A DNA stretch of 64,000 nt from a virus. Under the pieces are notes generated by a model, which was not told where the DNA came from, did not search any database, and saw only the letters and a list, made by a program, of their open reading frames with translations. Below, one piece after another: positions 1-64,000 of this stretch. The DNA lies in IMG/VR virus record IMGVR_UViG_3300017971_000287. One strand, given 5' to 3'. Each line of letters begins with the position of its first letter. Positions within the stretch are counted from its first letter, which is position 1. A program made the position numbers and the translations under genes.

Positions 1-29
1 GAGGCACCTGGTATGAGGTGTGATCACTG

Positions 30-335
30 ATGGCATACTTTGACGATCTAACTTTTGACGGGTTTGATGCATTAGACTTTGAAGAGTTTGACGCATTAGA
101 CGGATTAGAGTCATACCCATCGTCCTTTTACGATCCAGACAAACGGGCCAGCACGATAGGAGACCATCTATCGTTTTTAACTGTATTACCCAGAGGAGAC
201 AGCGATGTTTCCGCAGCAGACAGGCTACAAGCGGGGGAGTCATACAGAGGGATAGCGGTAGAGACGGCTGATATTTGTTGGGATGAAGGACACTTAGTAG
301 GAGGCATTTTGCCTATTGCAGGAGGGTTGGGCTGA
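30..335 (+). CDS. Hypothetical acidic protein, probably virion-associated
   Basis: 101-aa ORF whose TGA overlaps the next ATG (tgatg) in the structural operon; no recognisable motif. Confidence 0.55.
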   Translation: MAYFDDLTFDGFDALDFEEFDALDGLESYPSSFYDPDKRASTIGDHLSFLTVLPRGDSDVSAADRLQAGESYRGIAVETADICWDEGHLVGGILPIAGGLG

Positions 336-1084
336 TGGACGCAGTTAAACCAGGCAAGACAAACATCACCGTTTATTTTCGGTTACGGGATGCAACCACA
401 GGACTGGCTAAAACTGGACTAGCTTACAACAGTGCTGGTGTCTCTTGTTACTATACTCGAAACAGAGCCGCAGCAGTACAAGTGCCTTTGGTAGAATTAG
501 CCAGTGTTACGGCCGATCATACCGATGGAGGATTCATTGAAGTAGACGCAACGAATGCCAAAGGAGTGTACCGTGTTGACATTCCAGATGCAGCCTTTGT
601 GTCGGGTAGTCGTACTGTTTTGGTCTCATTAGAGTTTGACGGAATTATTGAGGAGACAAAAGAGGTTCACTTAGATGGGGTAATGTATGTTGTCTTTACT
701 CCAGTAGGTGTGACGGTGTCTGCTGGAGCAGTTTCAGACAACAATATTGTTACCTATCAACACGAAAAGTTTGGTCCTGTTATTTTTACCGTCGTTGATG
801 ACAACGGAGACGCAGTGGACCTTAGTGCGTCAACTCTAGAATTCAGAGTGTATGATAAGGATGACCGCACTACCATCTTGTGGACAATTGACGACACGGG
901 AACTTCAAATGGGACAATTAGCGTTGGAGGAGACGACAACAACCAAGTCACAGTAACTGGAGACAACGATACAGACACGGCAACAGCGGACATTAGGCGT
1001 TATGTTCTGTGGGACGTTACTGAACAAAAAGTCAGAGCAAGAGGTATTCTCAACATTGTTGCTGAAGCAGACAGGTCCAGTTAA
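335..1084 (+). CDS. Putative virion structural protein (beta-rich)
   Basis: 249 aa, V/T/D/G-rich beta-strand-like composition, upstream of neck/tail genes. Confidence 0.55.
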   Translation: MDAVKPGKTNITVYFRLRDATTGLAKTGLAYNSAGVSCYYTRNRAAAVQVPLVELASVTADHTDGGFIEVDATNAKGVYRVDIPDAAFVSGSRTVLVSLEFDGIIEETKEVHLDGVMYVVFTPVGVTVSAGAVSDNNIVTYQHEKFGPVIFTVVDDNGDAVDLSASTLEFRVYDKDDRTTILWTIDDTGTSNGTISVGGDDNNQVTVTGDNDTDTATADIRRYVLWDVTEQKVRARGILNIVAEADRSS

Positions 1085-1085
1085 C

Positions 1086-1454
1086 ATGGCTATCATACAA
1101 GGCGCAAAAAGACTTAACCGCACTCTAAAAGAGTTGCGAACCCGTTATGACGCACACCGAATTAAAGACGTGTTGGTAGGTTACACTGCAAACTACGCTA
1201 TCTTTGTTCACGAAAACCTAGAGGCGGCACACAAGCCAGGAAAGATTGCCAAGTTTTTGGAAACCCCGTTTCGAGAAAACCAGTCTCGGTATGCCAAAAT
1301 AATCGCCACAGCCCTCAAACGAGGAAGCACTGTAACTGAGGCGTTGAAGTTGGCAGGATTAGCTTTACAAAGAGACAGTCAGGCGGTTGTTCCAGTAGAT
1401 ACAGGTAACTTGAAAGGGTCTGCGTTTTGTAGAGAGGACAAGGAACTATTCTAA
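1086..1454 (+). CDS. Neck/tail-completion protein (HK97 gp10-like)
   Basis: YTANYAIFVHE, AKFLETPF and VPVDTGNLKGS motifs typical of HK97-gp10-like proteins; start moved to ATG 1086. Confidence 0.65.
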   Translation: MAIIQGAKRLNRTLKELRTRYDAHRIKDVLVGYTANYAIFVHENLEAAHKPGKIAKFLETPFRENQSRYAKIIATALKRGSTVTEALKLAGLALQRDSQAVVPVDTGNLKGSAFCREDKELF

Positions 1455-1455
1455 G

Positions 1456-1902
1456 ATGCCTGGTGCTTTAACACATCCTGCTTCAATGGTGCTTAGAAAG
1501 GCTTTTGTGGACCTTAGTGTAGGTAGTCTCCCTAGTGCGGGAGACAACTGGCCTATCTCAGTCGCTCAAGAGATAAATAGCCCAGACTCCACTATCACCA
1601 TCTATGATACTGCTAGTGTCATTCACGGAAGAAACATGATTGATGGGGTTATGGATGAGCATTATGGAATACAAATCAGGATAAGAGCCGCTGACTTTAC
1701 AACAGGTTGGGCAAAGGTAAAAGCAATCCAGGCCGCAATCGACTCAACAATTCAAAATACTGGAGTAGCAATTAGCAGTAACACATACCAAGTACCCGCT
1801 GTTACAAGAAAAAGTGGGCCGATCAGTCTAGGCAAAGAACCAACAAGCAAACGTTCCCTTTGGACAATCAACGCCGTTATGGCAATACGGCAGATCACTT
1901 AG
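1456..1902 (+). CDS. Tail terminator / minor virion protein
   Basis: 148 aa between gp10-like gene and tail tube; GIQIRIRAADF..GW pattern; synteny. Confidence 0.6.
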   Translation: MPGALTHPASMVLRKAFVDLSVGSLPSAGDNWPISVAQEINSPDSTITIYDTASVIHGRNMIDGVMDEHYGIQIRIRAADFTTGWAKVKAIQAAIDSTIQNTGVAISSNTYQVPAVTRKSGPISLGKEPTSKRSLWTINAVMAIRQIT

Positions 1903-1918
1903 TAAAGGAGTCTTTTCA

Positions 1919-2401
1919 ATGGGTAGTGCCCCTACAGCCGCAGCCAGTCGACGGACACCAGCTGGTATTCCGTTACCAGACGGGTATCAAACAACCGTAC
2001 AGATCCATGCTGATCCCGATATTTCATTTTGGGAAAGGTCTGTTACTCCTCCAGGAATTGACGGAGGAGATGAAGTGGAACTCACTACACAGCATAACAG
2101 CACTTGGAGAACCCTAGCGTCAAGGTCATTAGCCACCCTGACAGAAATGGTTTTGTCGGGTACTTATGACCCAGATGTGTATGATGAGATTTTGGCTATC
2201 ATTAACTACGAAACAACCATCACCGTGTTTTTCCCAGATGGAAGCACGCTGGCTTTTTACGGGTTTGTAAAACGGTTTACCCCAGGTGAGCTTGTAGAGG
2301 GTGTTCCTCCAGAGTGTTCTGTGGTAATCGTGCCTACTAACCGTGACCCGGCTGATGGAACCGAGCAAGCCCCTGTGATGACGGAAGTTGCTGGAACGTA
2401 G
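1919..2401 (+). CDS. Major tail tube protein
   Basis: 160 aa, AAGGAG SD, TPPGIDGGD and FPDGSTLAFYGFV motifs, position before chaperone and tape measure. Confidence 0.7.
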   Translation: MGSAPTAAASRRTPAGIPLPDGYQTTVQIHADPDISFWERSVTPPGIDGGDEVELTTQHNSTWRTLASRSLATLTEMVLSGTYDPDVYDEILAIINYETTITVFFPDGSTLAFYGFVKRFTPGELVEGVPPECSVVIVPTNRDPADGTEQAPVMTEVAGT

Positions 2402-2489
2402 TTGGTGTTTCTCCCTCGACCGGCGGTGGCTTCTTTTGGAAACGAAGGAAGCTACCGCCCCTTTTCTATTTTCAAAAAAGGAGCTAAAA

Positions 2490-2948
2490 GTGGAACCAGA
2501 AGTACTAGTTTTTGCCGATCTGGATTTGATTGAAATCCCTGTTGAAATAGGCGATAAGCGATACATACTACGTGAAGCCAATGGGGTAGTGGCTTGCAAA
2601 TATCGGAATGCTATCCTCGCTTGTGCGAAAATGGAAGGCGGAAAAGCAGCAGGTTTTGAAGGTCTTGCAGATGTAGAAGTTTTGCTGGTTTCCCTTTGTC
2701 TTTTTCGAGTACAAGAGGATGGATCAACAACACCTATCGCTATTAAAGACGTGCAGGGTTGGCCTAACCGTGTCGTTAAGACTCTTTTTACTAAGGCCCA
2801 AGAAATAAGTGAGCTGCAAGAAGGAGAAGACACAGAAGAGAGTCTTACCAAAGATATAACCGCCATGCAAAAGAAACTGAAGGCCCTTCAAGAAGGTAAT
2901 TCTCCGGTAAAAAACGTGCCAGAGTCTACGGTGGTTGGATCAACTTAG
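2490..2948 (+). CDS. Tail assembly chaperone (gpG-like)
   Basis: GTG start at 2490 after GGAG; between tail tube and tape measure; slippery heptamer near the 3' end. Confidence 0.7.
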   Translation: MEPEVLVFADLDLIEIPVEIGDKRYILREANGVVACKYRNAILACAKMEGGKAAGFEGLADVEVLLVSLCLFRVQEDGSTTPIAIKDVQGWPNRVVKTLFTKAQEISELQEGEDTEESLTKDITAMQKKLKALQEGNSPVKNVPESTVVGST

Positions 2949-3151
2949 CTGTAGAGCTTGGTGTTCCTCTAAGCGAATGTTTACAGGCACACACTCATAG
3001 AGAGTATCTTACCATTGTAGAGCACTTCAAGCCTAAGAAGACAAAACCGACCAAGCAAAGTATTGAAATGTCAAAGAGCCGTTGGGCTTTTGCCGTCGGT
3101 TTGAAAACATTCAAAAAGAATAAGAAGCATGGCCGCAGCAGAAGAAATTGA
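2909..3151 (+). CDS. -1 frameshift extension of the tail assembly chaperone (gpGT-like)
   Basis: A AAA AAC heptamer at 2909-2915 in the chaperone frame; -1 frame is open from 2915 to TGA 3149-3151 (RARVYGGWINLAVELGVPLSECL...), filling the gap to the tape measure gene. Confidence 0.7.
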   Translation, partial: KKRARVYGGWINLAVELGVPLSECLQAHTHREYLTIVEHFKPKKTKPTKQSIEMSKSRWAFAVGLKTFKKNKKHGRSRRN

Positions 3152-5468
3152 AAAGCTAGTTATTCGCCTGACTGGTCGCGGTGACGAGTATCGTAAGATG
3201 CTTGAACAAGCAACGAAGGATACTAATACCTACCTTGACCGAATGGGGCGTCTTCATGACCGGGCAACAGGCAAGTACGTTAAAGCCCATCAGACTGCCT
3301 CTCTAATTATTGGCCGGTCAATGCAAAAGCTGGGCCAAGAGATGACTAGGCTTGGCCGGACCTTATCATTACGTCTTACTGCTCCCTTAACTATTCTTGG
3401 CGGACTGGCTGTTAGGTCGTTTGCTCAGTTTGATAAAGCAATGACAGAAAGCATTGCTATCATGGACGTGACTAACGCGCAAATAGACCGAATGCGTCAA
3501 CTCTCTTTAGATTTGTCTACAGAGGCAGTCCAAGGACCAAAAGAACTAGCCCGTGCTTACTTCTACTTAGCTTCAGCTGGAAAAGATGCTGAGCAATCTA
3601 TGGCTCTACTACCTCAGGTCATTAAGTTTGCTACGGCTGGTGCTTTTGACATGGCCAAAGCAACAGACTTGCTTACAGACGCACAAAGTGCTTTGGGTTT
3701 AACTATGGAGGATGCCTATGAAGACGCTCAGAGCATGGCACGAGTGTCTGATGTTCTTGTAAAAGCAAACACGTTAGCTAACGCAACTGTGGAACAATTT
3801 TCTACTGCACTAACCAGTAAGGCTGGTGCTGCCTTGAAAGCGTACAACAAGGATGTTGAAGAAGGTGTTGCAGTTTTAGCAGCATTAGCAGACCAGGGTG
3901 TAAAAGCAGAATTGGCTGGTAACTCTCTAGATCGTTTTTTGAGGTTGCTGTCCAAAACAACTCTTGATAATGCGGCAGCCCACAGAGAATTAGGGTTTGA
4001 AGTATTTGACTCTACTGGTAAAATGCACAACTTTGCCGACATTGTAGGCAACCTAGAAACTATTTTGGCAGGAATGTCTGACCAGCAAAAGGTAGTTACT
4101 CTTGACATGTTAGGTTTTCAAGCAAGAGTACAACAGGTAATTTTGCCTTTGATAGGTACTTCTAACGCTATCAGAGAGTATGAAAGTGAACTGCGTTCTG
4201 CAGGAGGTACAACAAACCATGTTGCTGAAGTGCAGATGCAATCCTTCAGTAATCGAATGGCGCAAGTACGCAACAAACTTAGTGTGGTTGCTATTGACAT
4301 TGGAGAGCGGTTAGTTCCTACCATTGAGTTATTGACAAACAAGTTAGTAGCTGCTACAGAATGGTGGAACCGGCTTGATAATGGCACGAAAGACATTATT
4401 ATTACAGCGGCCCTTGTAGTAGGTGCGTTAGGACCGTTGACGATTGCACTTGGAACCGTAACTTCAATGCTCGGAACAGCAGTTGCTCTGTCTGGTTCTT
4501 TTACGGTGGTAGCCCAAACGTTGGCCGTTGTTGGGGTCGGTGCTCTGGCCGCTGCTCTTTGGAGGAGTGTGAGTGGTATTTCAGAACTGAATGCTGAAAT
4601 GGCAAGAAGCAAAAAACTTAGTGAAGCGTTGTTGGGTATCTGGGGCACCCGCCAACAAAAGTTTATTGCGGGAGCCATGCAAGAGACTGATCTAAGTAAG
4701 CGGGGCAAGATTCTTGAACAAGAAACGAGTGCAACTACTAGAGACATCTCTGCAAAAGAACAAAGCATTCAAAAGATTCTACGTAAGGGAGACAAGCGGG
4801 GAGAAAAGTACACAGGAAAAGAGTCAGACAAGCGTTTAGGGTTTGCTCTTACTGAACAAGACATTGCAAAGTTACGGGAATTACAAAAGCAACAAAAAAA
4901 GCTAGTAGAGTACCGTAAAGACTTGAACGATGCTCTTGAAAGGACAAACAAAGCCAAAGAACGTGAAAACATTTTTGAACAGACATTAGCTGCTTCAGAA
5001 CAAAAGAGGAAAGAGAAGCTAGAAGAGTTAATGAGTACTCAGCAAAAACTAATGGACAACGTGACAAAACAAAAGACAGAAAAGTCCATCCAAGAATTAG
5101 CACTAGAACAAGTAGAAGCCAGAGCAAAACAAGAAGCAGTGCAACAAGAGGTAGAAAGACTCAATTCAATTTGGGCTTTTCAAGAGCAGGAACGACAACT
5201 CATCCCAAAGATCAACGCAAGAATTCCCAAGCCAGGCAGCCAGTGGATGCAGGACATTCCCAAAGGAGCAACTGGAGACCCAATTAACGCTGCTCCTCAA
5301 TTTGCTCCAATCCCCCGCCCTGATTCTATGCCTAAGCCTTTGTCGCCTGGGCAAGCCTTTGAACAATCTATCGCTAATGCACCAAAGGGAGTAATGGTTC
5401 TGGAAGAAATTTTGGAAGAGATGCGTGCTCAACGTAGTGATATTGAAGCTGTAACGTTGGGAGAGTAG
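3129..5468 (+). CDS. Tail tape measure protein (TP901-family core)
   Basis: 779 aa, Ala-rich helical; FDKAM..., ATAGAFDMAKATDLL, LADQGVKAELAG, TM-like middle segment, coiled-coil C-terminus. Confidence 0.92.
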   Translation: MAAAEEIEKLVIRLTGRGDEYRKMLEQATKDTNTYLDRMGRLHDRATGKYVKAHQTASLIIGRSMQKLGQEMTRLGRTLSLRLTAPLTILGGLAVRSFAQFDKAMTESIAIMDVTNAQIDRMRQLSLDLSTEAVQGPKELARAYFYLASAGKDAEQSMALLPQVIKFATAGAFDMAKATDLLTDAQSALGLTMEDAYEDAQSMARVSDVLVKANTLANATVEQFSTALTSKAGAALKAYNKDVEEGVAVLAALADQGVKAELAGNSLDRFLRLLSKTTLDNAAAHRELGFEVFDSTGKMHNFADIVGNLETILAGMSDQQKVVTLDMLGFQARVQQVILPLIGTSNAIREYESELRSAGGTTNHVAEVQMQSFSNRMAQVRNKLSVVAIDIGERLVPTIELLTNKLVAATEWWNRLDNGTKDIIITAALVVGALGPLTIALGTVTSMLGTAVALSGSFTVVAQTLAVVGVGALAAALWRSVSGISELNAEMARSKKLSEALLGIWGTRQQKFIAGAMQETDLSKRGKILEQETSATTRDISAKEQSIQKILRKGDKRGEKYTGKESDKRLGFALTEQDIAKLRELQKQQKKLVEYRKDLNDALERTNKAKERENIFEQTLAASEQKRKEKLEELMSTQQKLMDNVTKQKTEKSIQELALEQVEARAKQEAVQQEVERLNSIWAFQEQERQLIPKINARIPKPGSQWMQDIPKGATGDPINAAPQFAPIPRPDSMPKPLSPGQAFEQSIANAPKGVMVLEEILEEMRAQRSDIEAVTLGE

Positions 5469-5472
5469 TAGT

Positions 5473-6357
5473 ATGTCTGCAAGTGTAATCCATACTGACG
5501 ATAGACTAGAATGGACTGGCGATCAAAACAAGGAAGGCCACCGTGACTTTTGGATCACCTATAAGGTGGAGACAACAGACTACGCTGACGGTCCAGACAC
5601 GGTACTGGACGCTTCTGGTCTGCCATTAGTAGGCTCTATTTATAACGAAGGAAATGATCTAAACATCTGGGCTTACTGTCGCGCAGAACGAAGGGCCAAG
5701 CAATTACAACAACGGGGAGGAGAAAAAAGCAAATACTGGACGGTTAGGTGCTTGTTTAGCACTAAACCAATGGATCGTTGTCAAGACACTCCTATTGAAG
5801 ACCCCCTGCTTGAGCCTGCAAAGATCAGTGGTAACTTCCAAAAAGAAACCCGCATTTATGATGTAGACCGTAATGGGAACGCAATAGAAACAGCAGCCCA
5901 TCAACTGTTGCCAGAGACTGATAGAGAGTTCAGAGACAGCCATCCAACGGTTGTTATTAGTGTTAACACTTCCTCTCTGGGACTTTCTACGTTTGCTTCA
6001 ATGGTGAATACAGTAAACAGTGCAACCCTTTGGGGTATGACTGCCCGTAAAATACTGTTGTCTGACGTTCATTGGGAACGGAAAATCCAAGGCTCTTGTG
6101 TGTACTACTACACTATTACTTTGCACTTTGAGATTGCTTCCAACGGGTTTGATAAGACAGTAAAAGCAAAAGGCACGCATGTATTAGACGATGAAGGGGA
6201 TGTGGCTCTTAACACGGACACTCCAGGCAACCCTGTAGAAACATTCATTAACGCCTCTGGTAAGGCTGTTAATACTGCGGATGATGCAGAGGAAATAACC
6301 ATTGAGCGATACAGTGAATCTAATTTTCTTACCTTAGGCATTCCAACAACACTATAG
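5473..6357 (+). CDS. Putative distal tail / tail-tip protein
   Basis: 294 aa immediately after tape measure; synteny only. Confidence 0.55.
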   Translation: MSASVIHTDDRLEWTGDQNKEGHRDFWITYKVETTDYADGPDTVLDASGLPLVGSIYNEGNDLNIWAYCRAERRAKQLQQRGGEKSKYWTVRCLFSTKPMDRCQDTPIEDPLLEPAKISGNFQKETRIYDVDRNGNAIETAAHQLLPETDREFRDSHPTVVISVNTSSLGLSTFASMVNTVNSATLWGMTARKILLSDVHWERKIQGSCVYYYTITLHFEIASNGFDKTVKAKGTHVLDDEGDVALNTDTPGNPVETFINASGKAVNTADDAEEITIERYSESNFLTLGIPTTL

Positions 6358-6372
6358 CCGGAGTACACTACA

Positions 6373-6801
6373 ATGGCTAACGAAGCAACAATACGGCAGT
6401 GGATGACTGTTCTTGTGGGAGACAACCAGTGGTCTTCTCCACGACCCTCTTCCTTTCAAACTGATGTGGCCTCTTTTAAGGGACCTGTTCCGGGTGTATT
6501 CACCGTTACAATTGCCGGTATCGATGTTGACTTATCGGAACTGACAATTCCTGGCCTTTGCCAAATAACAAACCTCGACAGCACCAACTACGTTAATGTA
6601 GGTATTTGGGATCCAGAAACAGGAGTATTCTACCCACTAGCTGAAGTGCGCGCAGGAGAAACCTGGTGCTTACGATTGTCTAGAAACCTTTTTGGAGAAT
6701 ACGGTACTGGTCCAGGCACGAGTGGGGCAAACACAAACACACTAAGAATCAAAGCGGACACCGCAAGTTGTTCAGTAGTTGTAGAAGCGTTTGAAGCATG
6801 A
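6373..6801 (+). CDS. Putative tail protein
   Basis: 142 aa beta-rich ORF, GGAG SD. Confidence 0.55.
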   Translation: MANEATIRQWMTVLVGDNQWSSPRPSSFQTDVASFKGPVPGVFTVTIAGIDVDLSELTIPGLCQITNLDSTNYVNVGIWDPETGVFYPLAEVRAGETWCLRLSRNLFGEYGTGPGTSGANTNTLRIKADTASCSVVVEAFEA

Positions 6802-6826
6802 TTTATCTTAGGCAAGGAGCGAAACT

Positions 6827-7252
6827 ATGCCTGACATCAAAAACCGCGTGACAGTTGTTGAGCAAGTCTATCATCAAATCGTTGGACAAGAACCAGTACC
6901 GTTTGAGTCACGGTACTCTTACGAACTGCAATCTGACGAACAAGCTTATCACCGCTCTTGTAAAGCAGCAGAACAGTTTGAGGCCATCGACCTAGGTTGG
7001 TTAACTAACCAAGAGGGTATGCTTGTTATTCGCAATGAAGAGGGTAGGAATCTTACCAAAAAGCTAAGTCCAGAAGAACAAGCGGAACTAGCTCAAAAAC
7101 AACTTCTTTTAGGCTTACCCGCTGTGCCTGACTCTTGTTGGGTTATTGCTCCAGGAGAAACCATTAAAGGCACACCCGTTTCTGTTCAGAAGTTGTCAAT
7201 ACGGGCAACAAAGGGTGTTGTTCGTTTCTCCCTTCTCATTCTTCCAAGATAG
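6827..7252 (+). CDS. Putative tail protein
   Basis: 141 aa, AAGGAG SD; C-terminus resembles the preceding ORF (W.I.PGET.K vs VRAGETW). Confidence 0.55.
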   Translation: MPDIKNRVTVVEQVYHQIVGQEPVPFESRYSYELQSDEQAYHRSCKAAEQFEAIDLGWLTNQEGMLVIRNEEGRNLTKKLSPEEQAELAQKQLLLGLPAVPDSCWVIAPGETIKGTPVSVQKLSIRATKGVVRFSLLILPR

Positions 7253-7256
7253 TCTC

Positions 7257-7835
7257 ATGGCTCAAAAGATTCTCACACAAAGAGCAGAGGACCGTCTCAA
7301 CGAGATGTGGGATTGGTTCCAGCAAGAAAAGTTAAAAAGAGCAACCCAATCACCCTTGCCGAACACTTTTCTTCCTCCAGAAGTGTATCTAGCGAAGCCT
7401 CAAGATTCAGGAGGTATTCCAGGCCTAGCTAACGATGATGAACCTGGAAGTGCTACTTGTGACATTTACAAGTTGGATGATAGTGATCCTCCTGCTTTAG
7501 TAGCTGTGACAGGTCTTGAAAGAACAGTCTACAACCTTTCACAATCTGACATTGGTCAAGATTGGATTGTGGTTGTGCGTACAAAGTTTGGCAAATGGTT
7601 TGCTTTGCTCTCTGGGTTTGATATCGCTTTCGGCAAACTAGATGGAGAGTTGGCAAGAGACAGTTCTGCTACTATGTCTGTTTGGGCAGGAAGCACTCTT
7701 GCTGATACGGGAGATAACATAACCGTAAATGACTGGCTTTTGAGTACTGGAGATTCTTTAGCCACAGCTACAAAATGTGTAGCAGTTAAGTACCACACTA
7801 AATGGTACGTCATCGCCGCAGAATGCCCTACCTAG
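7257..7835 (+). CDS. Putative tail protein
   Basis: ATG 7257 just after the upstream stop; ends WYVIAAECPT. Confidence 0.55.
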   Translation: MAQKILTQRAEDRLNEMWDWFQQEKLKRATQSPLPNTFLPPEVYLAKPQDSGGIPGLANDDEPGSATCDIYKLDDSDPPALVAVTGLERTVYNLSQSDIGQDWIVVVRTKFGKWFALLSGFDIAFGKLDGELARDSSATMSVWAGSTLADTGDNITVNDWLLSTGDSLATATKCVAVKYHTKWYVIAAECPT

Positions 7836-7836
7836 T

Positions 7837-8346
7837 ATGTTTAGACCTAAGTACACAAGACGATCCAGCAATCTTTGGCTGCCTGCCAAAACCGGAACAG
7901 GTCTATGGCGGTTTCTTCCAGTAGGGAATTGTTGTGTAAGTTGTGGGGGATGTATTGGGGATCATCCAAATCAAATTCAGGTGGACATTTCTGGTGTAGT
8001 AGATGATAATTGTGCTGACTGCGATACTGAGGTGAACGGCAGCTATGTTACAGACTTTCTTCAGGAAGTTGGTAACAGCTGTACGTGGCAATACACGTCA
8101 GACGACGCTCCTTGTGGAGCAACTTTGGTGACGGTCACAGTTTGGGTATGGGCCGGAGGAGAAGTCTGGGCGTGGTATTCACTGGCTGGAGGACTAGTAT
8201 CATACTATATCGCTTGGGAACTTCAAACCTTTGAAGATCGAGATTGTATGCATTTTTCCAATTTTGACGTGCCTTATGCTGAGCATGGTACACCAGGGCC
8301 TAAGTGTGACCCAACTAGTTCAACCTGTTCAATTACAACACTCTAA
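7837..8346 (+). CDS. Cys-rich putative tail-tip protein
   Basis: 169 aa with CCVSCGGC, CADC and further Cys; stop overlaps next ATG. Confidence 0.55.
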   Translation: MFRPKYTRRSSNLWLPAKTGTGLWRFLPVGNCCVSCGGCIGDHPNQIQVDISGVVDDNCADCDTEVNGSYVTDFLQEVGNSCTWQYTSDDAPCGATLVTVTVWVWAGGEVWAWYSLAGGLVSYYIAWELQTFEDRDCMHFSNFDVPYAEHGTPGPKCDPTSSTCSITTL

Positions 8347-8801
8347 TGGACTGCGACATAAAACGACAAGGAACGCAATGGCTCCCTTGCCCACGCTGCG
8401 GATGGGTCTATTCGGGAAAATCCACAAAACCCCCCAGAAGGACGTGTCCAAAAGTGCCAGGAACAATACTTCACACACTGTTATTGTCCCGCTTAGGAAC
8501 AGACGTGGTTTCTGGCTGTGCTTGTAGGGCGTGGATCAGTCAGATGAACCGTTGGGGGCCTGATAGATGCCGAGACAACCTTATAAAGATCGTTAATGCG
8601 TTACTTGCAGAAGCTAAGCGGCGAGAGTGGAAATTAGACGGAAAACCGATTCTTTCTAGAATAGCTAAGTATGGAACAACCTTGCCGGGCGGGATAATCT
8701 TTGCGCGTAGCTGGGCACGTAAGCTAGTATTGGAAGCGATCAAAAGGAGCGAACAAAGTGAAGAACCCGATTTGGGCGTATGGCCTGCTGACCGTTCCTG
8801 A
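8346..8801 (+). CDS. Cys-rich protein (CPRC zinc-ribbon-like N-terminus)
   Basis: CPRCGW..., PGTILHTLL..., CACRAWISQMNRWGPDRC; last gene before the glycan cluster. Confidence 0.55.
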   Translation: MDCDIKRQGTQWLPCPRCGWVYSGKSTKPPRRTCPKVPGTILHTLLLSRLGTDVVSGCACRAWISQMNRWGPDRCRDNLIKIVNALLAEAKRREWKLDGKPILSRIAKYGTTLPGGIIFARSWARKLVLEAIKRSEQSEEPDLGVWPADRS

Positions 8802-9459
8802 ACGGCGGTATGATCTTTTTCCAATAACTCTAAAAAGTCTAATAGAAGCTGGGTTTCACAACCCTACTCTTTTCGTGGATGGTGACTCTTCTTGCAGTGA
8901 ATACGAACTGTTTAGCCTGCCTGTAGTCACTCACAACCCTCCTATTCGTATTGTAGCAAACTGGATGACTGCTGCTTGGCAACTACTTGTTTGTAATCCA
9001 CAAGCAACTCACTTTGCGTTATTTCAAGATGATGTCTTGCTTTGTAAAGGGGTTCGCCAGTACATTGAGCAAGGAGAATACCCTAAGAAAGCTTACCTCA
9101 ACCTTTGTAACTACAAAGAGAATGAAGAGCTAGCAGACGGCAAAAAAGGTTGGTATCCTTCTAATCAGAAAGGAAGAGGGGCGCAAGCGTTGGTTTTTAG
9201 CCGGCATTCATTTGCAGGCTTGTTGGGTACTAACAGAATTGCTGAACGCGCTTTATGTGTTAAAAACGGGTGGCGGAACATTGATGGAGGTGTCTCTCTT
9301 TCTGCTAACGCATTAGGCTACACTGAATTAGTTCACATGCCTTCTTTAGCAGAGCACATTGGGACAAAAAGTACGATAGGTAACAGCTTTAATCGGTATC
9401 CTGGACCAGAGACTTTTCCAGGAACCGCTTACAACGTTTTTACAGGAGCGCACTCATGA
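8758..9459 (+). CDS. Glycosyltransferase-like protein (GT-A fold)
   Basis: TLFVDGD, ALFQDDVLL (DxD-like), GAQALVFS, PSLAEHIG motifs. Confidence 0.65.
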   Translation: MKNPIWAYGLLTVPERRYDLFPITLKSLIEAGFHNPTLFVDGDSSCSEYELFSLPVVTHNPPIRIVANWMTAAWQLLVCNPQATHFALFQDDVLLCKGVRQYIEQGEYPKKAYLNLCNYKENEELADGKKGWYPSNQKGRGAQALVFSRHSFAGLLGTNRIAERALCVKNGWRNIDGGVSLSANALGYTELVHMPSLAEHIGTKSTIGNSFNRYPGPETFPGTAYNVFTGAHS

Positions 9460-10127
9460 AACAGTATCCTCACACCCTAACTGCTGGGGAGATCAGAGAG
9501 TTTGTTAAGACAGTTTCCCCTCTTATTTTAGAGATTGGTTGCCATGAAGGAACAGACACGCTAGCTTTTCTAGAATCAATGCCCCAAGCAACCATCTTTT
9601 GTTTTGACTGCGAAAGCAGAGCTATTGCCCGTTGGTATAACAATTTACAAAAGCGACGTCAACTAAGCAGTAGTGTGTTCCTTGTGCCAAAAGCAGTTGC
9701 TGATGTTGATGGCTCACGAATGTTCCACGCTAGTACAGGGCGGGCAGGCTATCGAGAGGATTGGGACTTTTCCGGCAGCCTTTCTCAGCCTACCGGACAT
9801 TACCAACGTTCTCCTGAAATTAAATTCAAAGACCCAATCGACGTACCTTGTATTCGACTCGACACATGGTACGACACCCGGTATGGTGATACTTCTAATA
9901 CTGTAATTGACTTTGTTTGGGCAGATGTCCAAGGCAGTCAACTGTTTGTAATTGAAGGGGCCCAAGAGACATTCAAAAAGGTTCGATACCTTTACATTGA
10001 GTCTCATAGCACCCCTCTCTATGCAGATGAACCTACACAAGAAGAACTAATCAAAAAGTTAGCTCCTTGGTTTTGTCCTATTGGTATCTATGCCCGTGAA
10101 AACATTTTGTTTGAGCAACGATCATGA
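9456..10127 (+). CDS. FkbM-family SAM-dependent O-methyltransferase
   Basis: ILEIGCHEGTDT, CIRLDTW, IDFVWADVQGSQ, YLYIE motifs. Confidence 0.85.
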   Translation: MKQYPHTLTAGEIREFVKTVSPLILEIGCHEGTDTLAFLESMPQATIFCFDCESRAIARWYNNLQKRRQLSSSVFLVPKAVADVDGSRMFHASTGRAGYREDWDFSGSLSQPTGHYQRSPEIKFKDPIDVPCIRLDTWYDTRYGDTSNTVIDFVWADVQGSQLFVIEGAQETFKKVRYLYIESHSTPLYADEPTQEELIKKLAPWFCPIGIYARENILFEQRS

Positions 10128-11545
10128 ATACTTTTCAACGCACAGGAAAAGTGGACACTTCTATTTCTTTGAATAGAAAGGCTCACGTAGAAAGACCTCA
10201 ACAGCAGACCATAATTATTGCGGGCATTCCTAGGGGAGGTACGTCGATGGTTGCTGCCGTCATTGAAGCACTAGGAATTGACCTAGGTCCAAGAGAAGAC
10301 ATGGATGCTTTTAACTTTGAAGACCAGAAGATGCAGAGTGCTTACATTGAAGTACGTGCAGAACGGGTTAAACAACGGAATAAAGAGTGTGACGTTTGGG
10401 GATGGAAGGACCCAGTAGGAATCACAAGGGTACAAGACACTACACCCCTTCTAAGAAATCCTTATGTTATTCTTGTGTCTAGGGACCCCCTAGCAACGAT
10501 TCAAGGAGAGTTACGTTTTGACAAAGCCCATGCTAGCTTAGGACTGAGAACCCTAAAAGACATCACTGCACAAACCAGACGCTGGTGGAACTGCAACTTT
10601 GACTTCATTCAGGACACAAAGCTGCCTACTCTTCTTGTAAGCTACGAAAGAGCTATTAACAATCCACCAAGGTTTGTGAGTGAAGTTTGTGACTTTCTTA
10701 GCTTGGCTCCAACAGAGGAAGAAAAACAAAAAGCAATAGAGAGAATCTCTCCTGCTGGAGGGTACTTAACAACTATGTCTGAACCAGTAGTGAAAATTAA
10801 ATTAGAAGACATTGATTGGAGGTACATCAACCTTTCTCACCGTATTGACCGTCGTAAAAATATGAAAGTGCAAATGCGACGGTCAGGAATTTTAGTTAAA
10901 CAGTTTTCCGCCCTTCGCAAAGAGGACTACACTGGCTTGGAAGAAAAAGTTTCTCTAATGCGAGCAACCCCAAATACAATAGGTAACTGGCTTTCTCACA
11001 CTGCTCTAATAGCTGAAGCAAGAGACACAGGGAAAATCATCGGGGTGCTTGAAGATGACTGCTTACTCTGTATAGACATGCAACAACGCCTAAGATACGT
11101 TGAAGGACACTTTCTGAACAAACCTTGGGACATTTTCTTTTTGGGAGCAACGTTTCATACTACTCCAGGGGGCAAATGGCATCCCGAATTGGGCAGAGAC
11201 TTTGAGCTAACTGAGACACAACACATTGTAAAAGTCTATGGTGCCTTCTCAAATCAAGGCTACTTGGTCAACCCTCAAAGCGCAGACAAAATTCTCTTTC
11301 GTATGAATGAGATCATGCATAAGTCAACAGGAAGTGATCACGCTTTAATACAACTACAACCAGAATTGAATTGCTACTGTTTTGTTCCTGGGATGGTTTT
11401 TCAGATTGATGGACCTTCTGACATAGGAGAAGGAGTAACTAAGTTTAGCAACTTTTTCAACCTTGGTCCACACGTTTGGACAGAGAGACTTAGCGAATTT
11501 GATTGGGGTTCTTGGGAAACAAAGCAAAAGGAGACAGTCCAATGA
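10124..11545 (+). CDS. Fusion of sulfotransferase-like N-terminal domain and GT25-like glycosyltransferase
   Basis: N-term IIAGIPRGGTSMVA (PAPS 5'-PSB-like loop), WGWKDP, VSRDPLA, VSYE; C-term YINLSHRIDRR, GNWLSH, VLEDDC, DIFFLG typical of GT25. Confidence 0.75.
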   Translation: MNTFQRTGKVDTSISLNRKAHVERPQQQTIIIAGIPRGGTSMVAAVIEALGIDLGPREDMDAFNFEDQKMQSAYIEVRAERVKQRNKECDVWGWKDPVGITRVQDTTPLLRNPYVILVSRDPLATIQGELRFDKAHASLGLRTLKDITAQTRRWWNCNFDFIQDTKLPTLLVSYERAINNPPRFVSEVCDFLSLAPTEEEKQKAIERISPAGGYLTTMSEPVVKIKLEDIDWRYINLSHRIDRRKNMKVQMRRSGILVKQFSALRKEDYTGLEEKVSLMRATPNTIGNWLSHTALIAEARDTGKIIGVLEDDCLLCIDMQQRLRYVEGHFLNKPWDIFFLGATFHTTPGGKWHPELGRDFELTETQHIVKVYGAFSNQGYLVNPQSADKILFRMNEIMHKSTGSDHALIQLQPELNCYCFVPGMVFQIDGPSDIGEGVTKFSNFFNLGPHVWTERLSEFDWGSWETKQKETVQ

Positions 11546-12441
11546 ACGTTTTGGTTACTGGTGCTGCTGGGTTTATTGGAAACCATCTTTGTAGGTATTT
11601 ACAGAAGGAACACTACGTTGTTGGCGTCTACCATGATCGCTTCCCATCAACAGCTACTTTTCACGCAGTTCAGGCTGACGTTACAAACACAGACAGACTA
11701 CTGAGTTTACTTGTCAATTTGGAAATAGACTTTGTTTACCACTGTGCTGCTCGGTCTATTGTCCGGCACTGCTGCCAAGACCCTCTTGACTGCTTTTCTG
11801 TTAACATTATGGGTACTGCTGCTTTGCTGGAAGCTTGTCGCCGTTCAGAACAGATCAAAGGGGTTATGTGTATGGAGAGTGATAAATCATATGGACCAGG
11901 ACCTCTGCCCTACAAAGAAGACCAAGCGTTAAATCCGACAGGTATTTATGAGGCGTCAAAAGCCTGTGCTGGTCACATTGCTAGATGCTACTACAAAAAC
12001 TTTGGTGTACCTGTATTTACTGTTCGATCAGCAAACGTGTATGGTCCTAGTGATCCAAACAAAAGCCGACTCATCCCTAACACTATCAAAAGACTACGTG
12101 CAGGGCACCAGCCAGAGATCACAACTGGAGCAGATCGTTTTTCTAGAGAGTTCATCTATATAAAAGATTTCATTGCTGTTGTTGTTGGCCTAATGGAAGC
12201 AATTCCTTGGGGTAAAACAATCAACGTAGGCTCTGGAGAGATGGCTACAGTAACAGAGATTATTCAGTTAATCTGCTCAACTATGAAAAGAGAGTGTAGT
12301 CCAGTAAGCCTACCCGGACCAAAAACACTACAAGAAATAGAGCACCAACAGTTAGACACAACCCTCATGCATTCCTTGTTACCCTCTCTTCGTTCATTTT
12401 TTACTTTACCAGAAGGGATTAAAGCAACATGCTCAACCTGA
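11542..12441 (+). CDS. NAD-dependent NDP-sugar epimerase/dehydratase (CDP-glucose 4,6-dehydratase-like SDR)
   Basis: VLVTGAAGFIG, HCAA, ESDKSYG, YEASK (YxxxK), RSANVYGP; start at ATG 11542. Confidence 0.9.
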   Translation: MNVLVTGAAGFIGNHLCRYLQKEHYVVGVYHDRFPSTATFHAVQADVTNTDRLLSLLVNLEIDFVYHCAARSIVRHCCQDPLDCFSVNIMGTAALLEACRRSEQIKGVMCMESDKSYGPGPLPYKEDQALNPTGIYEASKACAGHIARCYYKNFGVPVFTVRSANVYGPSDPNKSRLIPNTIKRLRAGHQPEITTGADRFSREFIYIKDFIAVVVGLMEAIPWGKTINVGSGEMATVTEIIQLICSTMKRECSPVSLPGPKTLQEIEHQQLDTTLMHSLLPSLRSFFTLPEGIKATCST

Positions 12442-12983
12442 AAAACCGATCTACACTGATGGCTTCTCTTCCCAAAAACGGAGTAGGTGTTGAAGTAGGA
12501 GTGTCAGAAGGTTTGTTTTCTGAGACACTATTACAGGTTTGTACTCCTTCTGTCCTCTACCTAGTTGACCCCTGGTTGTTTCTACAAGGAAAGGAACATG
12601 AAGAGGATGCTGCTAACGTCTCTCAGCCGGAGCAGGAACAACGATACCAAGCAGTGTGTGGCAAGTTTGCTCTCCTTGCAAGGGTGCAGATCGTTCGTGA
12701 CTTCTCTGTGTCTTTTGCCGCCGCCACTCCTTTCCTTTTTCCTGATTGGGTATACCTTGACGGAGACCACACCCAAGTAGACCAAGACATTGCAGCATGG
12801 TGGCCAAAAATTAAACGAGGGGGGTGGCTTACCGGACATGACTACCTAACCTGCGGAGACCACTTGCGGGTAAAGCATCATGTTGATACGTTTGTTAAAA
12901 AGGAAAAGCTACCTTTGTTCGTAACAGAAGGAGACAGCTTGTACGAAAAGAACTATCCTAGTTGGGCGGTACAAAAACGATGA
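12429..12983 (+). CDS. Class I SAM methyltransferase (Methyltransf_24-like)
   Basis: VEVGVSEG, LVDPW, DWVYLDGDH, GGWLTGHDY. Confidence 0.85.
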   Translation: MLNLKNRSTLMASLPKNGVGVEVGVSEGLFSETLLQVCTPSVLYLVDPWLFLQGKEHEEDAANVSQPEQEQRYQAVCGKFALLARVQIVRDFSVSFAAATPFLFPDWVYLDGDHTQVDQDIAAWWPKIKRGGWLTGHDYLTCGDHLRVKHHVDTFVKKEKLPLFVTEGDSLYEKNYPSWAVQKR

Positions 12984-13513
12984 GACTAGACCTTACAAGC
13001 AGAACAACCCTTATGGCTACTTTGCCTTGCTACGGGGTTGCAGCAGAAGTTGGAGTGTTAGATGGGCAATTTTCTCAACAAATTCTTCAAAAAAACAGCC
13101 CACGACGTTTTTATCTAATTGACTGCTGGCAGTGTCCTCCTGGTTGGGACCCTTTGACTGTTGATAAGATCAACCAAGACTACTTAAAAAGTTACTACAC
13201 ACTCTTGGAACGGTATGCAAACAACCCCGCAGTACGTATTTTACGTGAATGGTCACTTGCTGCTGCTACTCTCTTTCCTAAAGACTACTTTGATTGGGTG
13301 TACATTGACGCAGACCATATTCAAGTGGCTCAAGATATCAATGCTTGGTTGCCTAAAGTTAAACAGGGTGGATACCTGTTAGGACATGACTACTGTGGAG
13401 ACAACCCTGTAGCAAAAGACGTAGACCAGTTTAGTAAAGTCAATAATCTACCTTACTTTCTTACTCAAGAACGGTTAGCTACTTGGGTGTTCCAAAAGCG
13501 TACAAAGGAGTGA
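12980..13513 (+). CDS. Class I SAM methyltransferase (Methyltransf_24-like), paralog of the upstream gene
   Basis: AEVGVLDG, LIDCW, DWVYIDADH, GGYLLGHDY; start ATG 12980. Confidence 0.85.
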   Translation: MRLDLTSRTTLMATLPCYGVAAEVGVLDGQFSQQILQKNSPRRFYLIDCWQCPPGWDPLTVDKINQDYLKSYYTLLERYANNPAVRILREWSLAAATLFPKDYFDWVYIDADHIQVAQDINAWLPKVKQGGYLLGHDYCGDNPVAKDVDQFSKVNNLPYFLTQERLATWVFQKRTKE

Positions 13514-13517
13514 CTTC

Positions 13518-14234
13518 ATGACAGAGCAAGAAAACATGACTGATGACGAACTGAATTCTCTGTTTTTGTCTGCTGGCTCTGCTGACGAGTATAGATTGAA
13601 AAAATTGTCGTTTGTTCCTGACGTTATTTATGACATAGGTGCGGATGTGGGCAGTATTACAATGTTTGCTGCTGCCAATTTTCCACTTACCAAAATTGTA
13701 GCAGTAGAACCCAATCCTTGGAGCTTCAAAAGACTTGTCACTAATGCACAACAGTTGGGGTACTCTAACGTTTTTCCTGTTCAAAAGGCATTAGGACAAG
13801 GAGAAATGTTTGAGCCGCAACCGACAACACCCCCGCTACACTGGATGGTAGTAAATCGAGACCACCCTTGTTGGCACGAAAACTTACAACCTAGTAAAAT
13901 TCAAAGTGTTTCTCTTGCTGAACTCTACAATGTTCATAGGGGCAAAAAGTACGTAGTCAAGATGGACTGCGAAAGCGCAGAACTGTTTGCTATCACCGAG
14001 AAGAAAAGCAAGCAAGTGATTTTGAACTCTGGATACTTCGCAGCAGAACTTCATGTCTGGGCTCAATGCGGTAGTTGTGTTCCCCACGTTGCAGAAACCC
14101 TTTACCGTTTTATTTTTGAACTAGCGCAATCCCATACTGTTTGGACTAAGTGTTATGGGGCTTGTATCCACGTGTGGGCAAAGAATCGAAAGTTCACCTC
14201 TGGGGAAGCTACTACCAACGATACAACCAACTAA
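13518..14234 (+). CDS. FkbM-family methyltransferase
   Basis: IYDIGADVG, VAVEPNP, VKMDCESAE. Confidence 0.8.
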   Translation: MTEQENMTDDELNSLFLSAGSADEYRLKKLSFVPDVIYDIGADVGSITMFAAANFPLTKIVAVEPNPWSFKRLVTNAQQLGYSNVFPVQKALGQGEMFEPQPTTPPLHWMVVNRDHPCWHENLQPSKIQSVSLAELYNVHRGKKYVVKMDCESAELFAITEKKSKQVILNSGYFAAELHVWAQCGSCVPHVAETLYRFIFELAQSHTVWTKCYGACIHVWAKNRKFTSGEATTNDTTN

Positions 14235-14255
14235 CTCAACAAGCGATAGTGTTTT

Positions 14256-15017
14256 ATGCTCAGCCAGCAAGAGTACACAGAAACGTACAAACGGGAATTT
14301 GAACTCTGTTTCAATGAGGTTTGTGGCAAAGACTATTACCGATTAAAGTCTTGTCCTATTATCCCTGACGTTGTTTTGGATGTAGGTGCCAACGTTGGAA
14401 GCTTTACTACCTTTGCACGGTGCTTGTTTCCTCTGGCTCAGATCGTAGCAATTGAACCTGACCCTGTTACTTTTGCAGGATTAAAATCATTTGTAGAGCA
14501 CCTACCCCGTGTTAAGTGCTTTCAATTAGCATTAGCTACTGGGCCTGTATGGCAAGGTCTTTCAGAAGACACAGCAGAGTCTTATTACAGCGCAACAAAC
14601 AGCTACGTTACCCAAGACCAAATTGGTTTTCCTGTAGAGCAAATGGCTTCTCCTCCCGGACAGGCGGGTAGAGACGCACTGCCTATCTACAATCAATGTC
14701 CGCATATTTCCCCAATCAGTTTAGACGCTTTGGTTGAAAAGTGGGTCTGTCCAACCGACAGACTGTTACTGAAATTGGATTGTGAAGGGGGAGAAAATTG
14801 CATAATCACTCACAAGCCTTCATTACAGGCTTTGCGAAGGGTTGATGTGCTTACAATGGAAACGCACTACTACACAAAAGGAACCGGAACAGAACACGAA
14901 ACAAACAAAGTATTGATTGAACATGGGCTAGTAGATGCTCTAAAAGAAACTCATCAATGTGTTTTAGAAGAAGAGCAAAGGTACTTTGGCGCCATCAAAA
15001 AGGAGCTAGTCTTTTGA
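14256..15017 (+). CDS. FkbM-family methyltransferase
   Basis: VLDVGANVG, VAIEPDP, LKLDCEGGE. Confidence 0.85.
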   Translation: MLSQQEYTETYKREFELCFNEVCGKDYYRLKSCPIIPDVVLDVGANVGSFTTFARCLFPLAQIVAIEPDPVTFAGLKSFVEHLPRVKCFQLALATGPVWQGLSEDTAESYYSATNSYVTQDQIGFPVEQMASPPGQAGRDALPIYNQCPHISPISLDALVEKWVCPTDRLLLKLDCEGGENCIITHKPSLQALRRVDVLTMETHYYTKGTGTEHETNKVLIEHGLVDALKETHQCVLEEEQRYFGAIKKELVF

Positions 15018-15898
15018 ACCAGGTTATCTGCTTTGTTGCTGACCAAAACTATTTTGACCACGCCAAATATGTTCTTGTCAACTGCAAAAGACAAGGAGGT
15101 TGGAAAGGGGATTTTTGTATCATCACTCCAGGAGGAGGCGCATCAGACTTTCAACATCGTGGAATCCATGTCTATGAAGTAAAAGGTTCTTGGGACTTTA
15201 TGGTCAAGTTTCATGCTTTTACTCCGTTCTTTCACCGTTGGGATGAGTGTCTTCTTCTAGACTTAGACATTGTAGTCCAAGGACCCCTACAAAAAGTCTT
15301 TGATGGACTGCGGTCACGATTACCAAAACTACTAGCAAACCAAGAGGATGGAGACACTCTAAGTGCTCTCAAACATTGGGATGAAAAAAGGGAAGAACAC
15401 ACAGACGCTTACCTTCGTGTCCAAGAATTGTACCCTCATGTTACGAACAAAATGTTCAATATGGCTATCCTCTTCTTTCGTCCTAAAAGCTTACCTCCAG
15501 ACACTCAAGAAAGATTACGCCAGTTGCATGAAGAATTCAAAGAGATCAATCCTACTTGTGCTGATCAGATGTTGGTCAACCTACTATTGTATGATCAACT
15601 AGAGGAAGCTGGAAAAGACTACTGGACTTTCATGGGCAACGATTGGCCTTGTAATCGTGTAAAGAGTGTAGGCAGAGGATGGAGAGGAGATGAGGAGCCT
15701 GTAATCCTACATTACACGCGGTGGATGGCTCCTTGGATTGTAAAGTACCCTCCAGAGGGAGACGCCTTGAAAGGGTTACTAGCCTTGGGGTTGCCTCCCG
15801 AAACTGGAGGATACCGTAATCACCGATTAAACGTTGTGTGTCACGAATTCTACGCTGAATGCGTAAAGGCATTTAATGAGGAGTTCCCAATAGTATGA
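15014..15898 (+). CDS. GT8-like glycosyltransferase (paralog 1)
   Basis: TTG start after AGGAG; FVADQNY, LLLDLDIVV (DxD), FNMAILF, ADQMLVN, LHY. Confidence 0.75.
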   Translation: MNQVICFVADQNYFDHAKYVLVNCKRQGGWKGDFCIITPGGGASDFQHRGIHVYEVKGSWDFMVKFHAFTPFFHRWDECLLLDLDIVVQGPLQKVFDGLRSRLPKLLANQEDGDTLSALKHWDEKREEHTDAYLRVQELYPHVTNKMFNMAILFFRPKSLPPDTQERLRQLHEEFKEINPTCADQMLVNLLLYDQLEEAGKDYWTFMGNDWPCNRVKSVGRGWRGDEEPVILHYTRWMAPWIVKYPPEGDALKGLLALGLPPETGGYRNHRLNVVCHEFYAECVKAFNEEFPIV

Positions 15899-16728
15899 AA
15901 CCACATGCACTAGTTTTGGTTGCTGATGGTGCTTACTTAGATCATGCTCGAAGTTTGTTTGTGAACTGTGCAAAACAAGGCAATTGGCAAGGAGACTTTG
16001 TTTTGATTTGTCCAGGCGGTTGTAACACTTTCTCAATAGAGAATCGGGGTATTACAATTTTACGTGCTCCAGAGAAGAGTTGGACTAACCGTATCAAATT
16101 TCGCATCTTTGATGATTGGTTACGAGTATGGCAGTTTGTTTTGTACCTAGACTGCGATGCTCTAGTGCAAAAAAACTTGAACACAATCTTATCAGTACTA
16201 TATGACCAGCCTGACAAAATTTTCTTTGATGGGTCGCAAAAGACGACCATCATGGACGACTGGCTACACTTTTGTAAAAAGGAAGGGGTTGACCCTCAAG
16301 AACAAAAAGACACTTTTTTGAGACTAGAACAGCAATACTCTTCTATTATTCACAAACGTATCTTCGTTAGTAGTGCTGTCCTCTTTTCTCCGCAAAGGGT
16401 TCCAAAAGGCACAGTAGTCTGCATGAACGACATTCAAGATCGTTTTTGTAAAATCAATCCAGGAGAGTACGATCAACAGGTAATGAACCTTGCTTTGTAC
16501 GACAGACTCGCCCCCTTACCTAAATGGTGTGTTACTTGGTTTGCTTTTGATGAGGCTGACAACCCTTCTGTTGTGTCGCACTATTGGGGTATGTACGCCC
16601 CTTGGATAGAGAAAATAGAAGGGGCTGGAGGGTACTACAACAATCCTTTAGGCAAAACTTGTTACCAAGCATACGTACAACATCGAAACGCTTTCGCCTC
16701 TGTTTTTCCTAAGAAAGAAAACACTTAA
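15895..16728 (+). CDS. GT8-like glycosyltransferase (paralog 2)
   Basis: VADGAY, LYLDCDALV, YDQQVMN, SHYWG.YAPWI. Confidence 0.75.
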   Translation: MKPHALVLVADGAYLDHARSLFVNCAKQGNWQGDFVLICPGGCNTFSIENRGITILRAPEKSWTNRIKFRIFDDWLRVWQFVLYLDCDALVQKNLNTILSVLYDQPDKIFFDGSQKTTIMDDWLHFCKKEGVDPQEQKDTFLRLEQQYSSIIHKRIFVSSAVLFSPQRVPKGTVVCMNDIQDRFCKINPGEYDQQVMNLALYDRLAPLPKWCVTWFAFDEADNPSVVSHYWGMYAPWIEKIEGAGGYYNNPLGKTCYQAYVQHRNAFASVFPKKENT

Positions 16729-16729
16729 C

Positions 16730-17635
16730 ATGAGCCGTACAGTTGTTGTTTTTGTAACAGATGAAGCTTACCTACCCCACTACAAGTCACTTGCTGTAAA
16801 CTGTCATAACCAGGGACAGTATCGTGGCGACTATCTATGGGTGTGTTCACACCTGCCTTCCAAAGAGATAGATGATTTAGAGTCAAGAGGGTTTCACACT
16901 TTAGAAGTGGAAGAGCAAGGTTTCCTTGCCAAATTTCGCATCTTTGATGAACAACTCAATCGTTGGGAGCAAGCTTTCTATCTTGACGCTGACGTGCTTG
17001 TGCAACAACCCTTCCAGCCTCTGTTTGATCAACTTACAGCGTGGCCTCGCGAAAAACTCTCTGCTCGATTTGGCTGTAAGATTCGCAAGCGGATTCTTTC
17101 TAGCCGTGAAGAAGTCCCTGTGTTTATGGGTTGGCAAATTTGGGACGAAGAATGGAAAGAGCATACAGCCATCTATGAAAGAATGGCAGAACAGTTTCCG
17201 CACGTTCTTTCTGCGGATAAAATGTGGTCTACTGCCCTGTTGTTATGGGAACCACAAAGTATTCCTGCTACCACCGTACAAAGACTGAACGAACTACAGC
17301 AAGAGTACCATGTCTGTAACAACCCAGAAAAAGGAGGAACTGACGAACAGATTATTGACTTACTTATGCATGAAGACATGGCACAAGTAGGAGAAAAGGC
17401 CTGGTGCTTTTGGGGCTTAGATGAGGAGAATGCAAGAGTGCCTTCAATTGCTAGAGGGTGGCGTGGAGGAGAAATACCTGTTGCTCTGCACTATGGTCGG
17501 TGGTACGCTCCTTGGATTGAAAAAACGCCTGACATGGATGCATACTCTCTGCCCCGACTAGACAAAGTGTGTCACGAATTTTACGCAGAAAACTTGGCTG
17601 CATTCGGTACTGTTTTTCCTAAAAGGAGTAACTGA
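16730..17635 (+). CDS. GT8-like glycosyltransferase (paralog 3)
   Basis: VTDEAY, FYLDADVLV, TDEQIID, LHYGRWYAPWI. Confidence 0.75.
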   Translation: MSRTVVVFVTDEAYLPHYKSLAVNCHNQGQYRGDYLWVCSHLPSKEIDDLESRGFHTLEVEEQGFLAKFRIFDEQLNRWEQAFYLDADVLVQQPFQPLFDQLTAWPREKLSARFGCKIRKRILSSREEVPVFMGWQIWDEEWKEHTAIYERMAEQFPHVLSADKMWSTALLLWEPQSIPATTVQRLNELQQEYHVCNNPEKGGTDEQIIDLLMHEDMAQVGEKAWCFWGLDEENARVPSIARGWRGGEIPVALHYGRWYAPWIEKTPDMDAYSLPRLDKVCHEFYAENLAAFGTVFPKRSN

Positions 17636-18306
17636 TGGCTACACTAGTTGAATTGGGTGTCAAAAACAAGACGGACAAAGTAGGTCACAACTATCTGAAC
17701 CATTATGAAGAACGATTCAAACCGATTAGAGAGGAACGGTTCACCCTGTTGGAACTAGGAATTATGCGTGGCAGTTCTCTGCGCATGTGGCGTGACTTTT
17801 TTCCTCTTGCAAACATAGTTGGTGTTGATATTACAAAGGAAAGCATGCTAAAAGGAGAAGAAAGGATCCAATGTTACCAGGGAGACCAAGGTAACAAAAG
17901 CTTTTTGGAAGAAGTAGCAAAAGTAGAAGGACCATTAACTCTTGTTATAGACGACGGGAGTCACAGAGGGTGGCACCATGTTGAATCCTTCAAAGCCTTA
18001 TGGCCCTTTGTTAACCCCGGTGGATGGTACTGTATTGAAGACGCTTTCTCCATCTTTCATAAAAGCTGGACTGATCCAGGGCATTTTACAATACTGCACC
18101 TCATTGAGGAAGAGTGGGCAGCGATCATTCGTAGTCAGAGCACGATTGCTCAAGTAGCTGTAATAGGTTGTGACACCTGCAAACCTCTTGCAGGAAGAAA
18201 CAACGGGCTGATCTTTTTACAAAAGGCAATTGTAGCAAAAGAGGATATGCCTCTGCCTAAAAATGAAGAAAGTAACTTTTTTACCAGTAAGGACAGGAGG
18301 TACTAG
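17635..18306 (+). CDS. Class I SAM sugar O-methyltransferase (MycE/TylE-like C-terminal domain)
   Basis: TDKVGHNY..HY, LELGIMRGSSL, VGVDI, QGDQ, VIDDGSH, GGWYCIED. Confidence 0.8.
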   Translation: MATLVELGVKNKTDKVGHNYLNHYEERFKPIREERFTLLELGIMRGSSLRMWRDFFPLANIVGVDITKESMLKGEERIQCYQGDQGNKSFLEEVAKVEGPLTLVIDDGSHRGWHHVESFKALWPFVNPGGWYCIEDAFSIFHKSWTDPGHFTILHLIEEEWAAIIRSQSTIAQVAVIGCDTCKPLAGRNNGLIFLQKAIVAKEDMPLPKNEESNFFTSKDRRY

Positions 18307-18307
18307 C

Positions 18308-19108
18308 ATGCTGACTTTAGCAATAACCGCATTCGATGAAATGGAAGAACGTCGCGGTTGCGGAAATAGACTGTTACAATGTATTAGCTACGCTCAGAAG
18401 CACCCGTCAATACGTGAAATTGTTATTGTAGACGATGGCTCAGAACGCTATTCCGAATTGTTAGCACTTTTATCCAAAGAACCCAAGAAACTTTGGATAG
18501 GTAGCAACGTTCAAAACCTGGGTGTTTTTGTAAACAAAATTGAAGCCGTTGCCCGCAGTACAAGTGCTTGGGTTATCACTTGTGATTCAGATAACTGCAT
18601 GGATGCAGGATACATTGACAAGGTCCTATCTCTTTGGCGTACAGAAAAAAGTTGGTATTGTCCTAGCTTTGCCAAGCCTAAATTTGATTACAGAGAGCTA
18701 ATTGGAAGCTACAACGGAAAGACTCTCAAAAGAATCATCAGACATCCTTCCTTTCCTTGTTTCTTTAACACAGGCAATCAGGTTGTCCACCAAAAGACAT
18801 TTATGAAAGTGTTTGGAAAATACCGTGGACAACGGGCTGACTTACTGTTACCTAACTGGTTGGGTATCCAAGAGAAGAAACGGAAAAGCCATTATTGGCG
18901 TATGGTGTTTGATGCTTGTGACTCTTTTTTATTGAACTATTTGTGGGTTCAAGCAGGGGGGTCTATTGGTATAGTGGAAGGACTAGAGTACCTTCACCAC
19001 TATGCAACAGGAGACGACGGCAATTATGCTAGGTCCCCCAAAGAAAAAGCAGAACTAGGGGAAATATTGCTAACCCAATTACGTCACCTTATAGAGGCCC
19101 TACAATGA
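18308..19108 (+). CDS. GT2-family glycosyltransferase
   Basis: EIVIVDDGS, NLGVFVNK, ITCDSDN; start ATG 18308. Confidence 0.8.
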   Translation: MLTLAITAFDEMEERRGCGNRLLQCISYAQKHPSIREIVIVDDGSERYSELLALLSKEPKKLWIGSNVQNLGVFVNKIEAVARSTSAWVITCDSDNCMDAGYIDKVLSLWRTEKSWYCPSFAKPKFDYRELIGSYNGKTLKRIIRHPSFPCFFNTGNQVVHQKTFMKVFGKYRGQRADLLLPNWLGIQEKKRKSHYWRMVFDACDSFLLNYLWVQAGGSIGIVEGLEYLHHYATGDDGNYARSPKEKAELGEILLTQLRHLIEALQ

Positions 19109-20013
19109 ACCGTGTCACAATGAGCCAATTCGGTAGGTGGGGACGGGCAGGAAATCAGTTCTTTCAGTACGCATTTCTAACGGAGTATGCACAACAGTAT
19201 GGCGCACAGTTAGAATTACCCGCTTGGGTAGGCACTCATCTGTTTGGTGCTTCCAATCCTTCTATTACAACGAAGCTGCCTGTATGGACAGAGCCAGGCA
19301 GCGGTCTTCAGCATCCTACTCCCCCAGAAGGTGACGAACTGGTTGGTAAAGACTTTCGAGGGTACGCCCAATACCACACAAGCTACTACAAGACACACCA
19401 AGACCAGATACGTTTGTTGTTTGCCCCTGTTCCAAAAGTAGCTGCAAGACTGCGCCCAGCAGAAGAACAATTACAGCAAGCGGGAGAAACAATAATTGGA
19501 ATCCATCTTCGCAGAGGAGACTATGGTAGAGGCATCTTTCCTATCATACCTACCGAATGGTATTTGAACTGGCTCTACAAAAATTGGAGCCGTTTCAAAA
19601 GGCCCGTCCTGTTCATTGCAACAGAGGCACTGTCACTAGTAGAAAAGTTCAGGGAGTTCAATCCTCAGACGGTAGAGACTCTTGGTATTGCTCTTGAAAA
19701 CAAACCGATGGCAGATTGTACGTATCTTTCTTACGATCTCAAAACGAAAGACAGTAGGGCTATGGACTGGTATCCTGACTTTCACTTGCTTTCTCTCTGT
19801 GACATCTTGCTAGGCCCTAGCAGTACGTTTAGCTTCTTTGCGGCTATGTTGAATCCAAGCCTCCAAGAATACTGGCGTGCTTCTCTTGCTATCGCCTATT
19901 GGCAAAGGACAGACCCGTGGGATGCGTACCCTCTAATGCGGGAGCACGTAAATGACTACCCGCACCTATCGTCGGTTAGGTCGTCTCACCGGCAAAATCC
20001 GTATTGGAGATAG
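19105..20013 (+). CDS. GT11-family (alpha-1,2-fucosyltransferase-like) glycosyltransferase
   Basis: GRAGNQFFQYAF, GIHLRRGDY (HxRRGD), FIATE, DFHLLSLCD, STFSFFAAML. Confidence 0.85.
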   Translation: MNRVTMSQFGRWGRAGNQFFQYAFLTEYAQQYGAQLELPAWVGTHLFGASNPSITTKLPVWTEPGSGLQHPTPPEGDELVGKDFRGYAQYHTSYYKTHQDQIRLLFAPVPKVAARLRPAEEQLQQAGETIIGIHLRRGDYGRGIFPIIPTEWYLNWLYKNWSRFKRPVLFIATEALSLVEKFREFNPQTVETLGIALENKPMADCTYLSYDLKTKDSRAMDWYPDFHLLSLCDILLGPSSTFSFFAAMLNPSLQEYWRASLAIAYWQRTDPWDAYPLMREHVNDYPHLSSVRSSHRQNPYWR

Positions 20014-20084
20014 GGGGTTCCTACCCCCTGGAAGGGTAGGATTTCGCTCCTTCCTGCCCGGAAAGGGGGTAGGTCCCTTTTTAC

Positions 20085-20122
20085 CACGCCGTCTAAGGCC
20101 CCTAGCACGCCGTCTAAGGCCC
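20085..20122. repeat. 17-bp direct repeat CACGCCGTCTAAGGCCC x2
   Basis: Copies at 20085-20101 and 20106-20122 in the convergent intergenic region. Confidence 0.85.
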
Positions 20123-20245
20123 TCCGGCGGTCGTTCGGTATCTCCGTATCCTTTTTGTGGCTATCTCGCCCTCTACGCCCCTCTACGCTCTAATTCGGAT
20201 TTTAGAAGTTAGGTAGCTTAGGTAGTCTAGATACCGTAAGCGCAC

Positions 20246-20291
20246 GAAAATAGCCCTACCGGGGGGGTTTAATCCCGGTAGGGCTAGAAAA
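20246..20291 (-). terminator. Rho-independent terminator of the leftward early operon
   Basis: Perfect 13-bp stem TAGCCCTACCGGG (20251-20263) / CCCGGTAGGGCTA (20274-20286) followed by TTTTC on the minus strand. Confidence 0.7.
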
Positions 20292-20329
20292 GGTAGAGGA
20301 GTGGTTGACTGGTAGTATACGGCGGTATA

Positions 20330-20515
20330 CTACGCTTGGATAGCTTTGAGAACCACCTGGTCGTCTATCCCTAGTAACTCTCGACTGCGGGCTGTAGCTA
20401 CTTGTGCATTGACTGCGACAACGATGCCACGGTCAATCCAGCAATGCTTTTCTCTACTCCAAGAAGAGATGATCCATTCTGGCTCTGTCTCTTCTCTCTT
20501 CTTTCTCTTTTTCAT
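20330..20515 (-). CDS. Small hypothetical protein
   Basis: 61 aa from ATG 20515, coupled to the upstream stop. Confidence 0.55.
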   Translation of the reverse strand: MKKRKKREETEPEWIISSWSREKHCWIDRGIVVAVNAQVATARSRELLGIDDQVVLKAIQA

Positions 20516-20517
20516 GG

Positions 20518-20919
20518 TCACTGTCCTGTAATAAAACCAACCTTGCTGAGTGCCTCTAGGGCAGCCCATGAAAACGTCCGCCCTTCTGCTTTTCCATTAG
20601 CACGACGGTATCTGATTCCGTCTTTTGTAATAATAACGGTGCCTTGTAGAGAGTGGTTGTTATAAACCTGTATTCGAGCAGGATGGGTGTCGGGAAACAG
20701 ACTAAGAACAACGCTGGCGGAAGTCTTGTCAGAAACGGCAGACTCTTTCACTGATGTAAACGGTCGGTGGCTTCTTGCAGCCCGACTAGCCGTACTGTTA
20801 GAGATGCCTAGATGTGAAGCAATCTGTTTGAGGGTCCATCCTTTGGCAAGCAACGAGTGTACTTCACTGTATCGCACTCTCTTGTAACTTCTCTTCTTTT
20901 TCTTTACTGTCTTCTTCAT
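20518..20919 (-). CDS. HTH DNA-binding protein with Lys-rich N-terminus
   Basis: GGAG SD before ATG 20919; KKTVKKKKR then GWTLKQIASHLGISNSTASR helix-turn-helix. Confidence 0.7.
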   Translation of the reverse strand: MKKTVKKKKRSYKRVRYSEVHSLLAKGWTLKQIASHLGISNSTASRAARSHRPFTSVKESAVSDKTSASVVLSLFPDTHPARIQVYNNHSLQGTVIITKDGIRYRRANGKAEGRTFSWAALEALSKVGFITGQ

Positions 20920-20984
20920 CCTAACGCTCCTTTGGAAAAAGTTAAAGGGGGGGAAAACAAAACGAAAGTGACTACCACGAACCG

Positions 20985-22553
20985 TTACGCTTTTTTCTTG
21001 GGACCAACGTAAGTGAGAGTGTGCTTTGCCCGCGTAACAGCAACGTAGTACAAATTGTACTCCTGTTCTTTTTGCCACGCTGTTCGGGCCATAGGGTGTG
21101 GAAGCAGAGAGGGGTCCAAGATAAAAACGTTGTCTGCTTCCAATCCTTTGGCTTTGTGAATACTGCTAAGCTTAATGCCGGTTGTCTCTTCGTCCGTGAA
21201 GATTTTATCAATTCGTTTAATGACCTCTTCTGGCGTAGCAGCGTCTTCTATGAAAGCCATGATACAAGAGTGACGATCTTGAAGAGCAATGATCCGATTT
21301 TCGTTTGGAACCGGACGAGTACCTTCACGTGTCGTCTCTAAGGAAAGCCAGGAGTCAAGCTTCTCTTGTAGGTCAGTTATGGAAGCTGGTTTCAGTCGTT
21401 TAATAAGACCGCTGAGACGAGTGCCTATGTCTTGGCCTTGAATGACAGCCTTACGTCCTTCTTTCAGAAACTGAAAGCACTGCGAAACAAGAGGAGCATT
21501 GGTTCTGCAAAGAAGCATATCACCATCTGCTATGGATGTTTTATACGCACGAAAACTGATCGTTTGAACTGCCCCATTAGGGTTGCTCTCATGGGCTTGG
21601 TAGTCAGGAACGAACTGTTGAGCTTCTGCCACAACAGACTTAGCGCACCGATAGGTGATCGTCAACGGTAAAGAGACACAGCCTGCTGGCATTTCTGAGA
21701 GTAAACGGTGCATTCGTGGCATACTTTCACAGTCTGCTCCTGCAAAACCAAAGATGGCCTGCTTTGGATCACCGCAAAGCACAAGACGTTTACCAGCCCG
21801 TAGCATGAGTTCCTGTTGGGCCCGGTTAAGGTCCTGTGCTTCATCCACAAACAACAGGTCATAACAAAACAAGGGAAGGTTCAGAACAACAGGAAGCCAA
21901 ACCATGTCAGCATAATCAAAACGTCCATCCTGTTGTACGTCCTTTGTTCTTTCCAGGACACGAGGCACTAGGTCCAGGATTGTTTCGAGACGATTACCAA
22001 GGTCTACATCATAGTGCGAAGCAAGACTGACTAGACTTGTAGGCCAATCCTTTTCATGTGGGATGTGTCCTGTAAGAGTCATCTTACAAAGATCAACCAA
22101 ACGACACGTTGCGGAAAGCATTTCCCGCTCTTTACTGCGTAGCTGCCAAATGTCTCTATTGAGGAGCTCAGCAATGATCTCTTCAGTACGTTTGCCGTTG
22201 ACAATATTCCGCCCTTTGAGACCAAAGTGTTTAGTGATAGCTTTGAATCCCATTGAGTGAGCGGTCATTGTAGTGCAGCCGGGTGGAACCCGTTTTTGTA
22301 ATTCTGTTTGAATCGCTTTACTGAAAGCGACACAACAAACAGAGCGAGGATTCTTGGATAGTGCGATAGCATCCCAAATAGCCCTCTGTTGAGAACTGGG
22401 ACTGATTGAAGAAGAGAAGCCCATTAGATTTTTGACTCCCTCAACAATAGTAGTTGTCTTACCCGTTCCAGCAAGAGCAAAAATCATTAGGTGAGGGGCC
22501 GTCTTTTTGGTCTTTCGTTTTCTTTGTCGTGTAATGGATTGACTTAGACTCAT
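20985..22553 (-). CDS. Superfamily 1 (UvrD/Rep-like) DNA helicase
   Basis: ALAGTGKTT, LFVDEAQD, CGDPKQAIFGF, TYRC, SIHKAKGLE, YVAVTRAK. Confidence 0.92.
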   Translation of the reverse strand: MSLSQSITRQRKRKTKKTAPHLMIFALAGTGKTTTIVEGVKNLMGFSSSISPSSQQRAIWDAIALSKNPRSVCCVAFSKAIQTELQKRVPPGCTTMTAHSMGFKAITKHFGLKGRNIVNGKRTEEIIAELLNRDIWQLRSKEREMLSATCRLVDLCKMTLTGHIPHEKDWPTSLVSLASHYDVDLGNRLETILDLVPRVLERTKDVQQDGRFDYADMVWLPVVLNLPLFCYDLLFVDEAQDLNRAQQELMLRAGKRLVLCGDPKQAIFGFAGADCESMPRMHRLLSEMPAGCVSLPLTITYRCAKSVVAEAQQFVPDYQAHESNPNGAVQTISFRAYKTSIADGDMLLCRTNAPLVSQCFQFLKEGRKAVIQGQDIGTRLSGLIKRLKPASITDLQEKLDSWLSLETTREGTRPVPNENRIIALQDRHSCIMAFIEDAATPEEVIKRIDKIFTDEETTGIKLSSIHKAKGLEADNVFILDPSLLPHPMARTAWQKEQEYNLYYVAVTRAKHTLTYVGPKKKA

Positions 22554-22640
22554 GGCTGAGTTCCTTTTGTTATTGGCGCAGTAAATACAAATACGACGAG
22601 GGCCATAAGGGCCAACAGAATCAGAATCAGTAGACTTCTT

Positions 22641-22877
22641 TCAACGAGTCATTCGGTGAAAGAGAAGTATAACAAGCCCTACAAGAGCCATGGGAAGTAC
22701 CACTTTATACCACGACACTTCTGTGAAGTAGATTAAGTAACCAAACCCTGCTCCAAGTATTCCTCCCAGTATAGTAAAGCTAATAACCGTGCCAAGGACA
22801 TCGAGATCATGCGGGCTGAGTCTCTGTCTCTTATGACGGTCTTTCTCGTTAGTCTGTTTCATCGTTTTATTCTCCAT
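22641..22877 (-). CDS. Small membrane protein (2 TM)
   Basis: Two hydrophobic segments in 78 aa; overlaps the upstream stop. Confidence 0.6.
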   Translation of the reverse strand: MENKTMKQTNEKDRHKRQRLSPHDLDVLGTVISFTILGGILGAGFGYLIYFTEVSWYKVVLPMALVGLVILLFHRMTR

Positions 22878-23449
22878 ATCAGAAGGCCACCGACGATCAG
22901 CATCATGAGCGTGCTTGGCTCAGGTACTACGGTCATCACGGTTACGTTGTCGATACCCCATCGAGCACTACCTCCATTAAAGTCAAGACGATACCATTCT
23001 TCGTGCCCTGAGAGTTGCGTAGACATACGATACACGCGGTCACCTTCAGAGTAGCCTAACGTGTTTCGCTCGACTAGCTTTCCTGAACCGATAGCATCGA
23101 GTAGGTGATTACCAAGAAACACTTGAGTTCGGTCATTGCTAGGGGTGTACTGCGACATGGTCCAGGCCTGCCCTTTCGGCCAAGAACCGATAGCGTACAC
23201 GTCCCAGGAGATTAGGACGTAGTGCCAATAGTCGGGCATCTGAATTGTGAGAGATGTTTGCCCTAGTGGTCCCAAGAACTTTTCGCCCTTTGGAGCAGTA
23301 GTGATCTTGTTGCTAGACCACTGTAATCGTTTGCCTTGTTGGAAGTTGTCGGTGATCGTTTCTCCTTTGCTGAGGCTGCTAAGAAAAACGAACACAAGGA
23401 ATCCTACAAGAGTACTCAAGACGATCCAGTGTATGGTGTTACGGTTCAT
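22859..23449 (-). CDS. Secreted PEP-CTERM-sorted surface protein
   Basis: N-terminal hydrophobic signal segment; C-terminus VVPEPSTLMMLIVGGLLIWRIKR = PEP motif + TM + basic tail. Confidence 0.85.
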   Translation of the reverse strand: MNRNTIHWIVLSTLVGFLVFVFLSSLSKGETITDNFQQGKRLQWSSNKITTAPKGEKFLGPLGQTSLTIQMPDYWHYVLISWDVYAIGSWPKGQAWTMSQYTPSNDRTQVFLGNHLLDAIGSGKLVERNTLGYSEGDRVYRMSTQLSGHEEWYRLDFNGGSARWGIDNVTVMTVVPEPSTLMMLIVGGLLIWRIKR

Positions 23450-23630
23450 GACTCAATCCTTTCTTGTTTTGGTTACGATTGCGTTGTTGGATTTGGAAAA
23501 AATGAGTGCCGGTTTGCTTTGCCTGGATACGGCACTCTTTTTCGGACATATTTTTCCAGGGTTGCATGGCTAAGGCAGGGGCATTCGCTGGACGAAAGTA
23601 GTAGTGTAGTTGTTCTACTTCAGATAACAT
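23439..23630 (-). CDS. Small hypothetical protein
   Basis: ATG 23630 after AAAGGA; stop overlaps the next start. Confidence 0.5.
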   Translation of the reverse strand: MLSEVEQLHYYFRPANAPALAMQPWKNMSEKECRIQAKQTGTHFFQIQQRNRNQNKKGLSHEP

Positions 23631-23667
23631 GTGACGTTTCCTTTTGACTGTGTAGAGTTGAAAAAGG

Positions 23668-23871
23668 TTATTTCCAAACATAGCCTTGGCCCCGTGGCCA
23701 TCCACCCCTTTGTTTTTTGTTAGCGTAACGCAGTACTTCACAAAGAGGGATGTTGTACATAAAACCTCCTGGAATCTTTTTCATTGTGGCTTTGAGTTTT
23801 TTGGAACGCACAAGGTGTCTCACATGGCTGGGAGAACACCCAATCTGTTTAGCTGCTTGTTTTGGAGTCAT
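23668..23871 (-). CDS. Excisionase/MerR-like HTH (HTH_17) protein
   Basis: MTPKQAAKQIGCSPSHVRHLVRSKKLKA pattern. Confidence 0.8.
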   Translation of the reverse strand: MTPKQAAKQIGCSPSHVRHLVRSKKLKATMKKIPGGFMYNIPLCEVLRYANKKQRGGWPRGQGYVWK

Positions 23872-23893
23872 AGTATCCTCTCTTGGGGTTGGG

Positions 23894-24145
23894 TTAGTTT
23901 TTGTCTGTTAGTGTCTTAACAAAATCTTTTTTGCCGTAATAGTATCCTGTTTTGTAGACAACCCTCATGCAAGCCATCAGAACGTCTGTTGGAGGGTCCA
24001 AGGTAAGAACACCAGAACAAATCCAGGCTAGTTTGTCAGGAAACGGTGGGTCTAGTCCGTTGGATTCTACTTCTTTTTCCAATTCTCGGATCAGAGACAC
24101 TAAGCTACACATCTTCATGCTTTGTATCCTTTTTGATTGAGACAA
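23894..24145 (-). CDS. Hypothetical protein
   Basis: 83-aa ORF in a densely packed leftward operon; start uncertain. Confidence 0.45.
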   Translation of the reverse strand: MSQSKRIQSMKMCSLVSLIRELEKEVESNGLDPPFPDKLAWICSGVLTLDPPTDVLMACMRVVYKTGYYYGKKDFVKTLTDKN

Positions 24146-24311
24146 TTCTACTGACTAGCATATCGTTAAACCACGCCCCTTCTAGAGCGGCACGCCGGGC
24201 CATCAGTTCAGAAGTGGCTGTGATATGAATCTTAACAACTCCTTCTGGTCCCTCTTGGTCGTTGGGCCGCACTAACACTTCCATATGAAAAACATCTTTG
24301 TAGCGAGACAT
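24105..24311 (-). CDS. Hypothetical protein
   Basis: GGAG SD before ATG 24311. Confidence 0.6.
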   Translation of the reverse strand: MSRYKDVFHMEVLVRPNDQEGPEGVVKIHITATSELMARRAALEGAWFNDMLVSRIVSIKKDTKHEDV

Positions 24312-24350
24312 TTTTGACGCTCCCTTGTTTGAGACAGAGTAACACTTGCT

Positions 24351-24686
24351 TTACGTCTTGTCTTTTTTGTCAGAGAATAGGAATGGAAACTGCGAATGAA
24401 CGGCTAAAGTAACAACCCACTGCTCACCGCTGTCAATTGTGATGACGTGGGCAGGAACCGCATCCAATTTGTACTTGTCCCGATAATAGCGGGCCAGGTT
24501 GTGGAACCTGTCAACTTGCAGACTCTGTTGGACAATCCAAAAGTTTGCAAAGTTGTTTTTGGAAGGCACAATCACCAGAAATGTTTTGGCATCTGGTGGT
24601 GTTGAGATATGTTGGCCTGGTTTGTATTCGCAGAACCCTCTGTAATGTTTTACTCGCCTGGGAATTTCAAAAGTGTAAGACAACAC
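24351..24686 (-). CDS. Hypothetical protein
   Basis: Likely GTG start at 24686 after AAGGA, within ORF 24351..24872. Confidence 0.5.
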   Translation of the reverse strand: MLSYTFEIPRRVKHYRGFCEYKPGQHISTPPDAKTFLVIVPSKNNFANFWIVQQSLQVDRFHNLARYYRDKYKLDAVPAHVITIDSGEQWVVTLAVHSQFPFLFSDKKDKT

Positions 24687-24721
24687 GATAGTGATCCTTG
24701 TAATTTTGTAATTGAAAGGGG

Positions 24722-24907
24722 TTACAGGCCTAAGCCACGACGAACAGCAAGGGCTGCGATGTACCAAACAGTGTACCAAGCACTCAAGATACCAGCGAGT
24801 ACAAAGCATGCGTAAAGAAGCACGGCAAAAATGGGCAAAGGTGCTTTTTCTGGTTCTGGTTTGAACATACAAGGCTCCTGTAAAGACAGTCGGTTATGGG
24901 TTATCAC
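24722..24907 (-). CDS. Small single-TM protein
   Basis: GGAG SD; hydrophobic stretch LPIFAVLLYACFVLAGILSAWY. Confidence 0.5.
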   Translation of the reverse strand: MITHNRLSLQEPCMFKPEPEKAPLPIFAVLLYACFVLAGILSAWYTVWYIAALAVRRGLGL

Positions 24908-24975
24908 AATCTTGCTCCTTCCTCTTGTACGAAAAAAAGGGGGGGTTGCCCCTGAAAAACGTTTCTTGTAGCATG

Positions 24976-25812
24976 CTACCGTTCGTCACGTTCATGAAGC
25001 TTTTGTAGTTCATCTCGCACAACATTGAATGCCCCGTCAAACGTGTAGACTCCAGCAGAAAAAACACGTAGCTCATCGGGAGTTATGTGATCTAAGTCTG
25101 TAGCGTTACTAAGGTAGACTGGCCCTAGACCTAGTGCTGGTTTTTCACCCTGGTCTCTACAGATAGTGCGAAGTAGACAAAAGGTGAAAGTGCGGTAGAA
25201 CCAACCTGCTACCGTGTTAATCAGCGTAGAAACGTCAAGAGGGTCACTGCATCTTTTCAGACAGCAAGCAGTCATAACTGGGGTCCTGTTTCTTTGGTAA
25301 AGCCTAGTGCCGTTTGTAACCCATATCTCGGTGACGTATCCTTTCTCTTCAAGAATCTTGGCGAGAGCAAGAGCGGCAGCACCCCGCCAGAGGATGTCAT
25401 GACTGCTTCGGTATGCTTCGGTAGAAGTGTCAATCACGATAGTGACTTCAGTGGGCCCTTCTGTGACTTCTCTTTCCACGGTTCGCCAGTAGGGTTGACC
25501 AGCCCGCAGCCGGTCATAGTCGATTTCATCACCTTGGTCTTCAGAGAACCGCACTTGGCGTTTGTGCGATTTTAGTTCGGGCAACCGCTCTTTCAAGAGA
25601 CGGTCTGTGTATTGTTGAAGGACACACATGCCTTCTGCCCAATCTCGTTTGGAACGTTTCTCAGCAGACTTAAATGTTGGAAGCCGCTCACCGACAAATC
25701 CCGCTGATTTGGTGTCTACGGAATAGAATCGTTGATCGGAATACTCGATGACTTCCGTCATTGAGTCGAACAAGAAAATCTCATGGTCCTCATTGGTCGT
25801 AATGTGTCTCAT
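24976..25812 (-). CDS. vWA-like partner of a MoxR-type AAA+ ATPase (CobT-like)
   Basis: GDEIDYDRL..GQPYW, VTIVIDTS (MIDAS-like), RGAAALALAKILEEKGY; directly downstream of the ATPase. Confidence 0.65.
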   Translation of the reverse strand: MRHITTNEDHEIFLFDSMTEVIEYSDQRFYSVDTKSAGFVGERLPTFKSAEKRSKRDWAEGMCVLQQYTDRLLKERLPELKSHKRQVRFSEDQGDEIDYDRLRAGQPYWRTVEREVTEGPTEVTIVIDTSTEAYRSSHDILWRGAAALALAKILEEKGYVTEIWVTNGTRLYQRNRTPVMTACCLKRCSDPLDVSTLINTVAGWFYRTFTFCLLRTICRDQGEKPALGLGPVYLSNATDLDHITPDELRVFSAGVYTFDGAFNVVRDELQKLHERDER

Positions 25813-25828
25813 GATTGTGACCTTTCGG

Positions 25829-27076
25829 TTAGGGAGTATAGCTTTTGACTTTGTTTACTTCATCTTCACGCCAGCCCATGAACAACGCTTCTTCTACCTC
25901 TTCCATGGTAAAGGGTTCATGGTCTCTCCCATAGTCTTTTGGGTAGAGCATCTCATGAGCGTCACGCATGAACCGAGTGCTGATTGCTCTTTCAAGACGG
26001 TGTGCATCCACGGCCTTGCGATAACGTAAAAGTAGAGCACGCAATTCGTCGTCAGGACAGAGGATAGTTTCTACCCGTTCATCATAGTCCATGGCTACTT
26101 TGCCGATATGGAATCGGTCAAGACTTGCGGCATCCAGTTTGTTACGACCGCTGTAAAGACGGTCAGCCCCAGTACCTACCGTGTTGGCGGCAGCGGTGCA
26201 AACAAAATCCGCATGACGTTTGGCGTAAGGTTTCTTAGGACGGTTTGACACAGCCACTTGCCCATTAGCCAAGGCCGCATTTATGAAAAGCAGCACGTTA
26301 CTGTCTGCGGCATCAATCTCATCCAGAAGGAACACGCCACCGTTTTCATAACACTTTATGAACTCACTAACCCCGTAGTTGAATTGTCCGTTCCTTCCGG
26401 TAGGCAACAGACGACCGCCCAATACACCCTCTGACATTCCGCTGGTGCAAGAGACAAACGCAAAAGGCAGACCCAAAGCAGTGGCTACTTGTTCACACAG
26501 ATGAGACTTACCGCAGCCAGTGGGACCGTACACGAATATGTTTTTGCGGGCCTGAGCAAGTTTCAAAACACGGCGGAACTGAGCGTGGAAAAGGTCCTTC
26601 ATGACCTTTGCTTTTTTGGTTCCAGGTTTCTTGATTCGCACTTCCACAACGTTCATAGAGGCTTTCTTGACTTCTTCGCGTGCTTTGTCACGTTCCTTCT
26701 CAGCTGTCTCTGCTTGCTTTTTAGAGACACCGATCTGGTGTTGAAGTTCAGCGACAGACGCCTTCATTCTTTCTATTTGCAGTCGCCACTGCTCTTGGGT
26801 TCGGTTGTGAGTCCTTTCATCTGACCCATCTTGCTGGTCTCGGGAGGTCTTATGACCAAACCGGCCCGGTTCTCCACGAAGCCTGCCTACGCCACAAATC
26901 AGACCCACTTCATGCATCGTGAGAATAATGGTAGCGATTCTACTCGTATTACTAGTGGAGATATAACGTCTCACTTCTTCTATCAACCGGAGTTTGGTCC
27001 AGTAACGGTTTGGTTTCTCAGCAAGAATCCGAAGCACAGTTAGTACTACAGCACTGTAATCAAACTTTCTAGCCAT
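25829..27076 (-). CDS. MoxR/CbbQ/CobS-like AAA+ ATPase with N-terminal wHTH-like and coiled-coil regions
   Basis: YGPTGCGKS (Walker A), FLLDEIDAAD (Walker B), AAANTVGTG, LDAASLDRF. Confidence 0.88.
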   Translation of the reverse strand: MARKFDYSAVVLTVLRILAEKPNRYWTKLRLIEEVRRYISTSNTSRIATIILTMHEVGLICGVGRLRGEPGRFGHKTSRDQQDGSDERTHNRTQEQWRLQIERMKASVAELQHQIGVSKKQAETAEKERDKAREEVKKASMNVVEVRIKKPGTKKAKVMKDLFHAQFRRVLKLAQARKNIFVYGPTGCGKSHLCEQVATALGLPFAFVSCTSGMSEGVLGGRLLPTGRNGQFNYGVSEFIKCYENGGVFLLDEIDAADSNVLLFINAALANGQVAVSNRPKKPYAKRHADFVCTAAANTVGTGADRLYSGRNKLDAASLDRFHIGKVAMDYDERVETILCPDDELRALLLRYRKAVDAHRLERAISTRFMRDAHEMLYPKDYGRDHEPFTMEEVEEALFMGWREDEVNKVKSYTP

Positions 27077-27146
27077 GATTAGCTCCTTGTTAAGATTGAG
27101 GGTAACAAAAAAGTCTGCCCCCTAATTGCCCCTAAGCATCAAAAGA

Positions 27147-27422
27147 CTATTCATAATCTGTGTCTTCCTCTTCATCATCCTCTTCATCATAGGGATCATC
27201 CTCTTCATCATAGGGATCAAACGGTTCGCCCTCTTCGTCCATCCATTCAGTGAGGGCGTCGCCATTGTCCCACTCTTTTATCATGGTACACCCACAATCA
27301 CACTCCCAAGTAAGTACGATACCACTATCTGTGATGTCTATTTCATCGGGGCTTCCAAGAGAGGCATCGCAACGAGGACAAGCACTAGACAAAACCGCTT
27401 CCGTTAGGTAAGTACCACTCAT
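27147..27422 (-). CDS. Small Zn-ribbon protein with highly acidic C-terminus
   Basis: CPRC...CDCGC then DPYDEEDDPYDEEDDEEEDTDYE (21-bp tandem duplication in the DNA); start ATG 27422. Confidence 0.65.
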   Translation of the reverse strand: MSGTYLTEAVLSSACPRCDASLGSPDEIDITDSGIVLTWECDCGCTMIKEWDNGDALTEWMDEEGEPFDPYDEEDDPYDEEDDEEEDTDYE

Positions 27423-27844
27423 TTCGCACCTCCCTTCCGCCGATGCTCGGCACAAACGACACGGCCAGTACCCCGAATCAACTGCCCGTCAATTCCGTTC
27501 TCTTTACAGACTCCGCAAATCACTTCCCCTGCCCAACACGATCCGCAGTACATACAATCCGGGTGCGTCTTGGGTTCTCGGCAGCGACACTTCTTTTTTG
27601 CCGTCTGCTTCTTCGCTGGCTTCTGAGGTTTCTGGTTACGGCGGAAGTCATCGCCATCAGTTTCATCAAACACTTCCCATTTGTCGCCGAACCAACCGTA
27701 TTGCTCCACTAGTAGACACACATCGTTGTCGAAGAGCACAAGGGCTTCACCGTCTTGCATAATCGTGTCTACGATCTTGGCATTCGGTTGTCCCATCTCT
27801 TCGCGCATGTAACGGACAGCTTCGGTTCGCATTGTGTTACTCAT
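27419..27844 (-). CDS. First gene of the leftward operon; Cys-rich C-terminal Zn-finger-like domain
   Basis: GGAG SD before ATG 27844; CRC...CMYCGSC...ICGVC...CAEH. Confidence 0.65.
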   Translation of the reverse strand: MSNTMRTEAVRYMREEMGQPNAKIVDTIMQDGEALVLFDNDVCLLVEQYGWFGDKWEVFDETDGDDFRRNQKPQKPAKKQTAKKKCRCREPKTHPDCMYCGSCWAGEVICGVCKENGIDGQLIRGTGRVVCAEHRRKGGAK

Positions 27845-27859
27845 CGTACTTCTCCAAAA

Positions 27860-27912
27860 AGGGTTTCGTAAAGGTAACTCATCAGAGCGGGGTACCAATC
27901 CCCGCTGACCCT
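27860..27912 (-). ncRNA. Type III hammerhead ribozyme
   Basis: Minus-strand RNA AGGGUC^AGCGGGG-AUUGGUA-CCCCGCU-CUGAUGA-GU-UACCUUU-AC-GAAA-CCCU: intact CUGAUGA and GAAA core, GUC cleavage triplet, 7-bp stem I, short stem II, 5-bp stem III, loop I GGUA complementary to loop II UACC. Confidence 0.85.
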
Positions 27913-27962
27913 GCGATTGTCTCGGCTACCTTTGGTAGGGCATGCGGAGACAATCGTTGAGT

Positions 27963-28098
27963 GTCTTATCCGGTTTGATTCGCTCGAATGCGTCCAACTA
28001 CCCTTCGCATCATTCGTTTGTGTGTCGTTCGACTAGAATGACCCGCGTAAAATCCTGCGGTAGGTCAGGGCGATAGCAGAGGACTACCGGATGAGAGC
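27963..28098 (+). ncRNA. Unassigned multibranch structured RNA candidate
   Basis: 11-bp closing helix TCTTATCCGGT/ACCGGATGAGA enclosing further helices (TCGCT/GGCGA, CGAATG/CATTCG, TGACC/GGTCA); non-WC pairs read as G-U on + but C-A on -. Confidence 0.4.
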
Positions 28099-28325
28099 TA
28101 AAAGCCAGACCGTTATCGTCTAACTTTTCGTTTCTTCTTTCCCGTTCTCTTTAGAGAGCTAAGGGGGTTGCGTCTGGCGTTTTTGTCTTCTTACAGGGTA
28201 CTAGGTCGGTCAACCTGTTTTCGCCTGTCGCGGGTCCAAAAACGTTCCCTTCTTCCGCAAGCCGTTCAAGTTATCAAAGAGCGTAATTCAACTACGTATA
28301 ATATAAGGTATTATCGGGACAGAGT

Positions 28326-28407
28326 AAATAGGCGGGGGGGCCTATTTCCGAGTTTTTTTGGAAATAATCGGGGGCGATTATATAAACCCTTATAGGATAA
28401 GGGTTTA
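28326..28407. repeat. Cluster of back-to-back short palindromes
   Basis: AAATAGGC/GCCTATTT, TTTCC/GGAAA, ATAATCG/CGATTAT, TAAACCCTTA/TAAGGGTTTA, followed by T-tracts. Confidence 0.7.
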
Positions 28408-28509
28408 CGTCGAAAAGTTTTTTTGATTTTTGGGGAATTTTTGGCCTTTTTCGGCCTGTTTTCGGAGTAAAAAGGGGCTAAAAATCGGTCGGACCGGAGA
28501 ATTCCAACG

Positions 28510-28565
28510 AAAAAGGCGGGTATTCCCGGCAAAAGAGGATTGATCCAGGAATACCCGCCCAAAAA
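28510..28565 (-). terminator. Rho-independent terminator downstream of the ParB-like gene
   Basis: 12-bp stem GGCGGGTATTCC (28515-28526) / GGAATACCCGCC (28548-28559) flanked by A5 runs, giving a U tail on the minus strand. Confidence 0.75.
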
Positions 28566-28591
28566 GCAAAAGTAATACACGGCCGTATAGG

Positions 28592-30016
28592 TTAGGCCGC
28601 TATAGGCTGCTTATTGCGTAAGTGGGTCACAGCGACTGGTTTGACGTTACCTGCCCCTTGGAACCCTTGCGATACTTTTATCTCAGCAGACTTATCTTTC
28701 AAGGATAAGACTCTTCCCTGCCAAGGCTCATCTACTCCGTTTACAACCCAGACAAGTTTACCTTTGAGCTTAGTAGGAGCCTTTGTTGTTGTCTTAGTGG
28801 ACTTACTCTTTTTGGAGGAGGGTCTGGTTGACGCCTTGCGCTGTTCTCGTCTTTTGCGGATAGCTCTTTTCTCTTTTTCAACCTGTTCGCTTTGGAACTC
28901 CTCATTCTTGGCAGCGTCACCTAAGTCAATTCCCCCCACTGTGGGTATCTCAGAGAGAACCGGCCAGCCGTCCTTTTCAACAAACTTGAGAGCAATACCC
29001 TCTTTGGTAATCTGCTTTTCGCGAATATAGAGATTCCACGCTTTTGCAATAACAGAGGTACGAACAAGAACCGAATCACCACCGTCGTCGATGATCTTCT
29101 GGAGAGAATACTTGATAGGAGACACTTCATCAGCATCGTTTGCTAACAACACGAAGAAGTCACAAGCGGCATCCCAGTTTTTCCAACTTAGATGTTTTTC
29201 ATCTTGTTCCTTCCGGTACTTTGTTGGATTGGTAGAAGAACAACCCATGAGGTAGAGCATCCCACAAGCATAGCCTGTTCTCAACAGCCGTCCAATCTTT
29301 CCTTCCTTGTCATTCTCGGCATGGATATGTTGAGCAGCCTCAAGAATCTTTGGATGGTTGTCTCCAAAGGCAATCAGTTCTGGGTGAGTGTCTTTGAGAC
29401 CAGGATGAAACGCTTTTACATACCCAGTACGGTACCAGATGTGCTTTACGCCATAGCTAAGAATACCTGCTAGGTCTTTCCGTTCTTTAGGCCTGATCTT
29501 TTGGAGTAGATCAGACCGAAAGTAAACGTCAGTTAGGGATCGGGGTTTACAAGTATCCATAGTATTGACTGTTGTGTCATCTTCTTCCACCCCATAAACA
29601 ATGGCAGTAGAAATGGTTGGTGAAGAGGACCATTCAGGGTAAGCATTAGGGTCTTTTTCGTATGCTTGGTTTGCGAGGACAAGGGCGATAAGGGTATGTT
29701 GCCCGTTTAGAACTAATCCTGTTTTACCAATGATGCGTGTCTCTCCATTAAAGCACCATCGGCCACGTAGAATCTCCTGTTGAAGCTTTTCAACGTTTGA
29801 AAGGTACAAAGGACGATTACGAATGTTGTTGATGCAGCGCACTTTCTTTTGGTACAAGTCTTTTAGAAGAAAGTCTGTTCCAAAAGTAGAGTTGCCCTCT
29901 TCAGTCCACCCTAGTAGCTTTTTGGCTAACCCAATGTCTAGTCTTTGTACAAACTCTGCCTTAGGTTTGTACGACACAACACGATGCTTGGCCTTCCGTT
30001 GCTGCTTCTTGACCAT
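28592..30016 (-). CDS. ParB/Srx-like (DGQHR-type) domain protein with Lys-rich linker and C-terminal SH3/Tudor-like domain
   Basis: NVEKLQQEILRGRWCFNGETRIIGKTGLVLNGQHTLIA; GGAG SD before ATG 30016. Confidence 0.65.
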   Translation of the reverse strand: MVKKQQRKAKHRVVSYKPKAEFVQRLDIGLAKKLLGWTEEGNSTFGTDFLLKDLYQKKVRCINNIRNRPLYLSNVEKLQQEILRGRWCFNGETRIIGKTGLVLNGQHTLIALVLANQAYEKDPNAYPEWSSSPTISTAIVYGVEEDDTTVNTMDTCKPRSLTDVYFRSDLLQKIRPKERKDLAGILSYGVKHIWYRTGYVKAFHPGLKDTHPELIAFGDNHPKILEAAQHIHAENDKEGKIGRLLRTGYACGMLYLMGCSSTNPTKYRKEQDEKHLSWKNWDAACDFFVLLANDADEVSPIKYSLQKIIDDGGDSVLVRTSVIAKAWNLYIREKQITKEGIALKFVEKDGWPVLSEIPTVGGIDLGDAAKNEEFQSEQVEKEKRAIRKRREQRKASTRPSSKKSKSTKTTTKAPTKLKGKLVWVVNGVDEPWQGRVLSLKDKSAEIKVSQGFQGAGNVKPVAVTHLRNKQPIAA

Positions 30017-30175
30017 ACTACAGGCTCCCAATCTAAAAAGTAGTAGCATCTCTCATGACATCGTCACATGCCGAGCCACCGGATGCTCGAAACCTTTATA
30101 GCGTTTTACTCTTTCAGAGTAAACCCCGATTTTCTCTACTACTACTACGGTAGTAGTCGGTAGTAGACTTTCCCG

Positions 30176-30209
30176 AGTATAATTATACTAGATCGAGGCT
30201 AACGAGCAA
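30176..30209 (-). promoter_or_regulatory. Candidate sigma70-like promoter with a palindromic -10 element
   Basis: AGTATAATTATACT palindrome (30176-30189) gives TATAAT on both strands; TTGCTC 16 bp upstream on the minus strand. Confidence 0.45.
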
Positions 30210-30263
30210 AGGGGGGAGCGTTTCCGCCGTTTCCGCCGTATTTTCTACCGGGTTTTACGCTAC

Positions 30264-30306
30264 TAGATAAAAGGTTTACTCCCCCTTAGATAAAAGGTTT
30301 ACTCCC
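30264..30306. repeat. 20-bp direct repeat TAGATAAAAGGTTTACTCCC x2
   Basis: Copies at 30264-30283 and 30287-30306. Confidence 0.9.
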
Positions 30307-30362
30307 AGAGGCAAAAACGCTATAAAGGTTTCGGGCGTTAGAAGGAAAAGGCAAGGCAAGGC

Positions 30363-30671
30363 ATGGCTAAACGCAAACGAAGAAAACCACCAAAGGCTAG
30401 ACTGGTAAAACGATTGGTGCCTGAACCAGGTACTTGGGAAAATAAAATACCGGCTGGTATGCCTGACCTCCCCAAAGCCAAACCCGTCAAAGCAACAGCA
30501 CCTAAGTTGACCGGCAGAGAAGTCTATGACAAAGTACAGGAGGATGGACTAGGCCACTGTATTTATGACCTTATCCCTGCGGATAAGATAAGCGACAAAA
30601 GACTAAGGATTCTTTGGAAAAAAGCACGCTTATCGTTGCGTGCTGTAGTAGATTGTTTGGAGGAACAGTAG
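30363..30671 (+). CDS. Hypothetical basic protein
   Basis: First ORF of the rightward replication operon, 102 aa. Confidence 0.6.
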   Translation: MAKRKRRKPPKARLVKRLVPEPGTWENKIPAGMPDLPKAKPVKATAPKLTGREVYDKVQEDGLGHCIYDLIPADKISDKRLRILWKKARLSLRAVVDCLEEQ

Positions 30672-30673
30672 CA

Positions 30674-30868
30674 ATGGGTAATTACAAGTATCCGTGGGAC
30701 AAGTGGTTTGCGAGAACCAAACGGTTCAAACTGAAAAGAGGCAGAGATTACGCCTGCATGACCCACGCTATGGCTCAGCAAATCAGAGATACCGCATCAG
30801 TTAGGGGTGTTTTTGTAAGCATCCAAATCAATGAAGACGACTCCCTGTGGGTAAAGGTATTCAAATGA
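30674..30868 (+). CDS. Small putative DNA-binding protein
   Basis: MGNYKYPWDKWF...; ATG 30674 two bases after the upstream stop. Confidence 0.55.
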   Translation: MGNYKYPWDKWFARTKRFKLKRGRDYACMTHAMAQQIRDTASVRGVFVSIQINEDDSLWVKVFK

Positions 30869-31383
30869 ACAAGCGCACCACTTACATAGGCATCGACCCA
30901 GGCAGAGGAGGAGGGGCTGCTGCTATAACTACTCATGAAATCAAAGTACTGCCTTTTCAACGTGTTTCTGAGGCTCGCATTATCAGTTGGATGGCATCTG
31001 TCTCCGCACGCCCTTACTGTACTAACAGATGTACTATCGGCTTGGAAAAAGTGCAGACACACCAGGCCAGTGGTCGGGTCAGTGCCTTCCACTTTGGAGA
31101 CTCCTACGGCTTTTTAAGAGGCGTTATCAACACACTCGCCCTTACTTTGCGAGATTCACCAACCATTTTAGCCGTTTTACCCCAGAAATGGCAGCAGGGT
31201 TTGGCAATCAATCCAAGAAAAGTAAAGACGGGAGAGACAAAGGCACAGTATAAGAAGAGACTATTGAGATGTGCCAAAGATACTTTTCCTGATTTGACTG
31301 TGTGGAAGGAGACGATGTGGTATCAACAGGGGGTGTGTGACGCTCTGTTAATCGCTCATTATTTACAAGTCAGTAGCAACTAG
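30865..31383 (+). CDS. RuvC-like Holliday junction resolvase
   Basis: YIGIDPGRGGG, LEKV, FGDSYG, PQKWQ, DALLIA. Confidence 0.85.
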   Translation: MNKRTTYIGIDPGRGGGAAAITTHEIKVLPFQRVSEARIISWMASVSARPYCTNRCTIGLEKVQTHQASGRVSAFHFGDSYGFLRGVINTLALTLRDSPTILAVLPQKWQQGLAINPRKVKTGETKAQYKKRLLRCAKDTFPDLTVWKETMWYQQGVCDALLIAHYLQVSSN

Positions 31384-31392
31384 TACGAAGGT

Positions 31393-31974
31393 GTGCTTTC
31401 TATGCGAAACAAACGAAACAAACCTCTGAAAAAGTATAGAGACCACAAAAGGCAGTGGGCTAATTGTAGCGAGTGTAAGCTTTGCCAATTTCGTTCTCAA
31501 ATTGTACTGTATAGAGGACGCCTTCCTTGCCAAGTATTGTTTGTTGGAGAAGCACCTGGAGTGTCTGAAAATCTTTTTGGTGTTCCTTTTTATGGTCCTG
31601 CTGGAAAACTGTTGGATAAAATTATTGCAAAGGCATGGGCAGGTTTGTCTGTCAGTTGGGGGTTTACAAACCTTGTTGCCTGTTTACCAAAGGAGAGTAA
31701 AGAGAAGGGTAAAGAGCCACCCTTATGGGCAATCCAAGCGTGTAAAAAACGCTTGCAGCAAATAGTTATGCTGGCTCAACCAAAAGGGGTTGTTTGTGTG
31801 GGCGCTTTGGCAGAAAAACATTTTCAACCACCGAAAGGGGCAAAGCATGCGTCAATAGTTCACCCAGCAGCTATCTTACGTGCAGACGTTTCACAAAAAG
31901 GATTAGCAGTACAACAAGCTGTTGGAACTGTTTTTGACTTAGCTCGCAGGTTAGGGATAACTGCTAAAGTGTAA
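31393..31974 (+). CDS. Family-4 uracil-DNA glycosylase (Fe-S type)
   Basis: CSECKLC, FVGEAPG, PFYGPAGKLLD, TNLVAC, HPAA. Confidence 0.9.
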   Translation: MLSMRNKRNKPLKKYRDHKRQWANCSECKLCQFRSQIVLYRGRLPCQVLFVGEAPGVSENLFGVPFYGPAGKLLDKIIAKAWAGLSVSWGFTNLVACLPKESKEKGKEPPLWAIQACKKRLQQIVMLAQPKGVVCVGALAEKHFQPPKGAKHASIVHPAAILRADVSQKGLAVQQAVGTVFDLARRLGITAKV

Positions 31975-32078
31975 GGCATTCTAGACTCTTGCAGTGGTGC
32001 GACACTTTGCTAGGATGGCTTTTGACGAGAATCAGAGTGTCGCCCACTGCTTTTTTCTTTCATTTTCAGGAGAACACA

Positions 32079-33191
32079 ATGGGTACATTAAAGCAAAAGT
32101 TGAAGGGTGCTAAACGCACTAAGCCAGGAAGAAACGGAATACCTTTGTGGAAAGGCCCAAAACAAGATGGAATTACACAATCGTTGCTTAGTGCCTTTTT
32201 ATTCTGCAGAGAGCGGTTTCGTTTGCAAACAATTGAAGGCTGGAAGAAACCTCCTCAATTCGAACATATGTTAGAGTACGGACAGATGTTCCATTGTTGT
32301 GAAGACAGCAGACGTAGTGGCGGTGATTGGAAAAAAGCTTTACTAGCCTATTGTAAAAAGTTGATAAAGAAGTATCCTCTTCAACAAGAGCAGGTTGCTC
32401 ATTGGCATCGTGTCTGTGCCCTTCAGTACCCACATTACGTTGAATATTGGAAACGACATGAAAGCAGAAAGAAGAGGGTATCACTCTGTCAAGAAAAGGT
32501 TTTCAGCGTGCCTTACTACTTGCCTAGTGGCAATACCGTTCTACTACGGGGCAAATGGGATGAAATTGTTTTTACAGGCAAGCAATTGTTGCTTGGGGAG
32601 AATAAGACCAAAGGAACGATTGACGAACAACAACTCAAAACACAATTGAAGTTTGATCTCCAAACTATGTTTTATCTGGTAGCCCTCAAAACTAGGCTTG
32701 ACGAGGACAATGCAAGTAATTCCCTTTTGGGAAGAGACTATGGGCAAGTTAGAGGCATTGTGTACAATGTGGTACGCAGGCCATTGAGTGGAGGAAAGGG
32801 TACCATCAAGCAATTAAAGAATGAAACCAGAAGTGAGTATTACCAACGTGTAGCTACTTACTTTGAAGAGGAGCCTGAACGGTACTTTTACCGTTGGGAA
32901 GTTACCGTGTTACAAGAGGATGTTGAGGCTTTTGAAAAAACCTTTTTGGTGCCAGTACTAGAAAGCCTTTGCGAATGGTATGAATGGGTAGCTCCTGTTT
33001 CCAAAGGAACAATAAGGGGAATCAATCCTGCTCCTTGGAATAATCCGATCCATTGGCGTACCCCTTTTGGCACATGGAATCCCCTTTCATCCCGAGGAGG
33101 AGGAGCAACCGTTTTTGACAATATGTTAGAGTCAGGAAGCACCCTGGACGTAGTGCAAGCAGATTCTCTTTTTAGAGAATTAGAGAACTAG
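32079..33191 (+). CDS. PD-(D/E)XK exonuclease (Cas4/RecB-like phage recombination nuclease)
   Basis: TQSLLSAFLFCRERF, LRGKWDEI..LLGENKT, Q..FY; AGGAG SD, ATG 32079. Confidence 0.75.
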   Translation: MGTLKQKLKGAKRTKPGRNGIPLWKGPKQDGITQSLLSAFLFCRERFRLQTIEGWKKPPQFEHMLEYGQMFHCCEDSRRSGGDWKKALLAYCKKLIKKYPLQQEQVAHWHRVCALQYPHYVEYWKRHESRKKRVSLCQEKVFSVPYYLPSGNTVLLRGKWDEIVFTGKQLLLGENKTKGTIDEQQLKTQLKFDLQTMFYLVALKTRLDEDNASNSLLGRDYGQVRGIVYNVVRRPLSGGKGTIKQLKNETRSEYYQRVATYFEEEPERYFYRWEVTVLQEDVEAFEKTFLVPVLESLCEWYEWVAPVSKGTIRGINPAPWNNPIHWRTPFGTWNPLSSRGGGATVFDNMLESGSTLDVVQADSLFRELEN

Positions 33192-33242
33192 CGAAATAAT
33201 AGAGTCGAGGTATAATAGAGTCTACTAAAAAGGGAAGCACGG

Positions 33243-33461
33243 ATGTTATATCAGTTGCATCATCAACATCGTAATGGTCTAACTGATTTTCTTGCTCAGA
33301 CAAAGATTGCTGATGTTCTTCCTTGTACTGCACAACGAAAGATTTTAACAGAATGGGTCCTGCGAATGCAGATCAGGCATCCTTTACCCGCTAATTGTTC
33401 GTGGTTGCTATGCAAACAATCTGATCCTCAATTCATGGTTTGTTCTAGGAAGGAAAACTAG
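33243..33461 (+). CDS. Small hypothetical protein
   Basis: 72 aa with GGGA SD between the nuclease and the NTPase. Confidence 0.45.
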   Translation: MLYQLHHQHRNGLTDFLAQTKIADVLPCTAQRKILTEWVLRMQIRHPLPANCSWLLCKQSDPQFMVCSRKEN

Positions 33462-33464
33462 GTT

Positions 33465-34328
33465 ATGGTCAAAGTGCGCAAACAAACTGCAAGACGAAAG
33501 ACAAAACGAGCAACAAAAGCAACCCGTGTAATGACAAAAGTAAGCCCAATTGGTTTTGAAAAAGACCAAGGTATCAGTATCAACATCTTTGGCCGTAGTG
33601 GGTCGGGCAAAACAACTCTGTGGAGCACTTTTCCGGGAAAGATTATTGTTATGCTTGCTAGTGGCGGGCGGAACACAGGAGAACTACGTTCAATTGATAC
33701 TGCGGCCAACCGAAAAAAGATTGACCAAGTGGTGTTAGCAGAGAGCGTTGAGCTAGTTGATGTGTGTAAGCATGTACAAAGGAAGGGAGGATATCAAACA
33801 GTCGTATTGGAGCATGCTACGGGTCTTCAAGAGTTGGTACTCAAAGAGATACTAGGCATAGATGAGATACCTGCTCAAATGTCTTGGGGTATTGCAAAGC
33901 GAGAACAGTGGGGCCAGTGCACCCTACAGATGAAAGAATTGCTTCGTCAATTATTAGACTTGATGTGCAACGTTGTGGTAGTTGCTCAGGAGCGAGAATT
34001 CAAGTCAGATGACGATGAGGAAGAAGCACTACTGCTTCCACGGGTAGGCTCTGCACTGGCTCCTTCTGTGACAGGGTGGGTAAACTACTCTTGTGACTAC
34101 GTTGTTCAAACGTTTGTGCGAGCAAAAAGGAACAAGAAGGTAATCAAGGTCGGTAAGAAAAAAGTGGAGCGGTTAGTGAAAGGGGCAGGAGTAGAGTACT
34201 GTGTCCGAGTTGGACCCAGTGAGGTTTACATGACAAAGTTCAGAAACCCAAGAACAGACAAACCGATGGAAGAAGTCATGGTTGATGGTAGTTACCAGAA
34301 AATCATGAAGCTGATTCAACGTAAGTAA
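33465..34328 (+). CDS. AAA_24 / Sak4-like P-loop NTPase
   Basis: FGRSGSGKTT, VVVAQE, downstream of the exonuclease and upstream of SSB. Confidence 0.8.
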   Translation: MVKVRKQTARRKTKRATKATRVMTKVSPIGFEKDQGISINIFGRSGSGKTTLWSTFPGKIIVMLASGGRNTGELRSIDTAANRKKIDQVVLAESVELVDVCKHVQRKGGYQTVVLEHATGLQELVLKEILGIDEIPAQMSWGIAKREQWGQCTLQMKELLRQLLDLMCNVVVVAQEREFKSDDDEEEALLLPRVGSALAPSVTGWVNYSCDYVVQTFVRAKRNKKVIKVGKKKVERLVKGAGVEYCVRVGPSEVYMTKFRNPRTDKPMEEVMVDGSYQKIMKLIQRK

Positions 34329-34364
34329 CTATTTTTTGTATCTTGTTTCTCAAGGAGAACACTT

Positions 34365-35417
34365 ATGGCTAAGCGTAAAAAAAGCAGTTTGTTCAGTGTG
34401 GTAGGTAAGGCTGGAGTAAAAGCCTTTAACACACACAAAGAAGATGCTACTACGGTTGCTGGGGGTGATCTGCCTCCAGGTATTGAGAATGGTATTGCCC
34501 GTTTAACGGAGTGTAAATTTGACACGTTCAAAAAGGGAGACTTCCAGGGAGAATACTACTTTATTGCTTCTGGCGTAGTGCTGTCTCCTGAAGCGGTGGA
34601 TGGAATCCCTGTAAAAGGATTGCACACCCGGATTGGACCTGAGCCTATCTGTGACACCCCTGATCGCAGTCGTGAGTCTCTTGACGAACACCTAGCTTGG
34701 GTACTGAACCAACTACGATTGCTAGGATGTGAGACAAAAGACCTTGACTTTGAAGACCTTGAAGAAACTGTGTCTGTCTTAAAAGAGGCAGCACCAACTT
34801 TCCGTTTCCGAACGTGGAAAGGAGAACCCACTAAGGCTTGGCCCAACCCGCGTGTTAACAACCAGTGGAACGGTATTGTTGATTGGGACGATGCCACTGA
34901 TCCTGATTCGGAAGTTGAAGAAGTTGAAGAAGATGAAGAAGATGAATCCCTTGCAGAATTGGGAGAAGCTGCCGATGGAGGAGATTCTGATGCCGAGACA
35001 AGTCTGACTAAAAAAGCTGAAGAAGCAGGAATAGACCCTGACGAATACACCACGTGGACTAGTCTTGCGTCTGCTATTGAGCTTGCATCTGAAGAAGAGG
35101 ACGAAGAAGAGGACGAAGAAGAGGAAGAGGAAGAGGAAGAGGAGGAGGAGGAAGACACCGATGAAGAAGATGAGGATGAGGATGAGGATGAAGAAGAAGA
35201 AGAAGAAGAGGAAGAAGACGATGATGATGAAGATGCTGAAGAAGAACCACCGGAGAAAGGTGACGTGTATTACTTCAAGCCTCCCAAAGCAAGGAAGAAA
35301 ATTGAAGTGACAGTGACTGCTGTGTTTGCAGGAAAGGAAACCTGCAACGTGAAGTCATTGGATGATGGAAAGGTCTACAAGAAGGTAGCCTGGGATAAGC
35401 TTAGCACGGAAGAGTAA
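34365..35417 (+). CDS. Putative single-stranded DNA-binding protein with a long acidic tract and C-terminal SH3-like domain
   Basis: Position in exo-Sak4-SSB triad; near-continuous D/E tract of about 50 residues encoded at about 35090-35250; ends EKGDVYYF...VYKKVAWDKL. Confidence 0.6.
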   Translation: MAKRKKSSLFSVVGKAGVKAFNTHKEDATTVAGGDLPPGIENGIARLTECKFDTFKKGDFQGEYYFIASGVVLSPEAVDGIPVKGLHTRIGPEPICDTPDRSRESLDEHLAWVLNQLRLLGCETKDLDFEDLEETVSVLKEAAPTFRFRTWKGEPTKAWPNPRVNNQWNGIVDWDDATDPDSEVEEVEEDEEDESLAELGEAADGGDSDAETSLTKKAEEAGIDPDEYTTWTSLASAIELASEEEDEEEDEEEEEEEEEEEEEDTDEEDEDEDEDEEEEEEEEEDDDDEDAEEEPPEKGDVYYFKPPKARKKIEVTVTAVFAGKETCNVKSLDDGKVYKKVAWDKLSTEE

Positions 35418-35502
35418 TTCATGTTTCCTTGGAACCCCCTTCCCTGGCGTTGGTTCTCCGGCAATGTTGGGGGAGGGGTATATTTATAAAAGGAGTACAA
35501 AT

Positions 35503-35751
35503 ATGAAAGCAGCCTTCAAAGCTATTTCATTGAAACAGCAAGGGCCTATTGTTACCCGTGGGAATACAAGTGGAGTTTCTTTGGACCTCACTCCTCTTCT
35601 TACTTTCTTGACGGATTTGGGAAACCGATTCATTACAATGACTCCGGTAAACCCTGCAGTGTTTTTAGTGTTCTATTGGGATGGGATAGATGGTGAAGAA
35701 AGCCAAGTATCAAATCTGCCCGCAGTGCCAGAAGAAACACCTAAAGAATAA
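35503..35751 (+). CDS. Hypothetical protein
   Basis: AAGGAG SD before ATG 35503. Confidence 0.55.
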   Translation: MKAAFKAISLKQQGPIVTRGNTSGVSLDLTPLLTFLTDLGNRFITMTPVNPAVFLVFYWDGIDGEESQVSNLPAVPEETPKE

Positions 35752-35851
35752 GCCTTGTCCTACTTGCTATTCTGTCTGTGTCGCTTGCGGAGGCACTGGA
35801 TTAAATAGTAAGGGAGACAAGTGTGCTTGTTGTCTAAGGCAGGGAAAATAA

Positions 35852-36445
35852 ATGTCTTTACCAAGAAAGATAAGTAGAGCGTTGCGCAAGCAATCTAAAC
35901 TATCGCTGCGTCCTGAAATTCTGTTAACTCCAAACATTCCTCGTCCAATGCATGGAGTAAACCCCCGCACAATTATGGGTACTAGTTGGTGGAACCAGGA
36001 AAGACGGAAAGCATACAAAGCTTCATCGTATCGTTGTTTAGCTTGTGGAGTCTCTAAGTTTGATGCTTTATACCGGAAGTGGCTAGAGGCTCATGAGCTC
36101 TACAGTGTTGACTATCAAAAAGGCAGACTTGTCTACCTTGAAACAGTAGCTCTTTGCTACGCTTGTCATAACTACATTCATGATGGCAGACTACAAGCGT
36201 TGTTAGACACCCAGGAAATTACACACGAGAAGTACGTAAAAATCATACAGCACGGGAACCGTGTATTGCAGCAAGCTGGGTTGTCTAGACCCCCTCGACA
36301 CGTTAGGGAGGCAGACATTAGTGATATGTTGTTGAACGGGCTTGTCGCTCCGTGGAAAGATTGGAGACTAGTGTTCAAGGGTAAGTTGTATCCACCACGG
36401 TTCAAAACAGAAAAACAATGGCAAAAAGCGATGAGGAAAAGATGA
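35852..36445 (+). CDS. HNH endonuclease-like protein
   Basis: CLACG, LEAHE, ALCYACHNYIH; overlaps the polA start. Confidence 0.75.
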   Translation: MSLPRKISRALRKQSKLSLRPEILLTPNIPRPMHGVNPRTIMGTSWWNQERRKAYKASSYRCLACGVSKFDALYRKWLEAHELYSVDYQKGRLVYLETVALCYACHNYIHDGRLQALLDTQEITHEKYVKIIQHGNRVLQQAGLSRPPRHVREADISDMLLNGLVAPWKDWRLVFKGKLYPPRFKTEKQWQKAMRKR

Positions 36446-38475
36446 GAATTGCGCTTGACACTGAGACCACTGGATTGGATTTGTACCATGGAGACAAACC
36501 ATTCATGGTGCAGGTTTGTTTTGAAGACGGCAACCAACTGTGGTGGGAGTGGGATGTTGACCCTCTTACTAGAGAGCCCAAAGTCATAGAAGAGGAACTA
36601 AACGAGATACAAAGCACGTTGGATTCTGCTGATGAAATCGTTTTGCAGAATCCTAAGTTTGATTACTGCGCTTTGCGTACTGTGATGCCAAATTTGCGGT
36701 GGGATTGGGGTAAGGTAAAGGACACTCTGCTAGCAGGGCACTTGTTGGCTAGCAACGAGAGGCATGATCTCACTACTATGGCTTTGATCTATCTTGGAGT
36801 GGATGTTCAAAGCTATGAAGACAACGTGCGTAAGGCTGTACTAGCAGTTCGACGGTTCTGCATGGGACGGAATCCTAAGTATCCCGATTGGATGATAGCA
36901 AGAGGCGGCAATCCAAAGATGCCAAGCGCAAAAGAAAGTAGCTGGAAAAACGATATGTGGCTGCCCCGTGCTTACGCTCTAGAGAATAACCTGCCGAAGG
37001 GCCATGAGTATTGGAGCGTCACGGAAAAGTACGGCAATAACGACACAGAGACTACGCTTGCACTCTATGGGCGACAACTCAAGTTGCTTAGAGAAAAACG
37101 GCTAGTGCGTCTTTACCAAGAGAGGTTGAAGCTACCTGGTATTGTAGCAGCCATGGAGGATCAAGGTGTTACCTTCAGTCAAAAACGGGTAAAGCAGCGA
37201 CACAAACAATACCGGAAAGAGTCTGTTGACTACGGTAAGGTATGCAAGACCTTAGCAAGCAAAAAAGGGATAGAACTAACCTTACCAAAGTCAGGAAACA
37301 ACAAATCATTACTATTGGCAGTTGAAGCTTTACTGCCTGCTAAAGTGAATCTCCCTTTGACAAAAAAGGGCAATCCGTCTTTGTCGGCCGACACGATTGA
37401 AGAATTGTTGAGTACTCTAACAGAAACTAGTCCTGCTTCTAAGTTTTTAACGGCTCTAGTAGAGAAGCGCAAAAGGGATACTGCGGTGAGCTACTTAGAA
37501 GGGTACCAAAAATACCAACTACCATTACGGGTATTCAAGCGGGGCAAACGATTGAGATATGTTAATTGGTATGTACTACATCCCTCTTTGAATCCAACTG
37601 GGTCTCATACGTTGAGATGGAGCAGCAAACACCCTAATGAGCAAAATATCAGCAAAAAGGATGGCTTTAATCTCCGGTATTGCTTTGGACCTGCTCCAGG
37701 CCGTGAATGGTGGTCTATTGATGCTAAGAATCTAGAGTTGCGAATCCCAGCCTATGTTGCCCAAGAAACAGAACAAATCAATCTGTTTGAAAAGCCCGAT
37801 GAACCCCCTTACTACGGCAGTAACCACCTACTAGTGTTTGATATCCTTTGGACAGAAAAGCTAGGATTAGACACATCTGATCCAAAGTACCTACTGAAGG
37901 CCAAAAGTAAGTACAAGGCAACACACTACCAGTGGACAAAGAATGGTAATTTTGCCGTGCAGTATGGTGCAGTAGAAGAGAGCGGTACAGCTGACCGTAC
38001 TTACCACCAGAAGGGAGCACAGGCAAAAATTCAAAGACGGTTTGCTAAGTCACGTGTCCTAAATGAAAAGATGATTGCAGTCGCTGAACAGCGTGGCTAT
38101 GTAGAAACGTTGCCTGATAAAACAGTTGATCCGACAAGGGGATACCCTTTGTGGTGTAAGCGCACTAAGTGGGGACGAATAATGCCTACTACTCCGTTGA
38201 ACTATATGGTGCAAGGTACTGCGATGTGGTGGATGATGAAGGCTATGATTCGAGTGCAAGAATACCTAGATACTCTCAAAGGCTCCTACATGATTATGCA
38301 GGTACACGATGAGCTAGTCTTTGACTTTCCAAAAGCCAAGAAAAGAAACCTTCCGAAGATACGGAAGATAGCACAGTTAATGGAGCAAGGGGGAGAGGAT
38401 ATTGGGGTTCCTACTCCTGTAAGTATTGAGTACCATCCCGTGTCTTGGGATACGGGTGTTTCTGTCGTAACATAG
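36442..38475 (+). CDS. polA: Family A DNA polymerase with 3'-5' exonuclease domain
   Basis: ALDTETTGLD (Exo I), TLRWSSKHPNEQNI, SIDAKNLELRI (motif A), KNGNFAVQYG (motif B), VQGTA, QVHDELVF (motif C). Confidence 0.95.
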   Translation: MRIALDTETTGLDLYHGDKPFMVQVCFEDGNQLWWEWDVDPLTREPKVIEEELNEIQSTLDSADEIVLQNPKFDYCALRTVMPNLRWDWGKVKDTLLAGHLLASNERHDLTTMALIYLGVDVQSYEDNVRKAVLAVRRFCMGRNPKYPDWMIARGGNPKMPSAKESSWKNDMWLPRAYALENNLPKGHEYWSVTEKYGNNDTETTLALYGRQLKLLREKRLVRLYQERLKLPGIVAAMEDQGVTFSQKRVKQRHKQYRKESVDYGKVCKTLASKKGIELTLPKSGNNKSLLLAVEALLPAKVNLPLTKKGNPSLSADTIEELLSTLTETSPASKFLTALVEKRKRDTAVSYLEGYQKYQLPLRVFKRGKRLRYVNWYVLHPSLNPTGSHTLRWSSKHPNEQNISKKDGFNLRYCFGPAPGREWWSIDAKNLELRIPAYVAQETEQINLFEKPDEPPYYGSNHLLVFDILWTEKLGLDTSDPKYLLKAKSKYKATHYQWTKNGNFAVQYGAVEESGTADRTYHQKGAQAKIQRRFAKSRVLNEKMIAVAEQRGYVETLPDKTVDPTRGYPLWCKRTKWGRIMPTTPLNYMVQGTAMWWMMKAMIRVQEYLDTLKGSYMIMQVHDELVFDFPKAKKRNLPKIRKIAQLMEQGGEDIGVPTPVSIEYHPVSWDTGVSVVT

Positions 38476-38510
38476 AGAAACCGCTATAAAGCGTGACAGG
38501 TTAGGAGTGA

Positions 38511-39092
38511 GTGATGGCAACTAGAGACAAGTATGGTAATCTTACCGATGAAGTGTGTACAAAGAGGTTTAAGAAATGGATTGAGCATTTCAAGCCAGGT
38601 AGCTCAAAAAGAAAATATCCGCCCGGTAAAACACATGACTGGGTGTACTACAGCCACCATGTTCTCCTTCAGATACTAGCTGCCTTGGCAGACGAGCAAG
38701 ACCTAGTAGAGATTGATCGGGGTCTTCATGGTGGCACAAGACCGTCTTTCAAGTTGTCTTGGAACAGTAAAGTGTCAACTCTTATTCCTGTCTGGGCAGA
38801 AAAGATGAGGAAGGACCACCCGAATAATGGGCTTTGGGAAATGGCACAAAGAGACTATGACTTCTTCACGCAAAAGTTTCGCTGTTTTGTCTTGTTAGCT
38901 TATGGGCAGAGAGGGGAAACATTGGAGAGTAGGGTATCTGTGGTGGAAGGGTCTAATGGGCTTACTACAGACTATCTTAGGATTGCTCCGTTGGAATCCT
39001 GCCTTGTTGCTGCTCAATCCTCTCATGGTACTATCTGCTTTGAAGAGATTCCTCAGCCAACCTTTGATTTATACAAGAAACTCCTATTATGA
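38511..39092 (+). CDS. Hypothetical protein
   Basis: 193 aa, AGGAG SD. Confidence 0.65.
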   Translation: MMATRDKYGNLTDEVCTKRFKKWIEHFKPGSSKRKYPPGKTHDWVYYSHHVLLQILAALADEQDLVEIDRGLHGGTRPSFKLSWNSKVSTLIPVWAEKMRKDHPNNGLWEMAQRDYDFFTQKFRCFVLLAYGQRGETLESRVSVVEGSNGLTTDYLRIAPLESCLVAAQSSHGTICFEEIPQPTFDLYKKLLL

Positions 39093-39165
39093 CTCCGACT
39101 GAGAGATTCCTGTAAGTATTGAGTATCACCCCTCTAATTGGTCAGAGGGAATTTCAGTTTCTTAG
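39089..39165 (+). pseudogene. Fused gene stubs: 5' end of an aGPT-Pplase homolog joined to the 3' end of a polA homolog
   Basis: ATG ACT CCG ACT GAG AGA TTC CTG TAA (MTPTERFL*) vs MTPIDRFL at 39663; overlapping frame PVSIEYHPSNWSEGISVS* vs PolA end PVSIEYHPVSWDTGVSVVT*. Confidence 0.75.
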
Positions 39166-39181
39166 CTTTGGGAGAATTACT

Positions 39182-39676
39182 ATGGATCGTAACAGGTTAG
39201 GATTCAAAGAGAGACACAATTTAGCCAATTGGCTAAAAGCTCATTGGGAGATGATTGTAGAAAAAAGGTTGGTGCGAGAAGTAGTAGCAGCCCGTGCATC
39301 TGAGGATTTAGGAGTAAACTGTACAGAAAATAATTTATCCAGTGTGGTAAAGGAAATGGAAATGGAATGGCCTAAAGCAGCTACCAGAAAACGGACCACT
39401 GGACAAACCAAAGACCGTTACAAGTTTGTAGCAAGACAATTGTATATTACCCAAAAATACTTGTTGGCCCTTCTTTGTTATCTAAAGGATTATTTAGAGG
39501 AAGAAACACTGCATCAAGATATTCTGACAAAAGTTAAGCTTTTTGTACCTGTTGCAGATGAAAAAGGAAGACTATTGAACTCCGAAGCCTTAAAAGCTAT
39601 AGCTAATGGGCGAGATTGGCATGCCTCTGACTTTACACAGGAAGTTGAAGAAGATGAAGAAGATGACTCCAATTGA
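39182..39676 (+). CDS. Hypothetical protein with acidic C-terminus
   Basis: GGGAG SD before ATG 39182. Confidence 0.65.
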   Translation: MDRNRLGFKERHNLANWLKAHWEMIVEKRLVREVVAARASEDLGVNCTENNLSSVVKEMEMEWPKAATRKRTTGQTKDRYKFVARQLYITQKYLLALLCYLKDYLEEETLHQDILTKVKLFVPVADEKGRLLNSEALKAIANGRDWHASDFTQEVEEDEEDDSN

Positions 39677-40529
39677 TAGGTTTCTCTGGTGGATTAGAGA
39701 GCGACATAGCATCTACCTGAAAAAGGAAGCTGAAGAACCGAAGCCTTGGACAAAGGACAAGGTGCTACAACGCTACTTTTTCACCAATCCATACCGAGAA
39801 AATGACAAGGTCACAGTTTGGATACGAAAACACATCCGACTACCTTATGCTAAGCATCCTTGTCTGCCTTTTATGCTCTGCGTTGCTAGGCAGTTTAACT
39901 GGCCTGACACCCTACAAGAGTTGATAGATCGGAATGCTTGGCCTACTAAACGTTGGCGACCAACGTTAGTTGCTAAGGTACTAGATCAACGAAAGAAAAG
40001 AGGTTTGAAGGTTTATACAGGGGCTTATATGGTTCGGGCAGAGAGCAATCGAAATGCTGCTTGGTATCATTGGAGTAAAAACCTTTACATGGCTACAATT
40101 GTTCTTGGAAGAGTCTGGGACAAACGAGCCGAATTTGCAAAATGGTTACAGACAAATAGTATGGAAGTATCGACCCGGTGGTTGCAAGCACAGTATGGGT
40201 GGGGAGGATTTATGGCTTATGAGGTAGTATGCGATCTAAGACACACTAAGTACCTTAGAAAAGCACATGATGTAATGACTTGGGCCAACTTAGGTCCTGG
40301 TGCCCGCAGGGGTCTCAATCGAATCCATGGCAGAGAAGTGAAGCAGGGCCTGTCCCAAAAGCAGGGCTGTAAAGAAATGAGAGCACTACTGAGCGAAGCT
40401 CAATCTAGGTTGGGTGATCTTCCTTTAATGGAGATGAGAGAAATTGAACATAGTCTCTGTGAGTTTGACAAGTATGAAAGAGCAAGGTTAGGGGTAGGTA
40501 AAATGAAGAGAATGTACGCGGGCAAATGA
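39663..40529 (+). CDS. aGPT-Pplase1 / 5-hmdU DNA kinase helical-domain family protein (thymidine hypermodification)
   Basis: ERHSIY..K....PWTKD.VLQ.Y.FTNPYRENDKVT, FNWP, GGFMAYEVVCDL, GPGARRGL, EHSLCEFDKY. Confidence 0.85.
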   Translation: MTPIDRFLWWIRERHSIYLKKEAEEPKPWTKDKVLQRYFFTNPYRENDKVTVWIRKHIRLPYAKHPCLPFMLCVARQFNWPDTLQELIDRNAWPTKRWRPTLVAKVLDQRKKRGLKVYTGAYMVRAESNRNAAWYHWSKNLYMATIVLGRVWDKRAEFAKWLQTNSMEVSTRWLQAQYGWGGFMAYEVVCDLRHTKYLRKAHDVMTWANLGPGARRGLNRIHGREVKQGLSQKQGCKEMRALLSEAQSRLGDLPLMEMREIEHSLCEFDKYERARLGVGKMKRMYAGK

Positions 40530-40562
40530 CTCTTTGCAGTTAATGTGTTAAGAGGCTAAGAC

Positions 40563-41411
40563 ATGAAACTGTTCATTTATGTACCAACACGGGGAAGAAT
40601 CCTAGATCAAAAGTCTATGCGGTTTTTGCGATTAAAAGAATGTAAAGACCGTGTGGCATTTGTAGTTCCACAGTGTGAAGCCTTAGCATTCAAACGAAAG
40701 TACTCTTGGGCTAAAGTCAAAGTTGTGAAAGATGAATGGAAGATTGGAACAATCAGTCAGTACATTATTGAAAGTAAAGGTCGGTACAAGGTTTTGATTG
40801 ACGATGACTTTCAATTGCTTCGAAGACGGAACAAACTTAGTGTGTCTCAAAAAGGGGGGGTAGCTACTGATAAAGACGTTAGACTGCTGTTTGCTCGGGT
40901 AAAGTACTGGTTAAGAAAAGGTTTTGCTCACGGTGGGGTAAGTCTACGACAAACAAACCACTTTTGCAAGGATGCTTGGTACAAATTTAATAGTCGAGTG
41001 TCTGGGTTTATGTTTTTTGACTCACGGGTTGTGCGCCAAGAGGGAATAAGATTTGATGCCGTACAAGAGAGACAAGACTTTCACATGACACTATCGTTGC
41101 TAGAATTGGGTTACTCTAATGTAGTTGATTATGAGTTTGCAGTCGGTCAGTACATTCAGGGGACAAATGCTGCGGGCGGTTGCTCCCGATACCGAACACC
41201 AGTGTTTTTGTTGGAACAAGCAGAACGGTTAGCACAGCTGCACCCAAAGACGGTTAGAGTTGTTTTCAAGCAACCGAAAGTAGCTGAAGCTACAAAGTCT
41301 ATGTTGACGGACAAAGGCATACCCGATGTAAGGATACAATGGGTGAAATCGCTGGGGCTTCGTTCAGCAGAAAGAAAAGTAACAAAACCTTACCGCTGTG
41401 TGAGAGTGTGA
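40563..41411 (+). CDS. TET-associated-type (TAGT/GREB1-like) DNA glycosyltransferase 1
   Basis: YVPTRGR, VLIDDDF, QDFHMTLSLLELGY, AGGCSRYRT. Confidence 0.8.
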   Translation: MKLFIYVPTRGRILDQKSMRFLRLKECKDRVAFVVPQCEALAFKRKYSWAKVKVVKDEWKIGTISQYIIESKGRYKVLIDDDFQLLRRRNKLSVSQKGGVATDKDVRLLFARVKYWLRKGFAHGGVSLRQTNHFCKDAWYKFNSRVSGFMFFDSRVVRQEGIRFDAVQERQDFHMTLSLLELGYSNVVDYEFAVGQYIQGTNAAGGCSRYRTPVFLLEQAERLAQLHPKTVRVVFKQPKVAEATKSMLTDKGIPDVRIQWVKSLGLRSAERKVTKPYRCVRV

Positions 41412-41953
41412 TGTATTGGTTGATTGAACCTCATGCTGATGATGTGTTTCTTTCTTTACACCAGCACATAGTTGACCTTTGGAAAGATGTTTCAAAAACT
41501 ATTGTAACTGTATTTGCTACACAACAAAGAGTTAAAGAAGCACGGGAATACGCTTTGGCAGTTAAATGTCGACACTTCTGTCTAGGATTAGAAGAAGGGG
41601 GTGGCTTATCTCAAAAAGCAGGCTTTGTGCCTCCATTTGACGAGTGGAAGTTGCCTAGAAAAAGAGGGGATGTCCTCATCTTTCCTATTGGAATACAACA
41701 CCCAGACCATTTAGCAGTTGCGAAACGTGTGCCTACAATCGGAGTAGTTTGGCGGTATTTGGATACTCCTTACTACACAAAACAAAAGGTAGCCCAAGAG
41801 TTGATAGAAAAAACTCGGGGGCGTTGTATTCGATCAATAAGGTATGCCACTAGGCATAAATGGAAGCACGTTGAAAAGTTCAAAAGTCAAGGCAAGTTTT
41901 TCTTTTACAATCCTCCCAACACTTTACCTCGGATGGAGGTAGTCATGTCATGA
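41411..41953 (+). CDS. PIG-L/LmbE-family N-deacetylase
   Basis: IEPHADDVFLS (HxDD) and QHPDH motifs; start ATG 41411. Confidence 0.8.
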   Translation: MYWLIEPHADDVFLSLHQHIVDLWKDVSKTIVTVFATQQRVKEAREYALAVKCRHFCLGLEEGGGLSQKAGFVPPFDEWKLPRKRGDVLIFPIGIQHPDHLAVAKRVPTIGVVWRYLDTPYYTKQKVAQELIEKTRGRCIRSIRYATRHKWKHVEKFKSQGKFFFYNPPNTLPRMEVVMS

Positions 41954-42153
41954 ACCACAAAAGAGATGCTATTCCCGCTTGGAAGTACAAGGTAGGAAAA
42001 CAAACAGCATACAATCGTTGGTTTGAAGGAAAAGGTGCCCCCCTACAAAGTGACATATTTCAGAGGACACATGAGAGCAACCCAGTTATTAGTAGAAAGG
42101 CAATAACGTGTTGTATAAACAGCATTCTCCGTTTTCAGTACAAGTTGAGTTAG
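41950..42153 (+). CDS. Small hypothetical protein
   Basis: ATGA overlap with the upstream gene, 67 aa. Confidence 0.4.
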   Translation: MNHKRDAIPAWKYKVGKQTAYNRWFEGKGAPLQSDIFQRTHESNPVISRKAITCCINSILRFQYKLS

Positions 42154-43064
42154 TAGAGGGGTGTTCCCTGGCTTGCTCTTTTTGCGGAATCAATGGGATC
42201 AGAAAAGGTCCTGGAAACTTCAAGTATGCTCGGTTAGGAATGCTAAGTAGGGTGGCAGCAGAAATAGCAAGACTAAAATGGACGCCTCGCATTGAATTTG
42301 CTATGCATGGAGAACCAAGCTTGCATCCTAAACTGCTTCATTGTGTGCGTGTCTTTCGCAGAAGATTGCCTCATCTATCTTTGATGCTAACAAGTAATGG
42401 TGCAGGCTTTCGAGGGAAACAGGTAGAAAGGATAGTAGCATTACAAAGGGCGGGTCTAAACGTTCTTGGCCTAGATAACTATGACCATGATGGTTCCGTT
42501 CCAGGCATTGTTAGAATGCTGCACAAAAAACACCCTAGTGTGCCTGTCCGGTATTACCCTGAAGACAAAGCAGCATCAGTATATCGAAAAAGAAAACCAG
42601 ACTCGTTTGAAGTAGTCGTTTTGGCTGACATAAGAAAGCATGCTACCGGCACTCGTAAACTCGCGAATCATGCTGGACAAGCATTTCCACCGGACACAAG
42701 TAAGCAAAATCAAAGGTGTGCGCTCCCATTTCGGGACTTAGCAATCCGTTGGGATGGTAATGTTGCTATCTGTTGTGACGATTTTAGAGGAACGTACAAA
42801 ATAGCTAACGTGAAAGACATGCCGCTGGACGCTTTGTGGCAGCACCCTAGGTTTGTCGCTGCACGTAAGGCACTGTATCATCGACTCAGAGACTTCCTGC
42901 CTTGTGCGATCTGTAATGCTACCAGCATCCGCCCTGGTCTTTTGCCTGACCCTACTGGACAGGAGTCACTGCCTTTTCCATCGAGCAGGGATAACCAAGC
43001 CATGAAAGATGCTGTTGCAAACGGTCCTTATACAAAACCCGTTAAACGTCCTTGGGAGATGTAA
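42108..43064 (+). CDS. Radical SAM enzyme with SPASM/twitch domain (paralog 1)
   Basis: GCSLACSFC (CxxxCxxC), HGEPSLH, LTSNG; C-term RCALPF...CCDD...CAIC. Confidence 0.9.
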   Translation: MLYKQHSPFSVQVELVEGCSLACSFCGINGIRKGPGNFKYARLGMLSRVAAEIARLKWTPRIEFAMHGEPSLHPKLLHCVRVFRRRLPHLSLMLTSNGAGFRGKQVERIVALQRAGLNVLGLDNYDHDGSVPGIVRMLHKKHPSVPVRYYPEDKAASVYRKRKPDSFEVVVLADIRKHATGTRKLANHAGQAFPPDTSKQNQRCALPFRDLAIRWDGNVAICCDDFRGTYKIANVKDMPLDALWQHPRFVAARKALYHRLRDFLPCAICNATSIRPGLLPDPTGQESLPFPSSRDNQAMKDAVANGPYTKPVKRPWEM

Positions 43065-44027
43065 ATGTTCAAATTCCGTAAAGACAAACAACATGCTCCT
43101 TTCAACATTACTGTGGATGTCACTTCGGGGTGCTCTATTCGTTGCTCTTTCTGTGGTGTAAAGGGTGTTTACAGTAAAGCAGGGGTGTATGATCACATGA
43201 GCTTGAAGACGGGTAGACTTGTAGCACGCAAGTTAAATGAAGCAGGTTGGATTTGCAGAATAACTATTGGATGTTTTGGAGAACCCACTGAAAACCCGCA
43301 CTTGAAGGAGATTGTAAGAGCTATCCGAAAGGCTGCCCCTAAGCATTCAATAATGATGTTGAGTAACGGGTCTGGTCTAGTAAAACACGCACAGAAAAAG
43401 TTTGAAGAATTGCATAACGCGGGATTGAATGCTATTTGTATTGAAGACTATCGTAAGCAAGGGTTTCTTCAAAAGATACGAAAGCAAGGAGTGCAATTTG
43501 CGGGAAGATACCCAAACAACAAAAAGTTAAATCCGCAACAACGGTTCTCTGTCAATAAGCACTTAAACATTATCATCAACGATTTGAGGGACAACAGTGG
43601 TAGAGGGAGTAGTCATAGTCACATCAATAATCATTGCTGTTGCGGGGGTCCCCCTAATAATCGGGGCGTAGGTAAACGGTGCACTAGGCCTTTTCGTGAT
43701 TTTGTTATTCGTTGGAATGGCTTTGTGCCCGGTTGCTGTAATGATTGGAGGATGAAGTATGTGGTAGGTGACATTCGCAAACACACGTTTGAACAGTTGT
43801 GGCAGTCACAAGGATTTTATGCACTGCGTCAAAAAATGTATGCTGGTGAACGAGATTTTGGTCCTTGTAATGGGTGCGATTTAATTGGCACAAGAGTGGG
43901 CTTGCTGCCTGATCCAACAGGCCAAATGGAGATGGAACCCCCCAATTCATTAACGGAACGTGTGCTTCAACAGTGCATGAGGCATCCTGATATGACGCCT
44001 GTAAATTTAAGAGCATGGGAACAGTAA
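43065..44027 (+). CDS. Radical SAM enzyme with SPASM/twitch domain (paralog 2)
   Basis: GCSIRCSFC, FGEPTEN, LSNG; C-term RCTRPF...CCND...CNGC; shares GLLPDPTGQ and RxWE ends with paralog 1. Confidence 0.9.
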   Translation: MFKFRKDKQHAPFNITVDVTSGCSIRCSFCGVKGVYSKAGVYDHMSLKTGRLVARKLNEAGWICRITIGCFGEPTENPHLKEIVRAIRKAAPKHSIMMLSNGSGLVKHAQKKFEELHNAGLNAICIEDYRKQGFLQKIRKQGVQFAGRYPNNKKLNPQQRFSVNKHLNIIINDLRDNSGRGSSHSHINNHCCCGGPPNNRGVGKRCTRPFRDFVIRWNGFVPGCCNDWRMKYVVGDIRKHTFEQLWQSQGFYALRQKMYAGERDFGPCNGCDLIGTRVGLLPDPTGQMEMEPPNSLTERVLQQCMRHPDMTPVNLRAWEQ

Positions 44028-44028
44028 A

Positions 44029-44820
44029 ATGCAAATCTTTATACCAACTAGGGGTAGGATTAACAACCAAGTAACTTTTGAACGGTTCCACTTGGCTAAA
44101 AGTCTATACCCAGTAACGTTTATTGTGCCTGAAGAGGAGTATCACGGGTTTGTGTCCAAGTGGGGTACTCAAGCAGAAATTAGGATAGTACCTAGTGAGT
44201 GGCACATTGGTAACATCCATGATTACATTGCTTCCTATTGGGGGGATAAAAAGCATGTGGTCATTGACGACGATTGCAAGTTGTATCATTGCCCGTCTAA
44301 AAAGTCATGCCTGATTGTTCGGCATGCAAGACAGGCACGTAATATGTTTTTACAGTTAGAGAAGGCACTAGACACGTTCGCATACGCTGGGTTGACTCCT
44401 TCAGGTTACCACACGCTGAGCCCCTTTCCATCGTATGTCAACAGCCGCGTGTTGAACTTCCATGCTTATCGTCGCGACATCATCGTCAAAGAAGGGATCA
44501 AGTGGAGATTACCTACTAGTGGAGACCAGCATGCGGTTTTGACAACATTAGAACTTGGATACGCAGTACACCTAACAAATCGTTGGTGTGTCCAAGCTGC
44601 AAACTGGCAACCAGGCGGATGCACAGAGTATCGCACCGCAGAATTGGCGGATCAATCCTTTCAAACGTTGGCCAAACTACACTCTAAAGTCAAATTACGC
44701 AAGTCTACTACGGCTACTGACCAACAAACACTTGACGTGCGCGTTCAATGGAAGAAGTCCTACGGAATACGTAAGTATGATCGTAAACTCAAACGACCAG
44801 GGGTGGAAGTATGCGACTGA
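44029..44820 (+). CDS. TET-associated-type DNA glycosyltransferase 2
   Basis: FIPTRGR, VVIDDD, GDQHAVLTTLELGY, PGGCTEYRT. Confidence 0.8.
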   Translation: MQIFIPTRGRINNQVTFERFHLAKSLYPVTFIVPEEEYHGFVSKWGTQAEIRIVPSEWHIGNIHDYIASYWGDKKHVVIDDDCKLYHCPSKKSCLIVRHARQARNMFLQLEKALDTFAYAGLTPSGYHTLSPFPSYVNSRVLNFHAYRRDIIVKEGIKWRLPTSGDQHAVLTTLELGYAVHLTNRWCVQAANWQPGGCTEYRTAELADQSFQTLAKLHSKVKLRKSTTATDQQTLDVRVQWKKSYGIRKYDRKLKRPGVEVCD

Positions 44821-45413
44821 TACAAATCCAAGGATGTCGGCGGTCAGGAAACCATGCTGTAATTGAATGGATTTTTAGTTATTACAAGGGGGGCTGTTTA
44901 CACAACAACCTACCCCTGCCTTGGAATGGAAAGACTAGACCTAGCGAATACTTAATGTACGGAGACTATGAGAGGTTTCCTGAGATAGAGATACAATCTT
45001 GGGAGGACAAGGTGCTGAAAGATGCTGTGATTGTGTTGAGGTCTGCTTACAACTGTGTGGCTTCCCGTCTTAATGGTCCTAAGTATCTTCTGGAGTCAAC
45101 AAGAAAGATTTGCAGATTTACACCCGTCTGGAAAGCGCATGCCAAAATGGTATTAGCAGGCCACCCTCACATAGTCTATGATCACTGGCTAAACAATCCT
45201 AAACCAGCACATCAGCTACTACAGCTGCCAACCCCTTGCAAACGTCGCACTGCACGCAAACCAAGAAGAGGCAGTGGGTCTTCATTCAAACACAGTCCAT
45301 CTAATTACTTTGAAAGGTGGAAGCAAGTCGATCTGCCTACAGAGATTGTAGAAGACAAAGAGATAGCAGAACTTAACAAGGAGATATTTGGATGGTGGAT
45401 AGCATACAACTAG
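44811..45413 (+). CDS. Sulfotransferase-fold (P-loop) protein
   Basis: IQGCRRSGNHAVIEWI, VLRSAYNCVASR, YDHW, GSGSSF. Confidence 0.6.
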   Translation: MRLIQIQGCRRSGNHAVIEWIFSYYKGGCLHNNLPLPWNGKTRPSEYLMYGDYERFPEIEIQSWEDKVLKDAVIVLRSAYNCVASRLNGPKYLLESTRKICRFTPVWKAHAKMVLAGHPHIVYDHWLNNPKPAHQLLQLPTPCKRRTARKPRRGSGSSFKHSPSNYFERWKQVDLPTEIVEDKEIAELNKEIFGWWIAYN

Positions 45414-46081
45414 TTGACCGTCAGGTCGTGATAGACCATCCTTGCAATGGTCCTCATAAGTGTAAAGAGGGGCTATGGTATGGGCACCACAAGGGAAAAA
45501 GCATTTGGAAAGATGGAAAGGTGTTTCTTTCTTTAGAAGACACTCCCTGTGTAGACCACGTTGCTTCCCCTCACTACATTGACGGTCTTTTGTTCTACCA
45601 CGGAAGGGAGCCGGCTACAAGAAGGCAAATGACGTTTGTTTGGGATGGAGAAAGACATTATGGACCTGTTGCTCCTTTCTATTTGCGGCCGTGGAAAATA
45701 CGCCATCTTTGGTATGGGTTGTGTAAGTACCATGGGTGCTCTTTGTTTAGTGCTTGGGATCCAACAAAAGAATGGACCTTTCTTCGTGTGGTTATTCCGA
45801 AAGTACGACACGGATTTTATTACAGAGGGTGGGTCTACTATACGTTGATTGGAGACGCTCCAGAAAGGGTATTCCGTGCCAGGTTAAAGAAGCCAAATAA
45901 TACTGCACAAGAGGTACTTCGTCCTGTATATCCTTGGGAAGGTGCGGAAATGCCGCTCAAACCGAGTAAGAGCGGAGCAGTGACTCACCTAGTCAATCAG
46001 TTGCGCGACCCAATGGTGTATCAGGGAACGTTGTATTATGTTTACGGAGGGGAACAGGGCATTGCTCGTGTTGAGTTATAG
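45392..46081 (+). CDS. Beta-propeller glycoside hydrolase-like protein
   Basis: HVASPH..., C-term VLRPVYPWEG...G.V...VNQLRDP.V....LYYVYGGEQGIARVEL. Confidence 0.55.
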   Translation: MVDSIQLVDRQVVIDHPCNGPHKCKEGLWYGHHKGKSIWKDGKVFLSLEDTPCVDHVASPHYIDGLLFYHGREPATRRQMTFVWDGERHYGPVAPFYLRPWKIRHLWYGLCKYHGCSLFSAWDPTKEWTFLRVVIPKVRHGFYYRGWVYYTLIGDAPERVFRARLKKPNNTAQEVLRPVYPWEGAEMPLKPSKSGAVTHLVNQLRDPMVYQGTLYYVYGGEQGIARVEL

Positions 46082-46088
46082 GTGTAGA

Positions 46089-46122
46089 AAAAGCCTCCAG
46101 CGGTTTTTCGCAAGAGGCTTTT
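46089..46122. terminator. Probable bidirectional terminator between convergent genes
   Basis: AAAAGCCTC / GAGGCTTTT stem with A/T runs on both sides. Confidence 0.6.
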
Positions 46123-46139
46123 AGAAGAGAAGCACACGA

Positions 46140-46544
46140 TTAACAAAGCTTGGAACCTTCCTTTGTCAGATGGTAACCCTTGCCCTCTTGCAGTTTAACC
46201 CAGTCGATTAAACCGTTGGTGCGAAGAGTGGCGCAGTCGTCTACAGCTTTGTCTTTACCGCCAAACTTGTCCCAGACTGCTTCCCGTTGTATTACAGTCG
46301 TCGGGCGAGTGGCGTGCCTCTTTTTGAGGAACCTAAGAATGTTGAGTCTTGTCGGAGTCAAACGAATACTAGAACCAGAAGGAGTTTCTACCAATTCACC
46401 TTGGCTCTTGTTAGTTCTCTTGTCCGCCTTTCCTTTTTTACCCTTGACTGTCTTTTTGACAGTCTTTTTGACGACCTTCTTCTTAGCTGCCTTTTTGGGA
46501 GTTGCCTTCTTGTTGCTCTTCGTTGTCTTTTGTGCCTTTACCAT
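46140..46544 (-). CDS. Histone H1-like Lys-rich protein with C-terminal winged helix
   Basis: KKATPKKAAKKKVVKKTVKK N-terminus; TRLNILRFL...GLID..KGYHLTKEG; AAAGGAG SD before ATG 46544. Confidence 0.7.
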   Translation of the reverse strand: MVKAQKTTKSNKKATPKKAAKKKVVKKTVKKTVKGKKGKADKRTNKSQGELVETPSGSSIRLTPTRLNILRFLKKRHATRPTTVIQREAVWDKFGGKDKAVDDCATLRTNGLIDWVKLQEGKGYHLTKEGSKLC

Positions 46545-46691
46545 TTTGACGCTCCTTTGAAAGAAAGAAAATGTTAGAACCAAACAGTAGGTTCACTACT
46601 ACTACTATACGGGTTTGACGTGCAAAAGTAAACCCATTCTGGGAAGAAAAAGCAAAAATAGTTCTAAATCATTGCTACAAAAGGAGTTACA

Positions 46692-47243
46692 GTGTCTATA
46701 AACACGATTTTCCTGGATATGGACGACGTTTTGGCTGACTTTATTCGGGGTGCTTTGGAGATTCACGGGATTACCCGTGAAGAATTCATTGCTCAGCATG
46801 ATGGTAGTTGGTCAATCGTTTCGACTCTTGGATTATCAGAAGAGGAGTTTTGGCTGCCGATCATTGAAGCGGGTCAAAGCTTCTGGCAGGAATTGAAGTT
46901 GACAAAACATGCGACAGAGTTGATGCAATGGGTGACAGACCAAAAGTTGGATTACTACATTTTAACTTCTCCTGTCTCTACCCCTCAATGCTATGCTGGA
47001 AAGTACCTGTGGCTTCAAGAGTTTTTGGGTCCGGCTTTTAACTGTTACGTGCCTACCGTGCATAAGCATCTGTTAGCAAAACCTGGAACGTTGTTAATAG
47101 ACGATAGCCCGTCTATATGCAGAACGTTTAGAGACGGAGGAGGATTCGCTATTCAATATCCGACAAGGTATAATAGTCTTTCTTGGTTCTCCTGCCAACC
47201 TGTCAAGTTTGTTTCCCATATTGTTGACAGTTATACTGAGTAG
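46692..47243 (+). CDS. 5'(3')-deoxyribonucleotidase (NT5C, HAD superfamily)
   Basis: FLDMDDVLADF, ILTSP, GK..W, LLIDDSP; AAGGAG SD. Confidence 0.88.
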   Translation: MSINTIFLDMDDVLADFIRGALEIHGITREEFIAQHDGSWSIVSTLGLSEEEFWLPIIEAGQSFWQELKLTKHATELMQWVTDQKLDYYILTSPVSTPQCYAGKYLWLQEFLGPAFNCYVPTVHKHLLAKPGTLLIDDSPSICRTFRDGGGFAIQYPTRYNSLSWFSCQPVKFVSHIVDSYTE

Positions 47244-47267
47244 GTCTAAAACAAAAGGAGTAGTGTT

Positions 47268-48389
47268 ATGCAAACGCAATGGTCTTTTAACTCGGTTGAT
47301 GAGGCATTTGAAAATATGGTGAAGGTCTTTTTGACGTCAGAACAGGTACAACAGACAAACAGTAGAAACGGACCAGTACTAAGACTGCCTGGCCCGCAAC
47401 TGTTTGTGTATAAGCAACCCTGTAATCGTGTCTTGTTTAATCCTGCAAGAGACTGTAACCCGTTTTTTCATCTGTTTGAGTCTCTTTGGATGCTCGCAGG
47501 GTGTAACCGTGTAAAACCTCTATCATATTACAATTCTAACATCACAGACTACAGTGACGATGGAGAAACTTTTCATGGAGCTTATGGCTATCGTTGGCGT
47601 AGTCATTTTGGTGTAGACCAATTGAAACAGATCGAAGAAGAACTCTTACTAGATCGTGAGAGCCGTCGATGTGTTTTGCAAATTTGGTCCTCTACTGCTG
47701 ATTTAGGAATCCATATGATTACAAAAGACAAGCCTTGTAACACGCATGCTTATTTTGCCCTTGTAAACGACCATCTGGATCTGACTGTCTGTAACCGCAG
47801 CAACGACTTGGTTTGGGGAATGCTCGGTGCAAATTTTGTGCACATGACTTTGCTATTAGAATACATGGCCTGCTGTTTGAATGTGCCAATAGGACGGTAC
47901 TTCCACATTACAAACAACTTGCACGTTTATCTCAGCAATTGGAGGCCATCAGACTGGACAAACTGGAAACAGCATCGAACGCAGTATTCTCCTCCTATTC
48001 TTAATCACCCAATGGGACATGGTCCTCGCTTAGTTAGTGACCAGACTGTATTTGACGCAGAGTGTAAACGGTTTGTTGATTCGATTGACGGGACCTTCCA
48101 AGAGCCATTTCTACAAAACGTTGCCCAACCGATGATGGCAGCGTTTAGGGCACATAAGCAAAGAAAGTATTTTGGTGACCTGAACTGCTTTACCCTTATT
48201 GACCGGGTGCATGCCCCTGACTGGAGAGAGGCAGGTCGGCAGTGGCTTATGCGAAGAAAAGAGAATTGGATGGCTAAAAACAAAAAAGGTAAAGGGAAAA
48301 CCACTAACGTTTACCTTGCAAGGGAAGAGAAGAGACAGGCGGCGAATCCAGACGATTCTCAGTACAATGGTAGTGGAGATTCTGACTAA
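47268..48389 (+). CDS. Thymidylate synthase homolog, likely dUMP hydroxymethylase
   Basis: SRNG, NPFFHLFESLWMLAG, FHGAYGYRW, SRRCVLQIW, DKPCN, NRSNDLVWGMLGAN (Asn at the dUMP-specificity position). Confidence 0.8.
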   Translation: MQTQWSFNSVDEAFENMVKVFLTSEQVQQTNSRNGPVLRLPGPQLFVYKQPCNRVLFNPARDCNPFFHLFESLWMLAGCNRVKPLSYYNSNITDYSDDGETFHGAYGYRWRSHFGVDQLKQIEEELLLDRESRRCVLQIWSSTADLGIHMITKDKPCNTHAYFALVNDHLDLTVCNRSNDLVWGMLGANFVHMTLLLEYMACCLNVPIGRYFHITNNLHVYLSNWRPSDWTNWKQHRTQYSPPILNHPMGHGPRLVSDQTVFDAECKRFVDSIDGTFQEPFLQNVAQPMMAAFRAHKQRKYFGDLNCFTLIDRVHAPDWREAGRQWLMRRKENWMAKNKKGKGKTTNVYLAREEKRQAANPDDSQYNGSGDSD

Positions 48390-48943
48390 TGCCAAGACCA
48401 GTACTAACCAAATCTGACTTTGTATGTCGGTATGCCTTAGGCGAGTTTGGCAATGCTAGTCCTACGTGGAACACTTTTGAAGAGTGGACGGGTAGGAAAG
48501 TAGGTTCAGGTACGTTGTACCACATACGTAACCGAGTAAAGGGGGGAGCAACTTGGTACAACGTGCGTTCCTGTGACCTGAAAAACGTTTGGGAGTTTGC
48601 TTCCAAAAAGTGTGGGCAATGCAATTTGTATATCTCAGCTATGGCTCCTACCAAAAAGACAATCCTTCAAGGGGAGGTACAAGAAGGAGTGTGGGGACTG
48701 GAGTTGACGTACACAAGAGTCAAAAAACCCATGCGAGATGCTTTGCGAGAACAAAGTATCAGCACAAGAGGATTAGAAGCGAGTCTACTGCTAGGCGTTG
48801 CTATGAACGATCTTAGTGGAGACTGGCTGATGTACTTGCTAGAGATGTACCCTGAACACGTTGTTGAGTTTTCCGTGTATAGTGTGTGCTGGGGAACTGT
48901 ACCTGGACACAACACGGTTTTTTGGGAAGTTAGAAAGTACTGA
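48389..48943 (+). CDS. Hypothetical protein (possible ATP-grasp-like fold)
   Basis: 184 aa coupled to the ThyA homolog; VVEFS...VFWEVRKY end; fold is a guess. Confidence 0.55.
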   Translation: MPRPVLTKSDFVCRYALGEFGNASPTWNTFEEWTGRKVGSGTLYHIRNRVKGGATWYNVRSCDLKNVWEFASKKCGQCNLYISAMAPTKKTILQGEVQEGVWGLELTYTRVKKPMRDALREQSISTRGLEASLLLGVAMNDLSGDWLMYLLEMYPEHVVEFSVYSVCWGTVPGHNTVFWEVRKY

Positions 48944-48965
48944 TGGAGCGAGAAAGACAAAGAAT

Positions 48966-51179
48966 ATGCCCACTGCAATAAAACAACTACCAAAACCACT
49001 GCAACCATTCTTTGCTCACGGAGTTGATCTAGACTACCAGAAAGAGCAAGAGGAGACAGTGGGTATCTGTCCCTTTTGTGGAAAGGAAAACAAGTTTTAC
49101 GTCAATAGTGATACTGGGCTATGGAGTTGTAGAGTGTGTGCCCAAGGAACAGTAAATGGAGGAGGAAACATTGCTACGTTTTTGGCGGAGCTATGGAAGG
49201 CCAGTGATGAAGACACGACGGAGTATGCAGACCTGGCTAAGCAAAGAAGCCTGCTGGAAGAAGAGACGCTGATGCACTGGGGGGTAGCTCGGTCAATACT
49301 AACAGACCGTTGGCTTGTTCCAGGTTTTGGTAGTGACGGAAAGGTTAGACAACTCTACCAATACGTCAATACGACAAAAGGCAAGAAGCTATTAGCAACT
49401 CCAAGTTTAGGACATCAATTGTTTGGAGTAAACTTACATCGAAAGAACTGTTCAACTGTGTTTCTCTGTGAAGGCCCTTGGGATGCTATGGTTCTCTGGG
49501 AAACGTTAGGAAAGGCAAAAGGTGCTGAAGAAAGAATCAAAGCAACAGCCAGTACTCACGATAACCTCTTGAACAGTTGTGCGGTGTTAGCAGTGCCTGG
49601 ATGCACTACTTTCTTTGAAAAATGGACTGATATCTTTGCAGACAAAGACGTGTTCATACTGTTTGACAACGATTGGCCTAAAAAACACCCCAAGACAGGA
49701 AAGCTAGGCAAGCCAGTCGGATTACAAGGAGCAAGGCGAGTGACAAGCATCCTTGTTGCTGCTTCTAGTCCTCCAAAAAGCATTAGCTATCTTTGTTGGG
49801 GAAACGAGGGATACAACAAAGACCTACCAGATGGTTATGACGTGCGGGACTTGCTAGGTTTTGGTTCTTTGCCTGAACGAGTCAAAGCACTACGTGGGCT
49901 GCTAGATAAGATTCGTCCTGTACCAGAAGAGTGGTTAAAAGAAGGAAAGCAAGCAGTAAAAGCAGCAGAGCTACAACCTAAGAAGTGTGTTCAGTACAGA
50001 AAGCTACAAATGGCTTGGCGTAAAGCATTGAAGTGGACGCCTGGACTAGACCATGCTCTCACAGTCATGCTTTCGTCAATAGCAAGCACAAAGCTACTAG
50101 GTGACCCCCTGTGGGTAAAAATCGTAGGGCCAGCTGCATCTGGTAAAAGCACCCTCTGTGAAGGGCTGAGTGTTGCAAAAAAGTATGTAGTGGCTAAGTC
50201 ATCTATTACAGGGTTTCACAGCGGATTCCGAGTGGACGGCACTACTGAACAGGACCACAGTCTTGTTGCACTGCTGCCCGGTAAGACGCTAATTGTTAAA
50301 GACGGCGACACTATCTTGTCGGCAGCTAACCGAAACCAGATATTGTCTGAAGCAAGAGACATCTACGATGGTACAAGCAGAACACACTACCGTAACGCAC
50401 AAAGCAGAGACTACCATGGTATTAAAATGACTTGGATTCTCTGCGGTACCAGTAGCTTACGGAGCATAGACCAAAGTGAGCTAGGGGAACGTTTCTTAGA
50501 CTGTGTTATCATGGAACACATTGATCCTGATCTAGAGGATGAGGTATTGTTGAGGACGGTAACTAAGACAGACCAAGCCATGCTTATTGAAGCGGATGAC
50601 CGACCTAGTTCTCACTATGATCCGCCCAAGGCTGAAGCAATGGCCCTTACTGGAGGTTATGTACAGTGGCTCAGAGAGAACGTTGGAGCAGCCATGCCTA
50701 CAATCGCTTTTCCTGAAAAGCAACTACTTTACTGTGCTAAGTTGGGAAAATTTGTAGCCTACATGCGGGCACGTCCTTCACAGAGTCAAGAGGAAACAGC
50801 TGAACGAGAGTTTGCTACTAGGTTGGCAGGACAACTAGTGAGGTTGGCCCGTTGTTTAGCTTTTGTGTTGAATAAGCAAAGGGTAGATAGTGCGGTTATG
50901 CGAAGGGTGCGCCGTGTGGCTCTAGATACTAGTCGAGGGAAAACGTTAGCCATTGCTGCTTACCTGTATAAAGCAGGTCGAGAGGGTAGTGAACGCAGGG
51001 CATTAGCTCTTGTATCCAACACAGCAGACAACAGGGCAGGGGACTTGCTGCGCTTCCTACGTGAAATAGGCGTCGTACAGACCGTACAGAGGACTAGGGG
51101 ACATCGGGCAGGCCCTACCCGCTATCGCCTTACGAAGCGTCTTAGAGCCCTTTACCGAGAGGTACAGGAGGAGGACTAG
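48966..51179 (+). CDS. Primase-helicase: Zn finger + TOPRIM + AAA+ (MCM-like) helicase
   Basis: CPFCGK...CRVC, LCEGPWDA, FDND, GYDVRD, GPAASGKS, LGERFL; ATG 48966. Confidence 0.82.
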   Translation: MPTAIKQLPKPLQPFFAHGVDLDYQKEQEETVGICPFCGKENKFYVNSDTGLWSCRVCAQGTVNGGGNIATFLAELWKASDEDTTEYADLAKQRSLLEEETLMHWGVARSILTDRWLVPGFGSDGKVRQLYQYVNTTKGKKLLATPSLGHQLFGVNLHRKNCSTVFLCEGPWDAMVLWETLGKAKGAEERIKATASTHDNLLNSCAVLAVPGCTTFFEKWTDIFADKDVFILFDNDWPKKHPKTGKLGKPVGLQGARRVTSILVAASSPPKSISYLCWGNEGYNKDLPDGYDVRDLLGFGSLPERVKALRGLLDKIRPVPEEWLKEGKQAVKAAELQPKKCVQYRKLQMAWRKALKWTPGLDHALTVMLSSIASTKLLGDPLWVKIVGPAASGKSTLCEGLSVAKKYVVAKSSITGFHSGFRVDGTTEQDHSLVALLPGKTLIVKDGDTILSAANRNQILSEARDIYDGTSRTHYRNAQSRDYHGIKMTWILCGTSSLRSIDQSELGERFLDCVIMEHIDPDLEDEVLLRTVTKTDQAMLIEADDRPSSHYDPPKAEAMALTGGYVQWLRENVGAAMPTIAFPEKQLLYCAKLGKFVAYMRARPSQSQEETAEREFATRLAGQLVRLARCLAFVLNKQRVDSAVMRRVRRVALDTSRGKTLAIAAYLYKAGREGSERRALALVSNTADNRAGDLLRFLREIGVVQTVQRTRGHRAGPTRYRLTKRLRALYREVQEED

Positions 51180-51390
51180 AATCGACGTAACCCCTTATCC
51201 TTCCTATACTTATACGTACTAACGTACTAGTAACGTAGACTCCTCCGAGAGGTATTATAATCGAATTACGGGAGCTAGTCTAGTAACGGCAAGAGCGGAA
51301 CTAGACCGAATCAACCATACCAGGTAGAATCCTCTTGGACTACTGAGGCTTCAAGGGAGGACACTCTTCCACTAAAGAGTAGAGAAGGTA

Positions 51391-52026
51391 ATGGCTAGTA
51401 CAAAACTTTCTAAGCGTGGCAGCAACAAGCTCACTGACCGTGAGTTACGGTTTGCCATGGAGTACCTTATCGACTTCAATGCTAAAAGAGCAGCCCGTGA
51501 AGCAGGGTACAAAGGCAAGGATAAGAGTCTAGGCGTCATGGCTTGTAAGGTGTTGGCTCGGCCCCGTGTAGCAGCACTCATAGGCAAGCTACGCAGAGAG
51601 CAGTTAGCAGAGTTGGAGTTGAGTCGGCGAGAAATACTGGAGCAGTTGTACTATTTGGCTACTCGCAGTGGAACAGACTTTGTGGACGAAAAGGGTATCC
51701 TGATTGAAAACATCAATGACTTACCTAAGCGGGCCCAAGAAGCAATTGACGGCATCGAACAAGAGATCACGACCATCACATACGATGACGGCAGCGAAGT
51801 CCAAAAAGTAAAGACCAAGCTTCGTCTTGTACCTAAAGCCACTGCCCTCGACATGGCAATGAAGCACAAAGGAATGTTCGCTGCTGAAAAACACGACCAC
51901 CGTGTTATGGTGCTTGACTGGGATGCTCTTTTACAGGGTCCCAATGGTAAACCAAAACACAACGGTGAGGATGACCCCATTGAACGCAAGATACTAGAAG
52001 TGGAGGCAATCCAAGAAGGCCATTAG
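51391..52026 (+). CDS. Terminase small subunit
   Basis: LTDRELRFAMEYLIDFNAKRAAREAGY, K..ALDMAMKHKGMF. Confidence 0.9.
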   Translation: MASTKLSKRGSNKLTDRELRFAMEYLIDFNAKRAAREAGYKGKDKSLGVMACKVLARPRVAALIGKLRREQLAELELSRREILEQLYYLATRSGTDFVDEKGILIENINDLPKRAQEAIDGIEQEITTITYDDGSEVQKVKTKLRLVPKATALDMAMKHKGMFAAEKHDHRVMVLDWDALLQGPNGKPKHNGEDDPIERKILEVEAIQEGH

Positions 52027-52083
52027 TGTTGATTGACCGTTGTGTTTGGAATATAAAGACACTGGAGGTTAGTTAAAGGTAGA

Positions 52084-53604
52084 ATGGATTGGTCAATTGA
52101 TCCTTTGAAAATGATGAAGCTGCTTTGGCCTGACGTAATGCTTTATAAGCAGCAGAAGGACATTGTCTATAGTGTCTGGAATGACGACGAAACGATAGTG
52201 CCTGCCGGAAACATGCTTGGAAAAGACTTCGTTGCGGGAGTCATCGTGGTGTTGTTCTTTTTGATACATCCACGAGTAAAGATCATCACCACGAGTGCTA
52301 CACAAAAGCATCTGGATAACCTCTGGGGAGAAATAGACCGCTTCATACGCACTAGTCGTTATACGTTGGATTTCAAACAGGGTGGGCCTCTTGTTTACAG
52401 CACTCAGACACTGAAAAAAGTAGTCAACGGACAGATACACAAAGACACTTACGCACTGGGAATGGTCGTAAGCAGCGACAGCAAAGGAGAAGGATTATCG
52501 GGACACCACGCACCAGCTACGCTATTTGTATGCGATGAAGGCTCTGGTGTTGCTGACGTTGCTTACTCTATGGCACAAGGCTGGGCCAAACATATGTTGA
52601 TTATCGGTAATCCAAACCCTTGCGTCAACTTCTTCTTCAGAGGAGTGCAGGGAGGCCCTATTAAAGCAGAGGACAACGGACACTACCATAGACAAGTCAT
52701 TAAGATTAAAGCAGAACACAGCCCCAACGTCCGCTATGCTTTGTCACAAAAGGCAAAAGGAATTAAACCTACAAAAGAGGACATACTTGAAGGGGTGCTA
52801 AGCTATCCTGAGTATCTAAAGCGCAGAGCAACGTGGGACCCCATAAGGCAGTGCATTGGTCTTGACGCAGAGTTTTACGAAGGGGCTGAGGTATTGCTGT
52901 ATCCCCCTGAATGGTTAAACGCCGCAGAGCAAGTGGCCCAGGGTTTACGGCATCAACCCCGTAGGGCTGAAACGATTGGCGTTGACTCTGCCCAAGGGGG
53001 GGACAATACAGCATGGGCTGTCTGCGACCATCTAGGTCTAATCAAACTTATTTCGATGAAGACACCGGACACTACTGTCATCGTCAACCGCACGATAGCT
53101 CTTATGCAAGAGTACAGGGTGGGAGCAAAAAATGTATTATTCGATGGTGGAGGAGGGGGTTACCAGCATGCGTGTACAATGCGCAATGAAGGCCACGATG
53201 TCCGAGTCATTATGTTTGGTGGTGCGCCAACAAAGCCACGTAAACGAGCCAGAACCCTTTTTACTGAAAGGGTTGAACAAGATGAAGTAAAGTACGTGTA
53301 CACTAACCGCCGTTGTGAAATGTATGGTGAATTACGCTTACGAATGGACCCCTCAACAAATGAAAAGCCTTTTGCTCTTCCTGCGGAATACACAGAGCTA
53401 AGAAGACAACTGGCTCCACTGCCGTTATTGTTTGATGGAGAAGGACGACTACGACTGCCTCCAAAGAACAAGCCAAAACCAGACAGTAAGGAAACAACCA
53501 TTGTGGAAATACTAGGTTGTTCCCCTGACGAAGCAGACGCATTGGTGTTAGCCCACTTTGGTCTGCTTAAAAGAACGCACGCAAGCAATGTAGGGGCTTT
53601 CTAG
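52084..53604 (+). CDS. Terminase large subunit
   Basis: AGNMLGKDF, LFVCDEGSG, IIGNPN, IGVDSAQGGD, DGGGGG, SPDEADALVLA. Confidence 0.92.
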   Translation: MDWSIDPLKMMKLLWPDVMLYKQQKDIVYSVWNDDETIVPAGNMLGKDFVAGVIVVLFFLIHPRVKIITTSATQKHLDNLWGEIDRFIRTSRYTLDFKQGGPLVYSTQTLKKVVNGQIHKDTYALGMVVSSDSKGEGLSGHHAPATLFVCDEGSGVADVAYSMAQGWAKHMLIIGNPNPCVNFFFRGVQGGPIKAEDNGHYHRQVIKIKAEHSPNVRYALSQKAKGIKPTKEDILEGVLSYPEYLKRRATWDPIRQCIGLDAEFYEGAEVLLYPPEWLNAAEQVAQGLRHQPRRAETIGVDSAQGGDNTAWAVCDHLGLIKLISMKTPDTTVIVNRTIALMQEYRVGAKNVLFDGGGGGYQHACTMRNEGHDVRVIMFGGAPTKPRKRARTLFTERVEQDEVKYVYTNRRCEMYGELRLRMDPSTNEKPFALPAEYTELRRQLAPLPLLFDGEGRLRLPPKNKPKPDSKETTIVEILGCSPDEADALVLAHFGLLKRTHASNVGAF

Positions 53605-53619
53605 AAAGGAACTATCGGT

Positions 53620-55218
53620 ATGCCTTCGCACAGAGACAAACTAGGACGTTTTACGTCTAATAGCAGACGCAGCTCACCAAAAGAAAACAACACAACAGAC
53701 AGTATTGCTCAGATGCTTGTTATGGAAAAGATGCTAGAGAATGTCCAGTTTGCAAGGACATACCTCAGCCGTTCTTTGAGTAGTTCTGCTGTCGATCCAC
53801 GCCGTAGTATCAACCACGATTGTGGATACCCAGAGACAGAACGTATTGCAGCTAAAGACTACCGTGATATGTTTGACCGTCATCCAGTAGCTGCCCGCGC
53901 AGTAGAAGTTTTGCCAGTCGAGTCTTGGCAACAACAACCCCGTGTATTTGAAAGTGAAGACGTTGAACAACAGACACCGTTTGAACTAGCGTGGGATGCA
54001 CTTAGTGACTCTTTGCTAGGACCAAGTTGGTTCAAGGTTCAAGAAGGCAACATTATTTGGCACTACTTACGTAGGCTCGACATTCTAAGTGGCATTGGGA
54101 GCTACGGTGTCTTGCTTTTTGGTATTGGAGACGGGCAAACAGATTTGTCACAACCTGTTAAATTTAACCTTGATGGCTCTGCGTCCAACCTAAAAAAGCT
54201 TTTGTATTTGAGGGTCTTTGACCAAAGCACTATCAGCATCAAACAAGTAGAAACAGATGAGGGAAATCCCCGTTTTGGACAACCTGTACTTTACGATCTG
54301 AAAATGAATGACCCTCGAATGCTTGAAGGAGCAAGCCAACAAGACAAAACTCAAACGGTGCATTGGACAAGGGTACAACATGTTGCAGACAATACGCTCA
54401 GCAGCGAATTATTTGGGATACCCCGCCAACAACAAATATGGGACAACCTTCTTGACCTCAAAAAACTCTATGGAGGTAGCGCAGAAATGTACTGGCGGGG
54501 TGCGCTGCCCGGCCTAGCCATTGAATCCCACCCACAGCTAGGGGGCGACATTGAGTTGACTGACGCACAAAAGACAACAATGAGAGAACAGATCGAACAG
54601 TACCAAAACACCTTACAACGGTATCTTTCGTTTGTTGGTTTTACAACTAAAAGTCTTTCTCCCCAAGTTGTCGACCCAAGCAAGCAAATTGCAGTCCAAC
54701 TGGAAGCCATCTGTGTTAAACTCGGTATTCCAAAACGTATCTTTATGGGAAGTGAGCGAGGAGAACTAGCCAGTGGGCAAGATGACGAAACATGGAACGA
54801 TAGACTGCGAGAAAGACAGTTCCATCATGTTATCCCTAGAATTATTGTGCCCTTTATCAACAGACTGATTCTGCTCGGAGTACTACCAGTACCACAAGAA
54901 CAGTTCACGGTAGAATTTCCAGACCTCAGTTCTCCCTCTGAACAAGATCAAGCAGCAGTGGCTGTCCAACGTACTGAAGCAATGACAAAGTATGTTAACG
55001 GTAGTGTTGATGCCCTCATCGCACCAAAAGATTTTCTTGTACGTATTCTTCAGATGAAAGAACGGGAAGCAGAAGAGATTATTGAAGGAGCGATGGGCCA
55101 GGAGCAACGCTTACAACCCACGGAGGATGAAGATGAGCCGGAAGAACAGAGTGCCCAATCCAACCCCTCTGGAAATCCAAAACAGAGCAGCAGAGATACG
55201 AAAGCATTGGAATCGTAA
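53620..55218 (+). CDS. Portal protein (DUF1073-like)
   Basis: 532 aa after TerL; HPVAARAVEVLP, FG.P..Y, HWTRV, LGIPKRIFMG, LASGQDD. Confidence 0.85.
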   Translation: MPSHRDKLGRFTSNSRRSSPKENNTTDSIAQMLVMEKMLENVQFARTYLSRSLSSSAVDPRRSINHDCGYPETERIAAKDYRDMFDRHPVAARAVEVLPVESWQQQPRVFESEDVEQQTPFELAWDALSDSLLGPSWFKVQEGNIIWHYLRRLDILSGIGSYGVLLFGIGDGQTDLSQPVKFNLDGSASNLKKLLYLRVFDQSTISIKQVETDEGNPRFGQPVLYDLKMNDPRMLEGASQQDKTQTVHWTRVQHVADNTLSSELFGIPRQQQIWDNLLDLKKLYGGSAEMYWRGALPGLAIESHPQLGGDIELTDAQKTTMREQIEQYQNTLQRYLSFVGFTTKSLSPQVVDPSKQIAVQLEAICVKLGIPKRIFMGSERGELASGQDDETWNDRLRERQFHHVIPRIIVPFINRLILLGVLPVPQEQFTVEFPDLSSPSEQDQAAVAVQRTEAMTKYVNGSVDALIAPKDFLVRILQMKEREAEEIIEGAMGQEQRLQPTEDEDEPEEQSAQSNPSGNPKQSSRDTKALES

Positions 55219-55345
55219 TACTGAACGGCGTCGTCTTGGATGCAAACAAAAACCGTTCACAATTCCAGAGTACCGTATTGTAAAGCCAAAAGACCCAATC
55301 GACGTTATTTGTTTTGAAAGAGTGGACGGTGATGAGACAGCCTAA
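55133..55345 (+). CDS. Small hypothetical protein
   Basis: GGAGG SD, ATG 55133; PTPLEIQNRAAEIRKHW helix; overlaps the portal 3' end. Confidence 0.55.
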   Translation: MSRKNRVPNPTPLEIQNRAAEIRKHWNRNTERRRLGCKQKPFTIPEYRIVKPKDPIDVICFERVDGDETA

Positions 55346-55538
55346 CAAAGTAACCATCACTGACGTCGTAATAAGCAAAGCATTCCTTAACCACCAAACA
55401 GTGAAGGGCACTATCTATCACCGTTGTGTTTTCTATGGCTCGGTTCTTTTGGTCCCTGGTTCTTTGTGTAGCTATTGTTGGTTTCTGTATGTTTTGAAGA
55501 ACCCTCGGACCTATCCTGTCTATTTTAGTGAGAACTAG
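55332..55538 (+). CDS. Small hypothetical protein
   Basis: ATG 55332 overlapping the upstream ORF; fills the gap before MuF. Confidence 0.4.
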   Translation: MRQPNKVTITDVVISKAFLNHQTVKGTIYHRCVFYGSVLLVPGSLCSYCWFLYVLKNPRTYPVYFSEN

Positions 55539-55542
55539 TTCA

Positions 55543-57345
55543 ATGCCCAACCCTCTACGGCTTGACCCAACACGGACAATCACACTTAGAAGGCGGTTTG
55601 TTCAAGAACTGTTTAGACGATTGAACTGGTTACGGAGCCAAATCCTTTTGCTAGTTGACAGGGAGGATGCTTTTGGATTGCGTCTTGCGCACAGAGTCTT
55701 CAACACGGAGGTACAGAATCAACGGTTTGCTTTTCGTAGCAGTGCAAAGCAGCTAGAAGCATTCCAACAGTGGTTACAAAAGCAAGTAGACCAAGGTGTC
55801 CTACCCAAACCGACAGGCTCTACTTCAGAGGGCTACTGGCGGTCATTTGTTGAAGAGGGATACCGTAAGGGGGCTGGTCGTGCCTTTGACGACACTAGAA
55901 AGCCCTACGCCAGAGGATATGCAGAAAAAGGAACGTCTGTTAATGACTTTTATGAAGGCACTCGTTATGAGTTTTTACGCTCTTCATTTGCCCAACCAGA
56001 GACAATTTCAAAGGTGGAACTACTGGCTAGTCGCACTTACACTGATCTAAAAGGGGTTACTTCTACGATGGGAGTACGGATGGGACAAACCTTAGCGCAA
56101 GGACTCGCTGAAGGACAGAATCCAAGAGTGATTGCACGCAGACTAAACCAAACCATTCAAACGTTGGGTAAGAACCGTGCTAAGGCCATCGCACAAACAG
56201 AGATCATTAGAGCCCATGCTGAAGGACAATTGGATAGCATTCAGCGGTTAGGCATTAAAACGGTTACAGTTATGGCCGAATGGTCTACAGCGGGTGACGA
56301 CCGAGTATGTCCTGCCTGTGAGGCATTAGAGGGAGCCGTCATGACACTACGGGAAGCAAGAGGCATTATTCCTCGGCATACTAACTGCCGTTGCACATTC
56401 TTACCTGCTAATGTAGGAGAGAAGCCACGCAACCGTAGTGCTCAAAGTCTGCGGTCTGCAATTGACACTAGCTTACGTGCTGAGCTTCCGAAGGGGCGTG
56501 TTATCAGTAAGTTGGGCAGACGGTTCAGAGACCCTGTTACTGGTCGCTTCACTCTGAAGAAGGGTCGCACTCTTGCGGAGCAAAAGAAGATTAGTACTTG
56601 GCCTGGAGCCACTAAGACTGTCGCTAGGCAACGTCCAAAGCCATTCTTACCAGAAGAGAAGAAGGCACTAAAGCTACCTAAGAAAGCAACGGTTGGTAAA
56701 TCTCTAACTCCTGCGGAGGTAAAAGCAGTCAATGTTTACACCGCTGTACCAGGAGGAGAAAGCACTGAAAATCTACAAGCTATTTTAGTTGGCAAAAGAA
56801 GCATTAAGACGGATGCCGAAAAAGTGTTTGCTGCTCACTTTAGAGGAGCAGTTGAAAAACTGCCTACTAAAAGAGCCACCGCCTATCGTGGACTTGCTGT
56901 AAAAGACATTGGAGAGTTTCAAGTGGGCAAGTTTGTGAGGGCAAATGCAATAGACAGTTGGACCACTGACCAAACCGTTGCAGAGATGTACTCAATTACT
57001 GGGAGAGGAGTGAGTGTTGCTAGGGGTACTGGTAGAGAGACGATGGTGGTGTTGAAGTACAAAGGAAAATACATTGACCCTAGTAAAGTCATTAAGAATC
57101 CTAGTGGTAAAGAGGTTTGGGCATTAGACCGTTCAGGCTACACAGTAACAAGGCTCAACAAAAAGATTGAGGATGGGTTTACCTTCTATGAAGCAGAACT
57201 CAAGTTGGCCAAAACAGAAGCAGTAGCTCAAGCAAAGATTGCAGAGCTAGAAAGCCGTATTGCTATAGCTAAGAAGTACAGACTTAAAAAGTCTCAACAG
57301 GAACTGGAGACGGAGCTACAGGCTTTGCTGTCTAAGAATACATGA
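55543..57345 (+). CDS. Head morphogenesis protein (MuF/SPP1 gp7) fused to a C-terminal ADP-ribosyltransferase-like domain
   Basis: RAKAIAQTE..RAH, WSTAGDDRVCPAC, PRHTNCRC; C-term YT...AYRG...DSWTTD...KEV (R-S-E-like). Confidence 0.8.
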   Translation: MPNPLRLDPTRTITLRRRFVQELFRRLNWLRSQILLLVDREDAFGLRLAHRVFNTEVQNQRFAFRSSAKQLEAFQQWLQKQVDQGVLPKPTGSTSEGYWRSFVEEGYRKGAGRAFDDTRKPYARGYAEKGTSVNDFYEGTRYEFLRSSFAQPETISKVELLASRTYTDLKGVTSTMGVRMGQTLAQGLAEGQNPRVIARRLNQTIQTLGKNRAKAIAQTEIIRAHAEGQLDSIQRLGIKTVTVMAEWSTAGDDRVCPACEALEGAVMTLREARGIIPRHTNCRCTFLPANVGEKPRNRSAQSLRSAIDTSLRAELPKGRVISKLGRRFRDPVTGRFTLKKGRTLAEQKKISTWPGATKTVARQRPKPFLPEEKKALKLPKKATVGKSLTPAEVKAVNVYTAVPGGESTENLQAILVGKRSIKTDAEKVFAAHFRGAVEKLPTKRATAYRGLAVKDIGEFQVGKFVRANAIDSWTTDQTVAEMYSITGRGVSVARGTGRETMVVLKYKGKYIDPSKVIKNPSGKEVWALDRSGYTVTRLNKKIEDGFTFYEAELKLAKTEAVAQAKIAELESRIAIAKKYRLKKSQQELETELQALLSKNT

Positions 57346-57572
57346 ACTATACCAAGACGGAACAACGAATACTAGCGGTGTTAGCTGACGGAGAGCCACA
57401 CCTACCGCGTGAGCTAGTTGCTTGTATTGAAGATGACCTAGCTACTAGCCGCACTCTTCATAATCACCTGGTGCGTATCCGCCGTAAACTGCCGGAAGAA
57501 GAAACCATTTTGTGTCAATTATGGCGGCATACTAGGTGGTATCGGCGTGTAAGACTCTTTCGAGTAGTCTAG
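57342..57572 (+). CDS. Small winged-helix protein
   Basis: YTKTEQRILAVLADG, RTLHNHLVRIRRKL (OmpR-C-like). Confidence 0.7.
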   Translation: MNYTKTEQRILAVLADGEPHLPRELVACIEDDLATSRTLHNHLVRIRRKLPEEETILCQLWRHTRWYRRVRLFRVV

Positions 57573-57641
57573 CGGGTTAGATTAGACTTCTTTTTGGGAC
57601 TACTATAGCGGATTGCTCTGGTAGGCGAGTAAACTATACGT

Positions 57642-58805
57642 ATGGAAAAGATCGTTACCAACTTGGGCAGTGTTCGCCGTGAAGTCCTTGATGGCAAAGC
57701 CTATCTTGTTGCTCCCGTAACGATGATAGTGCCCGGTGTCTTGAATGGCTCACAGGGTGCTATTTTCTACTCTCCTGAAGAGTTAAAGCGTTCTGTGGCT
57801 AACTGGAACGGTTTGCCTATCGTGGTAGAGCATCCGTCAGATGGTGGTTCTGCCCGTCGTCCTGAAGTGCTTGCCAAGCAAGGAGTGGGGAAGGTTTTTA
57901 ACGCTCAAATCAAAGATAACAAGTTGGTTGCCGAAGCGTTTTTTGACACCGACCAGGCCTTGCAGACAAATCCACGTATTCTTTTCAATCTAGGGGCACG
58001 TCGCAAAATGGAACTCAGTACCGGGTTGCAGGGCGACATTGAAAAGATTGAAGAGCAGCAATACAACGGTGTAACGTACCAATCCGTCATTAAGAATCTT
58101 CGCCCAGACCACTTAGCAGTATTGTTAGAAAGTGAGGGTGCTTGTTCTCTTAAAGACGGTTGTGGGGTTCTTAACAAAAATGGTAGTCATAAGGAGACTA
58201 GCAAGATGGATCCAGAAGAAAAGAAGGCAATGGTGGATACACTCATTGCTAACCACTGTTGCTGGGATGAAGAGGATCGTGAAGTTCTCAACGCCATGTC
58301 AGATGAAAAGCTCAAAAGCTTTTCCGATGAGCTCGACAAGCAGCAGCAGCGAGAGGCTGTTCACAATGCGGCTATAAAAGGGTTCACTGACCCTGGAGGC
58401 AGTTCCCACGTTTTTAATGAGAAGGAAAAGAAGTGGGAAACCAAGACCCCAAAGGAGAAAGATGAAAAGACGCCCTCTAAAACTGATCCTGTTCAAAATC
58501 AGCAGGCTGTTCTTACTGATGAACAGAAAGAGGACCTAGAATGGGCCCGTGCTGAAAAGGAGAAGCAACGGACTACCGCCATCGGAGTTATTACCGCCAA
58601 CAAAGAAAACAAGTTGACGGAAGAGCAACTGGCAGCAATGTCCTTGTCTGTCTTGCAGAACGTAGCTGCTTCCTTGCCCAAGAAGGAAGAGACAAAGGTG
58701 CTTAACTTCGCTGGAGCAGCTGGAGCTTCCCAATCTCAGAAGGACAAGCCAAAACCTCTTGGCATTCCTAAGCGGGAGTATCCTTCTCTCAGTGCTGCAA
58801 AGTAG
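57642..58805 (+). CDS. Prohead protease/scaffold (DUF2213-like)
   Basis: NGLPIVVEHP, ELSTG, PDHLAVL, GACS..DGCG, helical C-terminal scaffold. Confidence 0.82.
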   Translation: MEKIVTNLGSVRREVLDGKAYLVAPVTMIVPGVLNGSQGAIFYSPEELKRSVANWNGLPIVVEHPSDGGSARRPEVLAKQGVGKVFNAQIKDNKLVAEAFFDTDQALQTNPRILFNLGARRKMELSTGLQGDIEKIEEQQYNGVTYQSVIKNLRPDHLAVLLESEGACSLKDGCGVLNKNGSHKETSKMDPEEKKAMVDTLIANHCCWDEEDREVLNAMSDEKLKSFSDELDKQQQREAVHNAAIKGFTDPGGSSHVFNEKEKKWETKTPKEKDEKTPSKTDPVQNQQAVLTDEQKEDLEWARAEKEKQRTTAIGVITANKENKLTEEQLAAMSLSVLQNVAASLPKKEETKVLNFAGAAGASQSQKDKPKPLGIPKREYPSLSAAK

Positions 58806-58842
58806 TTTCATTACGTAATCAATCCTTTTTTGGAGAAAGATA

Positions 58843-59349
58843 ATGAAAGGAACTTCAATTATCGTAACGGCAAATCCGGGTGGTGTCTTTGAAGAAGGCA
58901 TTATCAACGGCACGCCTAAACCAGGTGTTGTCCTTGAAATGGACGATACTGTTGCTGCTGTCGGCAATTGCTTTACCTGGCAACCTTACGGTACCACCGC
59001 TGGTTCTAGTGGCCAGGGTGTTGACAACGATGGAGACCAGAAGATCATTGCCATCCTTTTAGAAAAGAAGGATGAGGGCGGTGTCTATGACCGTTCCTAT
59101 GTGGATGCTGAACGGTGCTTTATTTACTTCCCGTTGATGGGCGAACTGTTCAACATGATCCTGGAAGATGTGGCTGGGACTGGTGACGACTTCTTCATCG
59201 GAGAAGAACTAATGGTGGACGATGGGACGGGTAAACTTTTAACAGCAGACAATAATGCTGAAGCGCACCCATTCACCTGTCTTGAGACAATTACCAATCC
59301 TACTGCTGACCATTACGCTTGGGTCCGGTATAACGGGTCAGCAGGTTAG
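58843..59349 (+). CDS. Capsid decoration/cement protein
   Basis: 168 aa between scaffold and major capsid protein, G/D-rich. Confidence 0.65.
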   Translation: MKGTSIIVTANPGGVFEEGIINGTPKPGVVLEMDDTVAAVGNCFTWQPYGTTAGSSGQGVDNDGDQKIIAILLEKKDEGGVYDRSYVDAERCFIYFPLMGELFNMILEDVAGTGDDFFIGEELMVDDGTGKLLTADNNAEAHPFTCLETITNPTADHYAWVRYNGSAG

Positions 59350-59385
59350 TGCTCTGACAACAGGAGCCTCAAAAAGGAGAATTCA

Positions 59386-60594
59386 ATGAATGCTTTTATT
59401 TCTAATGTTGAAGTAGACTTGATCCTGAATGGTAGAGCAATCGGTGGTGATCTTGCTCAACATTTTGGACAAGTAAATTTCGATCCAGGCTTGATGAGGC
59501 CTTGGATCGACGGAGATGGTGCGAAGTACCTTGACGTTCGTACCGGAAAAATGGTTACCAACGAAAAGGGAGAACGGGTGGCAGAGGTTGATGTGGCTCC
59601 TCTGAGCACGTTTATCAACAACGGGATGGCGCCACAGGTCTATAACTCAACGGCCTTGCCAAAGGACGTTTGGGAACGGATTGACCGTAGTGTGCTGCAA
59701 GCTTCTCGCGACCGAGAACGTGCTTGGGCTGACCTTCGTGCTGCGGAAACCTTCAGTGGATTTGACGGAATGGGGACTACTGCCCTTATTCGCGACACTA
59801 TGACTGACCCTGGTGATGCGAAGGTAGACATGGACGGTATCAGCCAGGACATGGGTGATCGTCCTCTCTTCACGCCAGACATTCTGCCGTTGCCCATTAC
59901 CCACTGTGGTTTCTACCTTTCTCAACGAGTATTGGCCCAGAGTCGTAACAGTGGTATGCCGCTAGACACTACCTTGGCTGGTGCTTGCGGGCGGCGTGTT
60001 TCTGAGTCTATCGAAAAGATGACTATTGGTACTTCTGACTTTTCCTCGATGACTATGGGAAGTTCAACAGAGTACACTAACAGGGGCATTTACGGTTTTA
60101 TCACTCAACCGGACAGGATCACCAAGACGGATGTCACGGCTAGTAGCAGCTTTGTTGCTTCTACTTTCGTTGACGAAGTGTTGGCAATGCGTGACTTGGC
60201 TTACGCTCAGAAGTTTTATGGTCCTTTCATCCTCTACACCAGTACAAACTGGGATCAGTATCTTGACCGAGACTACTGGCGATACGTGACCTCTGGTGGT
60301 GCTGCTCCGACAGGGACCGTCCGTGACCGTGTTGCACGGATTGAAGGAATTTCTGCGGTTCGTCGGTTGGACTTCTTGACTTCTACTGACGTGCTGATCC
60401 TTGTCCAAATGACAAGTGAGACGGTACGTGCAGTTGTTGGCACTGAGTTGATTACTGTCCAATGGGAAACCCGTGGCGGTATGCAGACCAACTTCCAAGT
60501 TATGGCCGTGCAAGTTCCAGACTTGCGTAGCCAATACGTTGGCACAAGCACGAGCAGCCGAGTCAGCGGTATTGTACACGGTACAACGTCGTAA
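59386..60594 (+). CDS. Major capsid protein (HK97 fold)
   Basis: 402 aa, AAGGAG SD, synteny; LPLPITH..F.L..R.L..SR, DTT.A...GRRVSE.IEK. Confidence 0.82.
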   Translation: MNAFISNVEVDLILNGRAIGGDLAQHFGQVNFDPGLMRPWIDGDGAKYLDVRTGKMVTNEKGERVAEVDVAPLSTFINNGMAPQVYNSTALPKDVWERIDRSVLQASRDRERAWADLRAAETFSGFDGMGTTALIRDTMTDPGDAKVDMDGISQDMGDRPLFTPDILPLPITHCGFYLSQRVLAQSRNSGMPLDTTLAGACGRRVSESIEKMTIGTSDFSSMTMGSSTEYTNRGIYGFITQPDRITKTDVTASSSFVASTFVDEVLAMRDLAYAQKFYGPFILYTSTNWDQYLDRDYWRYVTSGGAAPTGTVRDRVARIEGISAVRRLDFLTSTDVLILVQMTSETVRAVVGTELITVQWETRGGMQTNFQVMAVQVPDLRSQYVGTSTSSRVSGIVHGTTS

Positions 60595-60613
60595 TTCGTG
60601 ACGGTTCGCCTGG

Positions 60614-60671
60614 CACCCCGCCCTACCTACTAGCAGTCGTGGCTTCGGCTTGGGTAGGGTGAGGGTGTTTT
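60614..60671 (+). terminator. Terminator-like hairpin after the major capsid gene
   Basis: CACCCCGCCCTACCT / GGGTAGGGTGAGGGTG imperfect stem followed by TTTT. Confidence 0.55.
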
Positions 60672-60709
60672 ACTCTCTTTCTCTCTCTTTCAAAAATTGG
60701 AGCTATACC

Positions 60710-61108
60710 ATGGCCGTCTTTAAGATTCTTAGAGGAGTCCACGCTACAACCCTTCCTAATGGCAAAGAAGGAATGTTTGTTGCTAACAGTAACAACGACA
60801 CCTTTGAGTCAAGAAGCAATTTGTTGCGACACAATGGGGAGGGCAGTCCTCCCCGCTATGAATTGGTGTCTGGTTCAGAAGATGAATACGATAAAAAGAC
60901 AGGACTGCTCAAGTCTCTTCTCAAAAAGAGGGCCAAGGCTGTAGCAAGTCTTGAAGAAGAGGAGAAGGGAAAGACAAAGACTGCAGTGAAATCACCTACG
61001 TCTTTAGATCAACTCTCTAACCAACAGTTGGTTGCGCTTGCTGAAAAAGAAGGAATTGACGTAGGCAAGATGAAAAAGACTGAAATCATTGCAGCCTTAC
61101 AAGGGTAG
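60710..61108 (+). CDS. Protein with C-terminal Rho-N/HeH-like helical domain
   Basis: LDQLSNQQLVALAEKEGIDVGKMKKTEIIAAL; GGAG SD, ATG 60710. Confidence 0.7.
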   Translation: MAVFKILRGVHATTLPNGKEGMFVANSNNDTFESRSNLLRHNGEGSPPRYELVSGSEDEYDKKTGLLKSLLKKRAKAVASLEEEEKGKTKTAVKSPTSLDQLSNQQLVALAEKEGIDVGKMKKTEIIAALQG

Positions 61109-61113
61109 TCACC

Positions 61114-61524
61114 ATGGCTACACGAACTGATCCGGCAGCAGTACGAGCAACGATTGATGCAGATTCTAGCATCAGTGTTGATCCTCACATTCGTACTGCC
61201 AACGTTCTTACGGATAAGATAGCTGCCCAGGACAGTGATAGCCTATTGGATGCTGACCTGCTTTGCGAGATTGAAACGTACTTAGCTGCCCACTTTTATG
61301 CTTTTCGTGACCAACAATTCAAGGAAGAAAAAACTGGAGACGCCTCTGCTGTGTACCAAGGCAAAACAGGTATGCACTTTAACAGCACGTTGTGGGGGCA
61401 AACGGCGGTAGCTTTAGACCTTACTGGATTCCTTGCTGAACTTAGTAAGGGAAGGATACGCAGACAAATTACATGGTTGGGTCTTCCACCTAGTGAACAA
61501 ACCTCTTATGAGGATCGTGACTAG
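61114..61524 (+). CDS. Head-tail adaptor
   Basis: IETYLAAHFY, STLWGQTA..LD.TG.L (DUF4054-like); synteny. Confidence 0.75.
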   Translation: MATRTDPAAVRATIDADSSISVDPHIRTANVLTDKIAAQDSDSLLDADLLCEIETYLAAHFYAFRDQQFKEEKTGDASAVYQGKTGMHFNSTLWGQTAVALDLTGFLAELSKGRIRRQITWLGLPPSEQTSYEDRD

Positions 61525-61895
61525 TGTCATTGGCGACTAAACATCTGAATCAGACGGCGATGCTTTGGACCGCCTCTACAACTAGAGACGACGATGGAGA
61601 AATCCAAGTTAATGCTGGAACTGCTATCAGTGTTCGCTGGGAAGATGCAAAAGGAACGATTCAGGACGGCCAAGGAGACAACGTAAGATACGACGCCAGT
61701 GCTGTTGTTGACGAGGACATAGCATTAGAGGGTGTTATGTATTTGGGGACTGAAAGCGAGTACACCAACGATAGTAGTCCTGATCTGTACCGAATAGTTG
61801 GCGTCAGTAAAATCCCTGACGTCAAAGGACGGAATCCCAGGCGGGTCGTCTTGTTAGCACGACTCAGCCACACTTTACCCACTCTAGTTTCATAA
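61524..61895 (+). CDS. Head closure / stopper protein
   Basis: 123 aa after the adaptor; ISVRWED; GTG start coupled to the upstream stop. Confidence 0.65.
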   Translation: MSLATKHLNQTAMLWTASTTRDDDGEIQVNAGTAISVRWEDAKGTIQDGQGDNVRYDASAVVDEDIALEGVMYLGTESEYTNDSSPDLYRIVGVSKIPDVKGRNPRRVVLLARLSHTLPTLVS

Positions 61896-61906
61896 GGAGC
61901 GTTGCT

Positions 61907-62164
61907 ATGGAGTATGTAGTGCTTTTTGAGGCAGTTGTTGAGTTGATTAAGCAGTGCTTAGAGAACCGTACTGTAGAAGAGATCAAATCAGGGCTGATGA
62001 AGCCTAAGGCACTAGAGATAGTGGCCTTCACTCGGTTATTGCGAAAAGAGGGGTATCGTGGACGTGAGCTAAGGCAAAAACGAAGAGAAGGGTTTGAAGA
62101 ACTGAAGAGTGCTGGTCTTGTAGACCAGTTGGTTAGAGAGGCCACAGAACAAGGGGAGAACTAA
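61907..62164 (+). CDS. Small hypothetical protein
   Basis: AAGGAG SD, 85 aa. Confidence 0.6.
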   Translation: MEYVVLFEAVVELIKQCLENRTVEEIKSGLMKPKALEIVAFTRLLRKEGYRGRELRQKRREGFEELKSAGLVDQLVREATEQGEN

Positions 62165-62166
62165 CC

Positions 62167-62826
62167 ATGCTTCGTAAAATGGCATTGGCAGGAATCCTAC
62201 TTTTAGCAACCACAACGTTGGGCCTGTCTGCCCCTCCCGTGGCTAAGATCACTGGGACCAGTGTTGTTGTCATTGACATTACTGAGTCACAGGGTGATGC
62301 AGTACGGCTAGTTAGTGTCCCAGCAGAAGCATTGAACCATTGTAGCGGCCGCACGTTGGATGGTAGAAGCGTGCTGGAATTCTACTGGCCAGGACACCCA
62401 CGAGTAACGTTTCTGGTTTTTGCGTCTGTCGGCGCACAAGACACGGTTGCTCGATATGTTGTACCGGCTGATGGAGAGCCGGCACCGGACCCTACGCCGG
62501 ACCCGTTACCTCCAGGAGAAAAACGAGTGGTAATTGTCCACGAGACTCTCAATCCAGAGTACCCTCACACGAAGCTGATCGCACAACTGGCTCTAAGTTT
62601 CCAACAGAAGGGCCAAGACTACCGGCTGTTCGACCCTCAACAGACCGAAGCGGGAAAGACTCCTGCGTGGGCCCAGGCTGTCTTAGACGTAGCAACCAAA
62701 CTCGACCAACCTCTGCTAGCCGTGGTTACTCGCAACGAAAAAGGATACTCAGTCGTTGGCGTTAGTAGCTTTCCAACAACGTTAGAACAAGCAGAGACGT
62801 TTCTGAAAGAGAAAGGGGTTCAATAA
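62167..62826 (+). CDS. Signal-peptide protein with Pro-rich linker (putative lysis accessory)
   Basis: MLRKMALAGILLLATTTLGLSAPP signal; PAPDPTPDPLPP linker. Confidence 0.65.
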   Translation: MLRKMALAGILLLATTTLGLSAPPVAKITGTSVVVIDITESQGDAVRLVSVPAEALNHCSGRTLDGRSVLEFYWPGHPRVTFLVFASVGAQDTVARYVVPADGEPAPDPTPDPLPPGEKRVVIVHETLNPEYPHTKLIAQLALSFQQKGQDYRLFDPQQTEAGKTPAWAQAVLDVATKLDQPLLAVVTRNEKGYSVVGVSSFPTTLEQAETFLKEKGVQ

Positions 62827-63581
62827 TGAGATACTCTGAAACCCCTTTAATTGCTCCTCCTGGAAAGCGCAAAGGTTGCTTGCGTAGAACAGACTCGTTT
62901 GGTTCTCGTTTTAAGCCAATGGCGGACCAAACGAGAATATTGTCTTGGGAAGAAATCAAGCACCGTATGCATTCTGCCCTTTCCCTTCGCCCCTTTGTAC
63001 GGCAGATTCTTGATCAAGATGGTGTGGGTTCTTGTGCAGCCGAAGCAGTAACTCAAGCTATTATGACAACACGGGTCAAGGCGGGACAACCTCACGTGTT
63101 GCTAAATCCTTGGAGCATCTACCAAGAAACTTCCGGTGGACGAGACAGAGGAAGCAACATAGGAGACAACATTGCTTTTGCTACAGAGCAGGGTTGTCTA
63201 CCAAAAGCTGTTTGGCCGAGAAGCAAAGGTTGGCGAACAAAACCGCCCCAAGAGTTGTGGGATCGGTATGGAAAGCATTTCCGACTAGATGAAGTAGGAG
63301 AAATTGGTGAAGCACAAGAGACAGCAAGTGCTCTAGTAGATGCTTTTGCTATCGTGTTTGGGTGGCAAGGACATAGCTGTATGTTAGACCATCTACTAGA
63401 TGAAGACACTGCTGAGTATGCAAACTCTTGGAAGCAAACTTGGGGAGATGAAGGTTTTGGAAAGGTGTATTTAAGGTCTATTAACTATGGCTATGGTCAG
63501 TTTGCTGTCCGGACAACAACTATTTGTCCAAAAAGAGTATTGGATGAGTTGGCAGTCATAGGAAGCTCTAGCAATAGCTAA
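62826..63581 (+). CDS. Papain-like C1 cysteine peptidase
   Basis: QDGVGSCAA (Gln/Cys), GHSC (His), NSWKQTWGDEGFG (Asn). Confidence 0.85.
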   Translation: MRYSETPLIAPPGKRKGCLRRTDSFGSRFKPMADQTRILSWEEIKHRMHSALSLRPFVRQILDQDGVGSCAAEAVTQAIMTTRVKAGQPHVLLNPWSIYQETSGGRDRGSNIGDNIAFATEQGCLPKAVWPRSKGWRTKPPQELWDRYGKHFRLDEVGEIGEAQETASALVDAFAIVFGWQGHSCMLDHLLDEDTAEYANSWKQTWGDEGFGKVYLRSINYGYGQFAVRTTTICPKRVLDELAVIGSSSNS

Positions 63582-63650
63582 GAACAAAAACAAAACAAGG
63601 ACTAAAAGTGTTACCTATTTAACTCAGACTGTACCTTTGGGGAAGCAATT

Positions 63651-63890
63651 ATGCGGAATGTGTTAGTGGTTACAGCGATTGGACTAATGGCTGCGTCTGA
63701 AGCAGTGCCCTTAGACTTCCTTGATCCTACCAGCAAAATGTTTGTTGTTTCCGTGCTGGCTTTTTTGGTTATTTGGTTAGTGACTAGGTCATTACCTGCT
63801 AAGGATGCACTGTTTACGGATGCACTAGACAAACTAACTAGTGCTATCAACGATCTGCGTGAACACTGTGCGGCGGCGCGGGAGGAATAG
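63651..63890 (+). CDS. Holin-like small membrane protein
   Basis: 79 aa, two hydrophobic segments, charged C-terminus, after the peptidase. Confidence 0.55.
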   Translation: MRNVLVVTAIGLMAASEAVPLDFLDPTSKMFVVSVLAFLVIWLVTRSLPAKDALFTDALDKLTSAINDLREHCAAAREE

Positions 63891-63908
63891 GAAACAAGGA
63901 GCCTGAAT

Positions 63909-64000
63909 ATGGCAACATACAACGAACTCTACACCCTGACGGCCGATTCTGCACTTAGAAACCGCGTGCGGGTCGCGGTCATCGTGGCCGCGCAAACGAT
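63909..64000 (+). CDS. Partial ORF running off the window
   Basis: GGAG SD, MATYNELYTLTADSALRNRVRVAVIVAAQT, no stop before the edge. Confidence 0.6.
   Translation, partial: MATYNELYTLTADSALRNRVRVAVIVAAQT

Follow-up and report, generated by a model that had tools for sequence, protein, structure and literature searches.

Several phages replace thymine with derivatives of 5-hydroxymethyldeoxyuridine (5-hmdU), and the locus described here raises the question of which base would be made when glycosyltransferases and radical SAM enzymes accompany the hydroxymethylase. The window, a 64,000-nucleotide stretch (IMG/VR record IMGVR_UViG_3300017971_000287), comes from a marine metagenomic siphophage that is kin to M6, YuA and PhiJL001 and belongs to a Mesyanzhinovviridae-like lineage, as do M6-type phages. 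All gene families named by an earlier note on this DNA are found at 39.6-48.9 kb on the + strand. It recognized no TET/JBP dioxygenase, and the cluster's ORFs likewise gave no Tet_JBP match. The note had read the cluster as a multi-step pathway to a sugar-decorated thymidine derivative on 5-hmdU that matches no described base. Our tests favor this reading because of the hydroxymethylase signature, the linkage of glycosyltransferase (GT), radical SAM (rSAM) and HMUDK_hel genes beside the DNA polymerase, the sugar-acting accessory families, and the lack of any such combination in the literature searched.

Hydroxymethylase and nucleotide pool

The ThyA homolog (47268..48389, + strand; PF00303, E 1e-18) has as its best phage matches the enzymes of known 5-hmdU producers, SPO1 gp29, M6, ViI and SP10; by tblastn it matches the M6-like enzyme at 41%, SPO1 gp29 at 37% (E 2e-35) and the SP10 enzyme at 37%. 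The catalytic Cys and the motifs KDxPCN and NRSNDLxWGxxGAN are present in the alignment. Applying published residue criteria for ThyA-homolog specificity (PMC13326640), we find Asn at E. coli position 177, a retained Asp169, and an Asp three positions ahead of the catalytic Cys, the same pattern as in the SPO1 gp29, SP10, ViI-like and M6-like enzymes. The homolog thus carries a uracil-specific (dUMP) hydroxymethylase signature, and these residues together with the best matches strongly support the function first proposed for this gene. The best PDB match is the CMP hydroxymethylase MilA.

Upstream lies a gene for an NT5C/mdN-type pyrimidine 5'(3')-deoxyribonucleotidase (46692..47243, +), whose PF06941 match (E 1.4e-4) scores 22.2 bits, below the curated cut-off of 24.8. 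In the PDB it matches human mitochondrial deoxyribonucleotidase (E 2.4e-8), and the motifs DMDxVLADF, TSP and LIDD align. In most relatives, an HD/YfbR-like 5'-deoxynucleotidase occupies this neighborhood instead. On the other side of the cluster is a family A DNA polymerase with 3'-5' exonuclease, PolA (36418..38475, +; PF00476, E 1.8e-28; PF01612), a conserved neighbor of the module that is found in 66 of 86 related loci.

Genes predicted to act on DNA

HMUDK_hel, or aGPT-Pplase clade 1 (39606..40529, +; PF18723, E 2.9e-51), is a helix-hairpin-helix, glycosylase-like protein that probably starts at 39621-39663 and shares 47-48% identity with the gp55-type protein of M6-like phages. The aGPT-Pplase1-type assignment made previously thus stands, but the known chemistry of the family, which proceeds through a phosphorylated intermediate to amino-acid transfer, does not. 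Both the 5-hmdU DNA kinase (PF18748) and the clade-2 amino-acid:DNA transferase (PF18724) were absent in a search that detected its positive controls, and so that chemistry cannot operate here. Across 36 sequences of HMUDK_hel, Cys285 and Glu286 do not vary. A weak hhalign match (E 0.057) lays the Cys against a Cys-containing motif of the clade-2 enzyme, whose own Cys and a neighboring Glu are essential for activity (PMC8989533). Because the invariant pair resembles the clade-2 catalytic pair, HMUDK_hel may act enzymatically at the base rather than as a passive presenter. In our tree, the kinase-linked HMUDK_hel of SN1 nests among the GT-linked sequences, suggesting a role common to kinase- and GT-type systems.

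The two predicted TAGT-type glycosyltransferases were both recovered with PF20691 and phrog_842. TAGT1 (40563..41411, +), a GT-A enzyme of the TET-associated GT family, matches PF20691 at E 4e-5 and 24 bits, under the cut-off of 27.5, and phrog_842 at E 4e-22; it retains the family invariants R12, DDD 80-82, D172, GG 205-206, R211 and W260. TAGT2 (44029..44820, +), a second GT-A enzyme with 32% identity to TAGT1, is above the PF20691 cut-off (E 2.9e-9; phrog_842, E 2e-24) and retains DDD 80-82, D166, GG and R202, while several otherwise conserved positions differ. The genes for PIG-L, the rSAM enzymes and the sulfotransferase-like protein are placed between these two or right after them, in reading frames that mostly overlap or abut.

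The radical SAM/SPASM enzymes are likewise two in number, as anticipated. rSAM1 (42108..43064, +) is of Twitch/SPASM type (PF13186, E 5e-11; PF04055, E 1.8e-6, at 28.7 bits slightly below the cut-off of 29.5), is 47-49% identical to its relatives, and falls within the main clade of the tree. rSAM2 (43065..44027, +; PF13186 and PF04055) is a diverged paralog that has 32% identity to rSAM1 and groups with the L006/L009 lineage on a long branch. Its AF2 model (pLDDT 92.6) has BtrN as the best Foldseek match in the PDB (E 6.5e-14; TM by target 0.79-0.85), with SpeY and DesII ranking next, and BtrN is also the top rSAM match by sequence. Its cysteines comprise a CX3CX2C motif and the conserved C206, C224, C225, C268 and C271. 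The two enzymes sit in separate clades, each with the gene order typical of its own clade, and the phage joins two diverged GT+rSAM modules.

The LmbE/PIG-L family de-N-acetylase (41411..41953, +) has a Pfam match of its own at E 0.65 only. The family assignment holds through its homologs: the EPHxDD and HPDH motifs are invariant, nine homologs carry PF02585, and the family profile matches only LmbE-fold GlcNAc-conjugate deacetylases in the PDB, namely Dbv21 (3.8e-5), teicoplanin Orf2 and BshB (9e-4). The Atlas structure has a TM of 0.81 to a PIG-L cluster. The gene most likely starts at 41411 rather than at 41339, the start given earlier. Elsewhere, locus L098 has the order HMUDK_hel-TAGT-PIG-L homolog, and in L097 another PIG-L homolog lies near a Tet_JBP gene.

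For the sulfotransferase-like gene (44811..45413, +), the evidence from Atlas is at the fold level (features 0.95-0.97, structure TM 0.6-0.8 to sulfotransferase clusters), and searches of Pfam and PDB sequences returned no significant match. Homologs lie between GT and rSAM inside the L011 and L056 modules, and RRSGxHA and RxxYNxxxSR are invariant between them and this protein. The adjoining propeller-hydrolase-like gene (45392..46081, +) encodes a five-bladed beta-propeller resembling GH43/GH130/GH32 (Atlas TM 0.7-0.8). It has 432 representative homologs; ten were scanned, of which five have an N-terminal sulfotransferase domain of PF03567 and one of PF13469, with weak GH43 signals in others. 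With homologs fused to Pfam-significant sulfotransferase domains, the propeller appears to be a split partner of the sulfotransferase-like protein.

Spread of the module and kinship with known systems

The rSAM family is present on at least 121 IMG/VR contigs. Among the 63 rSAM loci that are fully flanked, a GT and a ThyA homolog occur in all 63 and HMUDK_hel in 60; the GT is a TAGT in 53 and GT-B-like only in 10. Because this core recurs in every fully flanked related locus, the arrangement is not due to chance. The rSAM is missing from PhiJL001 and L098, both of which do carry HMUDK_hel, TAGT and ThyA, and this implies that the GT system works alone as a unit. In L015, the module includes a fusion of a cytidylyltransferase with a mannose-6-P-isomerase cupin, which points to sugar supply in that relative. 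The sulfotransferase-like gene is found in only three lineages. From these gene contents, the minimal ancestral system would consist of a dUMP hydroxymethylase, HMUDK_hel, a single GT and a single Twitch rSAM, without a DNA kinase, and this set is widespread in uncultured phages. The source phage is an elaborated member of this widespread module, with an added deacetylase and the sulfotransferase/propeller pair. No published description of a GT+rSAM+HMUDK_hel+ThyA module was found in the literature searched.

Base J occurs in trypanosomes and glucosyl-hmC in T4. As in those systems and in the TAGT clusters acting on 5-hmC, a DXD GT-A enzyme is expected here to glycosylate a 5-hydroxymethylpyrimidine in DNA; mono-, di- or tri-saccharides including N-acetylhexosamine are known on 5-hmC (bioRxiv 2023.12.21.572611). 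Unlike in those clusters, the hydroxymethyl group stems from a ThyA homolog on dUMP and not from a dioxygenase on DNA, and therefore the target is uracil-derived. No rSAM, LmbE deacetylase or sulfotransferase in TAGT/5-hmC clusters was described in the literature searched. Thymidine hypermodification from 5-hmdU is established in M6, ViI, phiW-14, SP10 and PaMx11 (Lee et al. 2018, 2021; PMC5889632, PMC8989533). With M6-type systems the cluster shares a dUMP hydroxymethylase of the same subfamily (~41%), HMUDK_hel, a site adjoining PolA, and the phage lineage. However, it has no PF18748 kinase, PF18724 transferase, PLP or FAD enzyme, and GTs and Twitch-type rSAM stand in their place. The M6 rSAM gp53, an isomerase that has been compared with a DNA-repair rSAM, has an SN1 homolog (gene 022) with no counterpart in this cluster. 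Pbunaviruses F8 and 14-1, with sugar-derived thymidines (PMC12191111), and RB69 and DLP3, with arabinosyl-5-hydroxycytosine (PMC13326640), are similar in that a recently found sugar-type pyrimidine hypermodification starts from a ThyA- or ThyX-family enzyme, but precursor chemistry and gene sets differ. The portions of these two papers that were searched make no mention of TAGT, Twitch rSAM and HMUDK_hel in combination.

BtrN and SpeY are Twitch radical SAM dehydrogenases of aminocyclitols in butirosin and spectinomycin biosynthesis. The phage rSAM shares their CX3CX2C cluster and one C-terminal auxiliary-cluster Cys set, but identity is only 16-17%, the extra invariant C225 has no BtrN counterpart, and in place of a free aminocyclitol the enzyme would act on a sugar attached to duplex DNA. 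Aminoglycoside assembly follows a logic of GT, PIG-L deacetylase and tailoring (BtrM/BtrD), and the order of GT, GlcNAc deacetylase and radical tailoring here mirrors the processing of 2'-N-acetylparomamine.

Proposed pathway and competing explanations

Judging from its genes, the cluster probably hypermodifies DNA at thymine positions, yielding a glycosylated 5-hmdU whose sugar is deacetylated, radically tailored and possibly sulfated. The pre-replicative steps are strongly supported: the ThyA homolog would convert dUMP to 5-hydroxymethyl-dUMP, the mdN-like nucleotidase would drain dTMP and dUMP and so keep thymine out, and PolA would put 5-hmdU into DNA. No dedicated hmdUMP kinase was identified, which counts against this explanation. 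From family membership and conserved linkage we infer the post-replicative steps. HMUDK_hel would bind or flip 5-hmdU, and TAGT1 would move an N-acetylhexosamine, most likely GlcNAc, onto the 5-hydroxymethyl group. In no implied order, the LmbE/PIG-L enzyme would then remove the acetyl group to leave a hexosamine, TAGT2 would add a second sugar, the sulfotransferase-like protein and its propeller partner would add an O- or N-linked sulfate, and both BtrN/SpeY-like enzymes would abstract hydrogen from sugar carbons, most likely oxidizing a secondary alcohol to a ketone, with epimerization as an alternative. Sugar identity, rSAM reaction and sulfation are all read from the families. Among the cluster ORFs scanned there is no aminotransferase or reductase to use a keto-sugar product. 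By analogy with other modified phages, we assume protection against restriction and CRISPR nucleases.

A different possibility, which we consider unlikely, is that the chemistry takes place at the base. In this case HMUDK_hel would work as a group transferase of clade 1 whose Cys attacks C6 and whose Glu serves as acid, displacing a group from the 5-methylene carbon, and the end product would be something other than a simple O-glycoside. A glycosyl, keto-glycosyl or sulfate would be the kinase-independent leaving group, and the rSAM would rearrange the base or make a C-C/C-N bond there, like M6 gp53. The invariant Cys-Glu pair and its weak clade-2 alignment are consistent with this, as is the near-universal presence of HMUDK_hel in the module although the kinase is absent, and a sulfotransferase-fold protein could replace the kinase as activating enzyme. 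However, a protein whose gene occurs in only three lineages cannot be the general activator, and glycosides make poor leaving groups. BtrN and SpeY, which the rSAM resembles, are sugar/cyclitol dehydrogenases, and the M6-type query, SN1 gene 022, found no counterpart either in the window or among related loci. The nesting of SN1 HMUDK_hel and the dispensability of M6 gp55 in vitro also argue against it.

It is quite unlikely that the product is only a base-J-like glycosyl-5-hmdU, with the rSAM, deacetylase, sulfotransferase and propeller serving nothing or something else, such as nucleotide-sugar supply or protein or small-molecule modification. The rSAM-free PhiJL001 and L098 would fit such a system, and at 8.7-20 kb, apart from this cluster, the phage carries a large set of glycan genes. 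Against it are the constant company of GT and ThyA homolog near rSAM, the tight packing of the tailoring genes with the TAGT genes, and the occurrence of PIG-L relatives in TAGT and Tet_JBP contexts. We regard as very improbable a target that is cytosine (5-hmC or 5-hydroxycytosine glycosides) or not DNA at all (virion, host glycan). In its favor, 5-hmC is the best-known target of TAGT-family enzymes, ThyA homologs are able to produce 5hmdCMP or 5hodCMP (PMC13326640), and MilA is the top PDB match; yet the specificity residue is Asn and not Asp, position 169 is Asp and not Asn, the nearest phage homologs are dUMP hydroxymethylases, HMUDK_hel is known from 5-hmdU systems only, and the genes lie in the replication module beside PolA rather than among virion genes.

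Three further ORFs lie in the interval. A 67-aa ORF (41950..42153, +) has no family match, is found only in L008, the same phage from another sample, and may not be a real gene. The Lys-rich winged-helix-like protein at 46140..46583, known from its ORF and translation (HTH_20 weak, E 0.19) and also called in L008, is on the minus strand, breaks the + run between post-replicative and nucleotide-pool genes, and was absent from the earlier account. The last gene, also unnamed there, encodes a minimal protein of ATP-grasp-like fold (48389..48943, +), possibly a kinase or ligase.

A predicted kinase-free hydroxymethyluracil cluster

The cluster at 39.6-48.9 kb belongs to a known kind, 5-hydroxymethylpyrimidine-based phage DNA hypermodification. 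Set against the kinase-dependent thymidine pathway (5-HMUDK and ADDT), it is missing the kinase and the clade-2 transferase, two features that define that pathway, and unlike TAGT clusters it is without their dioxygenase. Sequence and structure tests establish the family assignments of its genes, a uracil-type hydroxymethylase signature, the absence of kinase and clade-2 enzyme, and a conserved linkage across related loci. Known thymidine routes phosphorylate 5-hmdU and then transfer an amino acid or a polyamine, whereas no kinase is present here. Known sugar routes act mostly on cytosine, whereas here a dUMP hydroxymethylase is linked to glycosyltransferases and a radical SAM (rSAM) family. 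In the open literature we found no description of a module of TAGT or GT-B, Twitch rSAM, HMUDK_hel and ThyA, an earlier computational mention being possible, and none that gives a deacetylase or a sulfotransferase a part in glycosylating DNA. Phage DNA hypermodifications determine which restriction, CRISPR and glycosylase defences are escaped, and have provided enzymes used to label and sequence DNA.

The window represents a phage genome, encoding both terminase subunits, portal, MuF and tail proteins as well as a replication module that includes PolA. The same sequence occurs in assembled contigs from one sediment and one seawater metagenome, and contigs carrying it reach 68.7 kb. When the cluster was compared by megablast with 50,697 deposited phage records, no near relative emerged, and tblastn of rSAM2 and the deacetylase, two of its products, against the same records gave no match at that sensitivity. 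HMUDK_hel and the ThyA homolog share 41-48% identity with their counterparts in M6/YuA-like Pseudomonas phages and 33-38% with those in PhiJL001, which points to a distant Mesyanzhinovviridae-like siphophage.

Cluster genes were identified with Pfam, PHROGs and NCBIfam scans, which recovered the Pfam-detectable genes named in an earlier note (aGPT-Pplase1, TAGTs, rSAM/SPASM, NT5C and ThyA). On the + strand the order runs from PolA through two unknown ORFs, HMUDK_hel, TAGT1, a 180-aa protein and a 67-aa ORF to two rSAM/SPASM proteins, TAGT2, a 200-aa and a 229-aa protein, a minus-strand Lys-rich gene, NT5C, the ThyA homolog, a 184-aa protein, primase-helicase and the small terminase. The pair of unknown ORFs that separate PolA from HMUDK_hel (193 and 185 aa, window 38511-39676, +) are without any family match and occur only in the present phage, including its copy from another sample (L008). 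The lone minus-strand gene (window 46140-46583) separates the DNA-modifying genes from NT5C and ThyA and encodes a very Lys-rich N-terminal tail and a winged-helix-like domain; its product may be a DNA-binding or regulatory protein. Minus-strand genes also follow rSAM immediately in three related loci on IMG/VR contigs (L004, L005 and L007). The product of the gene at 48389-48943, whose family profile had no PDB sequence match, has an ATP-grasp-like fold by structure comparison only, with middling scores. In a scan for promoters and terminators, the cluster's counts did not differ from those of shuffled sequence.

The ThyA homolog and the kinase-dependent pathway

Diagnostic residues have been defined that tell apart dTMP synthases, dUMP hydroxymethylases, dCMP hydroxymethylases and 5-hydroxy-dCMP synthases (PMC13326640). 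We aligned the window ThyA homolog with E. coli ThyA, SPO1 gp29, which is annotated as a dUMP hydroxymethylase, and the SP10, ViI-like, M6-like and PhiJL001 enzymes. The catalytic Cys (E. coli C146) and the R166/S167 pair are kept, as invariant C157, R177 and S178 in the alignment. N189 is the Asn of E. coli position 177, indicating uracil and not cytosine, and D180 is the conserved Asp169, indicating that the protein is not a 5hodCMP synthase. The KDxPCN motif (KDKPC) places an Asp at -3 from the Cys, where E. coli has Leu143 and where an acidic residue denotes hydroxymethyl rather than methyl transfer, an equivalence that hinges on the placement of a 3-residue indel. The Asn177, Asp169 and KDxPCN features are common to all 5-hmdU phages aligned, and those same phages are the top phage matches of the homolog. 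Its best PDB match, MilA, has Asp at the specificity position, whereas the window protein does not. On the aligned specificity residues we rejected a dCMP hydroxymethylase and a 5hodCMP synthase. With a uracil-type signature and best phage matches in 5-hmdU phages, the homolog is dUMP-hydroxymethylase-like, as had been proposed from the DNA alone.

The NT5C protein matches human mitochondrial deoxyribonucleotidase (E 2.4e-8) and has an intact HAD motif I (DMDDV on mdN DMDGV); its Pfam score of 22.2 is slightly under the cut-off of 24.8. In most relatives an HD/YfbR-like 5'-deoxynucleotidase adjoins ThyA instead. Thymine exclusion by a nucleotidase is typical of classical hmU phages, and such a role would fit NT5C or, in the relatives, the HD/YfbR-like enzyme. 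The replication module of this phage, in which 5-hmdU is predicted to replace T, also encodes a UDG-superfamily protein (window 31393-31974, +; PF03167, E 1.5e-18). SPO1-type hmU phages carry a UDG domain on PolA (PMC10201439).

The 5-hmdU DNA kinases of the phages SN1, SP10 and SFP10 had no tblastn match in the window, outside which about 4.7 kb of the phage contig lies, and the window contains no small Walker-A ORF. The SN1 kinase was without a match in the related loci as well. PF18748 is absent from five of five 100%-complete relatives and from PhiJL001; the positive controls SN1, SP10 and SFP10 score. No match to the SN1 clade-2 aGPT-Pplase (the amino-acid:DNA transferase, PF18724) was found in the window or in 86 related loci, nor any to the SN1 PLP enzyme or the M6-type rSAM in the window or related loci. 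In agreement with the earlier note, no Tet_JBP dioxygenase was matched among the cluster ORFs scanned. The ThyA homolog is the predicted source of the hydroxymethyl group in place of a TET/JBP dioxygenase.

Conserved linkage and the role of HMUDK_hel

Only about ten close relatives of rSAM2 are found in a word-indexed protein collection, and a single-sequence IMG/VR scan with it found nothing. An alignment-based IMG/VR scan found at least 121 contigs that encode the rSAM family, and we annotated 86 loci by iterating profile searches that started from the window's proteins. The genes recur in the order HMUDK_hel, GT, rSAM, ThyA, (HD), PolA, and loci without a detected TAGT have a GT-B-like protein (Glyco_trans_1_2) in the same slot. 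All 63 fully flanked loci, those with at least 2.5 kb on either side of the rSAM gene, encode a ThyA homolog and a GT (TAGT in 53, GT-B-like only in 10, both in 12), and 60 of them encode HMUDK_hel. The kinase-free link of dUMP hydroxymethylase, GT and rSAM is carried by a large group of uncultured phages, from marine and other environments. Individual loci vary this layout. In L015:6428-7456 a sugar-nucleotide-type cytidylyltransferase-PMI-cupin gene lies inside the module; an NrdR-like zinc-ribbon protein is encoded between HMUDK_hel and TAGT in 19 loci (e.g. L034:8903-9208); two tandem HMUDK_hel paralogs occur in L016:7489-9218; and a 580-aa ORF that contains rSAM, possibly a fusion, occurs in L057:3324-5063.

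HMUDK_hel gives a full-length match to PF18723 (E 2.9e-51; 174.9 bits, cut-off 25; profile positions 4-275 of 281) and is therefore the aGPT-Pplase1-type protein that had been named. Its IEHxLCExDKYER motif (window 39606-40529, alignment A6) contains a Cys-Glu pair that is invariant in kinase-linked and GT-linked phages alike, which suggests that the protein is catalytic. The main rival to a recognition role is base-centred chemistry, and it draws on the resemblance of this pair to the essential pair of clade 2. The HMUDK_hel profile matched no clade-2 structure in the PDB, and hhalign with one clade-2 sequence as the target matched no more than 18 columns (E 0.057). Against base-centred chemistry, the kinase-linked SN1 ortholog nests among GT-linked ones in the tree, and M6 gp55, the protein of this type in M6, is dispensable in vitro. 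We therefore favour a role common to kinase and GT systems, in which HMUDK_hel would recognise or flip 5-hmdU. The kinase-free module makes the role of clade-1 aGPT-Pplases testable, because it contains no kinase or clade-2 enzyme to confound the assay.

Predicted sugar tailoring

Both glycosyltransferases keep the GT-A DDD motif and the family-invariant R, D, GG, R and W. TAGT2 scores 37.6 bits against PF20691 (cut-off 27.5); TAGT1, at 24 bits, is below the cut-off and is supported by phrog_842 (E 4e-22), so that the earlier assignment of two TAGT-type enzymes holds. They are 32% identical to each other, and TAGT2 departs at several conserved positions. rSAM1 is 47-49% identical to relatives and falls in the main clade, in which the gene order is GT then rSAM, whereas rSAM2 forms a long branch beside the L006/L009 lineage, with the order rSAM then GT. 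On the tree, we rejected a recent tandem duplication as the source of the two rSAMs. Since the rSAM clades have their own gene orders and the TAGTs are diverged, the cluster reads as two probable diverged modules back to back, one of TAGT1, deacetylase and rSAM1, the other of rSAM2, TAGT2, the sulfotransferase-like protein and the propeller.

The AlphaFold model of the rSAM drew on 47 members of the family and has high confidence (pLDDT 92.6). Among its Foldseek matches BtrN is well ahead (E 6.5e-14, TM by target 0.79-0.85), followed by SpeY Twitch dehydrogenases (E 5e-6) and then SkfB, anSME, DesII and others; BtrN is also the top match by sequence. The CX3CX2C SAM-cluster motif (C23, C27, C30) is accompanied by conserved C-terminal cysteines C206, C224, C225, C268 and C271. 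With this motif, the auxiliary cysteines and a BtrN/SpeY-type fold, the family qualifies as the rSAM/SPASM type seen at first reading. By analogy with BtrN, four of the five C-terminal cysteines can probably ligate one auxiliary cluster. The remaining one, the invariant C225, lacks an equivalent in BtrN; as a possible hydrogen donor it leaves room for an epimerase. We infer by analogy that the rSAMs may oxidise sugar carbons (two-electron, secondary alcohol) or epimerise them. M6 gp53 has been termed the first validated rSAM enzyme in DNA modification (PMC11472151); it and the window rSAMs are of different families.

The 180-aa protein belongs to the LmbE/PIG-L deacetylase family. Its own Pfam score is far under the cut-off and as a single sequence it has no match in the PDB, for which the family profile was needed; homologs carry PF02585. 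The EPHxDD and HPDH motifs are kept in the family (invariant E6, H8, D10, D11, H97, P98 and H100), and the family profile matches only LmbE-fold GlcNAc-conjugate deacetylases in the PDB (Dbv21, 3.8e-5; teicoplanin Orf2; BshB, 9e-4). Together these uphold the original PIG-L label. A PIG-L homolog follows HMUDK_hel-TAGT in L098. In L097:6186-9748 another lies near a Tet_JBP dioxygenase gene, with one unannotated 472-aa gene between them and an unannotated 272-aa gene on its other side, an arrangement that places the subfamily in the company of dioxygenase-type DNA modification clusters too.

ESM Atlas feature and structure searches assign a sulfotransferase fold to the 200-aa protein, which gave no significant Pfam or PDB sequence match as a single sequence, nor a PDB match as a 7-sequence profile. 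It contains RRSGxHA and RxxYNxxxSR, which we take to resemble the 5'-PSB and 3'-PB PAPS-binding motifs. Homologs lie between GT and rSAM in L011 and L056. The 229-aa protein is a five-bladed propeller. Of the sulfotransferase-like and propeller-like genes first noticed here, the propeller is borne out, and the sulfotransferase stands as a fold and not as a sequence match. Because propeller homologs are fused to sulfotransferase domains (Sulfotransfer_2 at the N terminus in proteins of about 490-510 aa, and Sulfotransfer_3 in a 614-aa protein), the adjacent genes look like a split form of a recurrent sulfotransferase-propeller enzyme. Complex prediction for the two proteins scored 0.00, which is not evidence either way.

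In the pathway we propose, the GTs would glycosylate 5-hmdU in DNA. The first sugar would be an N-acetylhexosamine, since every LmbE-family enzyme that, to our knowledge, has been characterised acts as a GlcNAc-conjugate deacetylase, the type to which all the PDB matches belong. The rSAMs would oxidise or epimerise sugar carbons, and the last gene pair, sulfotransferase-like protein and propeller, would add sulfate. It is possible, if rather doubtful, that the virion DNA carries a sulfated, de-N-acetylated amino sugar or disaccharide on 5-hydroxymethyluracil, made by deacetylation and then sulfation in the style of heparan sulfate, its carbons oxidised or epimerised by Twitch rSAMs acting on DNA-tethered glycans. 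The GlcNAc-type deacetylase and sulfotransferase pair predict amino-sugar and possibly anionic sulfate groups on DNA. If the reading of a sulfated sugar tailored on DNA is true, no sulfated nucleobase modification and no rSAM enzyme that tailors sugars on DNA would have preceded it, and the kinase-free core of HMUDK_hel, GT and rSAM would be a third major thymidine hypermodification route in environmental phages. The present phage is predicted to offer candidate enzymes for editing glycans on duplex DNA.

A second, separate glycan gene set follows the virion genes (window 8758-20013, +). It includes a sulfotransferase-GT25 fusion (10124-11545), by which the phage has two sulfotransferase-type genes, an NDP-sugar epimerase/dehydratase (11503-12441), FkbM and Methyltransf_24 methyltransferases, and GT8, GT2 and GT11-like genes. 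This set may serve to decorate the virion; alternatively, it may provide the DNA pathway with unusual NDP-sugars.
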